A stretch of 64,000 nucleotides of DNA from an uncultured delta proteobacterium (GCA_963765675.1 CAVXXK010000004.1:1-64000); one strand, 5' to 3'; counted from the stretch's first letter, positions 1 to 64,000 are shown. Numbers and translations: made by a program. The notes: generated from the sequence alone by a model not told the origin.

Positions 1-32
1 AAAATCATTGAGGTTTTTTCTGATCTCCAGGT

Positions 33-57
33 GGTTCAAATCCCGTCGGGGACGCCA
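33..57 (+). other. 3' fragment of a tRNA (Glu-like); probable att direct repeat of an integrative element lying upstream of the window
   Basis: GGTTCAAATCCCGTCGGGGACGCCA = T-loop, 3' T-stem, acceptor 3' strand (CGGGGAC), discriminator G and CCA, resembling tRNA-Glu 3' ends. The upstream bases (CAGGTGG) cannot form the full 5' T-stem (ACGGG), so it is not an intact tRNA. Confidence 0.7.
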
Positions 58-245
58 AAATATGAGGTTCACGGTCTGGGCGGAGTCTCGCGCCCAGTGC
101 GAGCACTGGTTGCGTCTATACGAGCGTTCCCGGCGGATAAATGGATTCGCGCCCTGAACCGTCGTTCACCGATCCGAGAACCGCGTGAGACGAGCGCGTA
201 GTGCCTGCCGCAGAATTTCGACGTGCGGTCTCGGCGAATTCCTTG

Positions 246-285
246 AGCTCCCCGGCTTCGGTGTTTCCGCCGAAACCGGGGAGCT
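246..285 (-). terminator. GC-rich hairpin downstream of the G8 gene, possible terminator
   Basis: AGCTCCCCGG-C-TTCGGTG / CGCCGAA-A-CCGGGGAGCT inverted repeat about 60 bp past the stop at 349; no strong U-tract. Confidence 0.4.
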
Positions 286-348
286 GACATTTGCCTGGTT
301 CGTCGCAGGCAGAGAGAGCCGGCTCGCTAGCTGATTGGCCGTGCTCTA

Positions 349-3300
349 CTATCGGTTCATCTTCTGGCAGAGCAAATTCCCAGGCTGCATCGTATAGTTA
401 CACTGCGAACCTGAGATGGCGGCGCCAACGAGATTGTAGTTTACGTTCCAGTCGAACCCCGACGGATCTTCCTTGGAGCCGAACTTCACTGGAGTTGGCC
501 GCTCATTCTTATCGTTGGCCGCGAAATAAGTGCTCGAGGGAAAGGTGACTTGGAACGATGGACATCCACGTGCTCCGCAGTCGAGGTCCTTGACCGACCA
601 ATCACAAACCGTCTCGCCATAGGGATTCTTCTGACTGCACAATGAGAAATATGGGCTGGCGGGGTTGCACTGGCATGTACCGCTGCCCCCGCCCGAAATC
701 CATTGACACATCGTCGGCGGTTCGCACTGTTGCTGACCGAGAGTCACCGCGGGCTTTGAGCCGGGAACTATAGTATTGAAATTGTAGTCGCTGGCCAGTC
801 CCGCCATGTTGGTTGTCAGAGTAAGAATTCCGTTGCTGGGATTGTATTTACTGGTCCAGCCGGTCGGCAACGCACCGCCGTTTGCCGCGGCGAATTTGTA
901 CTTCGCGGTGCTGATATCAACGTAGCCAAACTTTACGTTCGTTTGCGCGAAGGTCTTGCCGCTCGACTCGGGAATATTCTTACCGACATAAAATTCGTAT
1001 GTCTGCTTGGTATCCGGCTGAGAATAAACAAAAAACAGGTCATAGATTCCGCCGGGTACAAAAACATTGACGCTTTCGGCTCCCGCCTTCGTTTGAGTGT
1101 CCTTTGAGACCGTCGTGTCGACGTAATACACACCGTGGTTGACCGTCAGGCCGCTGCGCTGGAACGTGTTTTGGCCCATCATCCGTTTTGCTTGTTCCTG
1201 CCCCGCAGATTCCTTGGATGTGAGTAGCTGGCGATACAGCGGTACCCCGACGCAAGCGCCGGAGCCAACCCCCGACTTTGGCGGATTGCTGCAAGTGCTA
1301 CCCCAGTTTTGATCCTCGCATTGCGTTAAGGGTGGCGCTGGCTGATTCGGAGGGGGAAGCGGAACGGACAGCGCGCATTCAGGATAAAGCGCCGCGGTTA
1401 CGTATTCGTAGGGGCTGGTCTTCGCGGTCGCTGGCGGACACTTCGAATCGCTGTCTCTGTTAGCCGCCGCCAGGTCGGTACCGCATTCCGTGGTTTCGAC
1501 TGGTGCGTCGAAGAACTTCTCCTGATTGACCGAGATCGTTTCATTCGGTCCCGGCGTTGGGGTAGCGGTTGGGCCCATTGCCGTTGAAACGGGGCCCGCC
1601 AGTCCGGTCAAGCTGCCGTCGTCATCGTTGAGCACAGTCTCCCGATCGACGTCGGTGAAGCCGGCGAAATAATTATCATTCCAGGAGCACCACTCCTTTT
1701 TCGTCGCGTCAAGATTGGTGTCGAAACTCAACAGGCCGCCCTTGAACAGCGGCTCAGTGACGAAATGGCGGATATCGACCCCGTTGAAGAAGAGGTTGGT
1801 GGAATGAAACGCCGGGGCATAATAAAACCCGTTGGGCTGCTTCCATCCGATTGCCGCGTTGGGCAGGAAGCAGCGGTCGTCGTCGGCCTTTCCGTTCGGC
1901 GCGCGATAAGCCCGCAGACCGCCGAGGGCGCCATTCATGAAACCGGCCTGTTGACAAGGATTGCCCGTGACGTCGGTCGGTTTACATAGGTCGTTCCCCG
2001 ACTTCAGCACGGCGCCAGTGATGGTGCCATCCTTGGTCAGGTAGGTCGGATGGATGTTGATATAGGCGTCGGAATCCTGGTAGGTCGGACCGTCGTAAAC
2101 GCTGAACAGGCGTTGAAACCCCCCAAAGTTAGTGAGCTGCATGCTGACGCCATCGCTCTGCGACAGACAGTATGAATTGTTGGCGTTATTGTTGATGTCT
2201 GGTGCGCACTTCAACCCTGTGGAAAGGCCGTCCTTGCTGACGAATGGGTTAAAAGGACCCGCGTTCGAGGCATACGGATTGTCGGAAAGATCGCTTTTCG
2301 GATTCTGCCATTGGCTGCCGCCGACGAAGGCGGTTTTGCGCGCCAGTGCCCAGAAGCCGCTGATCACCGAAGATTTGCTGTAGTCGCCGCTGGTCACGAA
2401 ATTCAGCCCGCCACCCTGCACATCGCCGATTTCGCTGTCAATCACCAATGACCAGAATGGGCGTACCCAGATCGCCGAGAAGTTATTCTGCGCCCAGTTA
2501 AAGTTGGTGACGAACTGGTCGAGCACGACGACATCGCAGTTTCCCTTGGTCCCATCGCTGCAGATCGCGACCGAAGTACAATCCGGATTAGTTTTGCCCG
2601 TATCTGCGTCCGCGCAGCGTGTGGCCAACCGTCCGCCGCCTGACACCCTGGGCCAATAGGTATCGTTACCGGGAACCGGAATTGGAAAATTTTGCGTCGC
2701 TTGCGTCGACGGCAGCATCTGTAGGGTGGAGGTATGGGATACGAGCTTGGCCGGATCCATCTGGTTGACGCCGTTGCACACGGCGCTGTTGCCGATCTCC
2801 ATGAACGCTTCCATCGCCGAGCTGCACGAGTTGCCGATGAAAGTCTCGAGCGGGGTTGTTCCCGCACGGTCGGTGAAGGGCGGATTGGTGCCGGGTTGGC
2901 TGCCCAATTGTTCGCCGGCATAACCGTACCATTTCTCGGTCTGCGAGATGACCGCTAACGGCGCCGGGCACGAACCAGTAGCAGGCGCCGCAAGTGCCCG
3001 CGCCTGCGGCCATGTTGTACTCGAAGTCGTTCATCCCGTTCATCATCCAGAACACCGCGGGATGGTTCGAGTCCGAGTAGTACGGGAAGTTGTCGTAGCC
3101 GATAGCGCAGGTCTTATCGTGAGCCGTACAACTCTTGTCGGTAGCAGTCAGGATGCCCGGGATCCGGCGCGGATTTTGGGCGTTAGCGACTGCGCCACGC
3201 GCAAGGACCCCCAGGTTGGCGTACAGTTGGTTGCCGGTCTCGGTTCCGTCCTCCAAATAATAACCGTGACCGATGGATGCATAACCCACGTTACGCGCCA

Positions 3301-4683
3301 GCCTGACACCCTGGGTCGCGTGAATAACCATCCAGCGCGTCATCGAGTCCCATACCGAACTGTCCTTCACGTAGGTTATCGGCGCCGTTTTACCTTGTGG
3401 CGTCTGCCGCGCCATGTGGAAGTGCACCGGATAATGCATGATCTCTCCACCCTGGCCCAGATGATAAAATTCGACGCCCTGCACCTGGTAGCTCTGAAAG
3501 CCCTGGCGCACGATAGTGTGACCGCCGAAAAAATAGCCGGTCGAGCCGTCGGTCGGCGGCGCGGGGAAGGTGGTCGTGTAATTAGGCGCTACGGGCGCTG
3601 TATCGCCCTCGGAAATGATGCGGATGCTATGCGTCAACAGTCCAACCGCCGCGCGAGTGTCGGCGGAGCTGACGTTCAGCCCAAGACGTGAGATTCCCGG
3701 GTAGGTTGTATTGGACAGGTCGAGCATCTCGCCGTTATGCGGCCATTGGAGGCCGGTGACGCCCGGAGCGGCGTTGGTAAATGTGATCAGCGTGTTAGTG
3801 CCATCGGCTTCCGGCGGTTTGCTGATAACCAACTGCTCCGCATGACCCGGCAAATAATCGGTCGAGGTGATGACGATATTATCGTTCTGCTGCCAATCCA
3901 CCTTACCAGTGACAATCATGCTGGTGGCTTGGGCTTTACACTGCCCTGCAGCCGGACCCAACTCGTTCCGGTGCACGAGTTATCAGCGTCCGGGCCGGTT
4001 TCCACACAAGCGCCGGGTTGGCCAGCGTATGATGCGCCCTTCTTCCCGAAGAGTTGCAGTGTGCCGCCGTAGGACAACGCCAGAACCTTGTGCCCGAAAT
4101 ACGCGGTCGGATTACTGGTCTGATCCGCCGGGTCGAGGGCCTCGTAGGAATAGAAGCAGTCGTCGACGTCGCCGGGTAGCGTGTTAGAAGCGCAATCGGC
4201 GGTCGGCCGCAGCATCGGCGGCATCGTGCGCGGGTTGGAGCCCCAGATCGTACTGGGAACGCCACAATTTGCCGATACGCAAGTGGCGCCCGGATCGGCG
4301 GCCGCACCCCATAGGTGAATCGTCAGCGCTCCACCGGCCGTACCAATCGGGTTCGGTGCCCCTGCGATCAGGCTGCCAAAGTTCTCGACGATGATATTTT
4401 CCGCGTAAAAATCGATTTTCGCATCATCGAAGGTCAGGGTCCCGCCCGGAGTGACCCCCGGGTCCGTGCTGTAGATGTTCACGTTGTGAAACGTGTAGGT
4501 GCCGGCGGTCACTTCGCAAGGACCCGTCACCTGGAGATCCGTCGTCGCATCGCCCGAGGTCAACTTCCCGCCATTACACGTCATAGCCAGAGCGCGTCCG
4601 GAAAAGATCGTCACCAACAGCAGCAGGCTCGCGAACAAGAACGCCAATCTACCGGGTTTATGAATTCGAGATGTCATGCACAC
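349..4683 (-). pseudogene. Large secreted G8-domain / parallel beta-helix protein (CEMIP/TMEM2-like), split by two frameshifts (~3930, ~2947)
   Basis: Three overlapping ORFs read as one protein: signal peptide and G8-like segment (GTLTFDD..IIVENFGSLIAG; FGHKVLALSYGGTLQLFG), then WQQNDNIVITSTDY, AAVGLLTHSIRI, FFGGHTIV..YHLGQ..YPVHFH and GHGYYLEDGTETGN. The frames rejoin with single-base changes; it may be an intact gene with sequencing indels. Confidence 0.8.
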
Positions 4684-4894
4684 TGCCGCCCCTCCTTACA
4701 TCGAGCGCGCTCATTTCAAGCAGAAAGTAATCGACGGCTCGAATAAATCCGAAACAACGACAACTTTCAAGTGAATCGGCAAGTTTTTAAACTAAATGTA
4801 TTTATTAAACGCATTTATCGTGATAGATGACTTCGCGACTACAGACGGCTATTTAACCTGCGAACTCTGGCAATAACAGATACTTGGGGGCGAG

Positions 4895-6895
4895 ATGAAC
4901 GAGAGAATGCTAGCGATGTCACGTAACTATCACCCGAAGCGTTGGCTGATCTCAGTGTTGCTGTTGATCTTTTCGTTCATCATGGGATGCGGTGGCGGAT
5001 CGAGCTCGAGCCCGCGGCACCACCGCACGCCGACTCCCACGCCCACCCCAACGGCCACGCCTACGCCCGTACCCGGCATCACTGGATTCTCTTACGGGGG
5101 CGCGCCTTCCGTCGGCAGCCCAATCAGCGGCGCCGTGATAACCCTTTATCAGGCAGGAGCCACCGGCTACGGCGTGGGAGCCGCCCAGCTCGCGCAGACC
5201 AGCTCGGGATCAGACGGTAGCTTCAACTTTCCTACGGTCACGTGCCAGACTACCGGCCTATCGCAACAGATCTACCTGGTGTCGGCCGGAGGCACGATCA
5301 GCGGTCAGAGCAGCGCCAATCCAGCAATCGCGCTGATCGCGGCTATCGGCTCCTGCGGCAACTTTGCGCACTCGGTGGTGATCAACGAGGCGACCACCGT
5401 TGCCGCTGCGTGGACGCTGAATCAATTCATGGATTCATCCGGTCAGAACGTCGGGACTTCTTCGACCAACCAGACCGGGCTCAACAATGCTCAAACCGTG
5501 GCGACCTCGAACTTCATCGATTTGAGTACCGGGCTCGCGCCCACCTCGTTTCCTGGAGGATTCACGTCGCCGACCGCGACGCTCTACTCCTTCGCAAACA
5601 TCCTCGCCGGATGCGTGAATTCGTCGGGCTCAGGTTCGAGCGGCTGTCAGAGTCTGTTCACCGCGGCGACCCCTCCGGGCGGCATTGCGCCCACGACCAC
5701 GCTGCAAGCGGCGCTGGACATCGCGCGCAATCCGATCAACAACGCCGGCACCCTGTTCGGGCTTGTGCCTGCCAGTCCGCCTTTCGCCGGGGGGCTGGAA
5801 TCGGCGCCGGTAAGTTGGGTGGCTGAGCTCAACTATGCGCCGTCTGACGCGGGGTTGAATTCTCCCTACGCGCTCGCGCTGGACTCGGCCGGTAACGTCT
5901 GGCTGGCGAACGCAGCCGGCAACAGCGTAAGCGAACTAACAGCCGCGGGCGGTTATACTGATGGACTCAATTTCGCGCCGAGCGGGGCAAACCTGAACTT
6001 CCCACTGTCCCTCGCCTTCGACATGCAGGGTAACCTGTGGGTGGCGAACCTGGCCGGCAACAGCGTGAGTGAATTGACCGCGGCGAGCGCATATACCAGT
6101 GGTTCAAGTTTTGCCCCTGCGGCCGCGGCGCTCAACCAACCCTCTCAGCTTGTGCTCGACTCCGCGGGCAATATCTGGGTTACGAACTTTCTGGGTAACA
6201 GCGTCAGTGAGTTGCTCGCGGGATGCTCCAGCGCGAGCTGTACCGGGACAAATTTTAGCAATTCGAACACCGGCACTCCCGGGGCACTGTTCAGCAATCC
6301 CATCTCGCTGATTCCCGATTCGGCCGGGAATGTCTGGGTCGTGAACTACGCCAGCAATAGCGTGAGCGAGTTGCCGGCAGGATGCTCCAGCGCGAGTTGC
6401 ACCGGCTCGAACTTCAACAATTCGAATACCGGTGCTCCCGGCGCGGTGTTTAACGGCCCGGTCGAGATTGACCTCGATCCCACTGGCAACTTGTGGGTGG
6501 CAAATCTCACCGGCAGCAGCATAAGCGAGCTCGGTGCAGGCTGCTCTGCGGCGAGCTGCGCCGGCGCGAACTTCAATAACACAAATAGCTTTGGTGTTGG
6601 CCTCCAGGGTCCAAGCTCGCTCGTTATCGATCCCGCTGCCAACGTCTGGGTAACCAATCAGACTGGCAATAGCGTGAGCGAACTCTACGCGGCAGCATCT
6701 TACGCAGTAGGTTACAACTTCGGGCCTTGGGAGTCGTACCGTGGCCAGCTTTTTATCGCGGACGATGCCTCGGGAAATCTTTGGATAGCGAACCAATATG
6801 ACAACAGCGTGACGGAAGTGGTTGGCCTTGCAAGTCCGACGCTCACTCCAGCGCAAGCCTGTCTCGAGCTAGGGCATGACGTCTGCCTGCCATAG
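4895..6895 (+). CDS. NHL-repeat (beta-propeller) lipoprotein
   Basis: Lipobox-like IMGC, PT-rich linker and about 7 repeats of P..LALDSAGNVWxAN..GNSVSEL; start may be 4916. Confidence 0.85.
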   Translation: MNERMLAMSRNYHPKRWLISVLLLIFSFIMGCGGGSSSSPRHHRTPTPTPTPTATPTPVPGITGFSYGGAPSVGSPISGAVITLYQAGATGYGVGAAQLAQTSSGSDGSFNFPTVTCQTTGLSQQIYLVSAGGTISGQSSANPAIALIAAIGSCGNFAHSVVINEATTVAAAWTLNQFMDSSGQNVGTSSTNQTGLNNAQTVATSNFIDLSTGLAPTSFPGGFTSPTATLYSFANILAGCVNSSGSGSSGCQSLFTAATPPGGIAPTTTLQAALDIARNPINNAGTLFGLVPASPPFAGGLESAPVSWVAELNYAPSDAGLNSPYALALDSAGNVWLANAAGNSVSELTAAGGYTDGLNFAPSGANLNFPLSLAFDMQGNLWVANLAGNSVSELTAASAYTSGSSFAPAAAALNQPSQLVLDSAGNIWVTNFLGNSVSELLAGCSSASCTGTNFSNSNTGTPGALFSNPISLIPDSAGNVWVVNYASNSVSELPAGCSSASCTGSNFNNSNTGAPGAVFNGPVEIDLDPTGNLWVANLTGSSISELGAGCSAASCAGANFNNTNSFGVGLQGPSSLVIDPAANVWVTNQTGNSVSELYAAASYAVGYNFGPWESYRGQLFIADDASGNLWIANQYDNSVTEVVGLASPTLTPAQACLELGHDVCLP

Positions 6896-7003
6896 CGGTG
6901 GGCTGGACGCACGATCGGAATAGCTGACGCATCCATCGCACGAGATCTGCGATGCAGCGCCGGGAGCGCCAGGATTTCCTTGCGTTGAAAACGGTTTACC
7001 GCG

Positions 7004-7381
7004 ATGATCTTGCGATCTTGTGAGCTCCGGGGGATGCGCGTGCTGGAGTGCACTCCCGAGGGCGCGCGGCTGCGAACGGATCGCGATGCGGCGGACCTCG
7101 TCGGCGCCGCATTTGAGCATCACGTCGCCTTGATCGTGATTCGCGCCGAGAATCTTGACGCTGACTTCTTCCGGCTGAAGACCGGCGTCGCCGGTGCGAT
7201 CATTCAGAAGCTCGTTAATTGCCGGCTGCGTCTCGCGATCGTTGGTGATATTTCGCAATACCTGGCCGAAAGCTCCTCTTTGCAAGCCTTCGTCAATGAA
7301 TCAAACCGCGGCAACCAGGTCTGGTTTCTGGCGAGCCTCGAAGAACTGGATCAACGATTGGCGCGAGCGCATCCAGCGTAG
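7004..7381 (+). CDS. DUF4180 family protein
   Basis: Signature DFFRLKTGVAGAIIQKLVN..RLAIVGDIS...FVNESNRG. Confidence 0.8.
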   Translation: MILRSCELRGMRVLECTPEGARLRTDRDAADLVGAAFEHHVALIVIRAENLDADFFRLKTGVAGAIIQKLVNCRLRLAIVGDISQYLAESSSLQAFVNESNRGNQVWFLASLEELDQRLARAHPA

Positions 7382-7537
7382 GGACTGCGATCCGAGTTGC
7401 GCGTAGCTCCCCGCTCAATGGTACCGCTCCCAAGTTCAAACGATGGGCTTCGTCAGGTTTCAGCGCGAAATCGCACCCCTAGCGCAGGATTTCGACCTAC
7501 CGCACCAGCAAGTCCGGCCGGCCGCGCCGACGCGAGT

Positions 7538-8386
7538 TTATGACCAGCGCTCGAAACTTAGCAGGCCTACGATCTCGGTGACGGAATGCTTGCCGTGTTC
7601 GGCGAGGAGCGCGTCGAGCTCGCGATCGATTCGGCCGAGCGCGCCCGCTCCTTCCTTGATCAGCGCGGAGCCGACCTGCACCGCTTTGGCGCCCGCCAGA
7701 TGCGCGATATATGCGTCGCGGCCCGTGTTGATTCCGCCCACTGCGACAATGTCGAGCAGGCCCTCGCTTTCCCGATAGATCGAACGCGCATGGGAGAGCG
7801 CGCGTTCGGGTCCCTTGGCGATCCCGGTCGCGATATCGACTTCGAGGTCTTTTGGCAGATCGTTCTGGCATACGGCGATCGCCACACGCATCGCCTTCAG
7901 CAGGTCCGCGATCGCGCGCGCCGAAAATCCGGTCGCAGACGGCAGTTTGACCGCTAGCACGCATCCGACTTCGCCGCGCACTCGCCCGATCAGCGACTTG
8001 GCGCGCTCGAGAGATGCAAACGGCGCGAGCGCGCGCAGCACGTAGTCGTCGGCCAAGTTGAGCTCCAGGATCGCCACGCCCGCTCGATCGAGGCGCTTCG
8101 CGACCGCGATAAATTCCTCCTCGCTGGTGCCGACGATACTCGCGATGATCTTCTTGCCGCGCGGCGCGAGCTCACCTGCCAGCGCGGCAAAGTGCTCGAC
8201 ACCGGCGTTCTTCAGATTGTCCGGCGTCTCGAGTCCCGCAAGGTTGCACGACTTGAAAACGATCGCTCCGCGATGCACCGCCGCGAGCTCGTAGATCTCG
8301 CCGCGCTCGGCCGAGCGCGGCCCCGAAGCGTTCATGATCGAGCTCGAAAGCTCGAGCCCGCCGAGGCGTACGGAAGTGCGTTCCAT
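7538..8386 (-). CDS. Dihydroorotate dehydrogenase-like FMN-binding TIM-barrel protein (divergent active site)
   Basis: MNASG, KS, ELNL, VKLP, VGGINTG and QVGSA motifs of family 1 DHODH; ELNLADD replaces ELNLSCPN. Start taken at ATG 8386. Confidence 0.7.
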   Translation of the reverse strand: MERTSVRLGGLELSSSIMNASGPRSAERGEIYELAAVHRGAIVFKSCNLAGLETPDNLKNAGVEHFAALAGELAPRGKKIIASIVGTSEEEFIAVAKRLDRAGVAILELNLADDYVLRALAPFASLERAKSLIGRVRGEVGCVLAVKLPSATGFSARAIADLLKAMRVAIAVCQNDLPKDLEVDIATGIAKGPERALSHARSIYRESEGLLDIVAVGGINTGRDAYIAHLAGAKAVQVGSALIKEGAGALGRIDRELDALLAEHGKHSVTEIVGLLSFERWS

Positions 8387-8486
8387 GGCACGGTATGTAG
8401 CCGCATCAACGCGGGCTCGGCAAGCGCCGGAAAATTCGCGATCGCCCCGATTGTCTGGCGCGCTGGCGGATCGTAACTTCACCGCG

Positions 8487-9476
8487 ATGGCTGCACGGCG
8501 AATTCTTATTGCCGGTGCGGGCGCGATCGGCTCGGTAGTCGGCGCGCGGCTGCATCTGGCGGGGCATCGCGTCACGATGCTTGGTCGCCCCGCTCATTTG
8601 GATGCGATCGCGCGCGACGGATTGCACGTTACCGGACTGCTCGGCGAGTCGCGTGCGCGCGGCCTCGAGCTTGCCACCGATCCCGCGCAACTCGACGGCC
8701 GCTATGATCTGATCCTTTGCACCGTGAAGCCTTACGACACGGCGTCGATCGCCGACGCGATTTCGGATCGGCTTGCGGACGACGGATTCATCGTGTCGAT
8801 GCAAAATGGGCTCGGGAATATCGAGGCGCTCGCCGAACGCTTTTCGATTTCGCGAGTGCTCGGCGCGCGCGTGATTTTCGGCGCCGAAATTCCGCATCCG
8901 GGGGCCGCGCATGTGACGGTGTTCGCCGATCCGGTCGCGATCGGCCCCGACCCGCAGCAGCATCGCGAGGCCGCACCCGCGCTCGTAGCGCGCGCGACAG
9001 AGATCGCCGCGATGATCGATGCAGCAGGCGTGCCGGCGCTCGGATGCGCCGATATCATGCCGATCATCTGGACCAAGCTCGTATATAACGTAGCGCTCAA
9101 CCCGCTCGGCGCGTTGTTCGAGACGACTTATGGAGCGCTCGCGGCCGACGCCGACCTGCGCGCGATCATGGATGATCTTATCGAAGAGGCGTTCGCGGTC
9201 GCCGCGCGCGCTGGCGTGCGGATGCCGTTTGCCGGCGCCGCGGACTATCGCGCGGCATTTTACGAGCGCTTGATTCCCGCGACCGCCAGCCATCGTCCCA
9301 CAATGCTTTCGGATTTGAAGCGGCGCGGGCGCACCGATATCGATTCGCTGAGCGGCAAGATCGTCGAGCTTGCGGCGCGGCACGGAATCGGCGTCCCGAT
9401 GAACCTCGCGATGGTGCGGATGATTCATGGCGCTGAACGCCGGCGCGCGGCCCAATTGGCGACGGAGGAAAAATGA
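8487..9476 (+). CDS. panE: Ketopantoate reductase family (PanE/ApbA)
   Basis: GAGAIG Rossmann motif, VKPYD, MQNGLG, WTKLVYN..NPL, MLSD..GRTDID. Confidence 0.8.
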   Translation: MAARRILIAGAGAIGSVVGARLHLAGHRVTMLGRPAHLDAIARDGLHVTGLLGESRARGLELATDPAQLDGRYDLILCTVKPYDTASIADAISDRLADDGFIVSMQNGLGNIEALAERFSISRVLGARVIFGAEIPHPGAAHVTVFADPVAIGPDPQQHREAAPALVARATEIAAMIDAAGVPALGCADIMPIIWTKLVYNVALNPLGALFETTYGALAADADLRAIMDDLIEEAFAVAARAGVRMPFAGAADYRAAFYERLIPATASHRPTMLSDLKRRGRTDIDSLSGKIVELAARHGIGVPMNLAMVRMIHGAERRRAAQLATEEK

Positions 9477-9943
9477 AGCGGGCAACAATCACGCGCTCCT
9501 GTCTCGACGCGATCATCGCGCAGGGCGAGCGCGAGTTTCCATACGAATGCTGCGGCTTCATCATCGGAGGCACGGCGATTGAGGAGGTCCGTCCGATCAC
9601 CAATATCCAGAATCGAAAGCATGCCGAGGATCCGGAGACATTTGTGCGCGACGCGCGGACTGCATTTCTGATGGAGCCGAAGGAGCATCTGGCGGTGATG
9701 AACGAGGTCGATCGCCGAAAGCTCGCGCTCAAGATCGTGTATCATTCGCATCCCGATCACGACGCGTATTTCTCCCCGACCGATCGCGCGGCGGCGTGCT
9801 CGTTCGATCCGTCGGAGCCGGACTATCCCGACACGGCCTACGTAGTGATGTCGATCCGGTCAGGCAAGTTCGTGCGCGCGGCAGCCTTCGCATGGGACGA
9901 CGCGAAAAAGGAATTCGTCGAGACTGCGCTCGAAGTTGTGTAG
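9473..9943 (+). CDS. Mov34/MPN/JAB (M67) metallopeptidase, Mec-like
   Basis: PYECCG and JAMM motif YHSHPDHDAYFSPTD; ATGA overlap with panE. Confidence 0.85.
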   Translation: MKRATITRSCLDAIIAQGEREFPYECCGFIIGGTAIEEVRPITNIQNRKHAEDPETFVRDARTAFLMEPKEHLAVMNEVDRRKLALKIVYHSHPDHDAYFSPTDRAAACSFDPSEPDYPDTAYVVMSIRSGKFVRAAAFAWDDAKKEFVETALEVV

Positions 9944-9961
9944 GTCACGGCGATCGATCTC

Positions 9962-10171
9962 ATTGGTGGGCGGGCCGGCGGCCCGCCGTCGTCCACGGGC
10001 GAGACGCCCGCGCCACTATTTCAATGAGCATCTTCATTCGATCTGCATCGCCCCCATTGTCATTTCGAGCGCTGCGCGAGAAATCCCGAGGCGGCCACGC
10101 TTCAAGCCGACATCACGTGCAGCGGCCCTTCGATCGGGATTCCTCGCGCGGCAGCCACGCGCGGGAATGAC
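9962..10171. repeat. REP-like palindrome cluster
   Basis: GGTGGGCGGGCC..GGCCCGCC, GGGCGAGACGCCCGCGCCAC and GTCATTTCGAGCG...GGGAATGAC between convergent genes; related motifs at 14874 and 24919. Confidence 0.6.
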
Positions 10172-10222
10172 ATGAACAAAGCGCGGCGGGGACACGCGCG
10201 GTCTGCGGCGCATGCGCCCTGC

Positions 10223-11557
10223 TCATGCATTGGCGCGGAAGGCTTCTTCTTTCGCGGCGGCCTCCAGCGGCAGGCCGCGGGTCTCATCGATCAACAGGCC
10301 GATCGCGATCGCGGCGGGAATGCCGAGCAGGCTTAGCCATCCGGTGACGCCGGCGATTCCGCCGAAGCTCGGGGCGAGGACCGAGATCGTCGCCTCGGCC
10401 GCGAGCGCGCCGCCCGCGCTGACCAGCGCGAACCATCCGATTATCGTCGCGCGCAGCGCAGTCGGAAAGAGTTCCGTGAACGCGGCGTTCGACGCGACCA
10501 TCAATGCGTTCGCGCAGGTGTTGAGAATGAGGAACGCGAAGCCGAGCCATAGCGCGGGATGCGCGAAATGCAGCGGCGGCCCCCAGAAGTAGCCGAGTGC
10601 CAGAGTTGAAACCGCGAGGCCTGAGACCACTATCGTCGGCACGCGGCCGAAGCGCTCCGCGGCCCATGCGCCGATTGGAAACCCGAGCATCCCGAAGCCC
10701 CCGCTGATGATCGTGAGCGCGCTCGCGATCGTGGGTGACAGTCCGACCGTCGAGACCGCGTGGAAGTAGGCCCACGAGTTGACGCCCTCACTCGAGATCG
10801 CAGCCAGCAGAGTGCAGACGATCAGCGTGATCGAGCGCTTGCGATAGAGCGGGGTGAAGACGTCGTAGAAACGGCTGCGGTCGGCGGCGCCCTCGCTCGC
10901 GACGATCGCCCATCGCTCGCTCTCCTTGATTCGCGAGACCATCGGCGCAATCGCAAGACCCGCTCCCGCCAGCACCAGGAGCCATCGCCACGAGATTCCG
11001 GTCGAGGTGACGATCGGCATCAGGAAGACACAAAATCCGCTGCCGGCGGCGCCGGCGATTCCTGCCCAGCTCTGGCCGCTCGCGCGCCGAGCGATAGGCA
11101 GGACCTCGGCAAGGATCACGATCGCCGAGGCGGCGGCCGCACCCAGGAATGCGTTCATCACGATCGCGCAACTGACGAACATCACCAGACTGGTCGAGGC
11201 GGCCGCGCCTAATGCAGCAAGCGGAATTACGATTGACGACCAGATCAGAACGCGGCGGCGTCCGGTTCGATCCACCATCCGCGACAACACCATCGAGCCT
11301 AGAGCCGCCAGCGCCAGCCATGCGAAGACTCGCGCCAGTGCTGATTCACTGAGCGTGAAACTCTTCGCGATCCACGGCGATGCGATCGAGACGATCGCCG
11401 CGGTGTAGCCCTGATACGCAAGCATCGCGACCAGTATCCACACGGTGGCGCGCACGCGGTTCCGGTTCTCGGCGGTATCGTAGATTTCCGGAAGCGGGTC
11501 GGAAAGCGGTTCGGATGAAAGCGGCGGAGCGGCCTCGGTTGGAATACTCATCTGCAC
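10223..11557 (-). CDS. MFS transporter
   Basis: About 12 hydrophobic segments; motif A variants SRMVDRTGRRR and AERFGRV; ELFPTALRAT. Confidence 0.9.
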   Translation of the reverse strand: MQMSIPTEAAPPLSSEPLSDPLPEIYDTAENRNRVRATVWILVAMLAYQGYTAAIVSIASPWIAKSFTLSESALARVFAWLALAALGSMVLSRMVDRTGRRRVLIWSSIVIPLAALGAAASTSLVMFVSCAIVMNAFLGAAAASAIVILAEVLPIARRASGQSWAGIAGAAGSGFCVFLMPIVTSTGISWRWLLVLAGAGLAIAPMVSRIKESERWAIVASEGAADRSRFYDVFTPLYRKRSITLIVCTLLAAISSEGVNSWAYFHAVSTVGLSPTIASALTIISGGFGMLGFPIGAWAAERFGRVPTIVVSGLAVSTLALGYFWGPPLHFAHPALWLGFAFLILNTCANALMVASNAAFTELFPTALRATIIGWFALVSAGGALAAEATISVLAPSFGGIAGVTGWLSLLGIPAAIAIGLLIDETRGLPLEAAAKEEAFRANA

Positions 11558-11566
11558 GCGCGTGCT

Positions 11567-12013
11567 CTACGCGCTGAGCTCGAAGACCGGATTGCTGGCG
11601 GCGATGGCGAGGAAGTCCTCGACCGGAGCGCCGGCGCGAATCGTGTAGAAGCGCTGAACCGAGGAGGCGAATCGATCGAGGAACTCTTTGATGACCGGCG
11701 GCCGCTCGGCCTCCGGCAGCTCGCGCACTTTGCAGGTCCACTGCTTGGCGCCCTTTTTCAAAATCACCGAGCCTGCGGTGCGCGCGTTGCGGACCCATCC
11801 GGTTTCGCCGCGGCTCGCGACCAGGTAGCGACGCCCGTTCATCTCGAGGACGTTGACCGGCGTCGAATAATCGCGTCCGGTTTTGCGGCCTCTGGTGATG
11901 AGCAAATAGTTGTGCGCAAAGCCGATTCCGAGGCGGATCAAAAATCCAAAGCTTTGGTTGAAGAATCGGTCAATCGAGGTTTCCTTGATGAACTTGACCG
12001 GATTTTCAGGCAT
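11567..12013 (-). CDS. Nitroreductase family deazaflavin (F420)-dependent oxidoreductase, DDN-like
   Basis: LLITRGRKTGRDYSTPV, LVAS.G.TGWVRN, NPVFEL. Confidence 0.8.
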   Translation of the reverse strand: MPENPVKFIKETSIDRFFNQSFGFLIRLGIGFAHNYLLITRGRKTGRDYSTPVNVLEMNGRRYLVASRGETGWVRNARTAGSVILKKGAKQWTCKVRELPEAERPPVIKEFLDRFASSVQRFYTIRAGAPVEDFLAIAASNPVFELSA

Positions 12014-12073
12014 CAGAGGGAACCTCGAAGATTGAATCATAGCCGAGCCGCACAATCGACGATAACTTTCTCA

Positions 12074-12410
12074 TTGGGTTCGTTAATGTGGCATTTTCGC
12101 TATTTGCGAAACTGTCAAGATCTGCCAGTAAAACATTGGCTTTCCTATCGAATTCAATTGGGTTCGTTTGAGTAAATTTTGGCGAGTTTTCGTCGTTGCT
12201 TTGCCCTGCTCTCTGACCGATTATTCCTTCGCCAGGCGGCGCCGCGGCCGACACTCGAAAGTGCGTAATTCGACCGACCGCGGTTTGTCTGCGTAGCGCA
12301 TCGCGGGGACTATTTTCGCAGATTAAAGAATCAAGCATAAGGTTGAACTGTTCAGCCTTATAATTTTGTTCGAAATGTGGGATCACGGAGTCCCGATTAA
12401 TCGAGTCAAG
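12074..12410. other. AT-rich non-coding motif array, copy A (similar to 62063-62306)
   Basis: Ordered motifs GGGTTCGTT, TGGCATTTT, CCAGTAAAAC, GGCTTT, GGGTTCGTTT, TTTTCGTCG, hairpin TAAGGTTGAACTGTTCAGCCTTA, AATTTTGT and GTCAAG shared with the 62 kb region. Confidence 0.5.
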
Positions 12411-12438
12411 AGGGACCTTTATTGCTTAGGTGCTGAAT

Positions 12439-12472
12439 TCCCTCTCCCTAAAAACAGTGATTGGGAGAGGGA
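12439..12472. repeat. CCCTCTCCC...GGGAGAGGG palindromic repeat
   Basis: TCCCTCTCCC-N14-GGGAGAGGGA; same family as 21078 and 59152. Confidence 0.55.
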
Positions 12473-12665
12473 TAATCAAGAAGCGGGCGCAGCATAAGAG
12501 CTTGATACGTTCACGTCAGCTAGATCGCGGATTGGAGAGATTGCGAGCCATCCGGCGGCGACCAGGTTCGCGCTCGCGCCGATCGCGAGCGTCGCCCGCA
12601 GTCCGATGATCTCGGCGAGAATCCCGCTGGCGAGCGTGCCGGCAGATCGAAATGCTCTTGCTGAA

Positions 12666-12869
12666 TCAGAACGCCTTGGGAAGTCCTGCCTGTTTCAGCA
12701 CCGCATTAGCGGTATGACGGGACAGGATTTTATTGTCCACCGTGAATGTGCGATTGGAGATCGGGCTGTGCCAAATCTCGTGGTCACCCCGTCCCTGCCG
12801 AACAAAATAGCATTTGGGATCGGAGTTGGTCAGGATCCGTTTTAGTTCCGGCGTGAAGCTCTTTGACAT
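12666..12869 (-). CDS. hicA: HicA-family toxin
   Basis: 67 aa basic protein with RQGRGDHEIW and TANAVLKQAGL. Confidence 0.85.
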   Translation of the reverse strand: MSKSFTPELKRILTNSDPKCYFVRQGRGDHEIWHSPISNRTFTVDNKILSRHTANAVLKQAGLPKAF

Positions 12870-12951
12870 CCAGAGGATGCTCAGATGTTTTAACGGGACC
12901 CGCAGCTCGCTTTATTTGGAGGCGAATAAAGCTCTTAGATATCCGGACTGA

Positions 12952-13200
12952 TCACGCGGGTTGCGGGCGAAGGCGTTCCGAATAGTGCGCGATGAGCTCG
13001 AGCGGGATTTCTTCCGCGTTTCGCTTCGGCAGGAGATTATTGGCTTCCAGAAGCTCGGGAACCATAATGCGCAGCTTGCGCATCAGGGTCTCCAGATCCG
13101 GGGCTTCGGTGACAAGACCGGGCACATCGTCGCTGCTCGCGACGTAAACCTTGGCCTCGTCATCCCACAGGGCATTCACAGTGATGGCTGACTGCGGCAT
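12952..13200 (-). CDS. DUF1902 / HicB-like antitoxin
   Basis: ALWDDEAKVYVASSDDVPGLVTEA..L..L..MVPELLEAN; lies just upstream of hicA. Confidence 0.8.
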   Translation of the reverse strand: MPQSAITVNALWDDEAKVYVASSDDVPGLVTEAPDLETLMRKLRIMVPELLEANNLLPKRNAEEIPLELIAHYSERLRPQPA

Positions 13201-13324
13201 CTACTTTCTCCTACAGACAGAACTACGATTCGGAATTGGCCCCGCTCGCCAACTTTTCATTATGGACGCGGGCCCCGCGCTAAAGGAAGATGCCAGCGCT
13301 AGCAACTATAGGAGTGCTATCGCG

Positions 13325-14847
13325 GTGACTACTGAGACTGGAACGAGCGCCGACACGGGAGCTCATCAACTCACGCCGTTTCTTTCCACGCCGCTTGGCT
13401 CGGGCGTGTGCATCGCGGTTTCGGCGGTCTGCTACTTCATTGCGATTCGATTTATCGATCTGTGGCCGTTCGCGCTGTTCGCACCGATGCCGATGCTGGC
13501 GGCGGCTTTTGCGGCGCCGTCGCGATCGCGCGCCCTGCTCTGCGCTTTTATCCCGATCTTCGTCGGGAGCTTCGGGCTGTGGAGCGCGGAATCATTTTTT
13601 CTTTCGACCTTTTTTTCGTAACCGCATACGCTTCGTTGTCGCTGATCGTCAGCGGACTGGTTTTGATCGCACGCGCCGCGGCCCGGCGATGGAGCAATGC
13701 CGGTGCGGCGCTGGTTTTCCCGATCCTCTACGCCGCGTTGAGCTTCGTCTTTTCGCGAACCACCCACGATGGAACCTGGGCCGACCCCGCCTACCGGATG
13801 GACGAGTTCCTCGCGCTCCTGCAACTCGCGTCGATCACGGGAATATGGGGAATCGTATTCGCGATGACGCTGCCCGCATCGGGGATTGCATTTGCGTGGT
13901 ATCGACTGGAGGGCGGCAGGCCGTGGCGCGCGCCGACGGCGGTTGCGCTCGGGATTTTTGGCGCAGCGCTGGTTTTCGGATTTGCGCGGCTCGCGACGGC
14001 GCCGAATCGGCCGACGGTGCGCGTAGCGATGATCGCGAGCGATCATGAGATTCGATATTCGCGCACCACCGACGAGAGCAAGGCGGCGGACCTGCTCACC
14101 TTCTATGCGAGCCAAATCCCGAAAGCAGCGGCGCAAGGCGCGCAGGTGGTGGTTCTTCCGGAGAAGATCGTGGGGGTGACCGCCGAAGATCGCGCGGCGC
14201 TGCAAAAGATCCTCTCGAGCGCCGCGAGCTCGTCGCACGTATGGCTAATCGCAGGAGTCAACGAAATCGGAAGCGCGCCGAACAGCAGTGCGACCAAGAT
14301 AAATGGGGCCAAGATAAATGCCGCATGGACCTTTTCGCCCGATGGCGCATTCGTCGGCGAGTATCACAAACATTACTTTGTGACGGGCTTCGAGGCCGGG
14401 TACCAGTCCGGCGATCGGATCGACGTGATGGACGCGCCGTGGGGCAAGACCGGCGTCGCGATCTGCAAGGACCTCGATTACCCGTGGTTCATTCGCAGCT
14501 ACGGCGCCAGAGACACTACCGTGATGTTCGTCCCGGCGTGGGATTGGGTCGGGCCGAACGCCGTGATGCATGAGCGGATGGCCACGGTGCGCGGAGTTGA
14601 GAACGGCTTCGCGATGGCACGCTCGGCGAAGACCGGATTCGTCACCGCGCACGACGCATACGGCCGCACGCTAGCTTCGAGCTCGACCTTCGCCGCGGAC
14701 CCCGCGATGGTCGTCGCCGACATTCCTCTAGGTCCGGGGACGACGCCCTACTCCCGCTTGGGCGACTGGTTCGGATGGCTCTGCATTATCGCGTCGCTGG
14801 TAATCCTCGTGGAGGTGCTGGTGCGGAGATCCTCAGGCGCGGAGTGA
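13325..14847 (+). pseudogene. Apolipoprotein N-acyltransferase-like membrane nitrilase-family protein; frameshift in the T7 run at 13610-13616
   Basis: N-terminal TM helices in one frame and the remainder in another; one extra T restores the frame. E-K-C triad: VVLPEK, YHKHY, ICKDLDY; RGVENG. Confidence 0.75.
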
Positions 14848-14897
14848 GGTCATTGAGAGTTTTCGCTCCAGGCGTCATTCCCGCGCACCTGGAGATC

Positions 14898-15131
14898 ATG
14901 ACGCTTCGCGTCGGCCGACGAGCCGTCGGCCACCACTGGCAGCGAACAGAGGAGCAGGCAGGAAAGACGCTCGGCTCCAAATCCGGTGTTGCTCGCGCGC
15001 GGCAGCCAGCGCGCAATCCCTAATTCCAACGATACCTGGCGCGCTTCATGTCTATACTTGCCCTTCCCCAGGATTGGCTTTCCCTTCTGCCAGTGGTGGC
15101 CGACGGCTCGTCAGCCGACACGAAGCCTCAT
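14898..15131. repeat. Inverted pair of 45-bp REP-like units (REPIN-like)
   Basis: ATGACGCTTCGCGTCGGCCGACGAGCCGTCGGCCACCACTGGCAG at 14898-14942 (+), a 3-mismatch copy at 15087-15131 (-) and an identical copy at 25113-25157. Confidence 0.8.
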
Positions 15132-15227
15132 CTCGGGGTTCATCGCAAAGTTGACAAAGGTGGTAAGTATCCCATGACTGCAGAAACGACAGATGAACCT
15201 CGTTATAATGATGGTGTAGGATTTGGT

Positions 15228-16178
15228 TTGAGTCTCCTACTTGCGCAATTATACGAACTTGGGGGACAGTGCTTCGCCGTGAAACGCTATGATCCGCGTT
15301 TTTTGCTTCCTATCGGTATGACGCAAGCAATGCGCGAATTGCCAACCGACCAAACACCGGAAAAGTTTTTTGGAAATCTGGCAACACTCATTATCATAAT
15401 GAGGAATGCTGTCGAACAGGGTCGAAAAGAGGGTCTTAACAAAGCCGTCGAGGCCATGGAACGGATTGTTGATTTTGCCACGGTCGTCTCAGATCCCGAA
15501 AGCCAAGAACACTTCAAGAGGGATCGCTCAGCGTTTGAAGTCTGGAAAAAATTGTTCAAGCCTCTTTTGGAGCACTTCGACTCTGCGTTGTCGATCGATA
15601 TCGAGCAACTCTACATTTATGTACTGGAAAAGAAGCGCGGTTACGCGGCCGACGTGCTGCTTCAGCACATTGAGGAAGTTCTTCCGGAAGACGATCGCGA
15701 AGGTCTCTCCGAATTCGCGCGCGATAACATGCAGGAAGCAGGCGCATGCTTAGCATTTCATCGTTTTACGGCCAGTGGCTATCACATGGCGCGAGCCGTT
15801 GAAGATGTCGCGCGACGATACTACGAATTGGTAAAAGGTCAGTCGCAGAAGATTACCGCAAAAAACAATGAGACCCGCGATAGAACACTTGCACAGATCG
15901 CAGGCGAGTTTGAGGACATCCTAAGGAATTGGAACGGCAGAGATGATCCTGGTCTTTTAGGGTTGATCACTCCAACTTTACGGCAGTTTTGCCGGATCTA
16001 TCGCGACTCGCTCGCACATGCAGACTTAGAACTCAAGGAACTTTCTCCGAACGAAGCCGAAGTCGCTTTCGGTCACGCAGTTAGCGCGATCTCAACGATG
16101 CTGGAAGATGCACGCATGGGCGGACCGCATCTTGCGGGGGGATTAGATTGGACTGGGATGTTTGTTGATGGCACCTGA
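15228..16178 (+). CDS. IS passenger protein with a C-terminal HEPN/DUF4145-like domain
   Basis: Lower GC than the flanks; EAGACLAF...ASGYHMARAVE helix and RxxxxH (YRDSLAH). Start probably TTG 15228 (AGGA RBS at 15218, TATAAT at 15204); alternative ATG 15174. Confidence 0.65.
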   Translation: MSLLLAQLYELGGQCFAVKRYDPRFLLPIGMTQAMRELPTDQTPEKFFGNLATLIIIMRNAVEQGRKEGLNKAVEAMERIVDFATVVSDPESQEHFKRDRSAFEVWKKLFKPLLEHFDSALSIDIEQLYIYVLEKKRGYAADVLLQHIEEVLPEDDREGLSEFARDNMQEAGACLAFHRFTASGYHMARAVEDVARRYYELVKGQSQKITAKNNETRDRTLAQIAGEFEDILRNWNGRDDPGLLGLITPTLRQFCRIYRDSLAHADLELKELSPNEAEVAFGHAVSAISTMLEDARMGGPHLAGGLDWTGMFVDGT

Positions 16179-16374
16179 CGAGAAGCAATTGACGCAAAAC
16201 ACGCTCGCACCGAAACCTGCCGACCGAATTGATATTCCGATTCCGACGCGTGGCGATTTTTTCCGAACTCTACAGACACGCTACTGTCGCGCCGAATCGC
16301 GGAAGTCGGCGCGTGAAGCGACGCGGGAAAGCAAAGCCATGAAATGCCCGCGCGGATCGTCTTTGTGGTTGTAG
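16168..16374 (+). CDS. Small hypothetical protein inside the IS
   Basis: ATG overlaps the end of the HEPN gene; core TQNT..DIPIPTRGDFFRTL; its 3' part overlaps the transposase end on the opposite strand. Confidence 0.35.
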   Translation: MAPDEKQLTQNTLAPKPADRIDIPIPTRGDFFRTLQTRYCRAESRKSAREATRESKAMKCPRGSSLWL

Positions 16375-17259
16375 CGCCAAGCGTACTCGTTCAAGTCGTT
16401 CTGCAAAAACTTCGCAGAGAGATTGTGATAGACGCCTGAGATTCCGCGCTTCGCGAGCGACCAGAATCCTTCCAGCGTATTTACGTGCGCTGCCCCGCTC
16501 ACGTAAACCTTTTGTGTGTGATGCACGCGCCCATGTTCATATCCCATCGATCGCAATGAATCGTAAACCGGCGCTTCGTCCGTAAAGATCACAGTGGCGC
16601 GCATCACGTGCTCGCGAATCGGCGGCAGGATATAACCCTTCCATGGCAGCGGCAGAACCGACGCCACTACCTTGGCGTGTTTGTCGCCCGACTTGCGCTG
16701 AACCATGCCCATTACCGGAGTCTTTGACATATGCGGATGCTTCGAGCGCTTGTTCAGGTGCTTGTTAGCTTCTTTGCCGCCGACATACAATTTCGTCGAT
16801 TTCGACGAGCCCAGACATTGGTGATCCGTCATCGTCAAAGAGCGTGCGCAGGCGATTGAAGATGCGCCACGCGCATTTGTAGGTAACGCCAATCTCACGG
16901 CCTAGCTGTTTCGCGGAGATGCCGCATCGGGTGCTTGTCATCAAGTACATTCCGTAAAACCAGAGATGCAGCGAAGTGGCCGACTTGTGGAAGATCGTTC
17001 CCGCAGTCGGATGCAGGTGATAGCCGCACGCCTGACACGTCCACGATTGGCGTTGCTGTTTAGTCGCATAACGAGCGAACGCGCGAGTTGCCTTGCACTT
17101 TGGGCAATGCGCGTGCTCGCCGTCTGGCGACAAACGGTTTTTCCAAAGCCATTGCAGGCAGACTTCATCGTCGGGAAAGTCCGTCATGAACTCCATGAGA
17201 GAATAGGACGAATCCGACGACGGGCAACGCGTTGGACTCTTTCGATTTGTTCGCGACAT
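16281..17259 (-). pseudogene. IS1595-family DDE transposase with a +1 frameshift at ~16791
   Basis: Zn ribbon CPKC..CQACG, AGTIFHKS, GISAKQL, VEIDE/YVGG, FTDE, HVNTLEGFWS..KRGI.GVYH..NEYAWRYN. Confidence 0.9.
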
Positions 17260-17265
17260 GGGTTA

Positions 17266-17294
17266 AACATAACCCATTCGATTTATACAGTCAA
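17266..17294 (-). promoter_or_regulatory. Putative transposase promoter, -35 inside the TIR
   Basis: Minus strand TTGACT-17 bp-TATGTT with 6 nt to ATG 17259 (leaderless geometry). Confidence 0.5.
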
Positions 17295-17313
17295 GGGATA
17301 CTTGCCACAAAGG

Positions 17314-17342
17314 TTGACAAATGAACGTTCATTCAATAGAGT
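17314..17342 (+). promoter_or_regulatory. Sigma70-type promoter with palindromic TetR-like operator
   Basis: TTGACA-17 bp-TAGAGT; the spacer contains the perfect palindrome AATGAACGTTCATT (17320-17333). Confidence 0.75.
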
Positions 17343-17391
17343 CCACGCAGTGAATGGCGCGCTGCTACGGTCCTTTTTCTTTGCGCCGCGC

Positions 17392-18081
17392 ATGACTCCG
17401 ATGGCTGAAGCTCTTCGATCTGTTCCCCACGATGACGCGCTGGTTAAACAGCGGCGGCGGCAGATTTTTTTGGCCGCTTGCCGGGTGCTGGAACGGAAAT
17501 CTTTTCACGAGGCCTCAGTTAAAGAGTTCGCCCTCGAGGCCGGGATCGCGGCGGGATCGATCTATGTCTATCTGCAGGGCAAGGACGAAATCCTGCTCCT
17601 GATCGGCGAGTCCATGGTCGCGGAGCTGATCGACGCGCTGCCGATAATTCGCGAGCGTGGCGGTGACGATCCGCGGCGCGAGCTGATCGCGATGATGCGC
17701 ACGATTCTCGACGTGATCGATCGCTATCGCGACGCGTTCAACGTGCTGCATCACGAGGGGCGCTACCTGGCGCGGCGGCCGCGCTACCGCCCCGCGATGA
17801 GCGCGGTGAGCGATCGCTATTTCAAGGCGGTTGGAGAAGTGCTCGAACGTGGACGCGCCGCCGGCGTGATCCACTTTGAGAACCTGAACAGCGCCGTGCA
17901 TATCATCCACATGCTGTGCGCCGGATGGGCGACCGGCGGAAAAGCGCTGGCGGGAATCGACAAGGAAACCTACTGGCGCGAGATCGCCGGGATAATCGAA
18001 GGCCGCTTTTTTGCGGCTTCAAGTCCGAAGCCGGCGGGACGGCATCACGCGCCCGAGCTTCGGCAACTCGAGGAGTCATAG
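17392..18081 (+). CDS. TetR/AcrR family transcriptional regulator
   Basis: RRRQIFLAA..LERKSFHEASVKEFALEAGIAAGSIYVYLQGKDEIL HTH; start 17392 or 17401. Confidence 0.92.
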   Translation: MTPMAEALRSVPHDDALVKQRRRQIFLAACRVLERKSFHEASVKEFALEAGIAAGSIYVYLQGKDEILLLIGESMVAELIDALPIIRERGGDDPRRELIAMMRTILDVIDRYRDAFNVLHHEGRYLARRPRYRPAMSAVSDRYFKAVGEVLERGRAAGVIHFENLNSAVHIIHMLCAGWATGGKALAGIDKETYWREIAGIIEGRFFAASSPKPAGRHHAPELRQLEES

Positions 18082-18084
18082 ACG

Positions 18085-18702
18085 ATGGCATTCTACGACC
18101 GGCGCACGCTCGACGGCGTTTACAGCGTCCGCGAAAGCGTCAACCAGATCATGAACTACCGCTACGCCGAAGAACGGATGATGCGGATGATGGCGGGATG
18201 GATCGCGATCACGCCGGAAGTTCCGGTGAAGCTCGAGATGGCGCGGCAGGTTTACGAAGACGCGCTCCATACCGACGCGCTCGGCAAACGGTTGCCGGAG
18301 CTGCGCGCGCAGGCACAGGTCTCGAAGCCGGCCAATGAAAACTTCGTCACCTTCATGCAGGAGATCGAAGACAAGGAACAGTGGGAAGAGACCATCGAGC
18401 GGCTGACCGGAATCTACCGCGTGCTGAAGCCGCATCTGATTTCGCATTACAGCGCGCTGATCAGCGCCGCGAACCCGGTTTATGAGCCGCCGACGATCCG
18501 GATCCTCGAGCGGATGCTCGAAGAAGAAAGCGCGCACGTCGAAAAGGGGCTCGTGCTGCTGCGCGATCTCCTCGATTCGCCGGAGAAGCATCGCCGCGCC
18601 GCGCAGTGGCAATCGCATCTGGAAGAACTGCTCGCGGCCTCGGGCGGAGTCACCGGCTTCGAGGCCGAGAAGGAGGCGCCGAGAAAGTTCGGCCGCAGTT
18701 AA
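18085..18702 (+). CDS. Ferritin-like four-helix-bundle protein with an incomplete diiron ligand set
   Basis: YAEE, EDALH and EESAH spaced as in ferritin-like folds; Lys (VLKPH) at the apparent third-ligand position. Confidence 0.7.
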   Translation: MAFYDRRTLDGVYSVRESVNQIMNYRYAEERMMRMMAGWIAITPEVPVKLEMARQVYEDALHTDALGKRLPELRAQAQVSKPANENFVTFMQEIEDKEQWEETIERLTGIYRVLKPHLISHYSALISAANPVYEPPTIRILERMLEEESAHVEKGLVLLRDLLDSPEKHRRAAQWQSHLEELLAASGGVTGFEAEKEAPRKFGRS

Positions 18703-18703
18703 G

Positions 18704-19073
18704 ATGAACGTCCCCGTACTCGACGATCGGATTATCGCGCACGGCAAGGCGCTGCTGGCCGGCATCGCCGAGGCTGATACCTATCTCGCCGACTCAGCAC
18801 GCGAGAGCTACCGCGAGGCGACTGCCACGATCGCGCCGATGCGCCCGTTCGATAATTTCGAGACGCTCGCGCTGGCGAAGATCGGCGGCCAGTTTATTTC
18901 GAAGCTGCAGGCTCACCGGACGCAAGGGAATCGCCAAGCTGCTGGTGCGATGGAAACAGACTGAAGACGAGACCTGGGTAATCGCAGGAGCCGAAGATAT
19001 CAGCACCAAGCCGTCGCCGTGGAGCGACATCCAGCATTATACGGTTGAACGCGAGGGCAACTCGAATGGCTGA
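18704..19073 (+). pseudogene. Small NTF2/SnoaL-like hypothetical protein with a +1 frameshift at ~18908; paralog of the next gene
   Basis: Removing one base gives ...ISKLRLTGRKGIAKLLVRWKQTEDETWVIAGAEDISTKPSPWSD..., which aligns with 19066-19452 and ends at TGA 19073 overlapping the next ATG. Confidence 0.65.
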
Positions 19074-19452
19074 TTTGGGAAATCGCGCGAACGTGATGGG
19101 CCCGCAGCCCATCGCGAAGATCGTCGAGCCACCGAAGTCGATGATCGCCGCCGCGGACGCGATTCTTAGCGCGCTCATCGCAGGGCGGCGCGACGAGATC
19201 GAAAAGGCGTCGGACGAGCAGGCGCGCGAAGCGATGCTCAAGATCGCGGACTCGGTCAAACCGGATACGTATGATAAAGTCACGATTATCGGACAGGCGA
19301 GGATCGCCAAGCATTGGTACACCAAGGCTCGCCTGACCGGCCGCGCCACGAAGCCTTTCACGCTTCAATTCCGGCTAGGCGAAGACCGCGGGCGTTGGAC
19401 GATTCGCGACGCAAACAACCTGACCGAAGTGCGGTCGGCATGGACCCGATAG
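19066..19452 (+). CDS. Small NTF2/SnoaL-like hypothetical protein
   Basis: Helix followed by beta-strand pattern, TKARLTGR...RWTIRDANNLT..SAWT; translationally coupled; fold is inferred. Confidence 0.7.
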   Translation: MADLGNRANVMGPQPIAKIVEPPKSMIAAADAILSALIAGRRDEIEKASDEQAREAMLKIADSVKPDTYDKVTIIGQARIAKHWYTKARLTGRATKPFTLQFRLGEDRGRWTIRDANNLTEVRSAWTR

Positions 19453-19478
19453 AATAGAGAAGAGCCGGGAGAACGATC

Positions 19479-20279
19479 ATGGAACGAATGATAGCGGTCG
19501 ATAAGCTCGCGCGTCCCGAAGATCACATTCTGGTTCCAGCCGAGCGCTCGCGGCGTGCCCGCACCGAACAGGGGCTGACGCCCAACGGCGCGATGCCGTA
19601 TGAAGATGATTTCCTCAAGGCTCGTCTGCACGGAATCTGCGCTGGAGAGTTCCAGGCGATGGAGGCCGCGGGCCGCACGCTGTTCGACTTTCCCGACTCG
19701 CCATGGGAGTTTCAGCTCGACATGGCGCGCCAGGTGTGGGACGAATCTCGCCACGCCGAGATCTACATGAAGCTGCTGGACTACGCGGGCTCGTTCTACG
19801 GCGAATTTCCGGAGAGCGAAGTGCTGTGGTCATGCACGCAGGCCGAGGATCCCGCTGCGCGCGTCGCGGGAATCAATCGCGGACTCGAGGGACTCGCCTG
19901 CGACGTGTTCGAGCAGCTTATCCGCCTGGCGCAGAAGATGGGTGACGAGGTGATCGAGCGCTCGGTCGATTATGTGCTGGCCGACGAGATCACCCACGTG
20001 CGGATGGGCTCGCGCTGGATGCGCAAGCTGACCGAGGGCGACCCCGAGCGCTACAAGAAGGCGCAGGACTTCCAGAACAGTATCGACGACTTGTTCAACT
20101 TCGCCGGCACGCGCACCACCGTGGACAAGGCCAGCAAGATCATGCAGCACGTCAACGGCAAAGATATAGAGATCGACCAGGGCATCATAATTGCGCGCGA
20201 AGCGCGGCTGCTGGCCGGTTTTACCGAAGAAGAACTCGAACGGCTGGTCAAAGGCTTCGGCAAGAGCTCGGCCTACTAG
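19479..20279 (+). CDS. DUF455-family ferritin-like diiron protein (paralog 1)
   Basis: Full ligand pattern AGE..DESRH..GLEG..DEITH; C-terminal EARLLAGF.EEEL. Confidence 0.85.
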   Translation: MERMIAVDKLARPEDHILVPAERSRRARTEQGLTPNGAMPYEDDFLKARLHGICAGEFQAMEAAGRTLFDFPDSPWEFQLDMARQVWDESRHAEIYMKLLDYAGSFYGEFPESEVLWSCTQAEDPAARVAGINRGLEGLACDVFEQLIRLAQKMGDEVIERSVDYVLADEITHVRMGSRWMRKLTEGDPERYKKAQDFQNSIDDLFNFAGTRTTVDKASKIMQHVNGKDIEIDQGIIIAREARLLAGFTEEELERLVKGFGKSSAY

Positions 20280-20301
20280 AATCTGGAAGAGGATTTACGC
20301 C

Positions 20302-21069
20302 ATGGAAAGATGCATCCCGGTTGATCGCCTTGCACGGCCGGACCATATCGTCCTGATGCGCGGAAAGCAGGTGCGGGAGATCCAGGAAGAGCAGGGACTC
20401 GACAGCCGTCCGCTGCCCTTCGACGAGGAAGCGCTGCGCTCGCGAATGCATGGAATCATGACCGGCGAGTTCCAGGCGATGGAGGCGGCGGGACGCACCC
20501 TGTTCGATTTTCCCGATGCGCCGTGGGAATTTCAGCTCGACATGGCGCGTCAGGTTTGGGACGAATCGCGTCACGCGGAAATTTTCGAACGCCTGCTCAA
20601 CTACATGGGCGGCAAGATGGGCGACTACGTCGAGACCGAGATCCTGTGGCGATGCACGCAGGCGGAGGACCCGGCGGCGCGCGTGGCGGGAATTAATCGC
20701 GGCCTCGAGGGGCTTGCCTGCGACGTGTTCGATCAACTGATCCGAATCGCGCAGCGCAACGGCGACGAGGTGATCGAGCGCGCGATCGACTACGTGCTGG
20801 CCGACGAGATCACTCACGTCCGGATGGGCTCGAAGTGGATGCGCAAGCTGACCGAGGGCGACCCCGAGCGGCTCGCTCGCGCGCAGGCCTTCCAGGAGAC
20901 CGTCGATGAAGTTTTCAACTTCCGCGGCGGACGCCGCGCAGCCGAGGATCTGAAGATCGACGACGGCATGATGCTGACGATTGCGCGCGAAGCGCGGCTG
21001 CTGGCTGGATTCACCGAAGCGGAAATCCAGCGGCTGGTCGAATCGACCCGCAAGAGCGCCGCATACTGA
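20302..21069 (+). CDS. DUF455-family ferritin-like diiron protein (paralog 2)
   Basis: TGE..DESRH..GLEG..DEITH; long segments identical to paralog 1; AGAGGA RBS. Confidence 0.85.
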   Translation: MERCIPVDRLARPDHIVLMRGKQVREIQEEQGLDSRPLPFDEEALRSRMHGIMTGEFQAMEAAGRTLFDFPDAPWEFQLDMARQVWDESRHAEIFERLLNYMGGKMGDYVETEILWRCTQAEDPAARVAGINRGLEGLACDVFDQLIRIAQRNGDEVIERAIDYVLADEITHVRMGSKWMRKLTEGDPERLARAQAFQETVDEVFNFRGGRRAAEDLKIDDGMMLTIAREARLLAGFTEAEIQRLVESTRKSAAY

Positions 21070-21077
21070 GTCTCTTT

Positions 21078-21120
21078 TCCTCCCCCGTTGTTCGACACGG
21101 GGGAGGATTAAGGAAGGGGT
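21078..21120. repeat. CCTCCCCC...GGGGGAGG palindrome, possible terminator or REP
   Basis: TCCTCCCCCGT-N8-ACGGGGGAGGA just after the operon stop. Confidence 0.5.
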
Positions 21121-21365
21121 GCCTGCCGCACCGCCGCCCGCTGCGATCCACAAAATTCTGAACCGCCGTAGCCAATCTAGTCAGACGCTCTGGATCAATT
21201 GATCTAGAGCGTTTGTTTTTTGCGTGGCGCCAGATTATCTTGCCGACTCAGGCTACATAAGATAGGCCGCCGCGCGGCATTAGTTGGGGTTGCCGTACGC
21301 CGGCCGATATAGACCGGTCTCCCGCAGTTCTTCTGATGACCGGGAACTCGTACGTGGAGGTCCTT

Positions 21366-22667
21366 ATGGATTGGCGGGTTCTCAAATGTCCAGCGGTGAT
21401 TGTGGGGATGATCATCGCGGTCGCCTTCTCGGCCCCTGCACACGCACAGGTTAAGCCGGGGGATTTTATCACTTACAACAACGCGTCCAGGGTCAATGGA
21501 CTCTTGTCGCTCGGCGCCTACGACGCCGTGCTGCACGGGATGACGATGAAGATCATTCCCGCCGAGCGGATCGACTGGCCGCCGCCGTACAAAGATGCGA
21601 CCGAGAAGTACTCGGCACAGGTGCGCTTGTCGAGCGACCATAAGTCGATGGTCGGCTACGTCGCGGGCCAGCCGTTTCCTCTGATTGATCCGAACGATCC
21701 CGAAGTGGCGACCAAGATCATCTGGAACGAGCAGTTCCGCCCGATCAGCAGCGATGACTACGACCTGCGGTTCTTCGACTGCGAAGACGTGTACGTCGGC
21801 CGCAACAAGCCAGTCTTTCTCTTGAACGATACCCAGGTCGGCCACTATGCGGGCTATGACGAGATTGGCCGGACCGAGGTTGATCCGCTGCCGACCGATC
21901 CGGATTTCAAGAAGACCAACCGGATGTGGTTGTTCGCGCTATATCCGGTGCTGGCGCCCGCCACCGATCGCGGCGTGGGAATTATCCGTTACCGCTTCGA
22001 GGATCCGAGGCGTGGCGACGACGAATGGACCTGGACGCCCGGTGCGCGCAGGCTGCGCCGCCTGAACGAGGCGATCCTGAGCAATCCCAGTGGACTCGGC
22101 GCATGGAATCCTGACCACTATGGCGGTTTCAATCCCAAGGTCGAATGGTTCCAGTATAAATTCCTGGGCGAGAAGTCGATGCTGGCGACCGCGCATGCCG
22201 AGCACTCTCCGGAAGAACGCTGCACCACTGACGGCGGCGGCTCCGCGTGTCCGGAAGCATGGGAGATGCGCCACGTGTATGTCGTCGAAGCGACTCCCGA
22301 CCGCAGCAAACTGCAGGGCTATCTTGGATCCAAAGACGTGGTGTTCATGGACTCCGAGATGTGGTTCGCGCCATATATCGACGTGTACGATCGTAGCGGC
22401 CGGCTGTTCCAGGGCTTCATCTACTGGCTGGCCTACCGCGATCGGCCGGTCCCCGACGCGCGCGTTGCGATCTATCCATTCAAGCGCTCGTTCGTCGTGG
22501 GCGCGCTCGCGATGGATATCCAGGCAGGCGAGCATACGATGTGCTATCTGCCGGGCCGCGACACGCCAGAGCGGGAATGCTGGTATATCAACATGGGCGC
22601 GGTGGATCGGAGCTTCTTCGATCCGGACGCGATGGCTAAAGCGGGGACCAGCGGCAACACGATGTAA
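21366..22667 (+). CDS. DUF1329 domain exported protein
   Basis: Signal peptide, VKPGDFIT..N, YVAGQPFP.IDPNDP..A.KIIWN, D.W.W.P..RRLRR; GGAGG RBS. Confidence 0.8.
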   Translation: MDWRVLKCPAVIVGMIIAVAFSAPAHAQVKPGDFITYNNASRVNGLLSLGAYDAVLHGMTMKIIPAERIDWPPPYKDATEKYSAQVRLSSDHKSMVGYVAGQPFPLIDPNDPEVATKIIWNEQFRPISSDDYDLRFFDCEDVYVGRNKPVFLLNDTQVGHYAGYDEIGRTEVDPLPTDPDFKKTNRMWLFALYPVLAPATDRGVGIIRYRFEDPRRGDDEWTWTPGARRLRRLNEAILSNPSGLGAWNPDHYGGFNPKVEWFQYKFLGEKSMLATAHAEHSPEERCTTDGGGSACPEAWEMRHVYVVEATPDRSKLQGYLGSKDVVFMDSEMWFAPYIDVYDRSGRLFQGFIYWLAYRDRPVPDARVAIYPFKRSFVVGALAMDIQAGEHTMCYLPGRDTPERECWYINMGAVDRSFFDPDAMAKAGTSGNTM

Positions 22668-22690
22668 GCCTCGCTGAATAAGGTTTGAAA

Positions 22691-22726
22691 GAACGGCGTC
22701 CGCGCGAGCGGGCGCCGTTCGCGTTT
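22691..22726 (+). terminator. Putative intrinsic terminator
   Basis: GAACGGCGTCCGC-GCGA-GCGGGCGCCGTTC hairpin followed by GCGTTT. Confidence 0.55.
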
Positions 22727-22793
22727 CCGGCACGAGCGCCTCGACCGCCGGTTCGACATGATGAAGCAGGGCTTATAGACGATATTACGACAC

Positions 22794-22823
22794 TGGACTA
22801 TTAGCACCGCTAAATGTTACAAT
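22794..22823 (+). promoter_or_regulatory. Putative pckG promoter (extended -10)
   Basis: TGGACT-18 bp-TACAAT with a TGn extension. Confidence 0.45.
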
Positions 22824-22891
22824 TTGGTTACCCACGCTAGCCGTAATTTGGATAGTGGGGGCGTGCGACGGATCTCTTCTGACGGAGCTTG

Positions 22892-24688
22892 ATGCAAGTG
22901 ACGCAAAACCTCGACGCGAATTCCGCACCAACCAAAAGCCGGGCCTTAATCGATTGGGCCGCAGAGATAGCCCAGCTTGTTACTCCCGATCAGATCGTAT
23001 GGTGCAACGGCTCCGAGGCGGAACGCCGCCGTCTGACCGAGGTCGCGGTGGCTTCCGGTACGCTGATTCCGCTCAACCCCAGGAAAAAACCCGAAAGCTA
23101 TCTGCATCGCTCGAATCCGAATGACGTCGCGCGCACCGAGCAACTCACGCTGATTTGCTCGCCCGAAAAAAAAGACGCCGGCCCGACCAACTACTGGGCC
23201 GACCCGGCGGAGACCTACGCGAAACTGCGCGGATGGCTTAAAGGCTCGATGCGTGGACGCACGATGTACGTGATCCCGTACGTGATGGGACCGCTCGGCT
23301 CTCCGTTCGCCAAGGTCGGAGTCGAGATTACCGACAGCGTTTACGTCGCGTTGAACCTGCGAATCATGACGCGGATGGGCGCGCCCGCGCTTGAGATGCT
23401 GGGCGCGAGCGACAACTTCTGTCGCGGCGTCCATTGCACGCTTGACGTCAATCCCGAGCGCCGCCTCATCTGCCATTTCCCGCAGGACAATGCGATCTGG
23501 TCGGTCGGTTCGGGCTACGGCGGCAACGCGCTGCTCAGCAAGAAATGCTTTGCGCTCAGAATCGCCAGTGTCCAGGGACGGCGCGAGGGCTGGCTCGCTG
23601 AGCACATGCTGATCCTCGGAATTCAGAATCCCAAGGGCGAGACCACCTACGTCGCCGCGGCGTTTCCAAGCGCGTGCGGAAAGACCAACCTCGCGATGCT
23701 GACGCCGCCGCCGGCGTTCGCCGGATGGAAGGTCTTCACGGTCGGCGACGATATCGCATGGCTGCGGGTCGGCGACGACGGACGCCTATGGGCGGTCAAT
23801 CCCGAGAACGGCTACTTCGGCGTCGCTCCCGGCACCAATTCGCACTCGAATCCAAACGCGATGAAGATGCTCGGACATGATTCGATCTTCACCAACGTCG
23901 CGATGACTCCGGACGGCGACGTGTGGTGGGAAGGAACCGACGCGCCGCCGCCGGAAGGATTGCTCGATTGGCAGGGACGGCCGTGGAACAAGTCATCGAA
24001 GGAGAAGGCGGCGCATCCGAACAGCCGCTTCACCACTCCGATGACCAACAATCCGGCGCTCTCGCCGCACGCCAACGATCCTAAAGGGGTTCCGATTTCC
24101 GCGATCGTGTTCGGCGGACGCCGCGCGACCACCACTCCTCTCGTGCTCGAATCCGAAAGCTGGGCACACGGCGTGTACATGGGCGCGACGATGGGCTCGG
24201 AGACCACCGCGGCCGCCGCAGGAGCGGTCGGCGTGGTCCGTCGCGATCCGATGGCGATGCTGCCGTTCTGCGGCTACAACATGGGCGATTATTTCGGGCA
24301 TTGGCTCGAGATGGAAAAATCGATCAAGCATCCGCCAAAGATTTTTATGGTCAATTGGTTCCGCAAGGACAAGGAAGGCAACTTCCTGTGGCCCGGCTTC
24401 GGCGACAACCTGCGCGTGCTCAAGTGGATGCTCGATAGGATCGACGGACGCGTCAGCGCGGACAGAACACCAGTCGGAGGCGTGCCGAAAATCGCGGACC
24501 TCGATATCCGCGGCCTCGAGATTTCGGCCGACCAGTTGCGCGAGGACCTGGCGATCAAACCGGAAGAATGGAAGATCGAGCTCGCCTCGGCGGCAGAATT
24601 CTTCGACAAGATCGGCCCGACGATGCCCAAGCCCCTGCGCGACAAGCATCAGGAATTATTGGCCGCGCTCTCTGATAGCCCTCGCTGA
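22892..24688 (+). CDS. pckG: Phosphoenolpyruvate carboxykinase (GTP)
   Basis: SGYGGNALL, WLAEHMLIL, AFPSACGKTNLAM, VGDDIAW, AAHPNSRFT, RRDPMAMLPFCGYN. Confidence 0.97.
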   Translation: MQVTQNLDANSAPTKSRALIDWAAEIAQLVTPDQIVWCNGSEAERRRLTEVAVASGTLIPLNPRKKPESYLHRSNPNDVARTEQLTLICSPEKKDAGPTNYWADPAETYAKLRGWLKGSMRGRTMYVIPYVMGPLGSPFAKVGVEITDSVYVALNLRIMTRMGAPALEMLGASDNFCRGVHCTLDVNPERRLICHFPQDNAIWSVGSGYGGNALLSKKCFALRIASVQGRREGWLAEHMLILGIQNPKGETTYVAAAFPSACGKTNLAMLTPPPAFAGWKVFTVGDDIAWLRVGDDGRLWAVNPENGYFGVAPGTNSHSNPNAMKMLGHDSIFTNVAMTPDGDVWWEGTDAPPPEGLLDWQGRPWNKSSKEKAAHPNSRFTTPMTNNPALSPHANDPKGVPISAIVFGGRRATTTPLVLESESWAHGVYMGATMGSETTAAAAGAVGVVRRDPMAMLPFCGYNMGDYFGHWLEMEKSIKHPPKIFMVNWFRKDKEGNFLWPGFGDNLRVLKWMLDRIDGRVSADRTPVGGVPKIADLDIRGLEISADQLREDLAIKPEEWKIELASAAEFFDKIGPTMPKPLRDKHQELLAALSDSPR

Positions 24689-24714
24689 GGCGCGTCTCGA
24701 GCTCATCGCAAGCT

Positions 24715-25220
24715 GGCGGCTCTCGAGCCGCCCCACGAAAACCAGATCAATTCGTAGGGGCGCGTCGCGACGCGCCCGTCACTGCGTGACGATGATCGCG
24801 CGCATCGTGCATGATTCCTGCTCTCGCGATTGCGGCCAGCGCGTGAGGGCGAGATTCCTCGCGACGGTCGCCGTTCCAGGTAATGCGCACGTACCCATCT
24901 GCGTTGCCGATCCGCGCTCGGAATGACAATTTTCGCTGGTTTTGTTTCATTCCGAGCGCGATCAGACGACTTTTACCGCTTCGTCGGCTCAGCTGTGCGC
25001 GGCGGAGGTCGCGAGGAATCTCGCCTTGGCGTACAGGCGCGGTCCTCCGATTAGTTACGCAGAGCTCCCCGCCTGGAGAGGTGAGGCTGCTGCTCTGCGA
25101 TCCCTTCGAAACATGACGCTTCGCGTCGGCCGACGAGCCGTCGGCCACCACTGGCAGAAATAAGAGGCAGTAGAGGTAAGTGGTCAGTGGTGGCGGGCGG
25201 CCCGCCCGCCTGAAAGCAGA
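24715..25220. repeat. Mosaic of REP-like palindromes between the convergent pckG and ftsZ
   Basis: GGCGGCTCTCGAGCCGCC, GTAGGGGCGCGTCGCGACGCGCCC, CGGAATGAC/TTCATTCCG, the 45-bp unit at 25113-25157, GTGGTGGCGGGCGGCCCGCCCGCC. Confidence 0.7.
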
Positions 25221-25237
25221 TCCCTGCCGCGTCTGCC

Positions 25238-26527
25238 CTAATCGATGTGCTTACGCAGAAAAGTTGGCACGTCGAGCTTGTCGTCGCCGTCGAGCAATGC
25301 ATTCGGCTCGAGGCGCTCCGCACCGGCGCTGCCTTCGGCTGCGCCGCGGCGCTTGAACGCCGGAATATCCAGACTGCTGTCATCGACGATCAGTCCCATC
25401 CTGCGCACTGGCTTTCCGCCGGGGAACTGGCGCACCTGTCCTGACATCTGCGCGGGTGCCGGCGCGGGCGTTGGACGAATTTCGGCAGGATCGACCGGGC
25501 GCGTCGAGGCCGCCGCGATCGGCGTGGTGATCGGTGCTCCCGAGGGCGAGTACTTCGAGAACGGAAGCTCCTTCTCGCCGAACCCGGTCGCGATGACCGT
25601 CACTCGAATTTCGTTGCCGGCTTTTTCATCGACCACAGCGCCGAAGATGATGTTCGCATCTTCGTCGGCCTCTTCCTGGATCAGGCTCGCGGCTTCGTTG
25701 ACCTCGTACAGCGACATCTCGGGACCGCCGGTCACGTTGATCAACAATCCGCGCGCGCCCTTGATCGAAACATCTTCGAGCAACGGACTTGAGATCGCGC
25801 GCTGCGCCGCTTCGACCGCGCGATTCTCGCCCGAGGCCGTCGCCGCGCCCATCATCGCCATCCCCATCTCCGACATGATCGATCGCACGTCGGCGAAATC
25901 GAGATTGATGAGGCCGTGAACCGTGACCAGCTCGGAGATTCCCTTGACCGCCTGCAGCAGAACGTCGTCGGCCTTGGCAAACGCCTCGCGCAGGGAGGTG
26001 TTGCGATTGGCGACCGAGAGCAGGCGCTGATTCGGAATCGTGATCAGCGTATCGACCGAGTTCTTCAGCTCGCGAAGACCCTCTTCAGCCTGCGCCATCC
26101 GCTTGCGCGCCTCGAACTGAAACGGCTTGGTGACGACGCCCACGGTCAACGCGCCAAGCTCGCGCGCGATTCGCGCGATTACGGGCGCGGAGCCGGTGCC
26201 GGTGCCGCCGCCCATCCCGGCGGTGACGAAAACCATCTCGGCGTCGGCCAGCTCGCCGCGGATTCGCTCTTCGTCCTCAAGCGCGGCCTTGCGGCCGATC
26301 TCGGGATTGCCGCCCGCGCCGCGACCGCGGGTCAGGGTTTCGCCGATCTGAAGTTTCAGAGGCGCGTGATTGTTCTGGAGCGCCTGCGAATCGGTGTTGA
26401 CGGCGATAAAATCGACCGCACGGACGCCATTCGCGATCATATGATTGACCGCGTTGCCACCGCATCCGCCGGCGCCGATCACCTTTATGCGTGCGCCCAA
26501 ATCGGGGTTACTCACCAACTCAATCAT
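25238..26527 (-). CDS. ftsZ: Cell division protein FtsZ
   Basis: [33 protein letters not shown]-terminal LDVPTFLRK. Confidence 0.98.
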
Positions 26528-26595
26528 GTGCGAACCTCCTCCACCACCTACAGGCAAAGTTTGCTGTCCACTCAAGTTTTTCTTTCGCCGGCGTC

Positions 26596-27813
26596 TCAAA
26601 AGAAATCTCTCACCCAGTCGCTCAGGCGGCTGCGCAATCGGCCCCATCGCCCGTAGCGTCCGGCCACGCCGTTCACACCGCGCGCGGTTCCCTGACACAA
26701 GATCAGGCCCGCCGCGGTGGTGTACATCGGTTTCATCAATTCCTCGGGCATCCCTTTGAGATTGATCGGAAGCCCGCGGCGGACCGGAACTCCAAATATC
26801 CGTTCCGCCAATTCCTGTGTGCCTTCGAGCAGCGAAGTGCCGCCGACCAGCACGATTCCCGAGGCGAGGCTGTCGGCCACGCCCGAGCGCATGATTTCGC
26901 GCTGCGCCATCGCGAGAATCTCTTCCATCCGCGGCTCGATGATGTCGGTCAGCATCCGGCGCGCGATCGCTTTCGGCTCGCGTCCGCCGACGCCCGGCAC
27001 CTGCACCATCTCGTCGCGCCGCACGACCTGCTGAGTCGCCGCGCCGAACGCGATCTTGAGCTTCTCGGCCTCCGCGATCGGCGTGCGGATTCCCGCCGCG
27101 ATATCGCTGGTCAGATGATTTCCGCCGAGCGGCAGCACGGCGGTATGCATCACGGCGCCGGCGTGGAACACGATAATATCGGTGGTGCCGCCGCCGATAT
27201 CGATCAGCGCGACGCCGAGTTCGCGCTCTTCTGGAAACAGCGCGGCTTCCGCCGACGCGAGCGGCTCGAACACCATTTCGGACGGCGTGATTCCCGCGCG
27301 CTCGCAGCACTTGGTCAGGTTCTGGCCGTAGCTCTGCGCGGCGGTGACAATGTGGATTCGCGCCTCCAGCCGCACACCCGCCATTCCGATCGGCTCGCGC
27401 ACGCCGTCCTGATCATCGACCGCAAACTGCTGAGGCAGGATATGCAGAACCTGGCGATCGAGCGGAATCGCGACTGCGCGAGCAGCATCGATCACGCGCT
27501 CGACATCGCGCGGCCCGACCTCTCCGCCGCGCACCGCGACGATTCCGTGGCTGTTGAGCCCGCGGATATGCGGACCGGCGACGCCGGCGACCACCGCGCC
27601 AATTCGCAAACCAGAGGTTTTTTCCGCCTCGTCGAGCGCCGCGCGAATCGCCTCGACCGTCGCTTCGATATTAACCACAACACCTTTACGCAGCCCCGTG
27701 CATGGCGCGACTCCGTGGCCGAGCACGGCGATATCGCCCTCCGGGCTCGCCTCCGCGACGAGAGCGCAGACCTTGCTCGTGCCGATATCCAATCCTGTGA
27801 GCAGGTTCCTCAT
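26596..27813 (-). CDS. ftsA: Cell division protein FtsA
   Basis: [28 protein letters not shown]. Confidence 0.97.
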
Positions 27814-27817
27814 CGCT

Positions 27818-28603
27818 TCAGCGACTCCTCAAAACCGCGGCTGAACTACGCGAATGAACCGACACCTTGCGCACGGAGCCACGGCGATGCTCGGCAGGCG
27901 CGTCGGCGGCGGCCAGTCGAACGACAGCTTCGTCGGGCATCGTCATATCCAGCGCGGCGATCATGCGCTCCCGTCCGCGCCATTGCCCCAACACTTCATT
28001 CGCGCGCTTGATTTCGGCTGGCGCGTTGTCGAGATCGATCAAAACCTCGGTGCGCGCTCCGTCCAGATAGAGCGCCGCAACCCCGTCGTTATCGACGCTC
28101 ATCTCCGAGACCAGATGCGACAACTCGGCTTCCGCGCGGACCATCGTCGCGGCGTATCCGACCAGCTCGACTCCGCGCGAGTTCTCGACCCGGTCGCCGC
28201 TCAGAATCGGCAGGTCGCCTTCTCCGTTGGGTGAGACCGGCCCTTCGAGCGCTCCGTCGGAGAACAGAGCGTAAAAGCCGTCGTGCCGCTCGACCATCGC
28301 GATCGCCCCGCCCTGCCTGATTCCTGCGAGCTTGACGACTGGCACACTCGCGAGGCCGACCTGATTTTCGATCGAGCGTGCGGCATCGCGCAGCCACTGC
28401 AGGAACGGACTTGCGGGTGCGGCCGCATGATCGAGCCGTGCCGAATATCCAGAGAAGAAATTCGAGCAGCGGAGCGTGAGCGCGCGCCCCGGAGCGCTGA
28501 ACCCGGTCATCACGCCAAGAACAAAAAAAGCGCACAGGACGATACCCACCATCCGTGGGTTCCATCCTGCCGCCTCTTTTCCTTTTCTCCGCTCCGCCAC
28601 CAC
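27818..28603 (-). CDS. ftsQ: Divergent FtsQ/DivIB-like protein
   Basis: Position before ftsA, single N-terminal TM, DLPILSG and C-terminal LDM..DEAVVR. Confidence 0.6.
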   Translation of the reverse strand: MVAERRKGKEAAGWNPRMVGIVLCAFFVLGVMTGFSAPGRALTLRCSNFFSGYSARLDHAAAPASPFLQWLRDAARSIENQVGLASVPVVKLAGIRQGGAIAMVERHDGFYALFSDGALEGPVSPNGEGDLPILSGDRVENSRGVELVGYAATMVRAEAELSHLVSEMSVDNDGVAALYLDGARTEVLIDLDNAPAEIKRANEVLGQWRGRERMIAALDMTMPDEAVVRLAAADAPAEHRRGSVRKVSVHSRSSAAVLRSR

Positions 28604-28625
28604 ACCACCGCTTGCCGCGCGCGAC

Positions 28626-29528
28626 TTACCAGTCGCCGACCAGCTTGACCTCCGGCTCGAGCCAGACGCCGCTTTGCTCCTTGACCCGGTTTCGCGCCAG
28701 CTCCATCAGGGCGCGCACTTCCTCCGCGCGCGCACCGCCAAGATTGACGATAAAATTCGCATGCTGATCCGAGAACGCCGCGCCGCCGACGCGCAGACCC
28801 TTTAAGCCTGCGCCTTCGAGCAGCCGTCCCGCAAACGTTCCGGGCGGATTTTTGAAGATCGATCCGGCGTTGGGAACTCCGCGCGGCTGGCGCGCCGCCC
28901 GCTTGTCGTGCAGGTCGGTTACGCGCGCGCGCAGGGAATCGCGATCGCCGGGGACGAGCTCGAACTCGACGCGGGTGATTACGAATCCGGCCGGAAGATT
29001 TGTGCGCCGATACGCGAAGTTGATTTCGTCCCTGGTCAGGTCGCGCGAGACACCTGCGCGTGTCACGCCATGAACGATAGTCACGACCTTCGCGATCTCA
29101 CCGCCGAATGCGCCGGCATTCATCACCAGTCCGCCGCCTACGGTTCCCGGAATGCCTTCGCCGAACTCGAGTCCGCCAAGACTTCGCTCGACGACGGCCT
29201 CGACCAGCACGCCGAAATCAACCGCCGCGCCTGAGATGACGTGCGTGCGATCGATCTCGACTTTGCGAAACCCCTCGCCGAGGCTGACAACGAGCCCGCG
29301 CACTCCGCGGTCGCTCACGAGGAGATTGGTTCCAGCGCCGAGACAGAAGGCAGGCGTGCCGCTGCGATAGGCCGACGCCATCGCGTGGCCGAGCTCGGTT
29401 TCGGTCTCGACTGCGAGGTAGAGATCGGCAGGTCCGCCGATTCTGAACGAGGTCAGATCGGCGAGCGGGCGCGAGGTCTTGAGGCGCGCGCCGAAACGCT
29501 CGTGCAGATCGCGCTCAAGCATGCTCAT
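28626..29528 (-). CDS. murB: UDP-N-acetylmuramate dehydrogenase
   Basis: TSFRIGGPAD, GIPGTVGG..MNAGA, NAGSIFKNP, HANFIVN. Confidence 0.96.
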   Translation of the reverse strand: MSMLERDLHERFGARLKTSRPLADLTSFRIGGPADLYLAVETETELGHAMASAYRSGTPAFCLGAGTNLLVSDRGVRGLVVSLGEGFRKVEIDRTHVISGAAVDFGVLVEAVVERSLGGLEFGEGIPGTVGGGLVMNAGAFGGEIAKVVTIVHGVTRAGVSRDLTRDEINFAYRRTNLPAGFVITRVEFELVPGDRDSLRARVTDLHDKRAARQPRGVPNAGSIFKNPPGTFAGRLLEGAGLKGLRVGGAAFSDQHANFIVNLGGARAEEVRALMELARNRVKEQSGVWLEPEVKLVGDW

Positions 29529-30939
29529 ACGGCTTGGCCTCGTTTGCGAGCGCGCCGAGAATCCGGTCGCCGAGTTTGTAGATATCGCCCGCGCCGAGCG
29601 TGACGATCAAATCGCCGGAGCGCGACGCGTCGGCGACTTCACGAGCAGGTTCGAGCTCGCGGGTCAGGTAATGAACCTCGAGATGGCCACGCGCGCGAAT
29701 CGCCTCATACAGGCGGCGCGAAGAAACACCGGGAATCGGGTCCTCGCCGGCCGCATAGATGTCGAGAATATAGAGCGCGCCGGCGTCATCGAAGGCGGTC
29801 AGAAATTCGTCGAACAGATCGCGCATCCTGGTATAGCGATGCGGCTGGAACACCGCGACGACCCGGCGCTTGAATCCTGCGCGCGCCGCGGCGAGAGTTG
29901 CGCGAACCTCGGCCGGATGATGCGCGTAGTCGTCGAGCACGATCCGGCCGTTGCTCTCGCCCTTGATCTCGAAGCGGCGGCCGATTCCGCCGAACTTCGC
30001 GAGCGCACGCGCGGCAATGTCAAAGTCGATTCCGAGCTCGATCGCGACTGCAATCGCGGCCAGCGAGTTCAGCGCGACGTGCATCCCCGGAGTCGGCAGC
30101 GTGACCGTCCCAAGCGCGGTGCCCTTGAAGATCACCTCGAAACGCGTCGAGAGGCCATCGATCACGACGTGCTCGGCGCGCAGGTCGGCATCCGCCGCGA
30201 CACCGTAGGTGATGACCGGCTTGCGCACCTGCGCCAGCATCGCGCGGACATTGGCGCTGTCGATTCCCAAAATCGCGCGCCCATAGAACGGCACGCGATT
30301 GATGAAGCTCGCGAAAGCCTCACGCAGGCGGTCCATCGAGCCGTAGTGATCCAGATGCTCAGGATCGATATTGGTCACAATCGCGATTGTCGGAAGCAGC
30401 AACAGGAACGACGCGTCGCTCTCGTCGGCTTCGGCAACCATGTAATCGCCGCGTCCGAGGCGCACGTTGCTGCCAGTGTTGCGCAGGTTTCCGCCGATCG
30501 CGACCGTCGGGTCGAGGCCAGCCTCTTCCATGATCAGGGCGACCAGCGCGGTAGTCGTGGTTTTACCGTGAGTGCCCGCAACCGCGACTCCGAGCTTTAC
30601 CATCCGCAGAAGCTCACCCAGCATCTCGGCGCGCGGGAGTACCGGAATCTTGAGATCGCGGGCGCGCGCGACTTCAGGATTCGAAAATTTTATCGCGGAC
30701 GAAATCACGACCGCGTCGAGCGGCGCGCGCAGATGCGACGGATGATGCCCGATCTCGATTTGCGCGCCGAGCGACTGGAGCCGCGCGGTCGCGACGCTCT
30801 CCGCGAGATCGCATCCGCTGACCGCGAAGCCCAGGCTCAGCGAGAGCTCAGCGATTCCGCTCATCCCGGCGCCGCCGATTCCGATGAAATGAAGCCGGCG
30901 TTTAGGCGCGAGGAATCCCGATGTGAGCGCGGTATCCAT
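29515..30939 (-). CDS. murC: UDP-N-acetylmuramate--L-alanine ligase
   Basis: HFIGIGGAGMSGIA, GTHGKTTTT, EADESD, DDYAHHP. Confidence 0.97.
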   Translation of the reverse strand: MDTALTSGFLAPKRRLHFIGIGGAGMSGIAELSLSLGFAVSGCDLAESVATARLQSLGAQIEIGHHPSHLRAPLDAVVISSAIKFSNPEVARARDLKIPVLPRAEMLGELLRMVKLGVAVAGTHGKTTTTALVALIMEEAGLDPTVAIGGNLRNTGSNVRLGRGDYMVAEADESDASFLLLLPTIAIVTNIDPEHLDHYGSMDRLREAFASFINRVPFYGRAILGIDSANVRAMLAQVRKPVITYGVAADADLRAEHVVIDGLSTRFEVIFKGTALGTVTLPTPGMHVALNSLAAIAVAIELGIDFDIAARALAKFGGIGRRFEIKGESNGRIVLDDYAHHPAEVRATLAAARAGFKRRVVAVFQPHRYTRMRDLFDEFLTAFDDAGALYILDIYAAGEDPIPGVSSRRLYEAIRARGHLEVHYLTRELEPAREVADASRSGDLIVTLGAGDIYKLGDRILGALANEAKPYEHA

Positions 30940-30944
30940 CCGTT

Positions 30945-32024
30945 CTAGTTCTCCACCCGTGCGGTGCTGAAGCAAACCCGCGCGACGCGCGCGGCGGCGT
31001 CGGGAAAGACCGCGCCATTGGCGCGTGTGCCCATCGCGACGAGGCGCGCGGGATCGGCGAGGAGGGCTTTCATTTCGCGCGCGAGATTTTCCGCGAGGCG
31101 CTCGTCGTCTTTGACGATAATTGCGCCTTCGAGTTTTTCGATCACGCGGGCGTTATGAAGCTGCTGCATATCACGATGAAACGGATACGGCACAAAAATC
31201 GCCGCCCGGGCGGCAAGCGCAATATCGGTGACGGTGCCGCCGCCACTGCGCGCGACGACCAGGTCGGCCGCCGCGAGCGCGCTGGGCATGTCTTGTATAA
31301 ACGGAACTACTTCCGCCTCAAACGGAAGCTCACGGTAAGCCTGCCGCACCACCTCAACGTCCGCCTCCCCAGTCTGATGTATGACCTTCAGCTTTATAAC
31401 ACCTTTTCCCCAGATTTTGAAAGCCTCTAGGACTCCAATATTGAGGCGATGCGCGCCGGTCGAGGCGCCTAAAACAAGGATTTGAGCCGGACGACCTTGG
31501 ATTGGAAGCCGATCCGTGCGCGGATTATAGCGCACCGGGTTGCCGGTCAGCTCAATTTTGGACTGGGGAAAATAGGCGCGGCTGTCGGGAAAGCTGATGC
31601 AGATTTTGCTCGCAAAGCGCTTCAGGATCCGGTTGGCGAGCCCCGGCAGCACGTTCTGCTCGAGCATCACGATCGGCACCCGCGCGAGCGCCGCTGCGAC
31701 CCCGACCGGCGCCGACGCATAGCCGCCCACGCATACGACCAGATGCGGGCGGACTCGTTTGACCAGCACCCGCGCCTGTCCGATCGCGCGCGCGAACTCA
31801 GCGAGGGCGCGCAGCCGCGCGGCGGCGCCATGACCGCGAATCCCGTGGACGTTCAAAAGCTCGAAGCGGTAGCCGCTATTGGGCAGCCATCGGGCCTCGA
31901 AGCCGTTGAGGGTGCCGACGTACAAAACCTCCGCGTCCGGACGCTGGCGGATTATCTCCTCGCCGACCGCGACGGCGGGGAAAAGATGGCCTCCGGTGCC
32001 TCCGCCGGCGATGATCAACCTCAT
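30945..32024 (-). CDS. murG: MurG GlcNAc transferase
   Basis: GGGTGGHLFP, GGYAS, EQNVLPGLAN, TGNPVR. Confidence 0.97.
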   Translation of the reverse strand: MRLIIAGGGTGGHLFPAVAVGEEIIRQRPDAEVLYVGTLNGFEARWLPNSGYRFELLNVHGIRGHGAAARLRALAEFARAIGQARVLVKRVRPHLVVCVGGYASAPVGVAAALARVPIVMLEQNVLPGLANRILKRFASKICISFPDSRAYFPQSKIELTGNPVRYNPRTDRLPIQGRPAQILVLGASTGAHRLNIGVLEAFKIWGKGVIKLKVIHQTGEADVEVVRQAYRELPFEAEVVPFIQDMPSALAAADLVVARSGGGTVTDIALAARAAIFVPYPFHRDMQQLHNARVIEKLEGAIIVKDDERLAENLAREMKALLADPARLVAMGTRANGAVFPDAAARVARVCFSTARVEN

Positions 32025-32049
32025 CCGATATTTCTCGCGGCAATTTTTT

Positions 32050-33198
32050 TCATCGGACTGCGGGCCGTCTGCCGAGCGCGAGCAGCGCGCCGAGTGCCGC
32101 CATCGCCATCATGATCGCGGTGCCGCCGTAACTCAAAAACGGCAGCGGCAATCCCTTGGTCGGAATCATTCCAATTACGACCGCCATGTTGATCAGCGCT
32201 TGCAGCGAGAGCAGCGAGGTCAGCCCGACCGCGAGCAGACTTGCGAACGGGTCGGGCTCGTCGTGCGCAATGCGCATCCCGCGGAACAGGATCGTGCAGA
32301 ACAGCGCGATCACGATACACGCGCCGATAATTCCAAACTCCTCGCCGACCACGGCGAAAATGAAGTCGGTGTGCGACTGCGGCAGGTAGAACATTTTTTG
32401 GCGGCCCGCGCCGAGTCCTACTCCGCGCAATCCGCCTGCGCCGAGTGCGATGAACGATTGGATCAACTGAAAGCCCGCGCCGCGCGCGACCTGCCATGGA
32501 TCGAGAAACGCGGTCAGGCGGCGCATCCGATACGACTTCGCGCACATCTGCACCACCAGACCCACCAGCGCGATCGCTCCAGCAGCGCCCAGATGCTTCG
32601 CCTCGGCGCCCGCCGCATAGAGCATCACGAACAGGATCACCGAGATCATCACGGTCGAGCCGAAGTCGGGTTGCTTGAGCAGAATTATCGCGAGCGCGCC
32701 GACGATTGCGAAGGCTGGCGCGGGGCCGCGCATAAAATCGCGCAGGCGATCCTGGCGGCGGCTCAAAAAGTCGGCGAGAAAAAAAACCAGCGCGAATTTC
32801 ACTATCTCGGACGGCTCGAGAACGACCGGACCGATCCTCAGCCAGCGCCGCGCGCCGCCACGCACCAGGCCCAGATGCGGCAGATAGACCGCGAGTAACA
32901 TCACGACTGAAATGATGGCGAGCGGCATCACAAGGCGGCGCAACCCAACGATCGAGAACTGCGAGAGCATTATGAGCACGAGGAATCCAGCGACGATATG
33001 CACCAGATGGAGCTTGAAAAAATGAAACGCGTCGCCGGTCTTTTCGAGGCCAAGAAAATAGGTCGTGTTCAGCACCATCAGCAGGCCGAACAAAATCAGC
33101 GCCGCCGCCGGCAGCCATAGCCACGGGTCGGGACGCCGGTATTCGACCGCCTCAAAGCGCCCGAACCAGCTTTTGAAATAACTCTCCGCGCTCTGCAT
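32050..33198 (-). CDS. ftsW: Peptidoglycan polymerase FtsW
   Basis: GARRWL, EPSEIVK, QPDFGS, YLPQSHTDFIF, IPTKGLPLPFLSYGG; start uncertain (overlaps murD). Confidence 0.95.
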   Translation of the reverse strand: MQSAESYFKSWFGRFEAVEYRRPDPWLWLPAAALILFGLLMVLNTTYFLGLEKTGDAFHFFKLHLVHIVAGFLVLIMLSQFSIVGLRRLVMPLAIISVVMLLAVYLPHLGLVRGGARRWLRIGPVVLEPSEIVKFALVFFLADFLSRRQDRLRDFMRGPAPAFAIVGALAIILLKQPDFGSTVMISVILFVMLYAAGAEAKHLGAAGAIALVGLVVQMCAKSYRMRRLTAFLDPWQVARGAGFQLIQSFIALGAGGLRGVGLGAGRQKMFYLPQSHTDFIFAVVGEEFGIIGACIVIALFCTILFRGMRIAHDEPDPFASLLAVGLTSLLSLQALINMAVVIGMIPTKGLPLPFLSYGGTAIMMAMAALGALLALGRRPAVR

Positions 33199-34477
33199 AG
33201 TCCTTGAACTGATCGAAACTCGAGCACGCCGGCGACAGCAAAACCGTATCGCCTTTTCGCGCCACCCGCGCCGCCCGTTCGACCGCCTCCGCCAGAGTCG
33301 TAACCAGTTCGATCTCGCACGCGCCGGTCAGCGCCGCGCGCATCTGCTCCCGCGCCGCGCCGATCAGAATCGCGCGGCTGACCTTGCGCCCCATCGGCGC
33401 GATGAGCGGGCTGTAGTCGCCGCCCTTATCGACCCCGCCCGCGATCAAAATGATCGGCGCCGTGATTGCTCCAATCGCCTCGACTACTGCGCCGACGTTG
33501 GTGCCTTTCGAATCGTCGATCCATCGCACGCCATCGCGCTCGCGCACGAATTCGAGGCGATGCGGCAAGCCCGCGAACAGGCTCAGCACATGTTCGATCA
33601 CGTTCTCGTCCACGTACATCGCAAGGGCAGCGGCCGCCGCGGCCATCGCGTTGGAGACGTTGTGCTCGCCCGGAAGCTTGAACCCCGCGATACTGATTTG
33701 GCCGCGGCGCGAGCCCATGTCGAAGATCAGCGAACGGTTTTCGTGCCAGATGCCCGGCACATGTCCGGTGGCGACGAAGCCGAAAGAGAACACTCGCGCG
33801 CGCACCGACTTCGCGAGCTCCCAGACATTAGGATCGTCGCGATTGAGAACCGCCCAGTCACCGCCGTCCTGATTTTCGAACATCCGCGCCTTTGCGACCC
33901 CGTACTGGGCGAGATCGCGGTAGCGATCGAAATGATCGTCGGTGAGATTAAGATAGACACCGACCTTGGGCTTGAAATGCACGGTCGATTCGAGCTGAAA
34001 GCTCGAGACCTCGGCGACGATCGCGTCGTAGATGCCGCCGACGGCGGTGATGAGCGGAGGTTGCAGGTTTCCGCCGACAAACGGATGCATTCCGGCGGCT
34101 TTCAGAATCGCGCCGAGCAGAACGGTCACGGTGCTCTTGCCGTTAGTGCCGGTGATCGCCGCGATCGGCGCGGAGAGGAACCGCGACGCGAGCTCGACCT
34201 CACCGATAATCTCGATCTTGCGCTTGGCCGCCGCCGCGAGCAGCGGAGAATCGAGCGCGGCTCCAGGACTGGCGACGATGAGATCGACTCCGTCGAGCCA
34301 GGCCGTATTCTCCGCGCCGAGTTTCAATTGTCCCGGCGGAAGTTGCGTGCGGTCGATATCGGATCTGCGATCGGTGAGGATCAGATGCGCCCCGTGGGCC
34401 GACAGAAATTTCGCCGCCGCGATTCCGGTCGTCGCCAGCCCGACAACCATCACCGTTTTGCCCGCGAGTTTCATCAT
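33152..34477 (-). CDS. murD: UDP-MurNAc-L-Ala--D-Glu ligase
   Basis: ITGTNGKSTVT, EVSSFQLE, DDSKGTN, LSPACSSFDQF. Confidence 0.97.
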   Translation of the reverse strand: MMKLAGKTVMVVGLATTGIAAAKFLSAHGAHLILTDRRSDIDRTQLPPGQLKLGAENTAWLDGVDLIVASPGAALDSPLLAAAAKRKIEIIGEVELASRFLSAPIAAITGTNGKSTVTVLLGAILKAAGMHPFVGGNLQPPLITAVGGIYDAIVAEVSSFQLESTVHFKPKVGVYLNLTDDHFDRYRDLAQYGVAKARMFENQDGGDWAVLNRDDPNVWELAKSVRARVFSFGFVATGHVPGIWHENRSLIFDMGSRRGQISIAGFKLPGEHNVSNAMAAAAAALAMYVDENVIEHVLSLFAGLPHRLEFVRERDGVRWIDDSKGTNVGAVVEAIGAITAPIILIAGGVDKGGDYSPLIAPMGRKVSRAILIGAAREQMRAALTGACEIELVTTLAEAVERAARVARKGDTVLLSPACSSFDQFKDYAERGELFQKLVRAL

Positions 34478-34508
34478 CGTTCGAGTATAAGCGCCGCAGT
34501 TAATAGAG

Positions 34509-35591
34509 TCAGCGAAGTTTCAGCGTCGAGAGCGCCACCAACGCGCACACGATCGAGATAATCCAGAAACGCACCACCACCACCGTTTCGGGCCATCCGC
34601 TCAGCTCAAAATGATGATGTATCGGCGCCATCCGGAAAAAGCGTTTGCCGCCGGTCCACTTGAAGTAGTAGCGCTGAATAATCACCGACGCGGCTTCGAT
34701 CACGAACACTCCGCCCGCCATCACCAGCGCGAGCTCCTGCTTGCACAGCACCGCGACCATCCCAAGCGCTCCGCCGAGCGATAGCGCGCCTACGTCGCCC
34801 ATGATCATCGAGGCAGGGTAGGCGTTGAACCAGAGGAAGCCGAGCGATGCCGCGATCAGGGACGCGCAGAAGATCGCGACCTCGCCTGCGCCCACGACGT
34901 GCGGGATTTGCAGGTAGGTAGCGAATTTCAGGTTGCCGGCGACGTAACTGAAAACCCAGTAGGTGAATGCGGTGGTCATGACCGGGCCAATCGCAAGGCC
35001 GTCGAGCCCGTCGGTAAAATTCACCGCGTGCGAGCATCCGGCGATCACCAGCATCGCGAACGGGATATAGAAGATCGGGCCCCAATCGGGATGCAGGTTT
35101 TTCGCGAACGGGATGGTGAGGGTGGTGGGAAATTTCAGCACCGCGAACAGAAACACTGAGGCGATCAGCGCGCAACCGAATGTGCCGCCGAGCTTCGCCG
35201 ATTCGCTGAGCCCCAAGCCCTTGCCGCGCTTGAGCTTCAGATAATCGTCGCTAAACCCGATCGCGCCGAAGCTCGCGGTGACAAAGATGACGATCCAGAC
35301 GTAGGCATTGGTGATATTGGCCAGTAGCAGCGTGGCGGCCAGCGTCGCGGTCAGGATCAGCAAGCCGCCCATGGTCGGAGTGCCGGCCTTCTTCTGATGG
35401 CTTTGCGGAACGACGTCGCGGATCGTCTGCCCGAAATGCGCGGCGCGAAAGCGATCGATCAGCCACGGTCCCATCGCGAGCGAAATCGCAAGCGCCGTCA
35501 GCCCCGCCAGCACCGAGCGAAAGGTTTCATAGCGAAGGACGTTGAAGCCTTGGAAATGGGTGTGCAGGCGATAGAGCAGCAGATACAGCAT
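34509..35591 (-). CDS. mraY: Phospho-MurNAc-pentapeptide transferase
   Basis: KAGTPTMGG, DDYLK, NFTDGLDGLA, MGDVG, MAPIHHHFE. Confidence 0.98.
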   Translation of the reverse strand: MLYLLLYRLHTHFQGFNVLRYETFRSVLAGLTALAISLAMGPWLIDRFRAAHFGQTIRDVVPQSHQKKAGTPTMGGLLILTATLAATLLLANITNAYVWIVIFVTASFGAIGFSDDYLKLKRGKGLGLSESAKLGGTFGCALIASVFLFAVLKFPTTLTIPFAKNLHPDWGPIFYIPFAMLVIAGCSHAVNFTDGLDGLAIGPVMTTAFTYWVFSYVAGNLKFATYLQIPHVVGAGEVAIFCASLIAASLGFLWFNAYPASMIMGDVGALSLGGALGMVAVLCKQELALVMAGGVFVIEAASVIIQRYYFKWTGGKRFFRMAPIHHHFELSGWPETVVVVRFWIISIVCALVALSTLKLR

Positions 35592-35597
35592 CGCGTC

Positions 35598-37103
35598 TCA
35601 ATCTGTCCGGTAGCGATGCTCCCGTGCAATCTCGCCGATCACGACGCGATCATCGAAGGCGAGCACGCGATCGCCGACCAACTGATAGTTCTCGTGGCCT
35701 TTGCCCGCGACGATCACGGTGTCGCCCGGCTCGGCAATGCTGAGCGCGAGTGCGATCGCGGCGCGACGGTCGGGCTCGACGCGATAGCTCTTCGCGCGAG
35801 CGCCAGTCTCTTTCAATGCGTCGCGAAGTCCGGCCTCGATCGCTGCGATGATCGCGCTCGGATCTTCGCTGCGCGGATTATCCGAGGTGATGATCGGAAG
35901 ATCCGCCAGGCGCGCGGCGAGTGCGCCCATGAGCGGACGCTTGCCGCGGTCGCGGTCGCCGCCGCATCCGAATACGCAGATCACTCGCCCGCGGGTGAAC
36001 TTGCGCGCCGTGCCAAGCACGGCCTCGAGCGCTTCGGGTTTGTGCGCATAATCGACCAGCACCAGAACTCCAGCGCGCGCGGGCACCGCCTCCATCCTGC
36101 CGGGGGCCCCTGGGCATCGCCGCACACCTTCCGCCACCGCCTCAGGTTCGATGCCCAGGGCCACCGACACGGCGGAGGCCCCAAGAATGTTGATCAGGTT
36201 GAATTCGCCGACGAGCGGCGAAGTAAACTCGATTTTTTTGCCGAGCGCAAGGATTGTCGCACGAATTCCGTCCGCACCGGCTGAGTAGCCCTGTGGATAA
36301 ACGTCGAGGCTCGGAGCGAGTCCGAAGCTGATCTTGCGCGTCTGCACGGCGGCGAGCACGCGCTGGCCGTACGGATCGTCGCCGCGCGCGACCGCGAAGA
36401 GATCGCCGCGGCGGCTGCGCGGAAGAATCTCGGTGAACAGGCGCAGCTTGGCGGCGAAGTAGTTTTCCATCGTGCCGTGATCATCAAGATGGTCGCGGCC
36501 CAGGTTAGTGAAGACTGCGGCGCGGAAGTTGAGCGCGTCCACCCGCCCTCCGGCGATCCCCATCGAGGAAATTTCCGCGGCGACGTACCGCACGCCTTCG
36601 TGCTCCATCCGCGCAAGTGCGGACTCGATATCGATCGACTCAGGCGTCGTGAGTCCGCTCGAAATTTTGGTCTGGCGGATGAAAGTTCCGACGGTGCCGA
36701 TAATCCCCGCCGGATGTCCGGCAGCTTCAAGGATCGACGCGAGCAGATAGGTCGTCGTGGTCTTGCCGCTCGTTCCGGTGATTCCGATCAGATCGAGGTG
36801 CTCGCTCGGCGCGCGGAAAAAACGCGACGCGGCCGCGCCCATCAGCAGGCGCGGCCGCGCGCTCTCGACAACGGTCACCGCGGGACGGGCGTCCTCACCA
36901 CCACCACCCACCACAATCGCCCGTGCACCGCGGTTTAATGCGTCATTTACGTTCGCGCGGCGGCGTTCCGGGTCGCGCGCGAGGGAAAAAAACAGATGGC
37001 CGGCAGCCACCGCGCGCGAGTCATAGCTGAGTCCCGAAATTTCCACCGCCCCATCGCCCTCAATCCGTCCATCGAGTCCCTCGAGTAGCTCGTCGAGCCT
37101 CAC
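35598..37103 (-). CDS. murE: MurE ligase (meso-DAP type)
   Basis: GITGTSGKTTT, TTPES, VDYAH, GGDRDRGKR, DNPR specificity motif, AGKGHE. Confidence 0.96.
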   Translation of the reverse strand: MRLDELLEGLDGRIEGDGAVEISGLSYDSRAVAAGHLFFSLARDPERRRANVNDALNRGARAIVVGGGGEDARPAVTVVESARPRLLMGAAASRFFRAPSEHLDLIGITGTSGKTTTTYLLASILEAAGHPAGIIGTVGTFIRQTKISSGLTTPESIDIESALARMEHEGVRYVAAEISSMGIAGGRVDALNFRAAVFTNLGRDHLDDHGTMENYFAAKLRLFTEILPRSRRGDLFAVARGDDPYGQRVLAAVQTRKISFGLAPSLDVYPQGYSAGADGIRATILALGKKIEFTSPLVGEFNLINILGASAVSVALGIEPEAVAEGVRRCPGAPGRMEAVPARAGVLVLVDYAHKPEALEAVLGTARKFTRGRVICVFGCGGDRDRGKRPLMGALAARLADLPIITSDNPRSEDPSAIIAAIEAGLRDALKETGARAKSYRVEPDRRAAIALALSIAEPGDTVIVAGKGHENYQLVGDRVLAFDDRVVIGEIAREHRYRTD

Positions 37104-39148
37104 ATCCCGCCCCCCGGCGCGACCCCGCTGGTGCGGATGACGCCAGTTTCAGCGGCCGCAATTTTGTCCGGCTGAATCGGCGCGAGCGTCAGCTTGATTC
37201 CCGCATGGCTCAGCGGAGCGCGAGGCGCGGGATCCTGTGCGATCACGTAACCGCTACCCCGCACTTCAAGCGTCACGCCGATTTTGCGCGCGACCATCAG
37301 CGCGCGCCGCAGGCTCATCCCGGAGAAGTTCGGAGTCGTCGGCGAGCCGGTTCCCGTCAGCGCGGGAATCTCGTCGCCGGCGTCGGGTGCTGAAACGTCG
37401 GCCAGGCGCGAATCGTTCTTTCCAGCCGCCGGCATCGGGACCATCCCGGCTACATCGTAGTTGCCGCCGGGCGCGGTGATATTCAGATCGCGCACCGCGC
37501 CTGAAGCGATCTCGCTGAACGCCGGCGCCGCATAGAGTCCGCCAAAATGGCCATGCCCGACGTCGTAGAGCACGACGAGGATCAGCAGGCGCGGATCGTC
37601 GGCGGGAAGAAACCCGACGAACGAGGACACGTGCCGATTCTGATAGTAGCCTCCCGCCGGATTCACCATCTGCGCGGTGCCGGTCTTGCCCGCGACGATA
37701 AAGCCGTCAACCTTGGCACGATGCGCGGTGCCATTGGGACCGTTTACGACATTGCGCAGAAGGAGATTCATCGTATGCGCAACCTCGGGCGAGATCACGC
37801 GGCGCATCACCTGCGGCGTATGGCGCAAAATCACATTGCCCTGCGCGTCGTACGCTGTCTTCACCACATAGGGGCGCACGATCAGTCCGCCGTTGGCGAT
37901 CGCCGCGTACGCGGTCGCAAGCTCGATCGGCGTCACCGAAACGCCCTGTCCGAAGCCATGATTTGCGAGATCGATCTCCTTCCACGTCGAAGGATTCATC
38001 ACCATCCCGCTCGCCTCGGCCGGCAGATCGATCCCGGTGCGCAGTCCAATTCCGAACGCGCGCATGCCCTGGTAGTAGCGCTCCGCGCCAAGCCCGAGCG
38101 CGATTTTCGCGGCGCCGATATTGGACGAAACCTCGATAATTCCGGCGAGGTCGAGCATGCCATGCTTGCTGTCATCGTGGATCGTGCGATGGTCGATCGT
38201 CCAGTGGCCCTCTTCGCAATAAATCTGCTTGTCGAGCGTGATCGCTCCGTCGGAAAGCGCAACCGAAGCGAGAATTCCTTTCATCGTCGAGCCCGGCTCG
38301 AACGCGTCCTGCACCGCGGCGTTATGCAAACGATCGTGCACGCTGGCGGGGTCGGCGCCGATATTCGCCATCGCGATAACTTCGCCGGTAAAGGGATCGA
38401 GCACGATCGCCGCGCCGCGCTTGGCGCCGCTTTGCTGCACCTCGGCTGCGAGCTCGGTCTCGGCCAGCGACTGGACCGATGAATCGATCGTAAGTTCGAG
38501 TTGCGCGCCCGGTTCCGGCGTCTTGAGCTCTAGCGGGCTGTCGAAAATCGGATGCCCCAACGCGTCGTGGTAGAAGCTCAGCTCGACCGGCTCCCCGCGA
38601 ATCAATTTGTTGTATTCGAGTTCGAGGCCGGAGAGCCCCTGGCCGTCCATCCCCGCAAGCCCGACCACCGCCGCGGCCAGGTTGCTCTCCGGATAAAAGC
38701 GTTTGTATTCGCTGAGCGCGCCGACGCCCTCGATTCCGAGAGCCTCGGCCGCCTGGGCCTTGTCCACCGACACCCGCCGCACCAGCCACACGAAGGGAGA
38801 AGGTTTGGCGAGCTTGGCTTCGAGCTCGCTCGCGCTGAGCCCGAGAGCTGCCGCGAGCTTGGCGCGCTCGTGCGCGGTCGTCGTATCGAGCACGCGATGC
38901 GGCCGCGCATAGACCGAGCGCGTCTCGGCGGAAAGCGCGAGCGGCTCTCCGTTGCGATCGACGATCGGCCCGCGCACCGCGGCAAGTTCGGTTTCGCCGG
39001 TATGCTCACTTTTCGCGAGCGAGACCAGGCGCGGACCGTCGAACTCGACCAGCACCACCAGGCGCATCACCGCCATCACAAATAGCGACGCCAGCACCAG
39101 CGTCAGCCAGCCCACGCGCGCGCGGCGCTGTTTGAACGATACGTTCAT
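37100..39148 (-). CDS. ftsI: PBP3 / FtsI with C-terminal PASTA domain
   Basis: RGPIVDRNG, EPGSTMK (SxxK), SSN, KTG. Confidence 0.95.
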   Translation of the reverse strand: MNVSFKQRRARVGWLTLVLASLFVMAVMRLVVLVEFDGPRLVSLAKSEHTGETELAAVRGPIVDRNGEPLALSAETRSVYARPHRVLDTTTAHERAKLAAALGLSASELEAKLAKPSPFVWLVRRVSVDKAQAAEALGIEGVGALSEYKRFYPESNLAAAVVGLAGMDGQGLSGLELEYNKLIRGEPVELSFYHDALGHPIFDSPLELKTPEPGAQLELTIDSSVQSLAETELAAEVQQSGAKRGAAIVLDPFTGEVIAMANIGADPASVHDRLHNAAVQDAFEPGSTMKGILASVALSDGAITLDKQIYCEEGHWTIDHRTIHDDSKHGMLDLAGIIEVSSNIGAAKIALGLGAERYYQGMRAFGIGLRTGIDLPAEASGMVMNPSTWKEIDLANHGFGQGVSVTPIELATAYAAIANGGLIVRPYVVKTAYDAQGNVILRHTPQVMRRVISPEVAHTMNLLLRNVVNGPNGTAHRAKVDGFIVAGKTGTAQMVNPAGGYYQNRHVSSFVGFLPADDPRLLILVVLYDVGHGHFGGLYAAPAFSEIASGAVRDLNITAPGGNYDVAGMVPMPAAGKNDSRLADVSAPDAGDEIPALTGTGSPTTPNFSGMSLRRALMVARKIGVTLEVRGSGYVIAQDPAPRAPLSHAGIKLTLAPIQPDKIAAAETGVIRTSGVAPGGGM

Positions 39149-39432
39149 GGCAGCATCACCACCTGTCCATTGGCGGGCGGTGCCAGATGGTACTTCGGCG
39201 CTAGCGCGCGCAACCGCTCGTGCGACGCAAGCTGGGCGGCCTTGAGCCGCAGCGTGCGGTTCTGATCCTCGAGTCCCGCGATATCTTCGCGCAACGCGGA
39301 GAGCCGGTAGCCCTCGCGCGTAGCTTCGAGCCGAATCATCAGAGTGGTGAAACCGAGAGCCGCCACCGCGATCATCAGGATTCCGGCGAGGATCGGAGAC
39401 GGCGGATTTGCGGGACGCACGCGGCGGCTCAT
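39145..39432 (-). CDS. ftsL: Cell division protein FtsL
   Basis: Single TM plus coiled coil, between rsmH and ftsI. Confidence 0.8.
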   Translation of the reverse strand: MSRRVRPANPPSPILAGILMIAVAALGFTTLMIRLEATREGYRLSALREDIAGLEDQNRTLRLKAAQLASHERLRALAPKYHLAPPANGQVVMLP

Positions 39433-40349
39433 TGCGCGATCCTCTCAATACAGCGCAGGCGTGCGCTGCGCGCGCGCGGATTGTTGGCGATCTCAGAGCG
39501 CTGCGGCTTCACTACTTTGCCGGTGATCGCGGAATACTCGCCCGAGCGTTTGAGCTCGCGAAAGCATTCCTTGACCGCGCGATCTTCGAGCGAGTGGTAC
39601 GCGAGCACGACCATCCGGCCGCGAACTGCCAGCAGGCCCGGCGCGTCGGCGAGCAGCGCGGCCAGGCTTTCCATCTCGCGGTTGACCGCGATTCGCAGCG
39701 CCTGGAAAGTGCGCGTCGCCGGATGCGCTCCGCTGCGGCGATGCGGCCCGATTGCGCGCTCGACCACGGCGCGCAGCTCGGCGGTGGTTTCGAGCGGACG
39801 GCGGCGGCGTTCCTCGACGATCGCACGCGCGATTCTGCGCGAGGCGCGCTCTTCGCCGAAATTGAAAATGATATTGGCCAGATCGGCTTCCGTTTCCTCG
39901 TTCACGAGATCATAGGCGCGAATCCCCTGTGTCCGATCCATCCGCATGTCCAGCGGACCGTCGAGGCGAAAGCTGAAGCCGCGCTCCGGATCGTCAAGCG
40001 CGAAGCTCGACATCCCGAGATCGGCGACGATCGCGTCCACGCGCTCAAATCCGCACTCGCCGAGCACTCGCGCGAGATCGGCGAAATCGGCCTGGCGCAG
40101 GATCACGCGATCGCCGAACGGCGCAAGCCGCTCGCGCGCGGCCGCGAGCGCGTCGGCGTCGCGATCGATCCCGACGACACGCGCGTCGGTCGCGGCGAGG
40201 ATCGCCTCGGCATGACCTGCCATCCCGAGCGTCACATCAACGACGACGCGCGGCCCGTGCGCGGCAACCAAGTCGCGCACCTCCGCCACCATCACCGGCA
40301 CATGCCTCCGGACCGCCGCGCCGTCGTTGTGTTTCACCGCCAAACTCAT
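39429..40349 (-). CDS. rsmH: 16S rRNA m4C1402 methyltransferase
   Basis: HVPVM, GPLDMRMD, HPATRTFQALRIAVNRE, HSLEDR, NPRARSARLR. Confidence 0.97.
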   Translation of the reverse strand: MSLAVKHNDGAAVRRHVPVMVAEVRDLVAAHGPRVVVDVTLGMAGHAEAILAATDARVVGIDRDADALAAARERLAPFGDRVILRQADFADLARVLGECGFERVDAIVADLGMSSFALDDPERGFSFRLDGPLDMRMDRTQGIRAYDLVNEETEADLANIIFNFGEERASRRIARAIVEERRRRPLETTAELRAVVERAIGPHRRSGAHPATRTFQALRIAVNREMESLAALLADAPGLLAVRGRMVVLAYHSLEDRAVKECFRELKRSGEYSAITGKVVKPQRSEIANNPRARSARLRCIERIAQ

Positions 40350-40352
40350 CGT

Positions 40353-40802
40353 CTACAAATCGAGCTTTTCGTAAAAAGCCGGATCCTGGAGCTCCGCCTC
40401 ATTGGCACGGAGCACCCCCTCGAGCACCGCCTTGTCCCACAACTGAAAATGATCGCGCAGCGCGGAGAACGTGACCTCGCGCGCGAGACCGGCGAACTCG
40501 CGCAGCCGGGTCGGAATCAGGATACGTCCCTGCCGATCGACCGGAACCTCGTGCGCGCCCCCGATGTAAAACGTTTCGAATTTCTGTATGGATGGATCGA
40601 AGCGATTGCGGGTCGCGACTTTGGCCAGCAACTGCTCCCATTCAACCGGAGGATAAACATCGAGGCATCGTTCGCGGTTGTAGAAATTATTGGTGATGAA
40701 CAGGCGATCGTGCTCTTCGCGCGCGAGCACTTCACGGAATCGCGCCGGGATACTGACGCGTCCCTTTTCATCGATCGCATGGTCGAACCGCCCGCTGAAC
40801 AC
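40353..40802 (-). CDS. mraZ: Division/cell wall cluster repressor MraZ
   Basis: DEKGRVSIP and DRQGRILIP repeats; GTG start after GGAGG. Confidence 0.95.
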   Translation of the reverse strand: MFSGRFDHAIDEKGRVSIPARFREVLAREEHDRLFITNNFYNRERCLDVYPPVEWEQLLAKVATRNRFDPSIQKFETFYIGGAHEVPVDRQGRILIPTRLREFAGLAREVTFSALRDHFQLWDKAVLEGVLRANEAELQDPAFYEKLDL

Positions 40803-40821
40803 CCCTGCTCCTCCCGAATCG

Positions 40822-40855
40822 CCCACAATCTCCCACTCTTCACCACTACAGTCAA
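40822..40855 (-). promoter_or_regulatory. MraZ-binding boxes overlapping the putative dcw promoter
   Basis: Three GTGG(G/T) boxes at exact 10-bp spacing (40842-46, 40832-36, 40822-26) following TTGACT. Confidence 0.75.
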
Positions 40856-41117
40856 GTAAATTGGATACACCGCATCACGAAAGTGACTATTCGCCCAAAA
40901 ATATCGATGGCGAAAAGAAAGCGAAATAGTATTCAGCGAATTTACTACCTGGGCGATCCAACTGCGCCGACGCGATCGGCCGCGGGTGCGACGAAATTCT
41001 TATCGTGAATTCTTTCTTGACACGACCGCCATTCATTAGCGAAACTCGCGCCGATTACCTCATCGCATAAACCGGATTGATTTCGCCTCGAACACGCAGG
41101 CGAAGAGAGGATTGAAG

Positions 41118-41951
41118 ATGACAGGGAAAGCTTGGTTGAGGAGCGCCGTCGTGGTCGCGGCGGGAGTTGCGTTCACGATGACCCTCACGAGTCAGGCCGC
41201 GTGGTCGAGAGCCAAAAGGAAGGTTGAACCGACGGCGACGCCGACCGTTACTCCGACCGCGACTGCGACGCCGGAGGTCAAGGCGTGGAATTTCGACCAA
41301 GACAAGGCGGGCGGCCCGGCCGCCGAATGGACTCCGGTGGTCGGCGACTGGCAGGTCATTCCCGATCCGAGCGCGCCGAGCCAGCCTAACACCTATGGGT
41401 TGCCACCGGGACGGATGATGCAGTCGCTGTTGAGCGCGCTGCAGTACTATCCGATGACGGTACTCACTGATCCGACCGAATACTCAGACTTCACCCTTGA
41501 GGCGTCATTTAAGTCGGCGGGGGGACGCTTCGATTGCTCTGGCGGAATCATCTTTCGCTACGTCGACAAAAACGATTTTTACGTGCTCTCGGCCGGATGC
41601 CCGAGCGATTATTTCCAGCTCTCGCGGATAAGCGGCGGAAAATTCGAGGTGTTAAAGCAGACCGTTGTGCCGACCGACAAAGACACCTGGTACAAGATCA
41701 AAGTCGTCGCCCAGGGCGGACATTTCATGTGCTACGACGACAACAAGATGATCTACGATTTCGACGACAGCAAGATTGCGAAGGGGCGCATCGGTCTGTG
41801 GGCGAGCGACGATTCGCAGGCGCGGTTCGACAACGTGACGCTGACCCTGCCGCCGGAGGAAGGGTCGCCGGCTGCGGAATCTTCAGGCGCGACGACGCTG
41901 CCGCCGCCTCCTCCGCCACTGCCACCACCACCGCCTCCTCCAGCGCACTGA
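41118..41951 (+). CDS. Exported DUF1080 / concanavalin-like domain protein with PT linker and poly-Pro tail
   Basis: Signal peptide, YSDFTLEASFK..GGIIFRY.D..FY, WYKIKV, KGRIGLW, ARFDNV. Confidence 0.7.
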   Translation: MTGKAWLRSAVVVAAGVAFTMTLTSQAAWSRAKRKVEPTATPTVTPTATATPEVKAWNFDQDKAGGPAAEWTPVVGDWQVIPDPSAPSQPNTYGLPPGRMMQSLLSALQYYPMTVLTDPTEYSDFTLEASFKSAGGRFDCSGGIIFRYVDKNDFYVLSAGCPSDYFQLSRISGGKFEVLKQTVVPTDKDTWYKIKVVAQGGHFMCYDDNKMIYDFDDSKIAKGRIGLWASDDSQARFDNVTLTLPPEEGSPAAESSGATTLPPPPPPLPPPPPPPAH

Positions 41952-41979
41952 CCGCGGAGATGGATTTGGCTGGATAGCG

Positions 41980-42011
41980 CGGGCGCCGGGATTCCCGGCG
42001 CCCGTTTGATT
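41980..42011 (+). terminator. Intrinsic terminator
   Basis: CGGGCGCCGGG-ATT-CCCGGCGCCCG followed by TTTGATT. Confidence 0.7.
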
Positions 42012-42068
42012 CTATCGCGCCACGGTTACGGTTGATCCGCGGCGACTTGACGCTTAGGTTGGATCGTA

Positions 42069-42335
42069 ATGGAAATTGATTCTCAACCGCCCCAGAACAA
42101 GCCCGAGGTCAGGATCGATAAGCTCGATCATGAGCGCCTGCCGCCCGGCAATTTCCTGAAAGAAGTCGCGCGCGGCGTCGGTGTCCTGTTGGGACTCGGG
42201 CTCCTGTGGGGCCTTGAGATCGTGCGCAACGCCTACTTCAAGGTGCTCGATCGGGCGGGCGTCAAGCCGCGAACCCGGCGCTCAAGCGCGTTTCCGCCGG
42301 GCCAGCCGAAGAAGCACACGGTGATTCAGTCCTGA
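42069..42335 (+). CDS. Small hypothetical membrane protein
   Basis: 88 aa, one hydrophobic segment, typical codon usage. Confidence 0.6.
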   Translation: MEIDSQPPQNKPEVRIDKLDHERLPPGNFLKEVARGVGVLLGLGLLWGLEIVRNAYFKVLDRAGVKPRTRRSSAFPPGQPKKHTVIQS

Positions 42336-42385
42336 GCTTTGAGCGAACTGTTCCCGATTTTTTCCAATTTCAATTGAGTTAGCCG

Positions 42386-44794
42386 TCAGCCGCGATCGCG
42401 TCTGCGCGCAGCCCGCAGTCCTGACCCGGCGGTGGAAGGAGACGGGACTTCCGCTCTAACCTCGTCGCCTGTGTCGAGATTTTCATCCAACAGACGCGCG
42501 AGGTAGCGCGCGAGCTTGTCGTCGAGCACGCGGGCGAGAGCGTCGGTTTGCGCGGCCTGGATAATCTTGAGGAGCCCGTCGAGGCGATGCGCCCGGTCGT
42601 GCTCCCGAATCAGCCGGGCGATCGCGCTTTGAGACAGAGCAGCGAGCTTCGCGTGAAGAGCACGGTCCAGGCGCTCGACCAGATCCTCCAACTCGGCACG
42701 CGGCGACAAGGTTCCGAGCAGATAGCCGCATCCTGCGCATCGCGGCGTGACCTCGAGGTGCTGCGGCGCGTCGCGGTCGCATCGGTTCACGCGGCGCAGG
42801 AGCGCCGCGGTCCGCATCGCGAAGCTGGGCCCCAGTGCGGGACCAAGCGCGCCGATCACGTCGAGCTTCACCAGCGCCTCCAGGCGCCGGCGCGCGTCCT
42901 CGGCGGTCAGCGCGTCGCGCTCCATCGCGGCTTTCCAGGCGCCGTGAAACGCGCGGTAGAGCTGAACGTAGGTCCACCTGAATTTCTGAAAGCGCGCCTC
43001 GAGCGCGTCGAGTCCACGCGGGGCGCCACCGAGCATCCGCGGAGCGAGTTCGGCGAGCAGCAGGTGGCATTCGGTTTCGAGCGCGGTGATACGCGGATCA
43101 TGCGCGGGCTCTTCTTCTGCGGGGATCCGCAAGCCCGTCGCCTCCACGAACTCGCGCATCACGCGCATTCGCGGCAAAATCTCGGCCGTGGCTTCTAGCC
43201 GTTCGTATGAGGATACGATCTGCAGCGCCGCTTCGCTCCGCGCGGGATCGGCGCCGATATCGATCAGGCTCTCAGCGCCGCCCGCTGCCAGCGCGGCGTA
43301 ATCGTCGAGAGTCTTGATCTGTTCGGCGGGAATCGCGAGCTTTGCTTCCGCGAAAGCGGCGGCAAGCGTCTCCCGCGTGCGGGCCGCCGCCTCAACCGAG
43401 CAGGCAAGAGCTTCGCCAAGCGAGGCGATTTCCGTGCGCACCGACACCGCGTCATGCGTAAGCTCGAGCGACGGATCGAAGCGGCGGGCGAGCGCGATCG
43501 CCGCGTTGAAGCGGATAGCCTCAGGCACGAGCGCAGCGGCGGGATCGAACACGATCGCGCCGGACTGGTCCGCGTGAATCACGCGCGCGGTGCGGCCCTC
43601 GAGACGGCGGCAAATATCCGCGAGCACGGTCCCGGATACGCCCGCCCCGGCCGCGAGCATCGGCACGCGAGCTTCGAGGTCTGCGAGCCGCAGCGGTATT
43701 GTGCCGCCGAGCGCGGATTCGACGACAATCGCGCGCACGATTTCACGCGCAAGCAGCCGCTCGTTGCCATGAAACGCCGCGAGCGCGCCAGTCGCCGTCA
43801 CCAGTGCAGCGCGGCCCGCGTCGCCCAGGCGAGCCTCCACCCGGCGTTTGATCGCGGCGTTTTCCATCAGATCGGCACAGTAGAGAAGACGCGGATGCGC
43901 GGCGCCGCCGCCCTCAAGCTCCGAGGCGATCGCCTCGCGCGCAAGGCGCGTCGCAATACCGACGGTTCCGGGAGGCTCGGCGAGCGCACCCAACGCGCGA
44001 ACCGTCAGCGGATGAAACGGAAAAATCGCGAGCGGATCAAGACCCAGCAGATCAACGCCGGCGTAGAGCTCGTGAATCAACTCCGCAACGTCTTCTCCGA
44101 CGGCGCGGGAGCGCGCGATTGCGACTCGCATCAGCTCGTCGCGATTCTCCGGCATCACCGCAAGACCGATCGCTCCGTCGGGCGCGGGAGCGCGGCTCGC
44201 GCCGATTATCGTCAACCGCACGATCGAGCAGGTACGCGCAAGATTCGCGAGCGCGCGAAAGTATGCTGCGCCCGCCTCGGCGTCCGAAGCGCTGAAATCG
44301 ATCGCGATTGTTATCGCGCGCACACCCGTGCGCCGCGCAAGTTCCATCGCCAGCGAGACCGCGTCCGCACCGCCAAGCTCGCGCCATAGCGCCAGGGTTT
44401 CGCGTTCGGCGCCAATCTGCTCGGCCAGCGTATCCAGCAGATATCCTTCGATCTCGCTGCCAAGAATCCGGCCCGCCAACTCGAAGCCGCAAACCAGATG
44501 GCGTCCCGGCTCGGGCACGGGAGTTGCCGCGCGGCTCTCGAGCGCGAGCACATAATTCAGGAAGTGGGTTTTGCCACAACCCGTCGGACCGATGATCCAG
44601 AACATCGCACCGTGCGGGCCGGCGATCGCACGATTGATAATCTCCCACGAGCGCTGCGCCGCGCGCGTCATCACGAACGACGCGACGGCATGCTCGCGCG
44701 GCGCGAGTTCGAGTTCGGCGCGCTCTGATGCCGCCGGTTCGAGCGCGATGGCCTCTCGATCCTCGGCATGGCGCATCCCCCTTTGATTTGCCAT
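42386..44794 (-). CDS. Large P-loop protein resembling BrxC/DUF6079-type ATPases
   Basis: Walker A WIIGPTGCGKTHFL, IFPFHP motif, C-terminal C-x11-CxxC segment (RCDRD..PRCAGCGY). Confidence 0.6.
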   Translation of the reverse strand: MANQRGMRHAEDREAIALEPAASERAELELAPREHAVASFVMTRAAQRSWEIINRAIAGPHGAMFWIIGPTGCGKTHFLNYVLALESRAATPVPEPGRHLVCGFELAGRILGSEIEGYLLDTLAEQIGAERETLALWRELGGADAVSLAMELARRTGVRAITIAIDFSASDAEAGAAYFRALANLARTCSIVRLTIIGASRAPAPDGAIGLAVMPENRDELMRVAIARSRAVGEDVAELIHELYAGVDLLGLDPLAIFPFHPLTVRALGALAEPPGTVGIATRLAREAIASELEGGGAAHPRLLYCADLMENAAIKRRVEARLGDAGRAALVTATGALAAFHGNERLLAREIVRAIVVESALGGTIPLRLADLEARVPMLAAGAGVSGTVLADICRRLEGRTARVIHADQSGAIVFDPAAALVPEAIRFNAAIALARRFDPSLELTHDAVSVRTEIASLGEALACSVEAAARTRETLAAAFAEAKLAIPAEQIKTLDDYAALAAGGAESLIDIGADPARSEAALQIVSSYERLEATAEILPRMRVMREFVEATGLRIPAEEEPAHDPRITALETECHLLLAELAPRMLGGAPRGLDALEARFQKFRWTYVQLYRAFHGAWKAAMERDALTAEDARRRLEALVKLDVIGALGPALGPSFAMRTAALLRRVNRCDRDAPQHLEVTPRCAGCGYLLGTLSPRAELEDLVERLDRALHAKLAALSQSAIARLIREHDRAHRLDGLLKIIQAAQTDALARVLDDKLARYLARLLDENLDTGDEVRAEVPSPSTAGSGLRAARRRDRG

Positions 44795-44997
44795 GCTTCC
44801 TATTTACATGAATGTCGGTGCTGAGACTACAAATTCACAGAGAGCCAAGTTTGGTGACAGCAAGCTATAATCATCACCACGCGGAATTCCTGCGCCGCGG
44901 CATTTCGCGTCTGGGGCCGGTATTGACGAACTACAATGAAAGCAGGCGCGTTGAGAACGATTAATCGAAACAATGACAAACGAAGCCGCGTCGCGGT

Positions 44998-46197
44998 TCA
45001 GATCACTCCGGCGGCGCGCAACTGCGCTATCTCCTGAGCACTTATCCCTATCGACTCAAGGACTTCCACCGTGTGCTCCCCAAGCTGTGGCGGACGGCGC
45101 AGAGTGTCGCTTTTAGGCTGAGGAGCGTCGGAGAGTTTCACCGGCGACCCGGAGACACGAATCGCGCCGCGAGTGGGATAGTTGCTATCGACCAGCATCC
45201 CGCGCATCGCTGTTTCAGGATCGGCGATCACTTCCTCGACGTTGCGCACGGGAGCGCAGGGCACGCCCGTTTCGATGAGAGTCGTGATCAACGCGTCGCG
45301 TTCATGCTTCGCGGTCCATCCCGCGACCAGAGCATCGACCTCGTCGGCGATTCGCAGACGGGTAGCATGGTTTGCATAGCGCGGATCGGCGAGAAGATCT
45401 TCGCGCTCCATCAGCTTCGCGATCGTGCGCCAGTGCGCCTCGGTCAGGCAGAAGATCAAAATCTCGCTGTCGCTGGTGGGATAGATATTTGTCGGACACG
45501 CGCCCCAATGACGATTGCCCAGACGCTTGAACTTCATCCCCTGCAACGCGGGTGCGGTGGCACTGGTCAACGCGGGGATCGCGACGTCGAGCATGGCAAC
45601 TTCGACCTTCTGCCCGCGTCCGGTTTTGCCGCGCTGAATCAATGCGGCGAGAATTCCGCTCACCAGGTGGCTGCCGGTGCCCATGTCAATAAAAGTCGCC
45701 GAGGTTTTGACCTTCGCATCGGGAAATCCGGTGACGCTGATAAAGCCCGACGAAGCCTGGATCGTATTGTCCATCGAGCCGAGCTTGGCCCATCGGCTGT
45801 CCGAGCCGTAACCTTTTCCCGAAGCATAAATCAGACGCGGACAACGATCCTTGATTTGCTCATACGCGAGACCGAACGACGCCATCACGCCGTCGAGAAA
45901 ATTTTCGACCAGCACGTCGGCATCTTCCAGTAACTCGAGCGCGATCTCCTGCGCGCGCTTTTTCTTGAGATTTAGCGTGACGGATTTTTTCTGCGCATTG
46001 AGCATCAGGAATGAGTAGCCGACACCGCCGGGAGAATCGGGGCGGCGCAGAACCTCGCCGGTCACAGGCGGCTCGATCTTGATCACCTCGGCACCGAGGT
46101 AAGCCAGCTGCATCGTGCAGTACGGCGCGGCGTAAACCTGGCCGAAATCGATCACGCGAATTCCGTCGAGCGGAAGAGTCTTGTCCCTAGCTGCCAT
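44998..46197 (-). CDS. Class III CoA-transferase (CaiB/BaiF)
   Basis: PLDGIRVIDF, LGAEVIKIEPP, KKSVTLNLK, ADVLVENF, PPQLGEHT. Confidence 0.92.
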   Translation of the reverse strand: MAARDKTLPLDGIRVIDFGQVYAAPYCTMQLAYLGAEVIKIEPPVTGEVLRRPDSPGGVGYSFLMLNAQKKSVTLNLKKKRAQEIALELLEDADVLVENFLDGVMASFGLAYEQIKDRCPRLIYASGKGYGSDSRWAKLGSMDNTIQASSGFISVTGFPDAKVKTSATFIDMGTGSHLVSGILAALIQRGKTGRGQKVEVAMLDVAIPALTSATAPALQGMKFKRLGNRHWGACPTNIYPTSDSEILIFCLTEAHWRTIAKLMEREDLLADPRYANHATRLRIADEVDALVAGWTAKHERDALITTLIETGVPCAPVRNVEEVIADPETAMRGMLVDSNYPTRGAIRVSGSPVKLSDAPQPKSDTLRRPPQLGEHTVEVLESIGISAQEIAQLRAAGVI

Positions 46198-46208
46198 TTG
46201 AATACGTC

Positions 46209-47366
46209 CTAGCGGAGCAGCGTGCGCGCGATGACCATCCGATGGACCTCGGACGGACCTTCGCCGATACGCCGGATGCGCGCCTCGCGGTACCATCGTT
46301 CGAGCGGAAATTCCTTGCTCACGCCGTAGCCGCCGTGAATCTGCACCGCGCGATCGATCACGCGGCCCAGCACTTCGCTCGAATAGAGTTTCGCGATCGA
46401 GGCCTCGGTGCGGAAATCCTCGCCGCGGACGGCTTTCCACGCGCCGTCCCACGTGAGCCACCGTGCCGCGCGCAGCTCGACCTCCGAATCTGCGAGCATC
46501 CACTGAATCGCCTGCCGCTTCGAGAGCAATTCGCCGAAGGTACTGCGAGTTTTGGAATGCTCGATCGCCATCTTCAGCGCTGCCACACCGACGCCGACGT
46601 TACACGCCGAGTATGGAAAGCGCAGGCGCGTCAGAAGATCGAGCGCGAGGTTGAGTCCCTGCCCCTCCTCGCCTAGCCGCTGCTCGACGGGCACCACGCA
46701 ATCCTCGAACGAGACTTCATTAGGAACGGCGGAGGTGCGCAGCGTACGGATCGGGCGCGCCGTGAATCCGGGCTGGCCCTTCTTGATAATGAACGCGGTG
46801 ATTCCGGCGCGTCCGGCCTTGGGATCGGTGCGGGTGAAGACGACGCCCCACTCCGCTTCATGCGCATGAGAAATAAAAATCTTGGTGCCGTTGATGACGT
46901 AGGTATCGCCCTTGCGCACCGCGCGGCATTGGATCGCGCCGGCGGGGTCGGAGCCGCCGGAAGGTTCGGTGACCGCGAAGAAGGTGTACCACGCGTTCTT
47001 GATCGTTCCAGCGGCGTATTTCTGGAGTTGATCTTTATTGCCCGCCCAGATGACCGGCGGCGGCGTGCGCCCGAACACTCCCGCGCCCGGATTGTAGAGT
47101 CCCATGCGATGCTGCGCCATCTCCTCGGTCAGCACGCACATCTCGAAGGTGTTGAGTCCCTGGCCGCCGTATTCCTTGGGCGCGCCCATGCACCACATTC
47201 CGGCGGCTTGGACCTTCTTTGCGATCCGCCAGTAATCGTCTTCGGGAATTTCGGGCGCGTCAGGATCGCACTTGGCCTCGATCGGGATAATCTCGTCGCG
47301 GACGATCCGGCGGACCTGGTCGCGCAGAGCTGCAAGCTCTTCGGGAATTTGATAGCCACTGTCCAT
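46209..47366 (-). CDS. Acyl-CoA dehydrogenase
   Basis: FAVTEPSGGSD, INGTKIFIS, RSTFG, QIHGGYG, RIGEGPSEV. Confidence 0.93.
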   Translation of the reverse strand: MDSGYQIPEELAALRDQVRRIVRDEIIPIEAKCDPDAPEIPEDDYWRIAKKVQAAGMWCMGAPKEYGGQGLNTFEMCVLTEEMAQHRMGLYNPGAGVFGRTPPPVIWAGNKDQLQKYAAGTIKNAWYTFFAVTEPSGGSDPAGAIQCRAVRKGDTYVINGTKIFISHAHEAEWGVVFTRTDPKAGRAGITAFIIKKGQPGFTARPIRTLRTSAVPNEVSFEDCVVPVEQRLGEEGQGLNLALDLLTRLRFPYSACNVGVGVAALKMAIEHSKTRSTFGELLSKRQAIQWMLADSEVELRAARWLTWDGAWKAVRGEDFRTEASIAKLYSSEVLGRVIDRAVQIHGGYGVSKEFPLERWYREARIRRIGEGPSEVHRMVIARTLLR

Positions 47367-49276
47367 CAGAAGATCTCCTCGTGCGCGCGCGCCCTTTCCT
47401 CGAGTCCGCGTTTCAATCCGGCGATCCACAGCTTGCGAATCCATTCGAGGTCGTACGCGCCCCAGGTTCCTTTGATCTCGAGATCGATTTCGCGGACGTG
47501 CTGTACCGCGTCGACGATTTGCGCGATCGCCGCGTCGCCCATTCGAGCACGTTCGCCACCGGTCATTTGCTTTGCCTCAAGATAGACCGACAGGCCGTCG
47601 AGCACCTCTGCGCTATAGGTCCAAAGTTGCTGCTCCGCGCGGGCCAGCGGGTTCCCTCCCAAGCGAGAGATCGATTCGGCCGCGGCGATCGCATCCTGAA
47701 ACGCGCGCGCGGCACTTTTCAGCTCACCGCGTTTGCGCCGGCCCTTTTCGGCGGACATCTGCAGGCTCATCACATCAGCAAAATCGAGCGACAGGAGCGA
47801 AGCGCGCTCGACCGCGCGATAGGCAGCGTCGAGCTCGGGGGCGCATCGCGGATGCCGTCCGAGTGCAGTGTCAGAAATCGCGGCGGCGGGCTCGAAAGCG
47901 ACATCGCGGGCGCATCGCACAAACGTCTCAAGATTGACCGGATAGGCGAGCGCGCTGAACGCGCCGAAGGTCAGGCACGAGATGCTGGTGATTCCAAGAG
48001 CATGATAGGCGCGCAGATCGCGTGCGACGACGCCCGGAGTCGCAAACGCGAGTCCGCCGAACAATATCGCGTCGGCATAATACTCGAAGACATGTGCGCG
48101 GCCGTCGAAGATTTCGAGATAGCGCTTGAGGGAATCGAAAAGCGGCGGGTTGATCTCGCAAGCGGGATCGTCGATCGCGTGCGAGTAGCACCTTTCGCGC
48201 GGCGCCCATTCGAACCATACGTTAGAAAGAGGACGCAGTCCCGGATGCGGCTCAAGCGTGTCGTGATACGCAAGATACGCAACCGGCGGAGCGACGGCGC
48301 CGCGTTCGGCAAGCGACTCGGCGACAGCGTTGACGACATCCATATACTGCAACTGCGGTGCCAGTTCGCGGCAACTGCCGCATCGGCACCACGCACCCTT
48401 CGACACGTCGGCGCCCCAGATGTGCAGGAGCTCGTTCTCCGGATAATCGCCCACGTACTTGAGCGCGCCTTCGCGCACCAGTTCCAGCGCGGCGGGATTC
48501 GACACGCACAGATTGCCGCGCGCCATCCTGGAGCCGTCGTCGCCCGCCGGAAACATCGCAGGGTCGCTCTGGAAGCGCTCGCGCGGGAGCAGAATCTGCA
48601 GGACGTGCCCGCCGTACTCTTGCGATATTCCGTAAGCCTCGAACAGGGGCTGGATTTCGTCAATTTTGAGCCGAGTGTCGTGCGCGTGCCTGATGTATGA
48701 AAACGCGTTGACCCCGCGCCGGCCCAGCCACGGAATGAATTCGCGGTCGTGACGCAGATGCAGCTCGAGCCGATCGGCGAAGCCGTAGTTCCAGGTCATG
48801 ATGTCGGAAACAAATGCCCGGCGCGAAAACGAAGGCATGACCCGATACGGAGTAATCGCGCGGAGCGCGTCGGCATCGATCCGCGGATACTGCGGGCTCG
48901 CGCCGGGTGCGAAACGCGCGCCGAGATGCTCGAGCATATCGGCGGCCACGTGAATCAGTCCGCGCGTACTGCCCGCGGCGACCGCGATCGCGGAACTATC
49001 CGCACGCGCGATCGCGAACGAGTCTCCCGCAAGCGCTTCGTCCGCGAATGGATCCGCTGGATCGCCGCCACGCGGCGCGTCGAGCTCGATCCGCATCCGG
49101 TTGGAGCCAAGCGCGGCGTTGTGAGCGACGTCCACCGGCCGCGAGAGCATCGCGGCTAACCCGGTCGCGAGTTCGGCGGCCGCAGTCGTGGTGACTCGCG
49201 CCGCGTGAGTATCGAGCGCCGCGCCGGAGACTACGACTCGCGGAAATTGCGTTTTCGATTCTCGATCTGCGCTCAC
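47366..49276 (-). CDS. DUF4838-like putative glycoside hydrolase-fold protein
   Basis: N-terminal GH20/GH67-like segment (GDSFAI..GSTRGLIH..LEHLG.RF), NLCVSNP, WCRC..C, AYLAYHDT, RCYSH, FEYY. Confidence 0.6.
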   Translation of the reverse strand: MSADRESKTQFPRVVVSGAALDTHAARVTTTAAAELATGLAAMLSRPVDVAHNAALGSNRMRIELDAPRGGDPADPFADEALAGDSFAIARADSSAIAVAAGSTRGLIHVAADMLEHLGARFAPGASPQYPRIDADALRAITPYRVMPSFSRRAFVSDIMTWNYGFADRLELHLRHDREFIPWLGRRGVNAFSYIRHAHDTRLKIDEIQPLFEAYGISQEYGGHVLQILLPRERFQSDPAMFPAGDDGSRMARGNLCVSNPAALELVREGALKYVGDYPENELLHIWGADVSKGAWCRCGSCRELAPQLQYMDVVNAVAESLAERGAVAPPVAYLAYHDTLEPHPGLRPLSNVWFEWAPRERCYSHAIDDPACEINPPLFDSLKRYLEIFDGRAHVFEYYADAILFGGLAFATPGVVARDLRAYHALGITSISCLTFGAFSALAYPVNLETFVRCARDVAFEPAAAISDTALGRHPRCAPELDAAYRAVERASLLSLDFADVMSLQMSAEKGRRKRGELKSAARAFQDAIAAAESISRLGGNPLARAEQQLWTYSAEVLDGLSVYLEAKQMTGGERARMGDAAIAQIVDAVQHVREIDLEIKGTWGAYDLEWIRKLWIAGLKRGLEERARAHEEIF

Positions 49277-49401
49277 ATCGTCACTCCAGATGGCGCGGCC
49301 CGCGATTGTCGCGGGGAATACCGGGGAATGATAACATGAGTAGTTGAATTTAGTATCGACCGATACCGGAGCCTCAAGCCTCGCGCCGAGAGCGCATCCA
49401 G

Positions 49402-50460
49402 ATGCCCAGTCCTAACGAGATTCTCGCCGAACTAAAGAAAGTCAAATATCCTGGCTTCACGCGCGATATCGTGTCGTTCGGAATTATCAAGGATATCGAG
49501 GTCGCATCCGCCGCTGTTACGGTCGTCGTCGCCGCTCCGTCGGCGAAGCCCGAGATCGTGCAGCAGATCACCGACGAGGTGAAGCGCACGATTCGCGCGA
49601 TGCCCGGCGTGCCTGCCGCCATCGAAGTACGGCTCGAGCAACCCGCTCCCGACGCCAAGGCGCGTCCGCAGCATACGATGGCGCGCCGCAGTATCCCGGG
49701 GGTCGCGCATATCGTCGCGGTCGCGAGCGGCAAGGGCGGGGTCGGCAAATCCACGGTCGCGGTGAATCTGGCGCTCGCGATGCGCGCGCTCGGATGGCGC
49801 GTCGGTCTGATGGACGCCGACGTCTACGGACCCTCGATCGCGATGATGGTCGGAGCCGAAAAGGCGGTCACGCTGACGCCGGAACGGCGGATCATTCCGC
49901 TGGAGCGCTTCGGCATCCGCTACGTCTCGATGGCGCTGTTCATCAACGACGAAACCGCCGTGATCTGGCGCGGGCCGATGGTCACGAAACTCGAGACCGA
50001 ATTTCTGTTCAACGTCGAATGGGGCGAGCTCGATTGCCTGGTCCTCGATCTGCCTCCCGGCACCGGCGACGCGCAACTGACGATCACGCAGCGGGTCGAG
50101 CTCGACGGCGGAGTAGTCGTCACGACGCCGCAGGAGATCGCGCTGGTCGACGTGAAGCGCGGGGTCGAGATGTTTCGCGAGGTCAATGTTCCCGTGCTCG
50201 GCGTGGTCGAGAACATGAGCTACTACCTGTGCCGCAAGTGCGGCAAGCGCCACGAGATTTTTTCGCACGGCGGCGGTGCGCGCTACGCGGCCGAGCTGGG
50301 CGTGCCATTCCTGGGCGAGATTCCGATAACCCGCGAGCTGCGCGAAGGCGGAGATACCGCGAGCCCGATCGTCGCGGTGAATCCGGGCCACGCGGTCAGC
50401 GGCGCGTTCAAGGAAATCGCGGCGAAAGTGATCGAGAGCATCGACGCCGCGCGCAACTGA
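49402..50460 (+). CDS. apbC: Mrp/ApbC/NBP35 Fe-S cluster carrier ATPase
   Basis: VASGKGGVGKST, DADVYGPS, IWRGPM, DLPPGTGD, ENMS..CxxC. Confidence 0.93.
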   Translation: MPSPNEILAELKKVKYPGFTRDIVSFGIIKDIEVASAAVTVVVAAPSAKPEIVQQITDEVKRTIRAMPGVPAAIEVRLEQPAPDAKARPQHTMARRSIPGVAHIVAVASGKGGVGKSTVAVNLALAMRALGWRVGLMDADVYGPSIAMMVGAEKAVTLTPERRIIPLERFGIRYVSMALFINDETAVIWRGPMVTKLETEFLFNVEWGELDCLVLDLPPGTGDAQLTITQRVELDGGVVVTTPQEIALVDVKRGVEMFREVNVPVLGVVENMSYYLCRKCGKRHEIFSHGGGARYAAELGVPFLGEIPITRELREGGDTASPIVAVNPGHAVSGAFKEIAAKVIESIDAARN

Positions 50461-50479
50461 CGCGAGCGCGGCGATATCA

Positions 50480-51241
50480 ATGGGCGATTCACCGAAAATC
50501 TCGCTCATCACGATCACGAAAAACGAGCAGACACTCATCGGCCAGTGCCTCGCGAGCGCGTGGTTCTGCACCGAGAAGATCGTCCTCGATTCGTTCTCCG
50601 ACGATCGCACGGTCGAGATCGCGCGCGCAGCGGGCGCTCAGGTCTATCAGCACGAGTTCACCAATTACGTGATGCAGAAGCAGATGGCGCTCGATCGCGC
50701 GACCGGCGACTGGGTCCTGCTGATGGACGCCGACGAGCAGGCCACGCATGACCTGGGCGAGGAGATTCTGCGGACGATCGCGGCGCCCTCGGCGAAAGAC
50801 GGCTACCGCATCCAGCGGATTTTGTATCATCTCGATCACTATTATCCGCACGGAATTTATCCCGATACTCCCGTACGGCTCTTCCGGCGCGCGCGCGGGC
50901 ATATCGACGGGCGCGACCCGCACGACAAAGTGGTGGTCGAAGGAGAGGTCGGCAAGCTCGCCGCGCCGATCCTGCATTTCAGCTATCGTGACGTTGCCGA
51001 TCACGTCGCGACGATCAACCGCTTCAGCACCCGCGCCGCGCTGGAGCATCAGCCGAACGCGTTCACGCCGATCAAGATGATCGCGAATCCGATCTGGCGC
51101 TTTTTCAATTTCTACATCCTACGGGGCGGTTTCCGCGACGGCGGCCGCGGCCTCTACGCCGCGATGACGGCGGCGTTCTATGTATTCCTCAAGTACGCAA
51201 AAATGTACGAGCGCCGAATCCACGACAGCCACCCTCGGTGA
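50480..51241 (+). CDS. Glycosyltransferase family 2 (KdtX/WaaE-like)
   Basis: ITKNE, DSFSDDRT, WVLLMDADE, GFRDG. Confidence 0.88.
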   Translation: MGDSPKISLITITKNEQTLIGQCLASAWFCTEKIVLDSFSDDRTVEIARAAGAQVYQHEFTNYVMQKQMALDRATGDWVLLMDADEQATHDLGEEILRTIAAPSAKDGYRIQRILYHLDHYYPHGIYPDTPVRLFRRARGHIDGRDPHDKVVVEGEVGKLAAPILHFSYRDVADHVATINRFSTRAALEHQPNAFTPIKMIANPIWRFFNFYILRGGFRDGGRGLYAAMTAAFYVFLKYAKMYERRIHDSHPR

Positions 51242-51368
51242 AATGCGCCCGTGCCGCGCGGGTGAGCGTGCGGCTGTGCGACCGCGCACCACAATTTTGC
51301 GATGACCGGAACCGGCGACCACGGTCACTTCTCTCGGGCCGCAATCCTGATAAGTTAGGCACGGCTCC

Positions 51369-53198
51369 ATGAAACGCCTTCTGCTTTACGTTCGCCGCTA
51401 CTCGGCCTGGTACGGCTTCGGGATGCTTTGCACGCTCATCGCCTCGGCGTGCGGCATGACCGTGGCCTACTTGAGCGGCGCCGCGATCAAGTCGATCCAG
51501 TTCCATCACGCGATGACCTTCGCCACGCTCGAGCGCCTGGGGCTCCCCGCGCACGAGACGCTCGGCCGAATCGTGCTGATGCTTTGCGTCACCGCGCTTA
51601 TCGGCGGGACCGCGCGCTGGCTGTCGCGCTTTACGATTTTCAACACCGGCCGCGATATCGAGTACGATCTGCGCAACGACCTGTTCGTTCATCTGACGCA
51701 TCTCGGCCCGGTGTTCTACGATCGCCACAAGATCGGCGACCTGATGTCGCGGCTGGTCAACGATCTCACCGCCGTGCGGATGATGGTCGGGATGGGCGTG
51801 GTGACGTTCGCCGACGCGCCCGCGACGACCTTCTTCGCGCTCTCCTTCATGCTGGCGGTGAGCGTGCGCCTGACGATCGCAGTGATCGCGCCGTACATCC
51901 TGCTGATGATCGGGATCAAACGGCTCTCGCGCTCGCTGATGGTGCGCAATCTGCGGGTGCAGCAGGGACTCGGCGGAATCGAGTCGAAAGTGCAGGAGAG
52001 CCTGGCCGGAATTCACGTGGTCAAGGCCTACGCGCTCGAGGATCACGAGGCCACCCTCTTCCGCAAGGCTAACGACGACTACAACGATCTCGGGCTTGCG
52101 CTGGCGCGCCTGCGCGGCGCGATGTTCCCGATGATTCGCGGCACGTCGGCGTTCGCCGTAATGGTGGTGCTGATTTACGGCGGGTCGTTGGTGACGCGCG
52201 GAATTCTCGAGATCGGCGACCTGGTTGCGTTCATGGGATATCTCGGACGCCTCGCGTGGCCGGTCACCTCGCTCGGATGGATGATCTCGATCTATCAGCG
52301 CGCGAAAGCAGCGATGGAACGCCTGAACGAAGTATTCTCTGAGCCGCCGCAGCCAGGCGAGCTCGACGACGGCGGGGTGCGGCTCGAAGTGCGCGGCGCG
52401 ATCCAGTGGGATCACGTTTCGTTCAGTTATTTTTTGCGCGACAAAATCGAAGGCGCGGTCGCGGAATCCAACGGCTCCACGTCCAACGGGCATCATTACG
52501 ACTACGCGCTGAGGGACGTGTCGGTCACGGTTCCCGCGGGCGGCAAGCTCGCGATCGTCGGACGCACCGGATCGGGAAAATCGACGATGATCAAGCTGCT
52601 GACGCGGCAGTTCGAGCCGACCAGCGGCCGGATCCTGCTCGATGGAAAAGATATCCGCGAAATTCCGCTGCACTCGCTGCGCAAGACGCTCGGCGTCGTG
52701 CCGCAGGAGCCGGTGCTGTTCTCTGACACGATGGCGCGCAATATCGCGTTCGGACGGCCCGACGCAACCGAGGACGAAATTCGCGAGGCCGCGCGAATCG
52801 CCGGACTCGAGCCGGACATCGCTACTCTGCCGCACGGACTCGACACGATCGTCGGCGAGCGCGGAATGGCGCTGTCCGGCGGACAAAAGCAGCGCACCAC
52901 GATCGCGAGGCTGCTCACCTACCGGCCCGGCGTTGTGGTGCTGGACGACGCGCTCTCGAGTGTGGACACCGAGACCGAGAAGTCCGTCCTCCATAGCCTC
53001 GAGCAGAGCGTGGTCGGACGCACGACGATCGTGGTCGCGCATCGCGCCTCGACCGTGCGCGACGCCGACGAGATTATCGTGCTCGAAGACGGCCAGATCG
53101 CCGAGCGCGGAACTCACGCCGAGTTGATGGCGCGGCGCGGAACCTATGCCGAGCTGTTCCATCGCCAGCTGATGGAAGAAGAGCTGGCGCAGTATTAG
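51369..53198 (+). CDS. ABC exporter subunit (TMD+NBD), MdlA-like
   Basis: GDLMSR, GRTGSGKST, LSGGQKQR, degenerate Walker B LDDALSSVD. Confidence 0.92.
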   Translation: MKRLLLYVRRYSAWYGFGMLCTLIASACGMTVAYLSGAAIKSIQFHHAMTFATLERLGLPAHETLGRIVLMLCVTALIGGTARWLSRFTIFNTGRDIEYDLRNDLFVHLTHLGPVFYDRHKIGDLMSRLVNDLTAVRMMVGMGVVTFADAPATTFFALSFMLAVSVRLTIAVIAPYILLMIGIKRLSRSLMVRNLRVQQGLGGIESKVQESLAGIHVVKAYALEDHEATLFRKANDDYNDLGLALARLRGAMFPMIRGTSAFAVMVVLIYGGSLVTRGILEIGDLVAFMGYLGRLAWPVTSLGWMISIYQRAKAAMERLNEVFSEPPQPGELDDGGVRLEVRGAIQWDHVSFSYFLRDKIEGAVAESNGSTSNGHHYDYALRDVSVTVPAGGKLAIVGRTGSGKSTMIKLLTRQFEPTSGRILLDGKDIREIPLHSLRKTLGVVPQEPVLFSDTMARNIAFGRPDATEDEIREAARIAGLEPDIATLPHGLDTIVGERGMALSGGQKQRTTIARLLTYRPGVVVLDDALSSVDTETEKSVLHSLEQSVVGRTTIVVAHRASTVRDADEIIVLEDGQIAERGTHAELMARRGTYAELFHRQLMEEELAQY

Positions 53199-53200
53199 CG

Positions 53201-55039
53201 ATGCAGACCAGCGAAGAAAAGCAGCTCGGACGCGCGCGCGACTTCGCGCTCATCAGGTTCGTCTGGACCTACGTGCGCCCGTATCGCGGGCTGTTCTTTT
53301 TGTCGGTTATCCTGATGCCGCTCAACTCGGCATTCGCGCTCTCGCAGCCGTATATCATCCAACTAATTGTCGATATCTTTTTGCAGCATCGCCATGTCGC
53401 TCCCCCGGCGTGGCTGGCCGCGATCTTCGCCGCGACCGGAGGCGCGAGCCTGCTCAAGATGGGCGCAATCTATATGGCGCTGGTCGCCGGCGAGTTCGCG
53501 ACGTTCTATGGGCAGTTCTATCTGACCGTGATGGTCGCGCAGTATTCGCTGTCGGACCTGCGCCTGGCGGTGTTCAATCACGTCGAGCACCTGCCGATGT
53601 CGTTTTTCGATCGCACCCCGGTCGGACGCCTGGTCAGCCGCATGACCACCGATATCGACGCGATCAACGAGATGTTCGCGCAGGGATCGCTCACGATGTT
53701 CGTCGACGTGATGACGATGTCCGGAATCGTCGTGATCATGTGGCTCAAGAGTCCGCGCCTGGCGCTGTGGGCGATGATCGCGATTCCGCCGCTCTTGCTG
53801 TTCATCAATATGTTCCGGGTGCGCGCGCGAGTGGTTTACCGCCAGATCCGCGAACGCCTGGCGCAGGTGAATGCGTACCTGTCCGAGTCGCTGGCCGGAA
53901 TGGTCGTGATTCAGCTCTTCACTCGCGAGCGCACCAGCCGCGACGAGTTTGACGTGCTGAACGTGCGCTCGCGCGACGCGCAGATCGCGGCGAACATTTA
54001 CGAGACGGGCCTGTTCTCCGCGGTCGATACCGTCGCCTCGATCACCGTCGCGGTCATCCTGTGGGAAGGCGGCGGGCAGGTGCTACGCAGCGTTATCACT
54101 CTCGGCACGCTGATCGCGTTCATGCAGTACGCGCAGCAGTTCTTCATGCCGCTGCGCGAAATTTCGAACAAGTACACCACGCTGCAATCCGCGCTGGCGG
54201 CGGTCGAGCGAATCGAGCAACTGATGGAAGAGCCGCGCGTAATTTCGAGCCCCGAGACGCCAAGGCTGCCCACCGTCTCGCGCGGATCGATCGTGTTCGA
54301 CCACGTCGACTTCGAGTATCGCGAGGGCGAGCCGATCTTGAAGGACGTAAGCTTCACCGTCGATCCTGGACAGAAGATCGCGATCGTCGGCCCGACGGGA
54401 TCGGGCAAGACCACGATCATCAAACTGCTTAACCGCTTCTACGACGTGAAGCGCGGGCGCATCCTGGTGGACGGCGTCGACGTGCGCGAATGGGACTTGC
54501 ACGCGCTGCGCCGCACGATCGGCCTGGTGCAGCAGGACGTGTTCCTGTTCGCCGGCGACGTGATGGAAAACATTCGCCTCGGACTGAGTGAGCTGGGCGA
54601 AGACGCGGTGCGCGACGCGCTCAAACGCGCGCAGGCGATCCGCTTTGTCGAGCGCTTGCCCGCGGGACTCGGCGAGCAGATTCGCGAACGCGGTGCGAAC
54701 CTCTCCGCGGGCCAGCGCCAGTTGCTCTCGTTCGCGCGCGCTCTCGCCTACAACCCGCGCATCCTGGTGATGGACGAGGCGACCTCGAGCGTGGACAGCG
54801 AGACCGAGCGCCTCATCCAGCTCGCGCTGGGCGAACTGCTCGCCGACCGCACCGCCGTCGTGATCGCGCATCGGCTTTCAACAATCGAGCGCGCCGACCG
54901 CATTCTCGTGCTCGCAAACGGCGTCGTCCGCGAGAGCGGCACCCACGACGAACTGCTCGCCCAGCGCGGCCTGTACTACCGCCTGTTCGAACTTCAGTAT
55001 GCCGCCGCGGCCGAGGCATCGAGTGAGGTCACCGGTTAG
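53201..55039 (+). CDS. ABC exporter subunit (TMD+NBD), MdlB-like
   Basis: GPTGSGKTT, LSAGQRQL, MDEATSSVD, AHRLST. Confidence 0.92.
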   Translation: MQTSEEKQLGRARDFALIRFVWTYVRPYRGLFFLSVILMPLNSAFALSQPYIIQLIVDIFLQHRHVAPPAWLAAIFAATGGASLLKMGAIYMALVAGEFATFYGQFYLTVMVAQYSLSDLRLAVFNHVEHLPMSFFDRTPVGRLVSRMTTDIDAINEMFAQGSLTMFVDVMTMSGIVVIMWLKSPRLALWAMIAIPPLLLFINMFRVRARVVYRQIRERLAQVNAYLSESLAGMVVIQLFTRERTSRDEFDVLNVRSRDAQIAANIYETGLFSAVDTVASITVAVILWEGGGQVLRSVITLGTLIAFMQYAQQFFMPLREISNKYTTLQSALAAVERIEQLMEEPRVISSPETPRLPTVSRGSIVFDHVDFEYREGEPILKDVSFTVDPGQKIAIVGPTGSGKTTIIKLLNRFYDVKRGRILVDGVDVREWDLHALRRTIGLVQQDVFLFAGDVMENIRLGLSELGEDAVRDALKRAQAIRFVERLPAGLGEQIRERGANLSAGQRQLLSFARALAYNPRILVMDEATSSVDSETERLIQLALGELLADRTAVVIAHRLSTIERADRILVLANGVVRESGTHDELLAQRGLYYRLFELQYAAAAEASSEVTG

Positions 55040-56177
55040 GTCCTCGTCGCGCACGCGGCTGCAGGCGATCGTCTCGGCCGCGCTGATGGCTGCCACGGCG
55101 ATCGCGCTTGGCGGATGCAACGTCGGCTACCTCGCGCGCGCCGCGTACGAAGGCGGCCGTATCCTGTGGAATCGCAAACCCATTTCCAGCGAGCTCGCGC
55201 AAGGCGACCTGACTCCTGAGGTGCGCGAGAAACTCGAGACCGTCCTCAAGGTCCGCCAGTTCGCCGCGGACCAGCTTGGCATGAACGTCGGCGGCGCCTA
55301 CGAGACGATCGCGCCGGTCGATCAGAACGCAATTGTTTACGTCGTGATGGCGGCCGAGCAGGACTCGCTCGATCCGCACACGTGGTGGTTTCCGATCGTA
55401 GGCGCGGTTCCCTATCGCGGCTACTTCCAGCAAGCCGACGCCGACGCCGAGGCCGAGCGGATGGAGGCGAACGGGTACGACACCATGGTTCGACCGGCGG
55501 TCGCGTTCTCGAGTCTCGGCTTCTTCGATGATCCCGTGCTGACGAACCTGCTCAAGCTCGATCGCGTCGAGTTGGCCGGCGTGCTGATCCACGAGCTGTT
55601 TCATCGCACGTACTACCTTGCCGGCGACGCGATGTTCGACGAATCGGCGGCCAACTGGGTAGGAGATCGCGGCGCGGTCGAGTTCTTCACCGCAACCGAA
55701 GGCGCGGCGTCTCCAGCGGCGATCGAGGCGCGCGCAATCTTAAACAGTAACTTGAAGTTTTCCCGGTTTCTGCTGACTGAACAGGCGCGTCTGCTGAAAA
55801 TCTACACCAGCGGCGCTTCGCGGGACGAAATTCTGAAAGAGCGCGTGGCCGCCTTCGCGGCGATCAAGTCCGATTATGCGGCGCTGGCGCCCAGTCTGTA
55901 CGGCCTCGAGCGTTTCAACCTCGACCAGCAGCCGCTAAACAACGCCGTGATGGTTAACTATCTGATTTATTTTCACGACCTGGACAATTTCGCCGCGCTC
56001 AATCGAATCGACAATGGCGACGTGAAAAAAACCATCGCGCGGATCATCGAGATCGCCAAGGCGAACCCCGACGATCCCTTCTACGCGATCTGGGAAGCCT
56101 CCCTGCACGCCCCGCCTCCTGACGATCAGCCGCCCGCGAGCGCACCCTCAATCTCGCCGGCCAAAGCGGGCTCATAG
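54999..56177 (+). CDS. Putative Zn aminopeptidase lipoprotein
   Basis: LGGC lipobox, WWFPIVGAVPYRGYF, SSLGFFDDP, HELFH..FDES; start uncertain. Confidence 0.8.
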   Translation: MPPRPRHRVRSPVRSSSRTRLQAIVSAALMAATAIALGGCNVGYLARAAYEGGRILWNRKPISSELAQGDLTPEVREKLETVLKVRQFAADQLGMNVGGAYETIAPVDQNAIVYVVMAAEQDSLDPHTWWFPIVGAVPYRGYFQQADADAEAERMEANGYDTMVRPAVAFSSLGFFDDPVLTNLLKLDRVELAGVLIHELFHRTYYLAGDAMFDESAANWVGDRGAVEFFTATEGAASPAAIEARAILNSNLKFSRFLLTEQARLLKIYTSGASRDEILKERVAAFAAIKSDYAALAPSLYGLERFNLDQQPLNNAVMVNYLIYFHDLDNFAALNRIDNGDVKKTIARIIEIAKANPDDPFYAIWEASLHAPPPDDQPPASAPSISPAKAGS

Positions 56178-56758
56178 CCGCCGAAGAAATGATCGGCGCC
56201 GGCGATCACCTTGAGCGTCGCGGCGGCTCCGAGTTTTTCCAGCGTCTTTTCAAGCGCCGGGATCGGCGAATAAGTGTCGCGATCTCCCGAGACGAGCAGC
56301 ACCGGCTTGCCCGCCGCCGAGTTGATTCCCGAATCCATCGCAGCGACCGGCAATGCGACCGCGATCACACGCGCGACGCGCGAATCGCAGAGCCCTGCGC
56401 GAAGCGCGATTGCCGCACCGAAGGAATATCCCGCCAGCGCGATCGTACCCGGCTCGATATCGGGCTGCGCGGCAAGGAATTCCACCGCAGCGCGCGCGTC
56501 CGATGCTTCGCCTTCCCCGCCGTCGTACTCACCCTCGCTCGCGCCGACGCCGCGGAAGTTAAAGCGCACCGTCGCATATCCGCGCCGCCACATCGCGGCG
56601 AGGATCGCCTCGACCACGTTATTGTTCATCGAGCCGCCATACATCGGATGCGGATGACAAATCACGGCGCCCGGCGATGCGCCGGCGCGCTCGGGCCGCG
56701 CGAGCAATCCTTCGAGGATCAGGTTGTCTGAGCGAAACATGATGTGCGATTCGGTCAT
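56126..56758 (-). CDS. Alpha/beta hydrolase
   Basis: CHPHPMYGGSMNN, RFNFRGVG, GYSFG nucleophile, ADHFF. Confidence 0.88.
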   Translation of the reverse strand: MTESHIMFRSDNLILEGLLARPERAGASPGAVICHPHPMYGGSMNNNVVEAILAAMWRRGYATVRFNFRGVGASEGEYDGGEGEASDARAAVEFLAAQPDIEPGTIALAGYSFGAAIALRAGLCDSRVARVIAVALPVAAMDSGINSAAGKPVLLVSGDRDTYSPIPALEKTLEKLGAAATLKVIAGADHFFGGYEPALAGEIEGALAGG

Positions 56759-56938
56759 CGCGAGTCTCCTTCCCGGCGGCAAGCTTAAGCGAGGATGCTA
56801 TACTAGCTCCGGCGGCTCGGACCATATCACCGGCGACGCCTGCGCCAGCTTCCGGTTGCGTATTTGAGCGTGGCGCGAGTATAAGAATTACTGCATTGGT
56901 GGACAGGTGAAACTGATTCACGGACGGGGGACATCGCA

Positions 56939-58228
56939 ATGAAACTACGCGGGTTTATCCCGGCGCTTGCGCTTGCAGTGATGCTTGCCTCGGCCGGTTA
57001 TGCGCACGCGGTTTCGCTGACCTTGCAAGGTGAGAGCGCGGGCCTCGCAACCGAAAACTCCGAGGCTCTCTACGCCAGCGACAGCTCGGGCAAATCAGTC
57101 CTGGTGACGGAGGTCGGCCTGCCCTCACCCGACGGTGGCAATTTCACCGAAGTCGGCGTGCCCTCGATGATGGCCGACGGACGCGTGTTGTTCGGCGCCG
57201 AGACAACGGCCAAGAACGGCAAGGCCCACTGGGCAATCTTCACCGGTGATCCTGATCGATCGCCGGTCTATCGCGTCACGCGCGCGGTCGATCTCAAACC
57301 CTCGAAAGATTGCGCGCCCGAGCTCAACGGTGATCCATATCCCGTCGCCGATGCGGACGGGGACATCGCGTTCATGGCGAACCTTCCGGCCAAGTCCGAC
57401 GCGCTGGTGCTGGACACGCACGGAACCCTGACTTGCCTTGCCCGGTTGGGAAGCAAAACCGCGCAGGGACATGAAATCGCCGTGCTCAGCTTCGGCAGCC
57501 CGCAGATGGGCAACAGCGGCGAGGTCGTGTTCAACGCATGGCTCACCAACTATTCGGCGGCCAAAACCGACGCCCACGGAGCACCGATCACGCATCTCCA
57601 GTCGCTGCTCATTGCCTCCCGCACCGGCGGCATCAACGAACTCGCGGTCGAGGGCGAATACGGTCCGAACCATATCCGCTATGCGCGCCCGTTCGGACTT
57701 CCCGCCGCACTGCCCTCGGCGCAGGGGACGTTGGCCGCGTTCACGGCCAAGACCTCAACCGGGGCGGCGCTGTTCCTGTACAGCGGTGGTGAGATGGCGC
57801 GAATTCTGCCGACCGGCACTCTCACTCCCGAAGGTCCTGTGACCTATCTGTCGCCGGGACGTCCGGGCCTGATGACCGACGGCACGACGGCAGTGCTCGC
57901 AGGATGCGTTCGCGAGCCCGCGGTCTTTCGCCTGTCGCATCAGCGGCTCGACCTCCGGCTCCAGCGCGGACAGCTCACTCCTTTTGGAACCGAGCTCGAA
58001 TCGCTGGGCGACCCTGTCCTCACGGCGGACGGCACGATGTTCATCGGCGCGACCGACTCCGACGAGAACGAGAAACTTTATGAGCTTGGCGGCGACGGCG
58101 CATTCTTCGAGGTCGGCAAGCAGGATCTGATCTACAAGATCTCGACCGGGACTCATCGCCATTCGATCTTCACCGGCACGCTCACCGTGAACGAGCACGG
58201 CGATTTCGCGTACCTGGGCGGCAAGTAA
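56939..58228 (+). CDS. Exported hypothetical beta-rich repeat protein (NxxGxxAF-like)
   Basis: Signal peptide; repeated DGRVLF, DGDIAF, NSGEVVF, NEHGDFAY. Confidence 0.65.
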   Translation: MKLRGFIPALALAVMLASAGYAHAVSLTLQGESAGLATENSEALYASDSSGKSVLVTEVGLPSPDGGNFTEVGVPSMMADGRVLFGAETTAKNGKAHWAIFTGDPDRSPVYRVTRAVDLKPSKDCAPELNGDPYPVADADGDIAFMANLPAKSDALVLDTHGTLTCLARLGSKTAQGHEIAVLSFGSPQMGNSGEVVFNAWLTNYSAAKTDAHGAPITHLQSLLIASRTGGINELAVEGEYGPNHIRYARPFGLPAALPSAQGTLAAFTAKTSTGAALFLYSGGEMARILPTGTLTPEGPVTYLSPGRPGLMTDGTTAVLAGCVREPAVFRLSHQRLDLRLQRGQLTPFGTELESLGDPVLTADGTMFIGATDSDENEKLYELGGDGAFFEVGKQDLIYKISTGTHRHSIFTGTLTVNEHGDFAYLGGK

Positions 58229-58260
58229 TCCGCAGTTTTTCGGCCGCATCGTAAGCAATC

Positions 58261-58294
58261 AGGGCGCGCGGAAACCCGCGCGCTCTGCCTTTTC
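58261..58294 (+). terminator. Putative intrinsic terminator
   Basis: AGGGCGCGCGG-AAAC-CCGCGCGCTCT followed by GCCTTTT. Confidence 0.55.
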
Positions 58295-58325
58295 AGCCGC
58301 CCCGCAAGGTGCAATCCTTGGCGCC

Positions 58326-58988
58326 ATGGCGGTATTAAACAAGTTCACAACGCTCTCTCCCGAACTCTACGAATACGCGGTCGAACACGGGCACAGCACC
58401 GATCCGATCCGGCGCGAGCTTTCCGAGGAGACCAAAAAGCTCGGACCCATAAGCATGATGGAGATCGCGCCGGAACAGGGCACTTTCATGGGAATCCTCG
58501 CGAAATCGATCGGCGCCAAATCCGCCGTCGAGGTCGGGACGTTCACCGGCTACAGCTCCCTGTGCGTGGCGCGCGCCCTGCCCGCCGACGGCCGTCTGCT
58601 GTGCTGCGACGTGAGCGAGCAGTGGACCAGCGTCGCGCGGCGCTATTGGGAGAAGGCGGGGGTCGCGAAAAAGATCACGTTGAAGCTTGGGCCCGCGGCA
58701 GAGACGCTGCGCGCCCTGCCGGCATCGCATAGTTTCGACTTCGCGTTTATCGACGCCGACAAGTCGAGCTACCGGGTCTACTACGAAGAGATCCTGAAGC
58801 GGATGCGGCGCGACGGACTGATCCTGATCGACAACGTGCTGTGGAACGGCGCGGTGATCGATAACGCCAATCAGACCGAAGACACCAAGGCGATTCGGCA
58901 GTTGAACGATTTCATCGCGCACGACGATCGGGTCGAAGCGGTGCTGCTTCCGCTTGCGGACGGCCTCACGATCGCGCGCAAGAAATAA
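58326..58988 (+). CDS. SAM-dependent O-methyltransferase (CCoAOMT family)
   Basis: EVGTFTGYSSL, FDFAFIDADK, DNVLWNG, DGLTIARK. Confidence 0.92.
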   Translation: MAVLNKFTTLSPELYEYAVEHGHSTDPIRRELSEETKKLGPISMMEIAPEQGTFMGILAKSIGAKSAVEVGTFTGYSSLCVARALPADGRLLCCDVSEQWTSVARRYWEKAGVAKKITLKLGPAAETLRALPASHSFDFAFIDADKSSYRVYYEEILKRMRRDGLILIDNVLWNGAVIDNANQTEDTKAIRQLNDFIAHDDRVEAVLLPLADGLTIARKK

Positions 58989-58990
58989 TT

Positions 58991-59172
58991 CCTCGCCCTG
59001 ACAGGGAGATGCACTGGCACACGGTCAGGTGAGGGACCTTATTCAGCGCGGCGCGTCAGCGACGTGCGATTAAAAAGAAAGCTCTCGGAAGGCCGCCCTC
59101 ACCCACGCGTCACGATACTTGCGAAAAAAACGCAAACACCGCGCCGCGTCGCCCTCTCCCGGGGGGAGAGGG
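58991..59172. repeat. CCCTCACCC / CCCTCTCCC..GGGAGAGGG palindromic repeat element
   Basis: AGGTGAGGG, CCCTCACCC (59096) and CCCTCTCCC-GGG-GGGAGAGGG (59152-59172) between convergent genes. Confidence 0.55.
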
Positions 59173-59185
59173 AATAATCAAAAGA

Positions 59186-59896
59186 TCAGCGCGGAGGATG
59201 GCCCTTCTTAAACTCGCGGGGGCCGCGGACGAGCTGCGCGCTCACTACGTTGCGGCAATCGAGGATCTGCCACGGCGAGTCGGGACGCTCAGCCGGATAG
59301 GTGATCATCGCGTTCTTGCAAATCGCCGCGCGCTCGATCGTCATCTCGGGTCCGATCACCGTTAGCTCCGTCTTGCCATCGGGAAGGGTGCGAAAGCCGT
59401 CGGCATGATCGTAGGCGAGCCGGCTCGGCTCGATCGTCTGCAACTGCGGCATCTCGATTTCGAGCAGCGGGCCTTTCGCGTCGCTGACGATCGCGTGAGC
59501 GCGTCCGACACTCGCTTCGAAATCGATCTTGCCGAGAACGTTCGGATAGCTGCGCTCCCATAGTCCCGCGCTCAGCGCCTGTGGGCTGTCGGTGATTGAG
59601 GCCGCGACGAAGACCGCCGGCATCATGTTGAGGCGCGAGCCTAGTCCGAGCGTCGCGTCGCGGAACGGTCCGACAGGAGAGTCGCGGTTATCAATAATCG
59701 TCAGGCGGCAGTAGGTCGGCGTGGTGCGGCAGAACTCGGGCGGCATGCGCTCGAGCAACGGAGCCTTGCGCACCTCGAAATAGACATTGAGCATCGTCGC
59801 GTTCGCGCACTTCCACGGCAGTGCGGGATAGGCGGCGCGCTCCGCAGGCAGCGCGACTCGATATTGTTCGTGGCGGGCGAGTCCTTCGTCAGGCAC
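59186..59896 (-). CDS. Acetoacetate decarboxylase-like fold protein
   Basis: PW.C..A..L.V.F, DSPVGPF, ITDS..AL.AG...YP; family call by eye. Confidence 0.6.
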   Translation of the reverse strand: MPDEGLARHEQYRVALPAERAAYPALPWKCANATMLNVYFEVRKAPLLERMPPEFCRTTPTYCRLTIIDNRDSPVGPFRDATLGLGSRLNMMPAVFVAASITDSPQALSAGLWERSYPNVLGKIDFEASVGRAHAIVSDAKGPLLEIEMPQLQTIEPSRLAYDHADGFRTLPDGKTELTVIGPEMTIERAAICKNAMITYPAERPDSPWQILDCRNVVSAQLVRGPREFKKGHPPR

Positions 59897-59943
59897 TGAT
59901 CGTATTCCTCAAGTTCTTGTTCAACTTCGATTTGCGCGACTGA

Positions 59944-61074
59944 TCACGCGGGCATCGGCGGAGCTTCGGGGCCGCGCTTGGACTTCTCGTCGCGTTTCGA
60001 GTTCTGCTTGCCCTCGGCAAATTCCGGCATCACGTATTTCGCGAAGCGCTCGAGGCTCGCCAGCACCTTCGGATGCGGTATCTGCTGGTCGAAGTTGATC
60101 ATGCAGACCACGCGCTCGACGCCGACTTCTTCCCAGTAGCGCAGATTCTCAACGATCTGCTCGGGCGTGCCGACCGGAAAGCCTTCGCGCAGCGACTGGA
60201 TTTCCGCCTGGCTGAGCAGCGCGGTCGCATTGGCCTGAGCAGTGTACGCATGCGACGGATAGATCCCGCCGAGGCCGACCAGATGCGCCGCGGTGCGAAA
60301 GAAATTGAACGCCGCGCCGCCGCCGACCGCGCGCGCCTCATTCTCGTCTTCGCCGCAATACATCCAGCTCGCGGCGTTGACCTGGTTGTTCACGAATTTG
60401 CCGACCGGATCGCAATGTTTGATGATACGCCGGTAGTCGGATACGAGGCGCTTGTAATCGGCCGGCGTTCCGAGCGTCACGCCCAGCATCCCAATTCCGC
60501 GCTCGGCCGCTTGCACGGCGGTCTCGGGCGACGAGACCGCGACCCACATAGGAGGATGCGGATCCTGGATCGGCTTGGGCAGCACGTTGCGCGGGGGCAT
60601 CTTGAAGTACTTGCCGTTCCACTCGAACTCGTCCTCGGTCCACATCCGCGGGATCGCGCGGATTACTTCGTCCCACATTTCTTTGGTTGCATCCGGATCG
60701 ATTCCGAACGCGCCGACCTCGGTCCAGGTGGCTGAGCGTCCGGTGCCGAATTCGAGACGGCCGTTGGAAATCAAATCGAGCGCGGCAGCGCGTTCCGCGA
60801 TTCGGGCCGGATGATTCATCGGCGGCAGGCATACCGCGATTCCCTGGCCGATCCGGATGCGCTTGGTGCGGGCCGCGGCGGCAGCGAGGAAAACCTCGGG
60901 CGCGGATGAATGCGAATACTCCTCGAGAAAATGATGCTCGACTTCCCAGACCTGGTCGAAGCCGAGCTCGTCGGCAAGCTCTATCTGTTCGAGCGCCTGC
61001 TGATAAGCGCGCAACTCGGACTGGCGGGTCCACGGCTTCTGCACCGAATGTTCGTAGAAGATTCCGAATTTCAT
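59944..61074 (-). CDS. Luciferase-like (LLM) flavin-dependent oxidoreductase
   Basis: MKFGIFYE, ADELGFD.VW.VEHHF, LDLISNGRLEFGTGR, PKPIQDPHPP. Confidence 0.92.
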   Translation of the reverse strand: MKFGIFYEHSVQKPWTRQSELRAYQQALEQIELADELGFDQVWEVEHHFLEEYSHSSAPEVFLAAAAARTKRIRIGQGIAVCLPPMNHPARIAERAAALDLISNGRLEFGTGRSATWTEVGAFGIDPDATKEMWDEVIRAIPRMWTEDEFEWNGKYFKMPPRNVLPKPIQDPHPPMWVAVSSPETAVQAAERGIGMLGVTLGTPADYKRLVSDYRRIIKHCDPVGKFVNNQVNAASWMYCGEDENEARAVGGGAAFNFFRTAAHLVGLGGIYPSHAYTAQANATALLSQAEIQSLREGFPVGTPEQIVENLRYWEEVGVERVVCMINFDQQIPHPKVLASLERFAKYVMPEFAEGKQNSKRDEKSKRGPEAPPMPA

Positions 61075-61105
61075 ATCCGTACTCCGAGTAGATCCGACGC
61101 TGCAA

Positions 61106-61975
61106 TCAGTTGAGCTTCACCAGGCTCGGACACCATCCGAGCCCCACTACTCCCGGTCCGCAGTATGCGCCCGCCGAGGGTCCGAGCTCGGTGGTGACGA
61201 TACGCTTGCACCTGAGACGCGCTTTCGCCAACTCGGCGAGCTTGGCCGCGCCGCCGGGATTCGCGCCGTGCGCTACCACGACGGTCGCCTCCGCGCCGGA
61301 GAGCTCGGCCTCCGCGCGCGCGAGCATCTTCTCGATATTTTCCGCCTGGGTTTTCGACTTGTCCACGACCGCAACCCGGCCCCAGATTCGGATCAGCGGC
61401 ACGGTGCCCTTGAGGCTTCCGACGTTCATTTCGTAAATCGAGATCCGGCCGTCGCGCTGCAGAAATTCGGTCGTCGCGGGAGCGAGAAAGGTATCGATCT
61501 GCGGGGTCGCTTCTTCGATCGCTGCGACGGTTTCGGCCAGCGTAGCGCCGCGCATCGCCATCTCGGCCGCTTCGATACAGATCGCGCCGAGCGCGGTGAG
61601 CGCGCGGCCGGTGTTCAGCACCTCGACGGCGATCTGGCTGTCGCGCTTGGCGACGACCGCCGCTGCGTACGCGGCAGTGTAGGTCGAGCACGATTCGAAA
61701 GGATTGATCAGGCAAAGGATCTGCTGGCCGCGCTCGTGCGCCTTGCGAAACGCCGCGAGAAAATCCGCCGGCATCGCGGCCGCGATGACCGGCAATCGCG
61801 GTTCGCCCGGCAATCGGCGATAGAACTCGCCGCGAGCGAGCGTGTCGTCGCGGAAATACTCGGTCGAGAATGCGACCTGAATCGGCGCAACCTCGATTCC
61901 GAGCCGGCTGATTTCGCCGGCCGGCAGGTCGACGCTCGAGTCGGTTACGATCGATAGAGTTTGAGCCACTTCCAT
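61106..61975 (-). CDS. DegV/FakB-family lipid-binding protein
   Basis: IVTDSSVDLP, EFLQRDGRI, ELGP..G..GPGVVG. Confidence 0.85.
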   Translation of the reverse strand: MEVAQTLSIVTDSSVDLPAGEISRLGIEVAPIQVAFSTEYFRDDTLARGEFYRRLPGEPRLPVIAAAMPADFLAAFRKAHERGQQILCLINPFESCSTYTAAYAAAVVAKRDSQIAVEVLNTGRALTALGAICIEAAEMAMRGATLAETVAAIEEATPQIDTFLAPATTEFLQRDGRISIYEMNVGSLKGTVPLIRIWGRVAVVDKSKTQAENIEKMLARAEAELSGAEATVVVAHGANPGGAAKLAELAKARLRCKRIVTTELGPSAGAYCGPGVVGLGWCPSLVKLN

Positions 61976-62062
61976 ACCATTCGTTCAAGGATTTGGTTGA
62001 TCAGCGAATAGCGCGCGCCTGCTCGCGCGTCAAGTCGAGCCTAACGAGCGTTCGGTAGCCGT

Positions 62063-62306
62063 GGGTTCGTTTAGGCGATTTTGGTGGTTGGCATTTTAGA
62101 TTATCCAGCAAAACCAAGGGCTTTTGATCCAGAAACACCAGTTCGTTTTACTTTTTTCATAGACTCGCTTTTCGTCGGAGCAAATCTCGCGGCGGCGTCC
62201 GGCACGCATCACAATGATCGCACACCGCGCCAAATAAGATAAGGCTGAATAGCCTTGACAAAAATTTTGTCGCCCCAAAAACGACGATCGCCTTTCGATT
62301 GTCAAG
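62063..62306. other. AT-rich non-coding motif array, copy B (similar to 12074-12410)
   Basis: GGGTTCGTTT, TGGCATTTT, CCAGCAAAAC, GGCTTT, GTTCGTTTT, TTTTCGTCG, hairpin AAGGCTGAATAGCCTT, AATTTTGT, GTCAAG. Confidence 0.5.
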
Positions 62307-62419
62307 GGAAACGTAAGGTCTGCTGAGCCCTTATCGCGCGGCGATGACGCAGCAGTTTATCCGGAGGTCTGCGCACGATAGACTTCTTGAACTTGCTGCC
62401 GGAGACGCAGCATCACGCA

Positions 62420-64000
62420 ATGGACGAACGTTACGACCCAAAACGAATCGAACCCTTCTGGCAGGCCGAGTGGGAGCGCGCCGATCTTTATCGCACGAGC
62501 GACGCTCCCGGGCGGCCGAAGTTCTACGTGCTCGAGATGTTCCCCTACCCTTCCGGCAACGGGCTGAGCGTCGGGCATCTGCACAATTACGTCCCGTGCG
62601 ACGTGATCGGCCGCTACAAAAGGATGACCGGGTTCAACGTGCTGCATCCGATGGGATGGGACGCGTTCGGATTGCCGGCGGAAAACGAAGCGCTCCTGCG
62701 CGGTGCGCATCCGACTGAAACCGTTCCGCGCTATGCCGCGAACTTCAAGCGCCAGCTCACGATCTCCGGATGCGCCTACGACTGGTCACGCGAGATCAAT
62801 TCGTCGTCGCCCGAGTACTACCGATGGACGCAGTGGTTCTTCCTGATGCTGCTGAAGCGCGGACTCGCGTACCGCGCGACGGGATCGCAATGGTGGTGCG
62901 ACAAGTGCCGCACGATCCTGGCCAACGAGCAGGTGGTCAACGGATGCTGTTGGCGGCATCCGGACAACCCGGTGACCAAGAAAGATCTCGAGCAGTGGTA
63001 CATCAAGATCACCGACTACGCTGACCGCTTGCTCGAGGACCTGGACGAGATCGATTGGCCCGAGCCGATTAAGCTGATGCAGCGCAACTGGATCGGCCGC
63101 AGCGAGGGCGCGGAACTCGCTTTCCCTGTGGCCGGGCATCAGGGCAAAGAAGTGCGCTTCTTCACCACGCGGCCCGACACCGTGTTTGGCGTGTCGTTCA
63201 TGGTGCTCGCGCCAGAGCATCCGCTGGTCGCGCAGATCACGACCGATGCGCAACGCTCGGCGGTCGAGCAGTACGCATCCGAGGCGCGTCGCCAGAGCGA
63301 GATCGAGCGGCTTTCCACCGTCAAGGAGAAAACCGGGGTCTTCACCGGCGCGTACGCGCACAATGTTTTCACGAAAAAAGACATTCCGATCTGGATCGCG
63401 GATTACGTGCTGATGGGCTACGGCACCGGCGCGATAATGGCCGCGCCCGGAGAGGATCAACGCGACTTCGAGTTCGCGACGAAGTACGGCCTCGAGATTC
63501 CGCGCGTCACCGCGCCTGCCGACGGGTCGGCGCCGCCGAAAGATCGCGCGTTCACGGAGCACGGCGTCGCGGTCAACTCCGGCTTCCTTGATGGCAAGAC
63601 GACGGTCGACGCGATTCGCGCGGTGTGTGACTTCGCAGAGCGGGGCCGAATCGGCAGTCCTACTATCAGCTACCGGATGCGCGATTGGCTGATCTCGCGG
63701 CAGCGTTACTGGGGATGCCCGATTCCGATCGTTTATTGCAAGGCCGAATGCGGGATCGTTCCAGTGCCTGAGGATCAACTGCCCGTGCTTCTGCCCGCAA
63801 TGAAGGACTATCAGCCGTCGGGAACGGGGCGTTCGCCGCTCGCCAACGTGCCGGAGTTCGTCAACACGACTTGTCCGCGATGCGGCGGACCGGCGGAGCG
63901 CGAGACCGACACGCTGGACGGCTTCGCGTGCTCGTCGTGGTATTTTCTGCGCTTCGCGTCACCGCATGAGGATCGCGCGCCGTTCGATCGCGCGGCGGTC
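62420..64000 (+). CDS. leuS: Leucine--tRNA ligase, 5' part (runs off the window; absent from the ORF track)
   Basis: Translated by hand: KFYVLEMFPYPSG.GLSVGH, HPMGWDAFGLPAEN, LANEQV, MQRNWIGRSEG, FTTRPDT, GYGTGAIM, RDWLISRQRYWGCPIP, RETDT. Confidence 0.96.
   Translation, partial: MDERYDPKRIEPFWQAEWERADLYRTSDAPGRPKFYVLEMFPYPSGNGLSVGHLHNYVPCDVIGRYKRMTGFNVLHPMGWDAFGLPAENEALLRGAHPTETVPRYAANFKRQLTISGCAYDWSREINSSSPEYYRWTQWFFLMLLKRGLAYRATGSQWWCDKCRTILANEQVVNGCCWRHPDNPVTKKDLEQWYIKITDYADRLLEDLDEIDWPEPIKLMQRNWIGRSEGAELAFPVAGHQGKEVRFFTTRPDTVFGVSFMVLAPEHPLVAQITTDAQRSAVEQYASEARRQSEIERLSTVKEKTGVFTGAYAHNVFTKKDIPIWIADYVLMGYGTGAIMAAPGEDQRDFEFATKYGLEIPRVTAPADGSAPPKDRAFTEHGVAVNSGFLDGKTTVDAIRAVCDFAERGRIGSPTISYRMRDWLISRQRYWGCPIPIVYCKAECGIVPVPEDQLPVLLPAMKDYQPSGTGRSPLANVPEFVNTTCPRCGGPAERETDTLDGFACSSWYFLRFASPHEDRAPFDRAAV

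Follow-up and report, generated by a model that had tools for sequence, protein, structure and literature searches.

DUF455 proteins in a candidate operon for a heteromeric diiron oxidase of the ferritin fold under TetR repression

Here we describe a six-gene operon from an uncultured delta proteobacterium whose products, with DUF455 proteins at their centre, may assemble into a soluble diiron oxidase of several different ferritin-fold and accessory subunits, repressed by a TetR-family regulator. We advance this reading tentatively, at somewhat under an even chance. DUF455 is a widespread ferritin-fold family, and a conserved partner set is now defined for one large branch of it, hosted by Binatota and Rokubacteria/Methylomirabilota, two soil phyla that are abundant but uncultured. 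New for DUF455 are a degenerate homolog, a family of NTF2-fold subunits, a fusion that links two of the parts and a regulator with a precise operator. What was an anonymous DUF can in this way be tested as a multi-subunit enzyme, for which the candidate substrates are few.

The operon lies in the window, by which we mean the whole 64,000-nucleotide stretch of DNA that was analysed. ORF calls and translations give six close-packed plus-strand genes at 17392-21069, in the order TetR, FerL, Sm1, Sm2, D455A and D455B, and reproduce exactly the intergenic distances of 3, 1, -8, 26 and 22 nt given by an earlier sequence-only reading. The -8 nt junction, between Sm1 and Sm2, is a ATGGCTGA start/stop overlap. 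That reading also placed the genes between a promoter/operator and a terminal hairpin; both were located, the hairpin falling beyond position 21069, where it had ended the unit. The features are as follows.

17314..17342, plus strand: sigma-70-like promoter, TTGACA-17 nt-TAGAGT, 10/12 matches
17320..17335, plus strand: putative TetR operator AATGAACGTTCATTCA, containing the 14-bp palindrome AATGAACGTTCATT, between the -35 and -10 hexamers
17392..18081, plus strand: TetR-family regulator, 229 aa, from a TetR_N match
18085..18702, plus strand: FerL, degenerate DUF455-like ferritin-fold subunit, 205 aa, from hhalign against D455
18704..19073, plus strand: Sm1, NTF2-like small subunit, frameshifted copy, from comparison with intact 122-aa orthologs
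19066..19452, plus strand: Sm2, NTF2-like small subunit, 128 aa, from alignment, AF2 model and fold matches
19479..20279, plus strand: D455A, DUF455 protein, 266 aa, from Pfam and the complete E/ExxH/E/ExxH set
20302..21069, plus strand: D455B, DUF455 paralog, 255 aa, from Pfam and 68% identity to D455A
21182..21215, plus strand: hairpin resembling an intrinsic terminator, stem of 15 bp with a T run after it, 3' of the last gene

The exact operator 16-mer recurs 5' of the TetR gene in 14/17 Binataceae loci, with near variants at L061 and L064 and with the region upstream of TetR truncated by the contig end at L058. The search for sigma-70-like promoters found 2 sites against 1.0 +/- 1.0 in shuffles. 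With 4 terminator-like sites in the region and 3.5 +/- 1.9 in shuffles, the terminator pattern is weak taken alone; its placement after the last gene fits. The regulator belongs to the TetR family by its TetR_N domain (32.1 bits, Pfam cutoff 24). Its best NCBIfam matches are FadR, BetI, FasR and FabR, all far under their cutoffs, and assignment as a FadR, FasR or FabR equivalog was rejected (49.7 bits against 200 for FadR, the others lower). As the sequence-only reading had noted, neither a reductase nor a ferredoxin is encoded in the operon; the lack of a linked reductase counts against an oxidase.

D455A and D455B both belong to DUF455 (PF04305), scoring 105 and 98.8 bits against a cutoff of 34.3. 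They are 68% identical, share the three long identical cores first noticed in the sequence, and form sister clades in the tree (support 0.98). The ligand residues E57/E62, E89xxH92, E137 and E170xxH173 are invariant in 64/64 aligned sequences, and both proteins fit the ferritin-like diiron-carboxylate pattern, E/ExxH/E/ExxH on four core helices, the helical core being an AF2 prediction. We infer iron binding from these motifs, because the searched literature describes no characterised DUF455 protein and assigns the family no function. The best AF2 model of D455A has a pLDDT of 81, the remaining four of five models lying at 62-66.

Profile alignment identifies FerL as a true relative of DUF455, in line with the earlier suggestion of a third, ligand-substituted member (hhalign against D455: probability 94.5%, E 7.4e-8). 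Pfam does not place it in the family, FerL scoring 17.3 bits against the 34.3-bit DUF455 cutoff and 20.9 bits with DUF892, again under the cutoff; 11/17 FerL orthologs match DUF455 weakly, the best at E 0.0031. The six-ligand diiron-carboxylate set is incomplete: D455 E89 in helix 2 becomes D/C59 and E137 in helix 3 becomes an invariant K115, and H62 and E148xxH151 are retained. Residues E29, E30, D/C59, H62, E105, K115, H117, E134, E148 and H151 are common to both phyla, and since they are conserved in both, the Lys and Asp/Cys substitutions are not random decay. FerL has 1367 homologs and no Pfam family of its own.

The two small proteins are paralogs, as first proposed (31% identity across 96 residues, E 1e-7, using the intact L068 copy of Sm1), and match no Pfam family. 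Sm2 has a conserved N-terminal tail, MxDLGxRxNVMGPQPI, and its AF2 model (pLDDT 84.7) contains three helices and four long strands. At E <= 1e-3 Foldseek gave 24 matches in the PDB, of which every one listed is NTF2-like (3fka at E 3.5e-5), and the VIA fold comparison gave 3blz_A at Z 10.9 and 3fka_A at Z 10.5. On this evidence Sm1 and Sm2 are members of the NTF2-like superfamily, whose fold is a cone in which three helices pack against a curved, antiparallel sheet. The earlier comparison with the small accessory proteins of Paa and diiron monooxygenases is corrected to this extent, the fold being neither PaaB- nor MmoB-like. The NTF2-fold subunit family to which they belong is rare, with only 117 representatives in 1.84 billion clustered proteins.

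Sm1 in the window carries one additional base near 18907-18909, which is absent from five same-genus loci; a 261-nt metagenome contig from run X4 (3 mismatches to the window) likewise has one base fewer at 18909. The suspected frameshift at 18908 is thereby borne out against both. Intact 122-aa orthologs are found at L049:9745-10113 and L068:10076-10444. The frameshift of Sm1 in this genome counts against the oxidase reading.

The genes co-occur elsewhere, across genera and phyla, as the sequence-only reading required. The full six-gene set is present in 17/18 main Binataceae loci, and 29 additional short Binataceae loci, five of whose genomes duplicate genomes of the main set, contain FerL in 29, Sm2 in 29, Sm1 in 27 and D455B in 26. 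A sample of 151 genomes from the order contains 99 with D455 and 93 with FerL; by comparison of these two separate tables, 92 have both, 7 have D455 alone, 1 has FerL alone and 51 have neither. Loci from Rokubacteria/Methylomirabilota have as their core just one DUF455 gene, directly 5' of FerL (76/77 loci; the 77th, L094, starts at FerL), with FerL often fused to an NTF2 domain. Such fusions in Rokubacteria-type loci (P0177, P0203, P0231 and P0210) are 303-325 aa long, and 28/39 FerL ORFs called in these loci have 294-387 aa. A search for fusions of the degenerate domain had been suggested with DUF455 as partner; a fusion does exist in another phylum, but to the NTF2 small-protein domain. The ancestral core consists of FerL, a single DUF455 gene and a single NTF2 domain, often fused to FerL, and the Binataceae lineage duplicated both its DUF455 gene and its NTF2 gene.

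Reduced Binataceae operons are complementary. Three genomes (L032, L043, L063) retain FerL, Sm2 and D455A only, and one (G215) retains TetR, FerL, Sm1 and D455B only. This suggests two catalytic/NTF2 pairs sharing FerL, lends support to the earlier idea of two alternative catalytic subunits, and predicts how the subunits pair. It also bears on the view that the genes are mere neighbours whose products form no complex, the DUF455 enzymes acting independently and the small proteins being unrelated to them, all co-located by duplication history and shared regulation. Solitary extra D455A copies at L054 and L065, which adjoin neither FerL nor Sm genes, speak for that view, as does the resemblance of most 'longer' DUF455 proteins to read-through artefacts. 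We consider it quite improbable in the face of the FerL-NTF2 fusions, the near-constant adjacency of D455 and FerL, the joint loss of Sm1 with D455B and of Sm2 with D455A, the -8 and +1 nt junctions that suggest translational coupling, and a mean column identity of 82% in the FerL alignment.

The C-terminal residue of D455 is Tyr in 59/59 Binataceae and Rokubacteria-type sequences (...SAAY in Binataceae, ...S(P/Q)VY in Rokubacteria) and in 76/83 ORFs taken from fusion-query loci; it is absent from 5 distant proteobacterial sequences. Cys141, four residues past ligand E137, has the same distribution. These residues would fit a protein or peptide substrate, whether the invariant Tyr is oxidised or serves a radical relay, as in an R2-like or self-processing protein, or a ribosomal peptide is what the enzyme modifies. 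The latter draws on distant loci with FerL-like and multiple DUF455 genes (L146, L148), which also contain HprK-like, ATP-grasp and NTP_transf_5 genes, and on ABC exporter genes 3' of the module in L135 and L138. This RiPP-like context is, however, confined to homologs that are 30-37% identical and lack the C-terminal Tyr; Binataceae and Rokubacteria operons show no precursor-peptide gene, protease or leader-binding protein, and a conserved end residue may be a simple interface contact. We judge a protein or peptide substrate to be unlikely. One particular form of it, which we think very unlikely, makes D455 an R2-like or self-processing enzyme rather than a conventional substrate oxygenase: its free C-terminal Tyr would be delivered, within a FerL-NTF2 complex, to the diiron site flanked by Cys141, and be oxidised to a radical driving partner chemistry or converted to a protein-derived cofactor or small molecule. 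CADD, which converts its own tyrosine, offers a parallel.

For the preferred oxidase reading, three weak clues suggest that the substrate is an acyl-thioester or lipid: the lipid-type TetR, its nearest relatives being the regulators of lipid genes FadR, FasR and FabR; the fold neighbours; and the placement in Rokubacteria, with an acyl-CoA ligase on one side and an acyl-CoA carboxylase on the other. Fold comparison of the D455A model puts aldehyde-deformylating proteins on top (5ux2_B at Z 15.2, 6d9f_A at Z 14.3), followed by sMMO 1fyz_A (13.8), R2lox 4hr0_A (13.7), 1t0q_B (13.6) and PaaAC 3pvr_B (12.4), bearing in mind that helical bundles typically reach Z ~14 by arrangement alone. The top Foldseek match is ADO with bound palmitate (E 4.7e-3). 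Sequence searches of the PDB found no solved relative. In Rokubacteria the module stands 5' of biotin carboxylase (44/77 loci), BCCP (47/77), a DinB-family gene (35/77) and a PccB/MmdA-type carboxyltransferase (25/77), the gaps ranging from roughly -8 to +4 nt. On its 5' side, 15-19 Rokubacteria loci have a Liv-type ABC transporter together with an acyl-CoA ligase resembling FadD11. Only one phylum shows the carboxylase neighbourhood, which may be the housekeeping acetyl-CoA carboxylase retained by synteny. The Binataceae neighbours (PEPCK, PanE-like, JAB and dcw genes) are uninformative on the substrate.

The same data can be read as handling of iron or peroxide in place of an organic substrate, in which a ferritin-, rubrerythrin- or Dps-like ferroxidase/peroxidase assembly protects against oxidative damage and FerL and the NTF2 proteins are structural. 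Bacterioferritin and Dps are close behind among the D455A fold matches at Z 13-14, with Dps-like and mini-bacterioferritin chains (8w1d_A, Z 14.2; 9qq4_A, Z 14.0) aligning almost like oxygenases, and FerL has weak matches to models of the DUF892/YciE type and of Ferritin. Pol IV, a DinB-family protein, CinA and an HscA-Fdx-IscS-like block are among the neighbours in Rokubacteria, but such DNA-damage-type neighbours are not conserved in Binataceae. D455 proteins are also larger than a four-helix ferritin core, with 250-266 aa and, in the AF2 model, additional helices and a beta hairpin outside it; the operon is under a ligand-type TetR with a conserved operator; and ferritins have neither NTF2-fold partners nor a duplication into two catalytic/NTF2 pairs. 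On balance this role appears improbable.

In the oxidase that we favour, FerL, without catalytic activity or with one metal only, would be the scaffold on which the catalytic subunit sits, much as PaaC serves PaaA, and D455A with Sm2 and D455B with Sm1 would pair on this shared FerL. A hydrophobic substrate may be held or gated in the NTF2 cone and undergo O2-dependent desaturation, hydroxylation or epoxidation, the substrate being an acyl-CoA, an acyl-ACP or another lipid-like compound. This compound, or a product of it, would free TetR from the palindromic operator, and a ferredoxin or reductase with its gene elsewhere would supply the electrons. If the acyl-CoA link is true, O2-dependent oxidases of acyl-thioesters would gain a new architecture.

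A close parallel in layout is PaaABC(D)E, with catalytic PaaA, homologous non-catalytic PaaC and a small bridging protein set against D455, FerL and the small proteins here. Its substrate is a CoA thioester, and PaaAC is the fold neighbour noted above. Unlike Paa, the small subunits here have the NTF2 fold rather than that of PaaB, and there are two catalytic paralogs. Many FerL homologs have been auto-named '1,2-phenylacetyl-CoA epoxidase catalytic subunit' by JGI, and this name, the weak PaaA_PaaC matches and the fold neighbour could point to a diverged copy of a characterised system (PaaABCDE, BoxAB, MiaE or a soluble diiron monooxygenase). We give this next to no credence. Membership of PaaABCDE was rejected, the PaaA_PaaC scores being 16 (D455A) and 15.5 (D455B) bits against a cutoff of 28.5, and in Pfam and NCBIfam PaaB, PaaD and PaaE have no match among the six operon genes, and MiaE and BoxB are unlisted at E <= 1 for all seven query sequences. 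The same two libraries list no Phenol_Hydrox (E <= 1), MmoB/DmpM effector or reductase match, and sequence and profile searches of the PDB found none of these systems. None of these characterised families reaches its cutoff, in agreement with the sequence-only reading.

sMMO, ToMO and phenol hydroxylase likewise combine catalytic and homologous non-catalytic ferritin-fold subunits with small accessory proteins, a likeness at fold level only (1fyz_A, 1t0q_B). Their subunits of 320-510 aa, own Pfam family, MmoB-type effector and encoded reductase are all absent here. The ADO-type proteins (PDB 4kvq, 5ux2, 6d9f, 8fhc; Z 15.2-14.2) are soluble diiron enzymes that have a pocket for a fatty-acyl chain. 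In structure they match the D455A model best, at a sequence identity of only 13-18% (13% at the Z 15.2 match). ADO is a single subunit with no need for FerL- or NTF2-type partners, and membership of D455 in that family was rejected, with no ADO model listed at E <= 1 and no PDB sequence match. Acyl-ACP desaturase (PF03405) was likewise set aside at 12.6 and 12.5 bits against a cutoff of 22.7; a profile search matched acyl-ACP 6-desaturase 7pp7 at E 0.1.

R2lox and the R2 protein of class I ribonucleotide reductase share the ferritin-fold dimetal site with D455, and R2lox binds a fatty acid; the sequence matches are weak (E 0.009-0.018) and the R1 partner is absent. R2 reaches its partner through a C-terminal tail containing a tyrosine, and the invariant Tyr at the C-terminus of D455 is reminiscent of this. 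For the small subunits, Rieske dioxygenase beta subunits are absent among the listed fold matches. In Rieske ring-hydroxylating dioxygenases the beta subunit has the NTF2 fold and supports the catalytic subunit of the oxygenase structurally; that catalytic subunit is of the Rieske/mononuclear-iron kind, whereas here it would be a ferritin-fold protein of the diiron type.

Open reading frames, translations and family scores confirm as a whole what the sequence-only reading had described: a packed operon with paralogs and a degenerate subunit, whose six co-oriented genes have gaps of 3, 1, -8, 26 and 22 nt. Its features are as follows, the genes being placed by ORF listing and translation.

17314-17342: promoter, TTGACA-17-TAGAGT
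17392-18081, + strand: TetR, 229 aa
18085-18702, + strand: FerL, degenerate DUF455-like ferritin-fold protein, 205 aa
18704-19073, + strand: Sm1, small NTF2-fold protein, 122 aa in relatives
19066-19452, + strand: Sm2, paralog of Sm1, 128 aa
19479-20279, + strand: D455A, DUF455 protein, 266 aa
20302-21069, + strand: D455B, paralog of D455A, 255 aa
21182-21215: hairpin, 15-bp stem and T run

At the -8 gap the Sm2 start overlaps the Sm1 stop as ATGGCTGA. Between the promoter hexamers sits AATGAACGTTCATTCA, holding a perfect 14-bp palindrome, AATGAACGTTCATT, which is taken as the TetR target. This putative operator of 16 nt is exact in 14 of 17 Binataceae loci and has near variants in L061 and L064, the upstream region of L058 being truncated in this comparison. 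Downstream in the window lie a DUF1329 gene, GTP-PEPCK and a dcw/FtsZ cluster, and GTP-PEPCK is co-oriented 3′ of the operon in most genera at a distance of 112-470 nt. The DUF1329/LolA-like gene (21336-22667, +), between D455B and PEPCK, occurs among 20 long loci only in the same-genus L049 and L068; in the other genera PEPCK comes immediately after the operon. Directly upstream of the promoter is an IS1595/ISXO2-type transposase (16281-17259, -) broken into two ORFs that overlap, one for the Zn ribbon (16765-17259) and one for the DDE part (16281-16898); on the same side of the operon, L052 carries a transposase fragment of 71% identity. For a 376-aa ORF at 15048-16178 (+), Pfam gives nothing at E <= 0.001.

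The module is widespread in the lineage, its homologs carrying the source name Candidatus Binataceae. We surveyed 151 genomes of the order, the window's genome included; 96 of them are high-quality, and 29 genera are represented. D455A-like genes (E <= 1e-20), nearly always an adjacent A+B pair, are present in 99/151 genomes, 63/96 high-quality genomes and 18/29 genera, and FerL in 93/151, 59/96 and 17/29, respectively. Comparing the two tables by hand, we find both genes in 92 of the 151 genomes, D455 alone in 7, FerL alone in 1 and neither in 51; these are counts without a statistic, and related genomes are not independent. Several D455-only genomes have their match at a contig start (for example G242, G288 and G302). 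Among the tallied genomes, five (G227, G265, G279, G301 and G312) carry an unpublished flag, and no claim rests solely on these.

Gene order is equally well kept. Twenty longer loci come from 18 genomes; with the second loci L054 and L065 set aside, 17 of the 18 main loci have the complete set of six in one constant order, and the remaining one, L063, has FerL-Sm2-D455A only. A further 29 loci are shorter; five belong to genomes that the longer loci already cover, and one (L021) is cut by a contig end. FerL and Sm2 are found in all 29, Sm1 in 27 and D455B in 26. Loci L032 and L043 have neither Sm1 nor D455B, and genome G215 has the complementary reduction, TetR-FerL-Sm1-D455B, without Sm2 or D455A. 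These complementary reduced operons argue that D455A would work with Sm2 and D455B with Sm1, on a FerL common to both. Solitary extra D455A-type copies, 78-80% identical and adjoined by no FerL or Sm genes, occur in L054 (genome G217, 8094-8891) and L065 (genome G276, 7979-8776); both genomes also have the full operon.

D455A and D455B are 68% identical and score 105 and 98.8 bits against DUF455 (Pfam cutoff 34.3). FerL reaches the cutoff of no Pfam or NCBIfam model. In a profile-profile alignment with D455 (probability 94.5%, E 7.4e-8), D/C59 and H62 of FerL align with E89 and H92, the invariant K115 with E137, and E148xxH151 with E170xxH173; this alignment makes FerL a derivative of DUF455, altered at two of the six ligand positions. 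Both substitutions are fixed in the two phyla covered, and FerL is the most conserved of the set (mean column identity 82%, against 74% for D455 and 42% for Sm); a decaying gene does not show this pattern. Its C-terminal motif GGVTGF...GRS is invariant.

The small paralogs share 31% identity (E 1e-7) and belong to no family in Pfam or NCBIfam. The AF2 model of Sm2 is an NTF2-like cone (pLDDT 84.7), for which Foldseek returns 24 PDB matches at E <= 1e-3, the best being 3fka (E 3.5e-5), and the VIA-align scores are Z 10.9 for 3blz_A and Z 10.5 for 3fka_A. The Sm2 N-terminal tail MxDLGxRxNVMGPQPI is invariant. Compared with five same-genus loci (L068, L025, L020, L024 and L021), Sm1 in the window has a single additional base near 18907-18909, and L049 and L068 contain intact orthologs of 122 aa. 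A Logan contig of sequencing run X4 (261 nt, 3 mismatches, depth ~3) also has one base fewer at 18909. The best DNA match among sequencing runs covers 0.27 of sampled words, and no RNA run is listed. Both an assembly error and a strain-specific pseudogene are possible.

The six ligand columns of D455 are invariant in 64/64 aligned sequences. Cys141, four residues past E137, and a C-terminal Tyr (D455A residue 266, window 20274-20276; D455B residue 255, window 21064-21066) occur in 59/59 Binataceae and Rokubacteria-type proteins and 0/5 distant ones, and are specific to the FerL-linked DUF455 branch; 76 of 83 extracted ORFs end in Y. The conserved termini (this Tyr, the FerL C-terminal motif and the Sm2 N-terminal tail) may be subunit contacts.

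The D455A model, with pLDDT 81 in the best of five models only, shows a ferritin core to which further helices and a beta hairpin are added. In Foldseek no PDB match for it reaches E <= 1e-3, the best being an aldehyde-deformylating oxygenase with palmitate (E 4.7e-3). With VIA-align, in which helical bundles easily give Z ~14, the top three are 'ADO-activity' proteins (Z 15.2, 14.3 and 14.2), followed by Dps (14.2), mini-bacterioferritin (14.0), sMMO alpha (13.8) and R2lox (13.7), with PaaAC at 12.4. These model-based matches support the fold, not the function. PDB sequence searches with D455A, FerL, Sm2 and a D455 profile returned no solved relative; the match 'Crov588', reported to be a leucine-rich-repeat protein, was rejected. 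In the ESM Atlas nothing appears beyond DUF455 or 'hypothetical protein' clusters. Membership in PaaA_PaaC, MiaE, BoxB, Phenol_Hydrox, ADO and acyl-ACP desaturase fails throughout, in keeping with the sequence-only reading of a candidate novel diiron enzyme.

Beyond Binataceae, a combined Sm1+Sm2 profile set against 1.84 billion clustered proteins matches no more than 117 representatives at E <= 1e-3. Several of these are 300-325 aa long, with FerL, recognised by GWIALTPE, YRVLKPHL and NPVYEPPTRRIL, as the N-terminal two thirds and an NTF2 domain as the C-terminal third. A genome scan with one such fusion (P0203) yields 80 loci, mostly Rokubacteria/Methylomirabilota MAGs. Three of the others are distant proteobacterial loci, and the labels Tectomicrobia, Myxococcales, Gammaproteobacteria and Acidoferrum occur once each. 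Leaving the distant ones aside, FerL is immediately preceded in 76 of 77 loci by one DUF455 gene, with 54-62% identity to the paralogs in the window; the remaining locus, L094, starts at FerL. With ORF calling in Rokubacteria loci filtered by GC3-GC2, FerL is fused in 28 of 39 ORFs (294-387 aa) and unfused in 11 (195-231 aa). A FastTree of D455 (18 A, 13 B, 5 distant as root, and 28 Rokubacteria-type, of which 25 were drawn at random and the others are named outliers) places A and B as sister clades (support 0.98) and 27/28 Rokubacteria-type proteins in a separate clade. In our reading of these sequences, the ancestral module would be D455, FerL and one NTF2 domain, and both the D455 and the NTF2 gene would have been duplicated in Binataceae.

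Other apparent fusions were set aside. There are thirteen 'longer' DUF455 proteins, most of them singletons whose D455 part stops 40-50 residues short before FerL begins, which makes frameshift read-through the probable origin. P0238 joins A and B by read-through, P0009 (387 aa) is a partial-A+B read-through, and P0246 (FerL-D455, 487 aa) is a singleton; none of these is counted as a fusion.

Some loci have other surroundings. L146 (Stellaceae MAG, 5900-12900), L147 and L148 (Betaproteobacteria MAG, 280-6500) have a FerL-like gene together with several DUF455 genes, from two to four, whose identity to those in the window is 30-37%. Also encoded there are an HPr-kinase-like protein, an ATP-grasp of the sugar-transfer type and an NTP_transf_5 nucleotidyltransferase, a context that resembles peptide-tailoring clusters. 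In L135 (Tectomicrobia MAG, 8906-12530) and L138 (Gammaproteobacteria MAG, 9763-11586), ABC_membrane and ABC_tran exporter genes replace the carboxylase genes downstream of D455-FerL.

Clues to the substrate are indirect. TetR scores above the TetR_N cutoff, and its nearest NCBIfam models (Bacillus-type FadR, BetI, FasR and FabR), all far under cutoff (FadR 49.7 bits, cutoff 200), are lipid/acyl-CoA regulators, which may hint at the substrate; the best fold neighbours of the D455A model, whose ligands are fatty acyl chains or CoA thioesters, may do likewise. The genes that flank the operon in Binataceae (F420H2-quinone-reductase-like, JAB, PanE-like, DHO_dh-like, MFS) offer no clue to function. 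In Rokubacteria the order is D455, FerL(-NTF2), biotin carboxylase (44/77), BCCP (47/77), DinB-family (35/77) and PccB/MmdA-type carboxyltransferase (25/77), mostly at distances of -8 to +4 nt. A Liv-type ABC transporter including a FadD11-like acyl-CoA ligase is directly upstream in 15-19 of 77 loci, and in others the module follows Pol IV and an HscA-Fdx-IscS-like block. The DinB-family (PF05163) gene lies between BCCP and carboxyltransferase of the acyl-CoA carboxylase cluster (e.g. L072:10528-11040). This order fits a D455 enzyme that would oxidise acyl-CoA between activation and carboxylation; the linkage is confined to a single phylum and might just as well reflect synteny with a carboxylase of housekeeping function. 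As previously noted for this operon, no reductase or ferredoxin is encoded in the Binataceae operon, and the Fer2 gene of some Rokubacteria loci is part of the isc-like block, several genes upstream.

The multicomponent diiron enzyme first proposed is supported in part: comparative genomics gives good support to a conserved DUF455 system of several components. We consider it quite probable that D455, FerL and the NTF2 proteins form one physical system; that it uses O2 to oxidise an acyl-thioester or lipid-like substrate is a tentative proposal, with chances a little short of even. A large DUF now has a defined set of partners and can be approached by concrete experiments. The literature searched, with subscription journals outside its coverage, contained no functional study of DUF455 (PF04305/COG2833/IPR007402) and no description of an NTF2-fold partner of a ferritin-fold enzyme; the excerpts of PMC9988556 and PMC4520260 give no function for DUF455, and searching for aldehyde deformylation with Kitasatospora setae found nothing.

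The DUF455 system would belong among the multi-subunit ferritin-fold diiron enzymes. Its putative catalytic subunit, degenerate homolog and small protein parallel the PaaA/PaaC/PaaB layout and likewise the alpha/beta/gamma hydroxylases of soluble diiron monooxygenases. For an NTF2 partner of an oxygenase, the nearest known analogy is found in the Rieske dioxygenases, whose beta subunit has the NTF2 fold.
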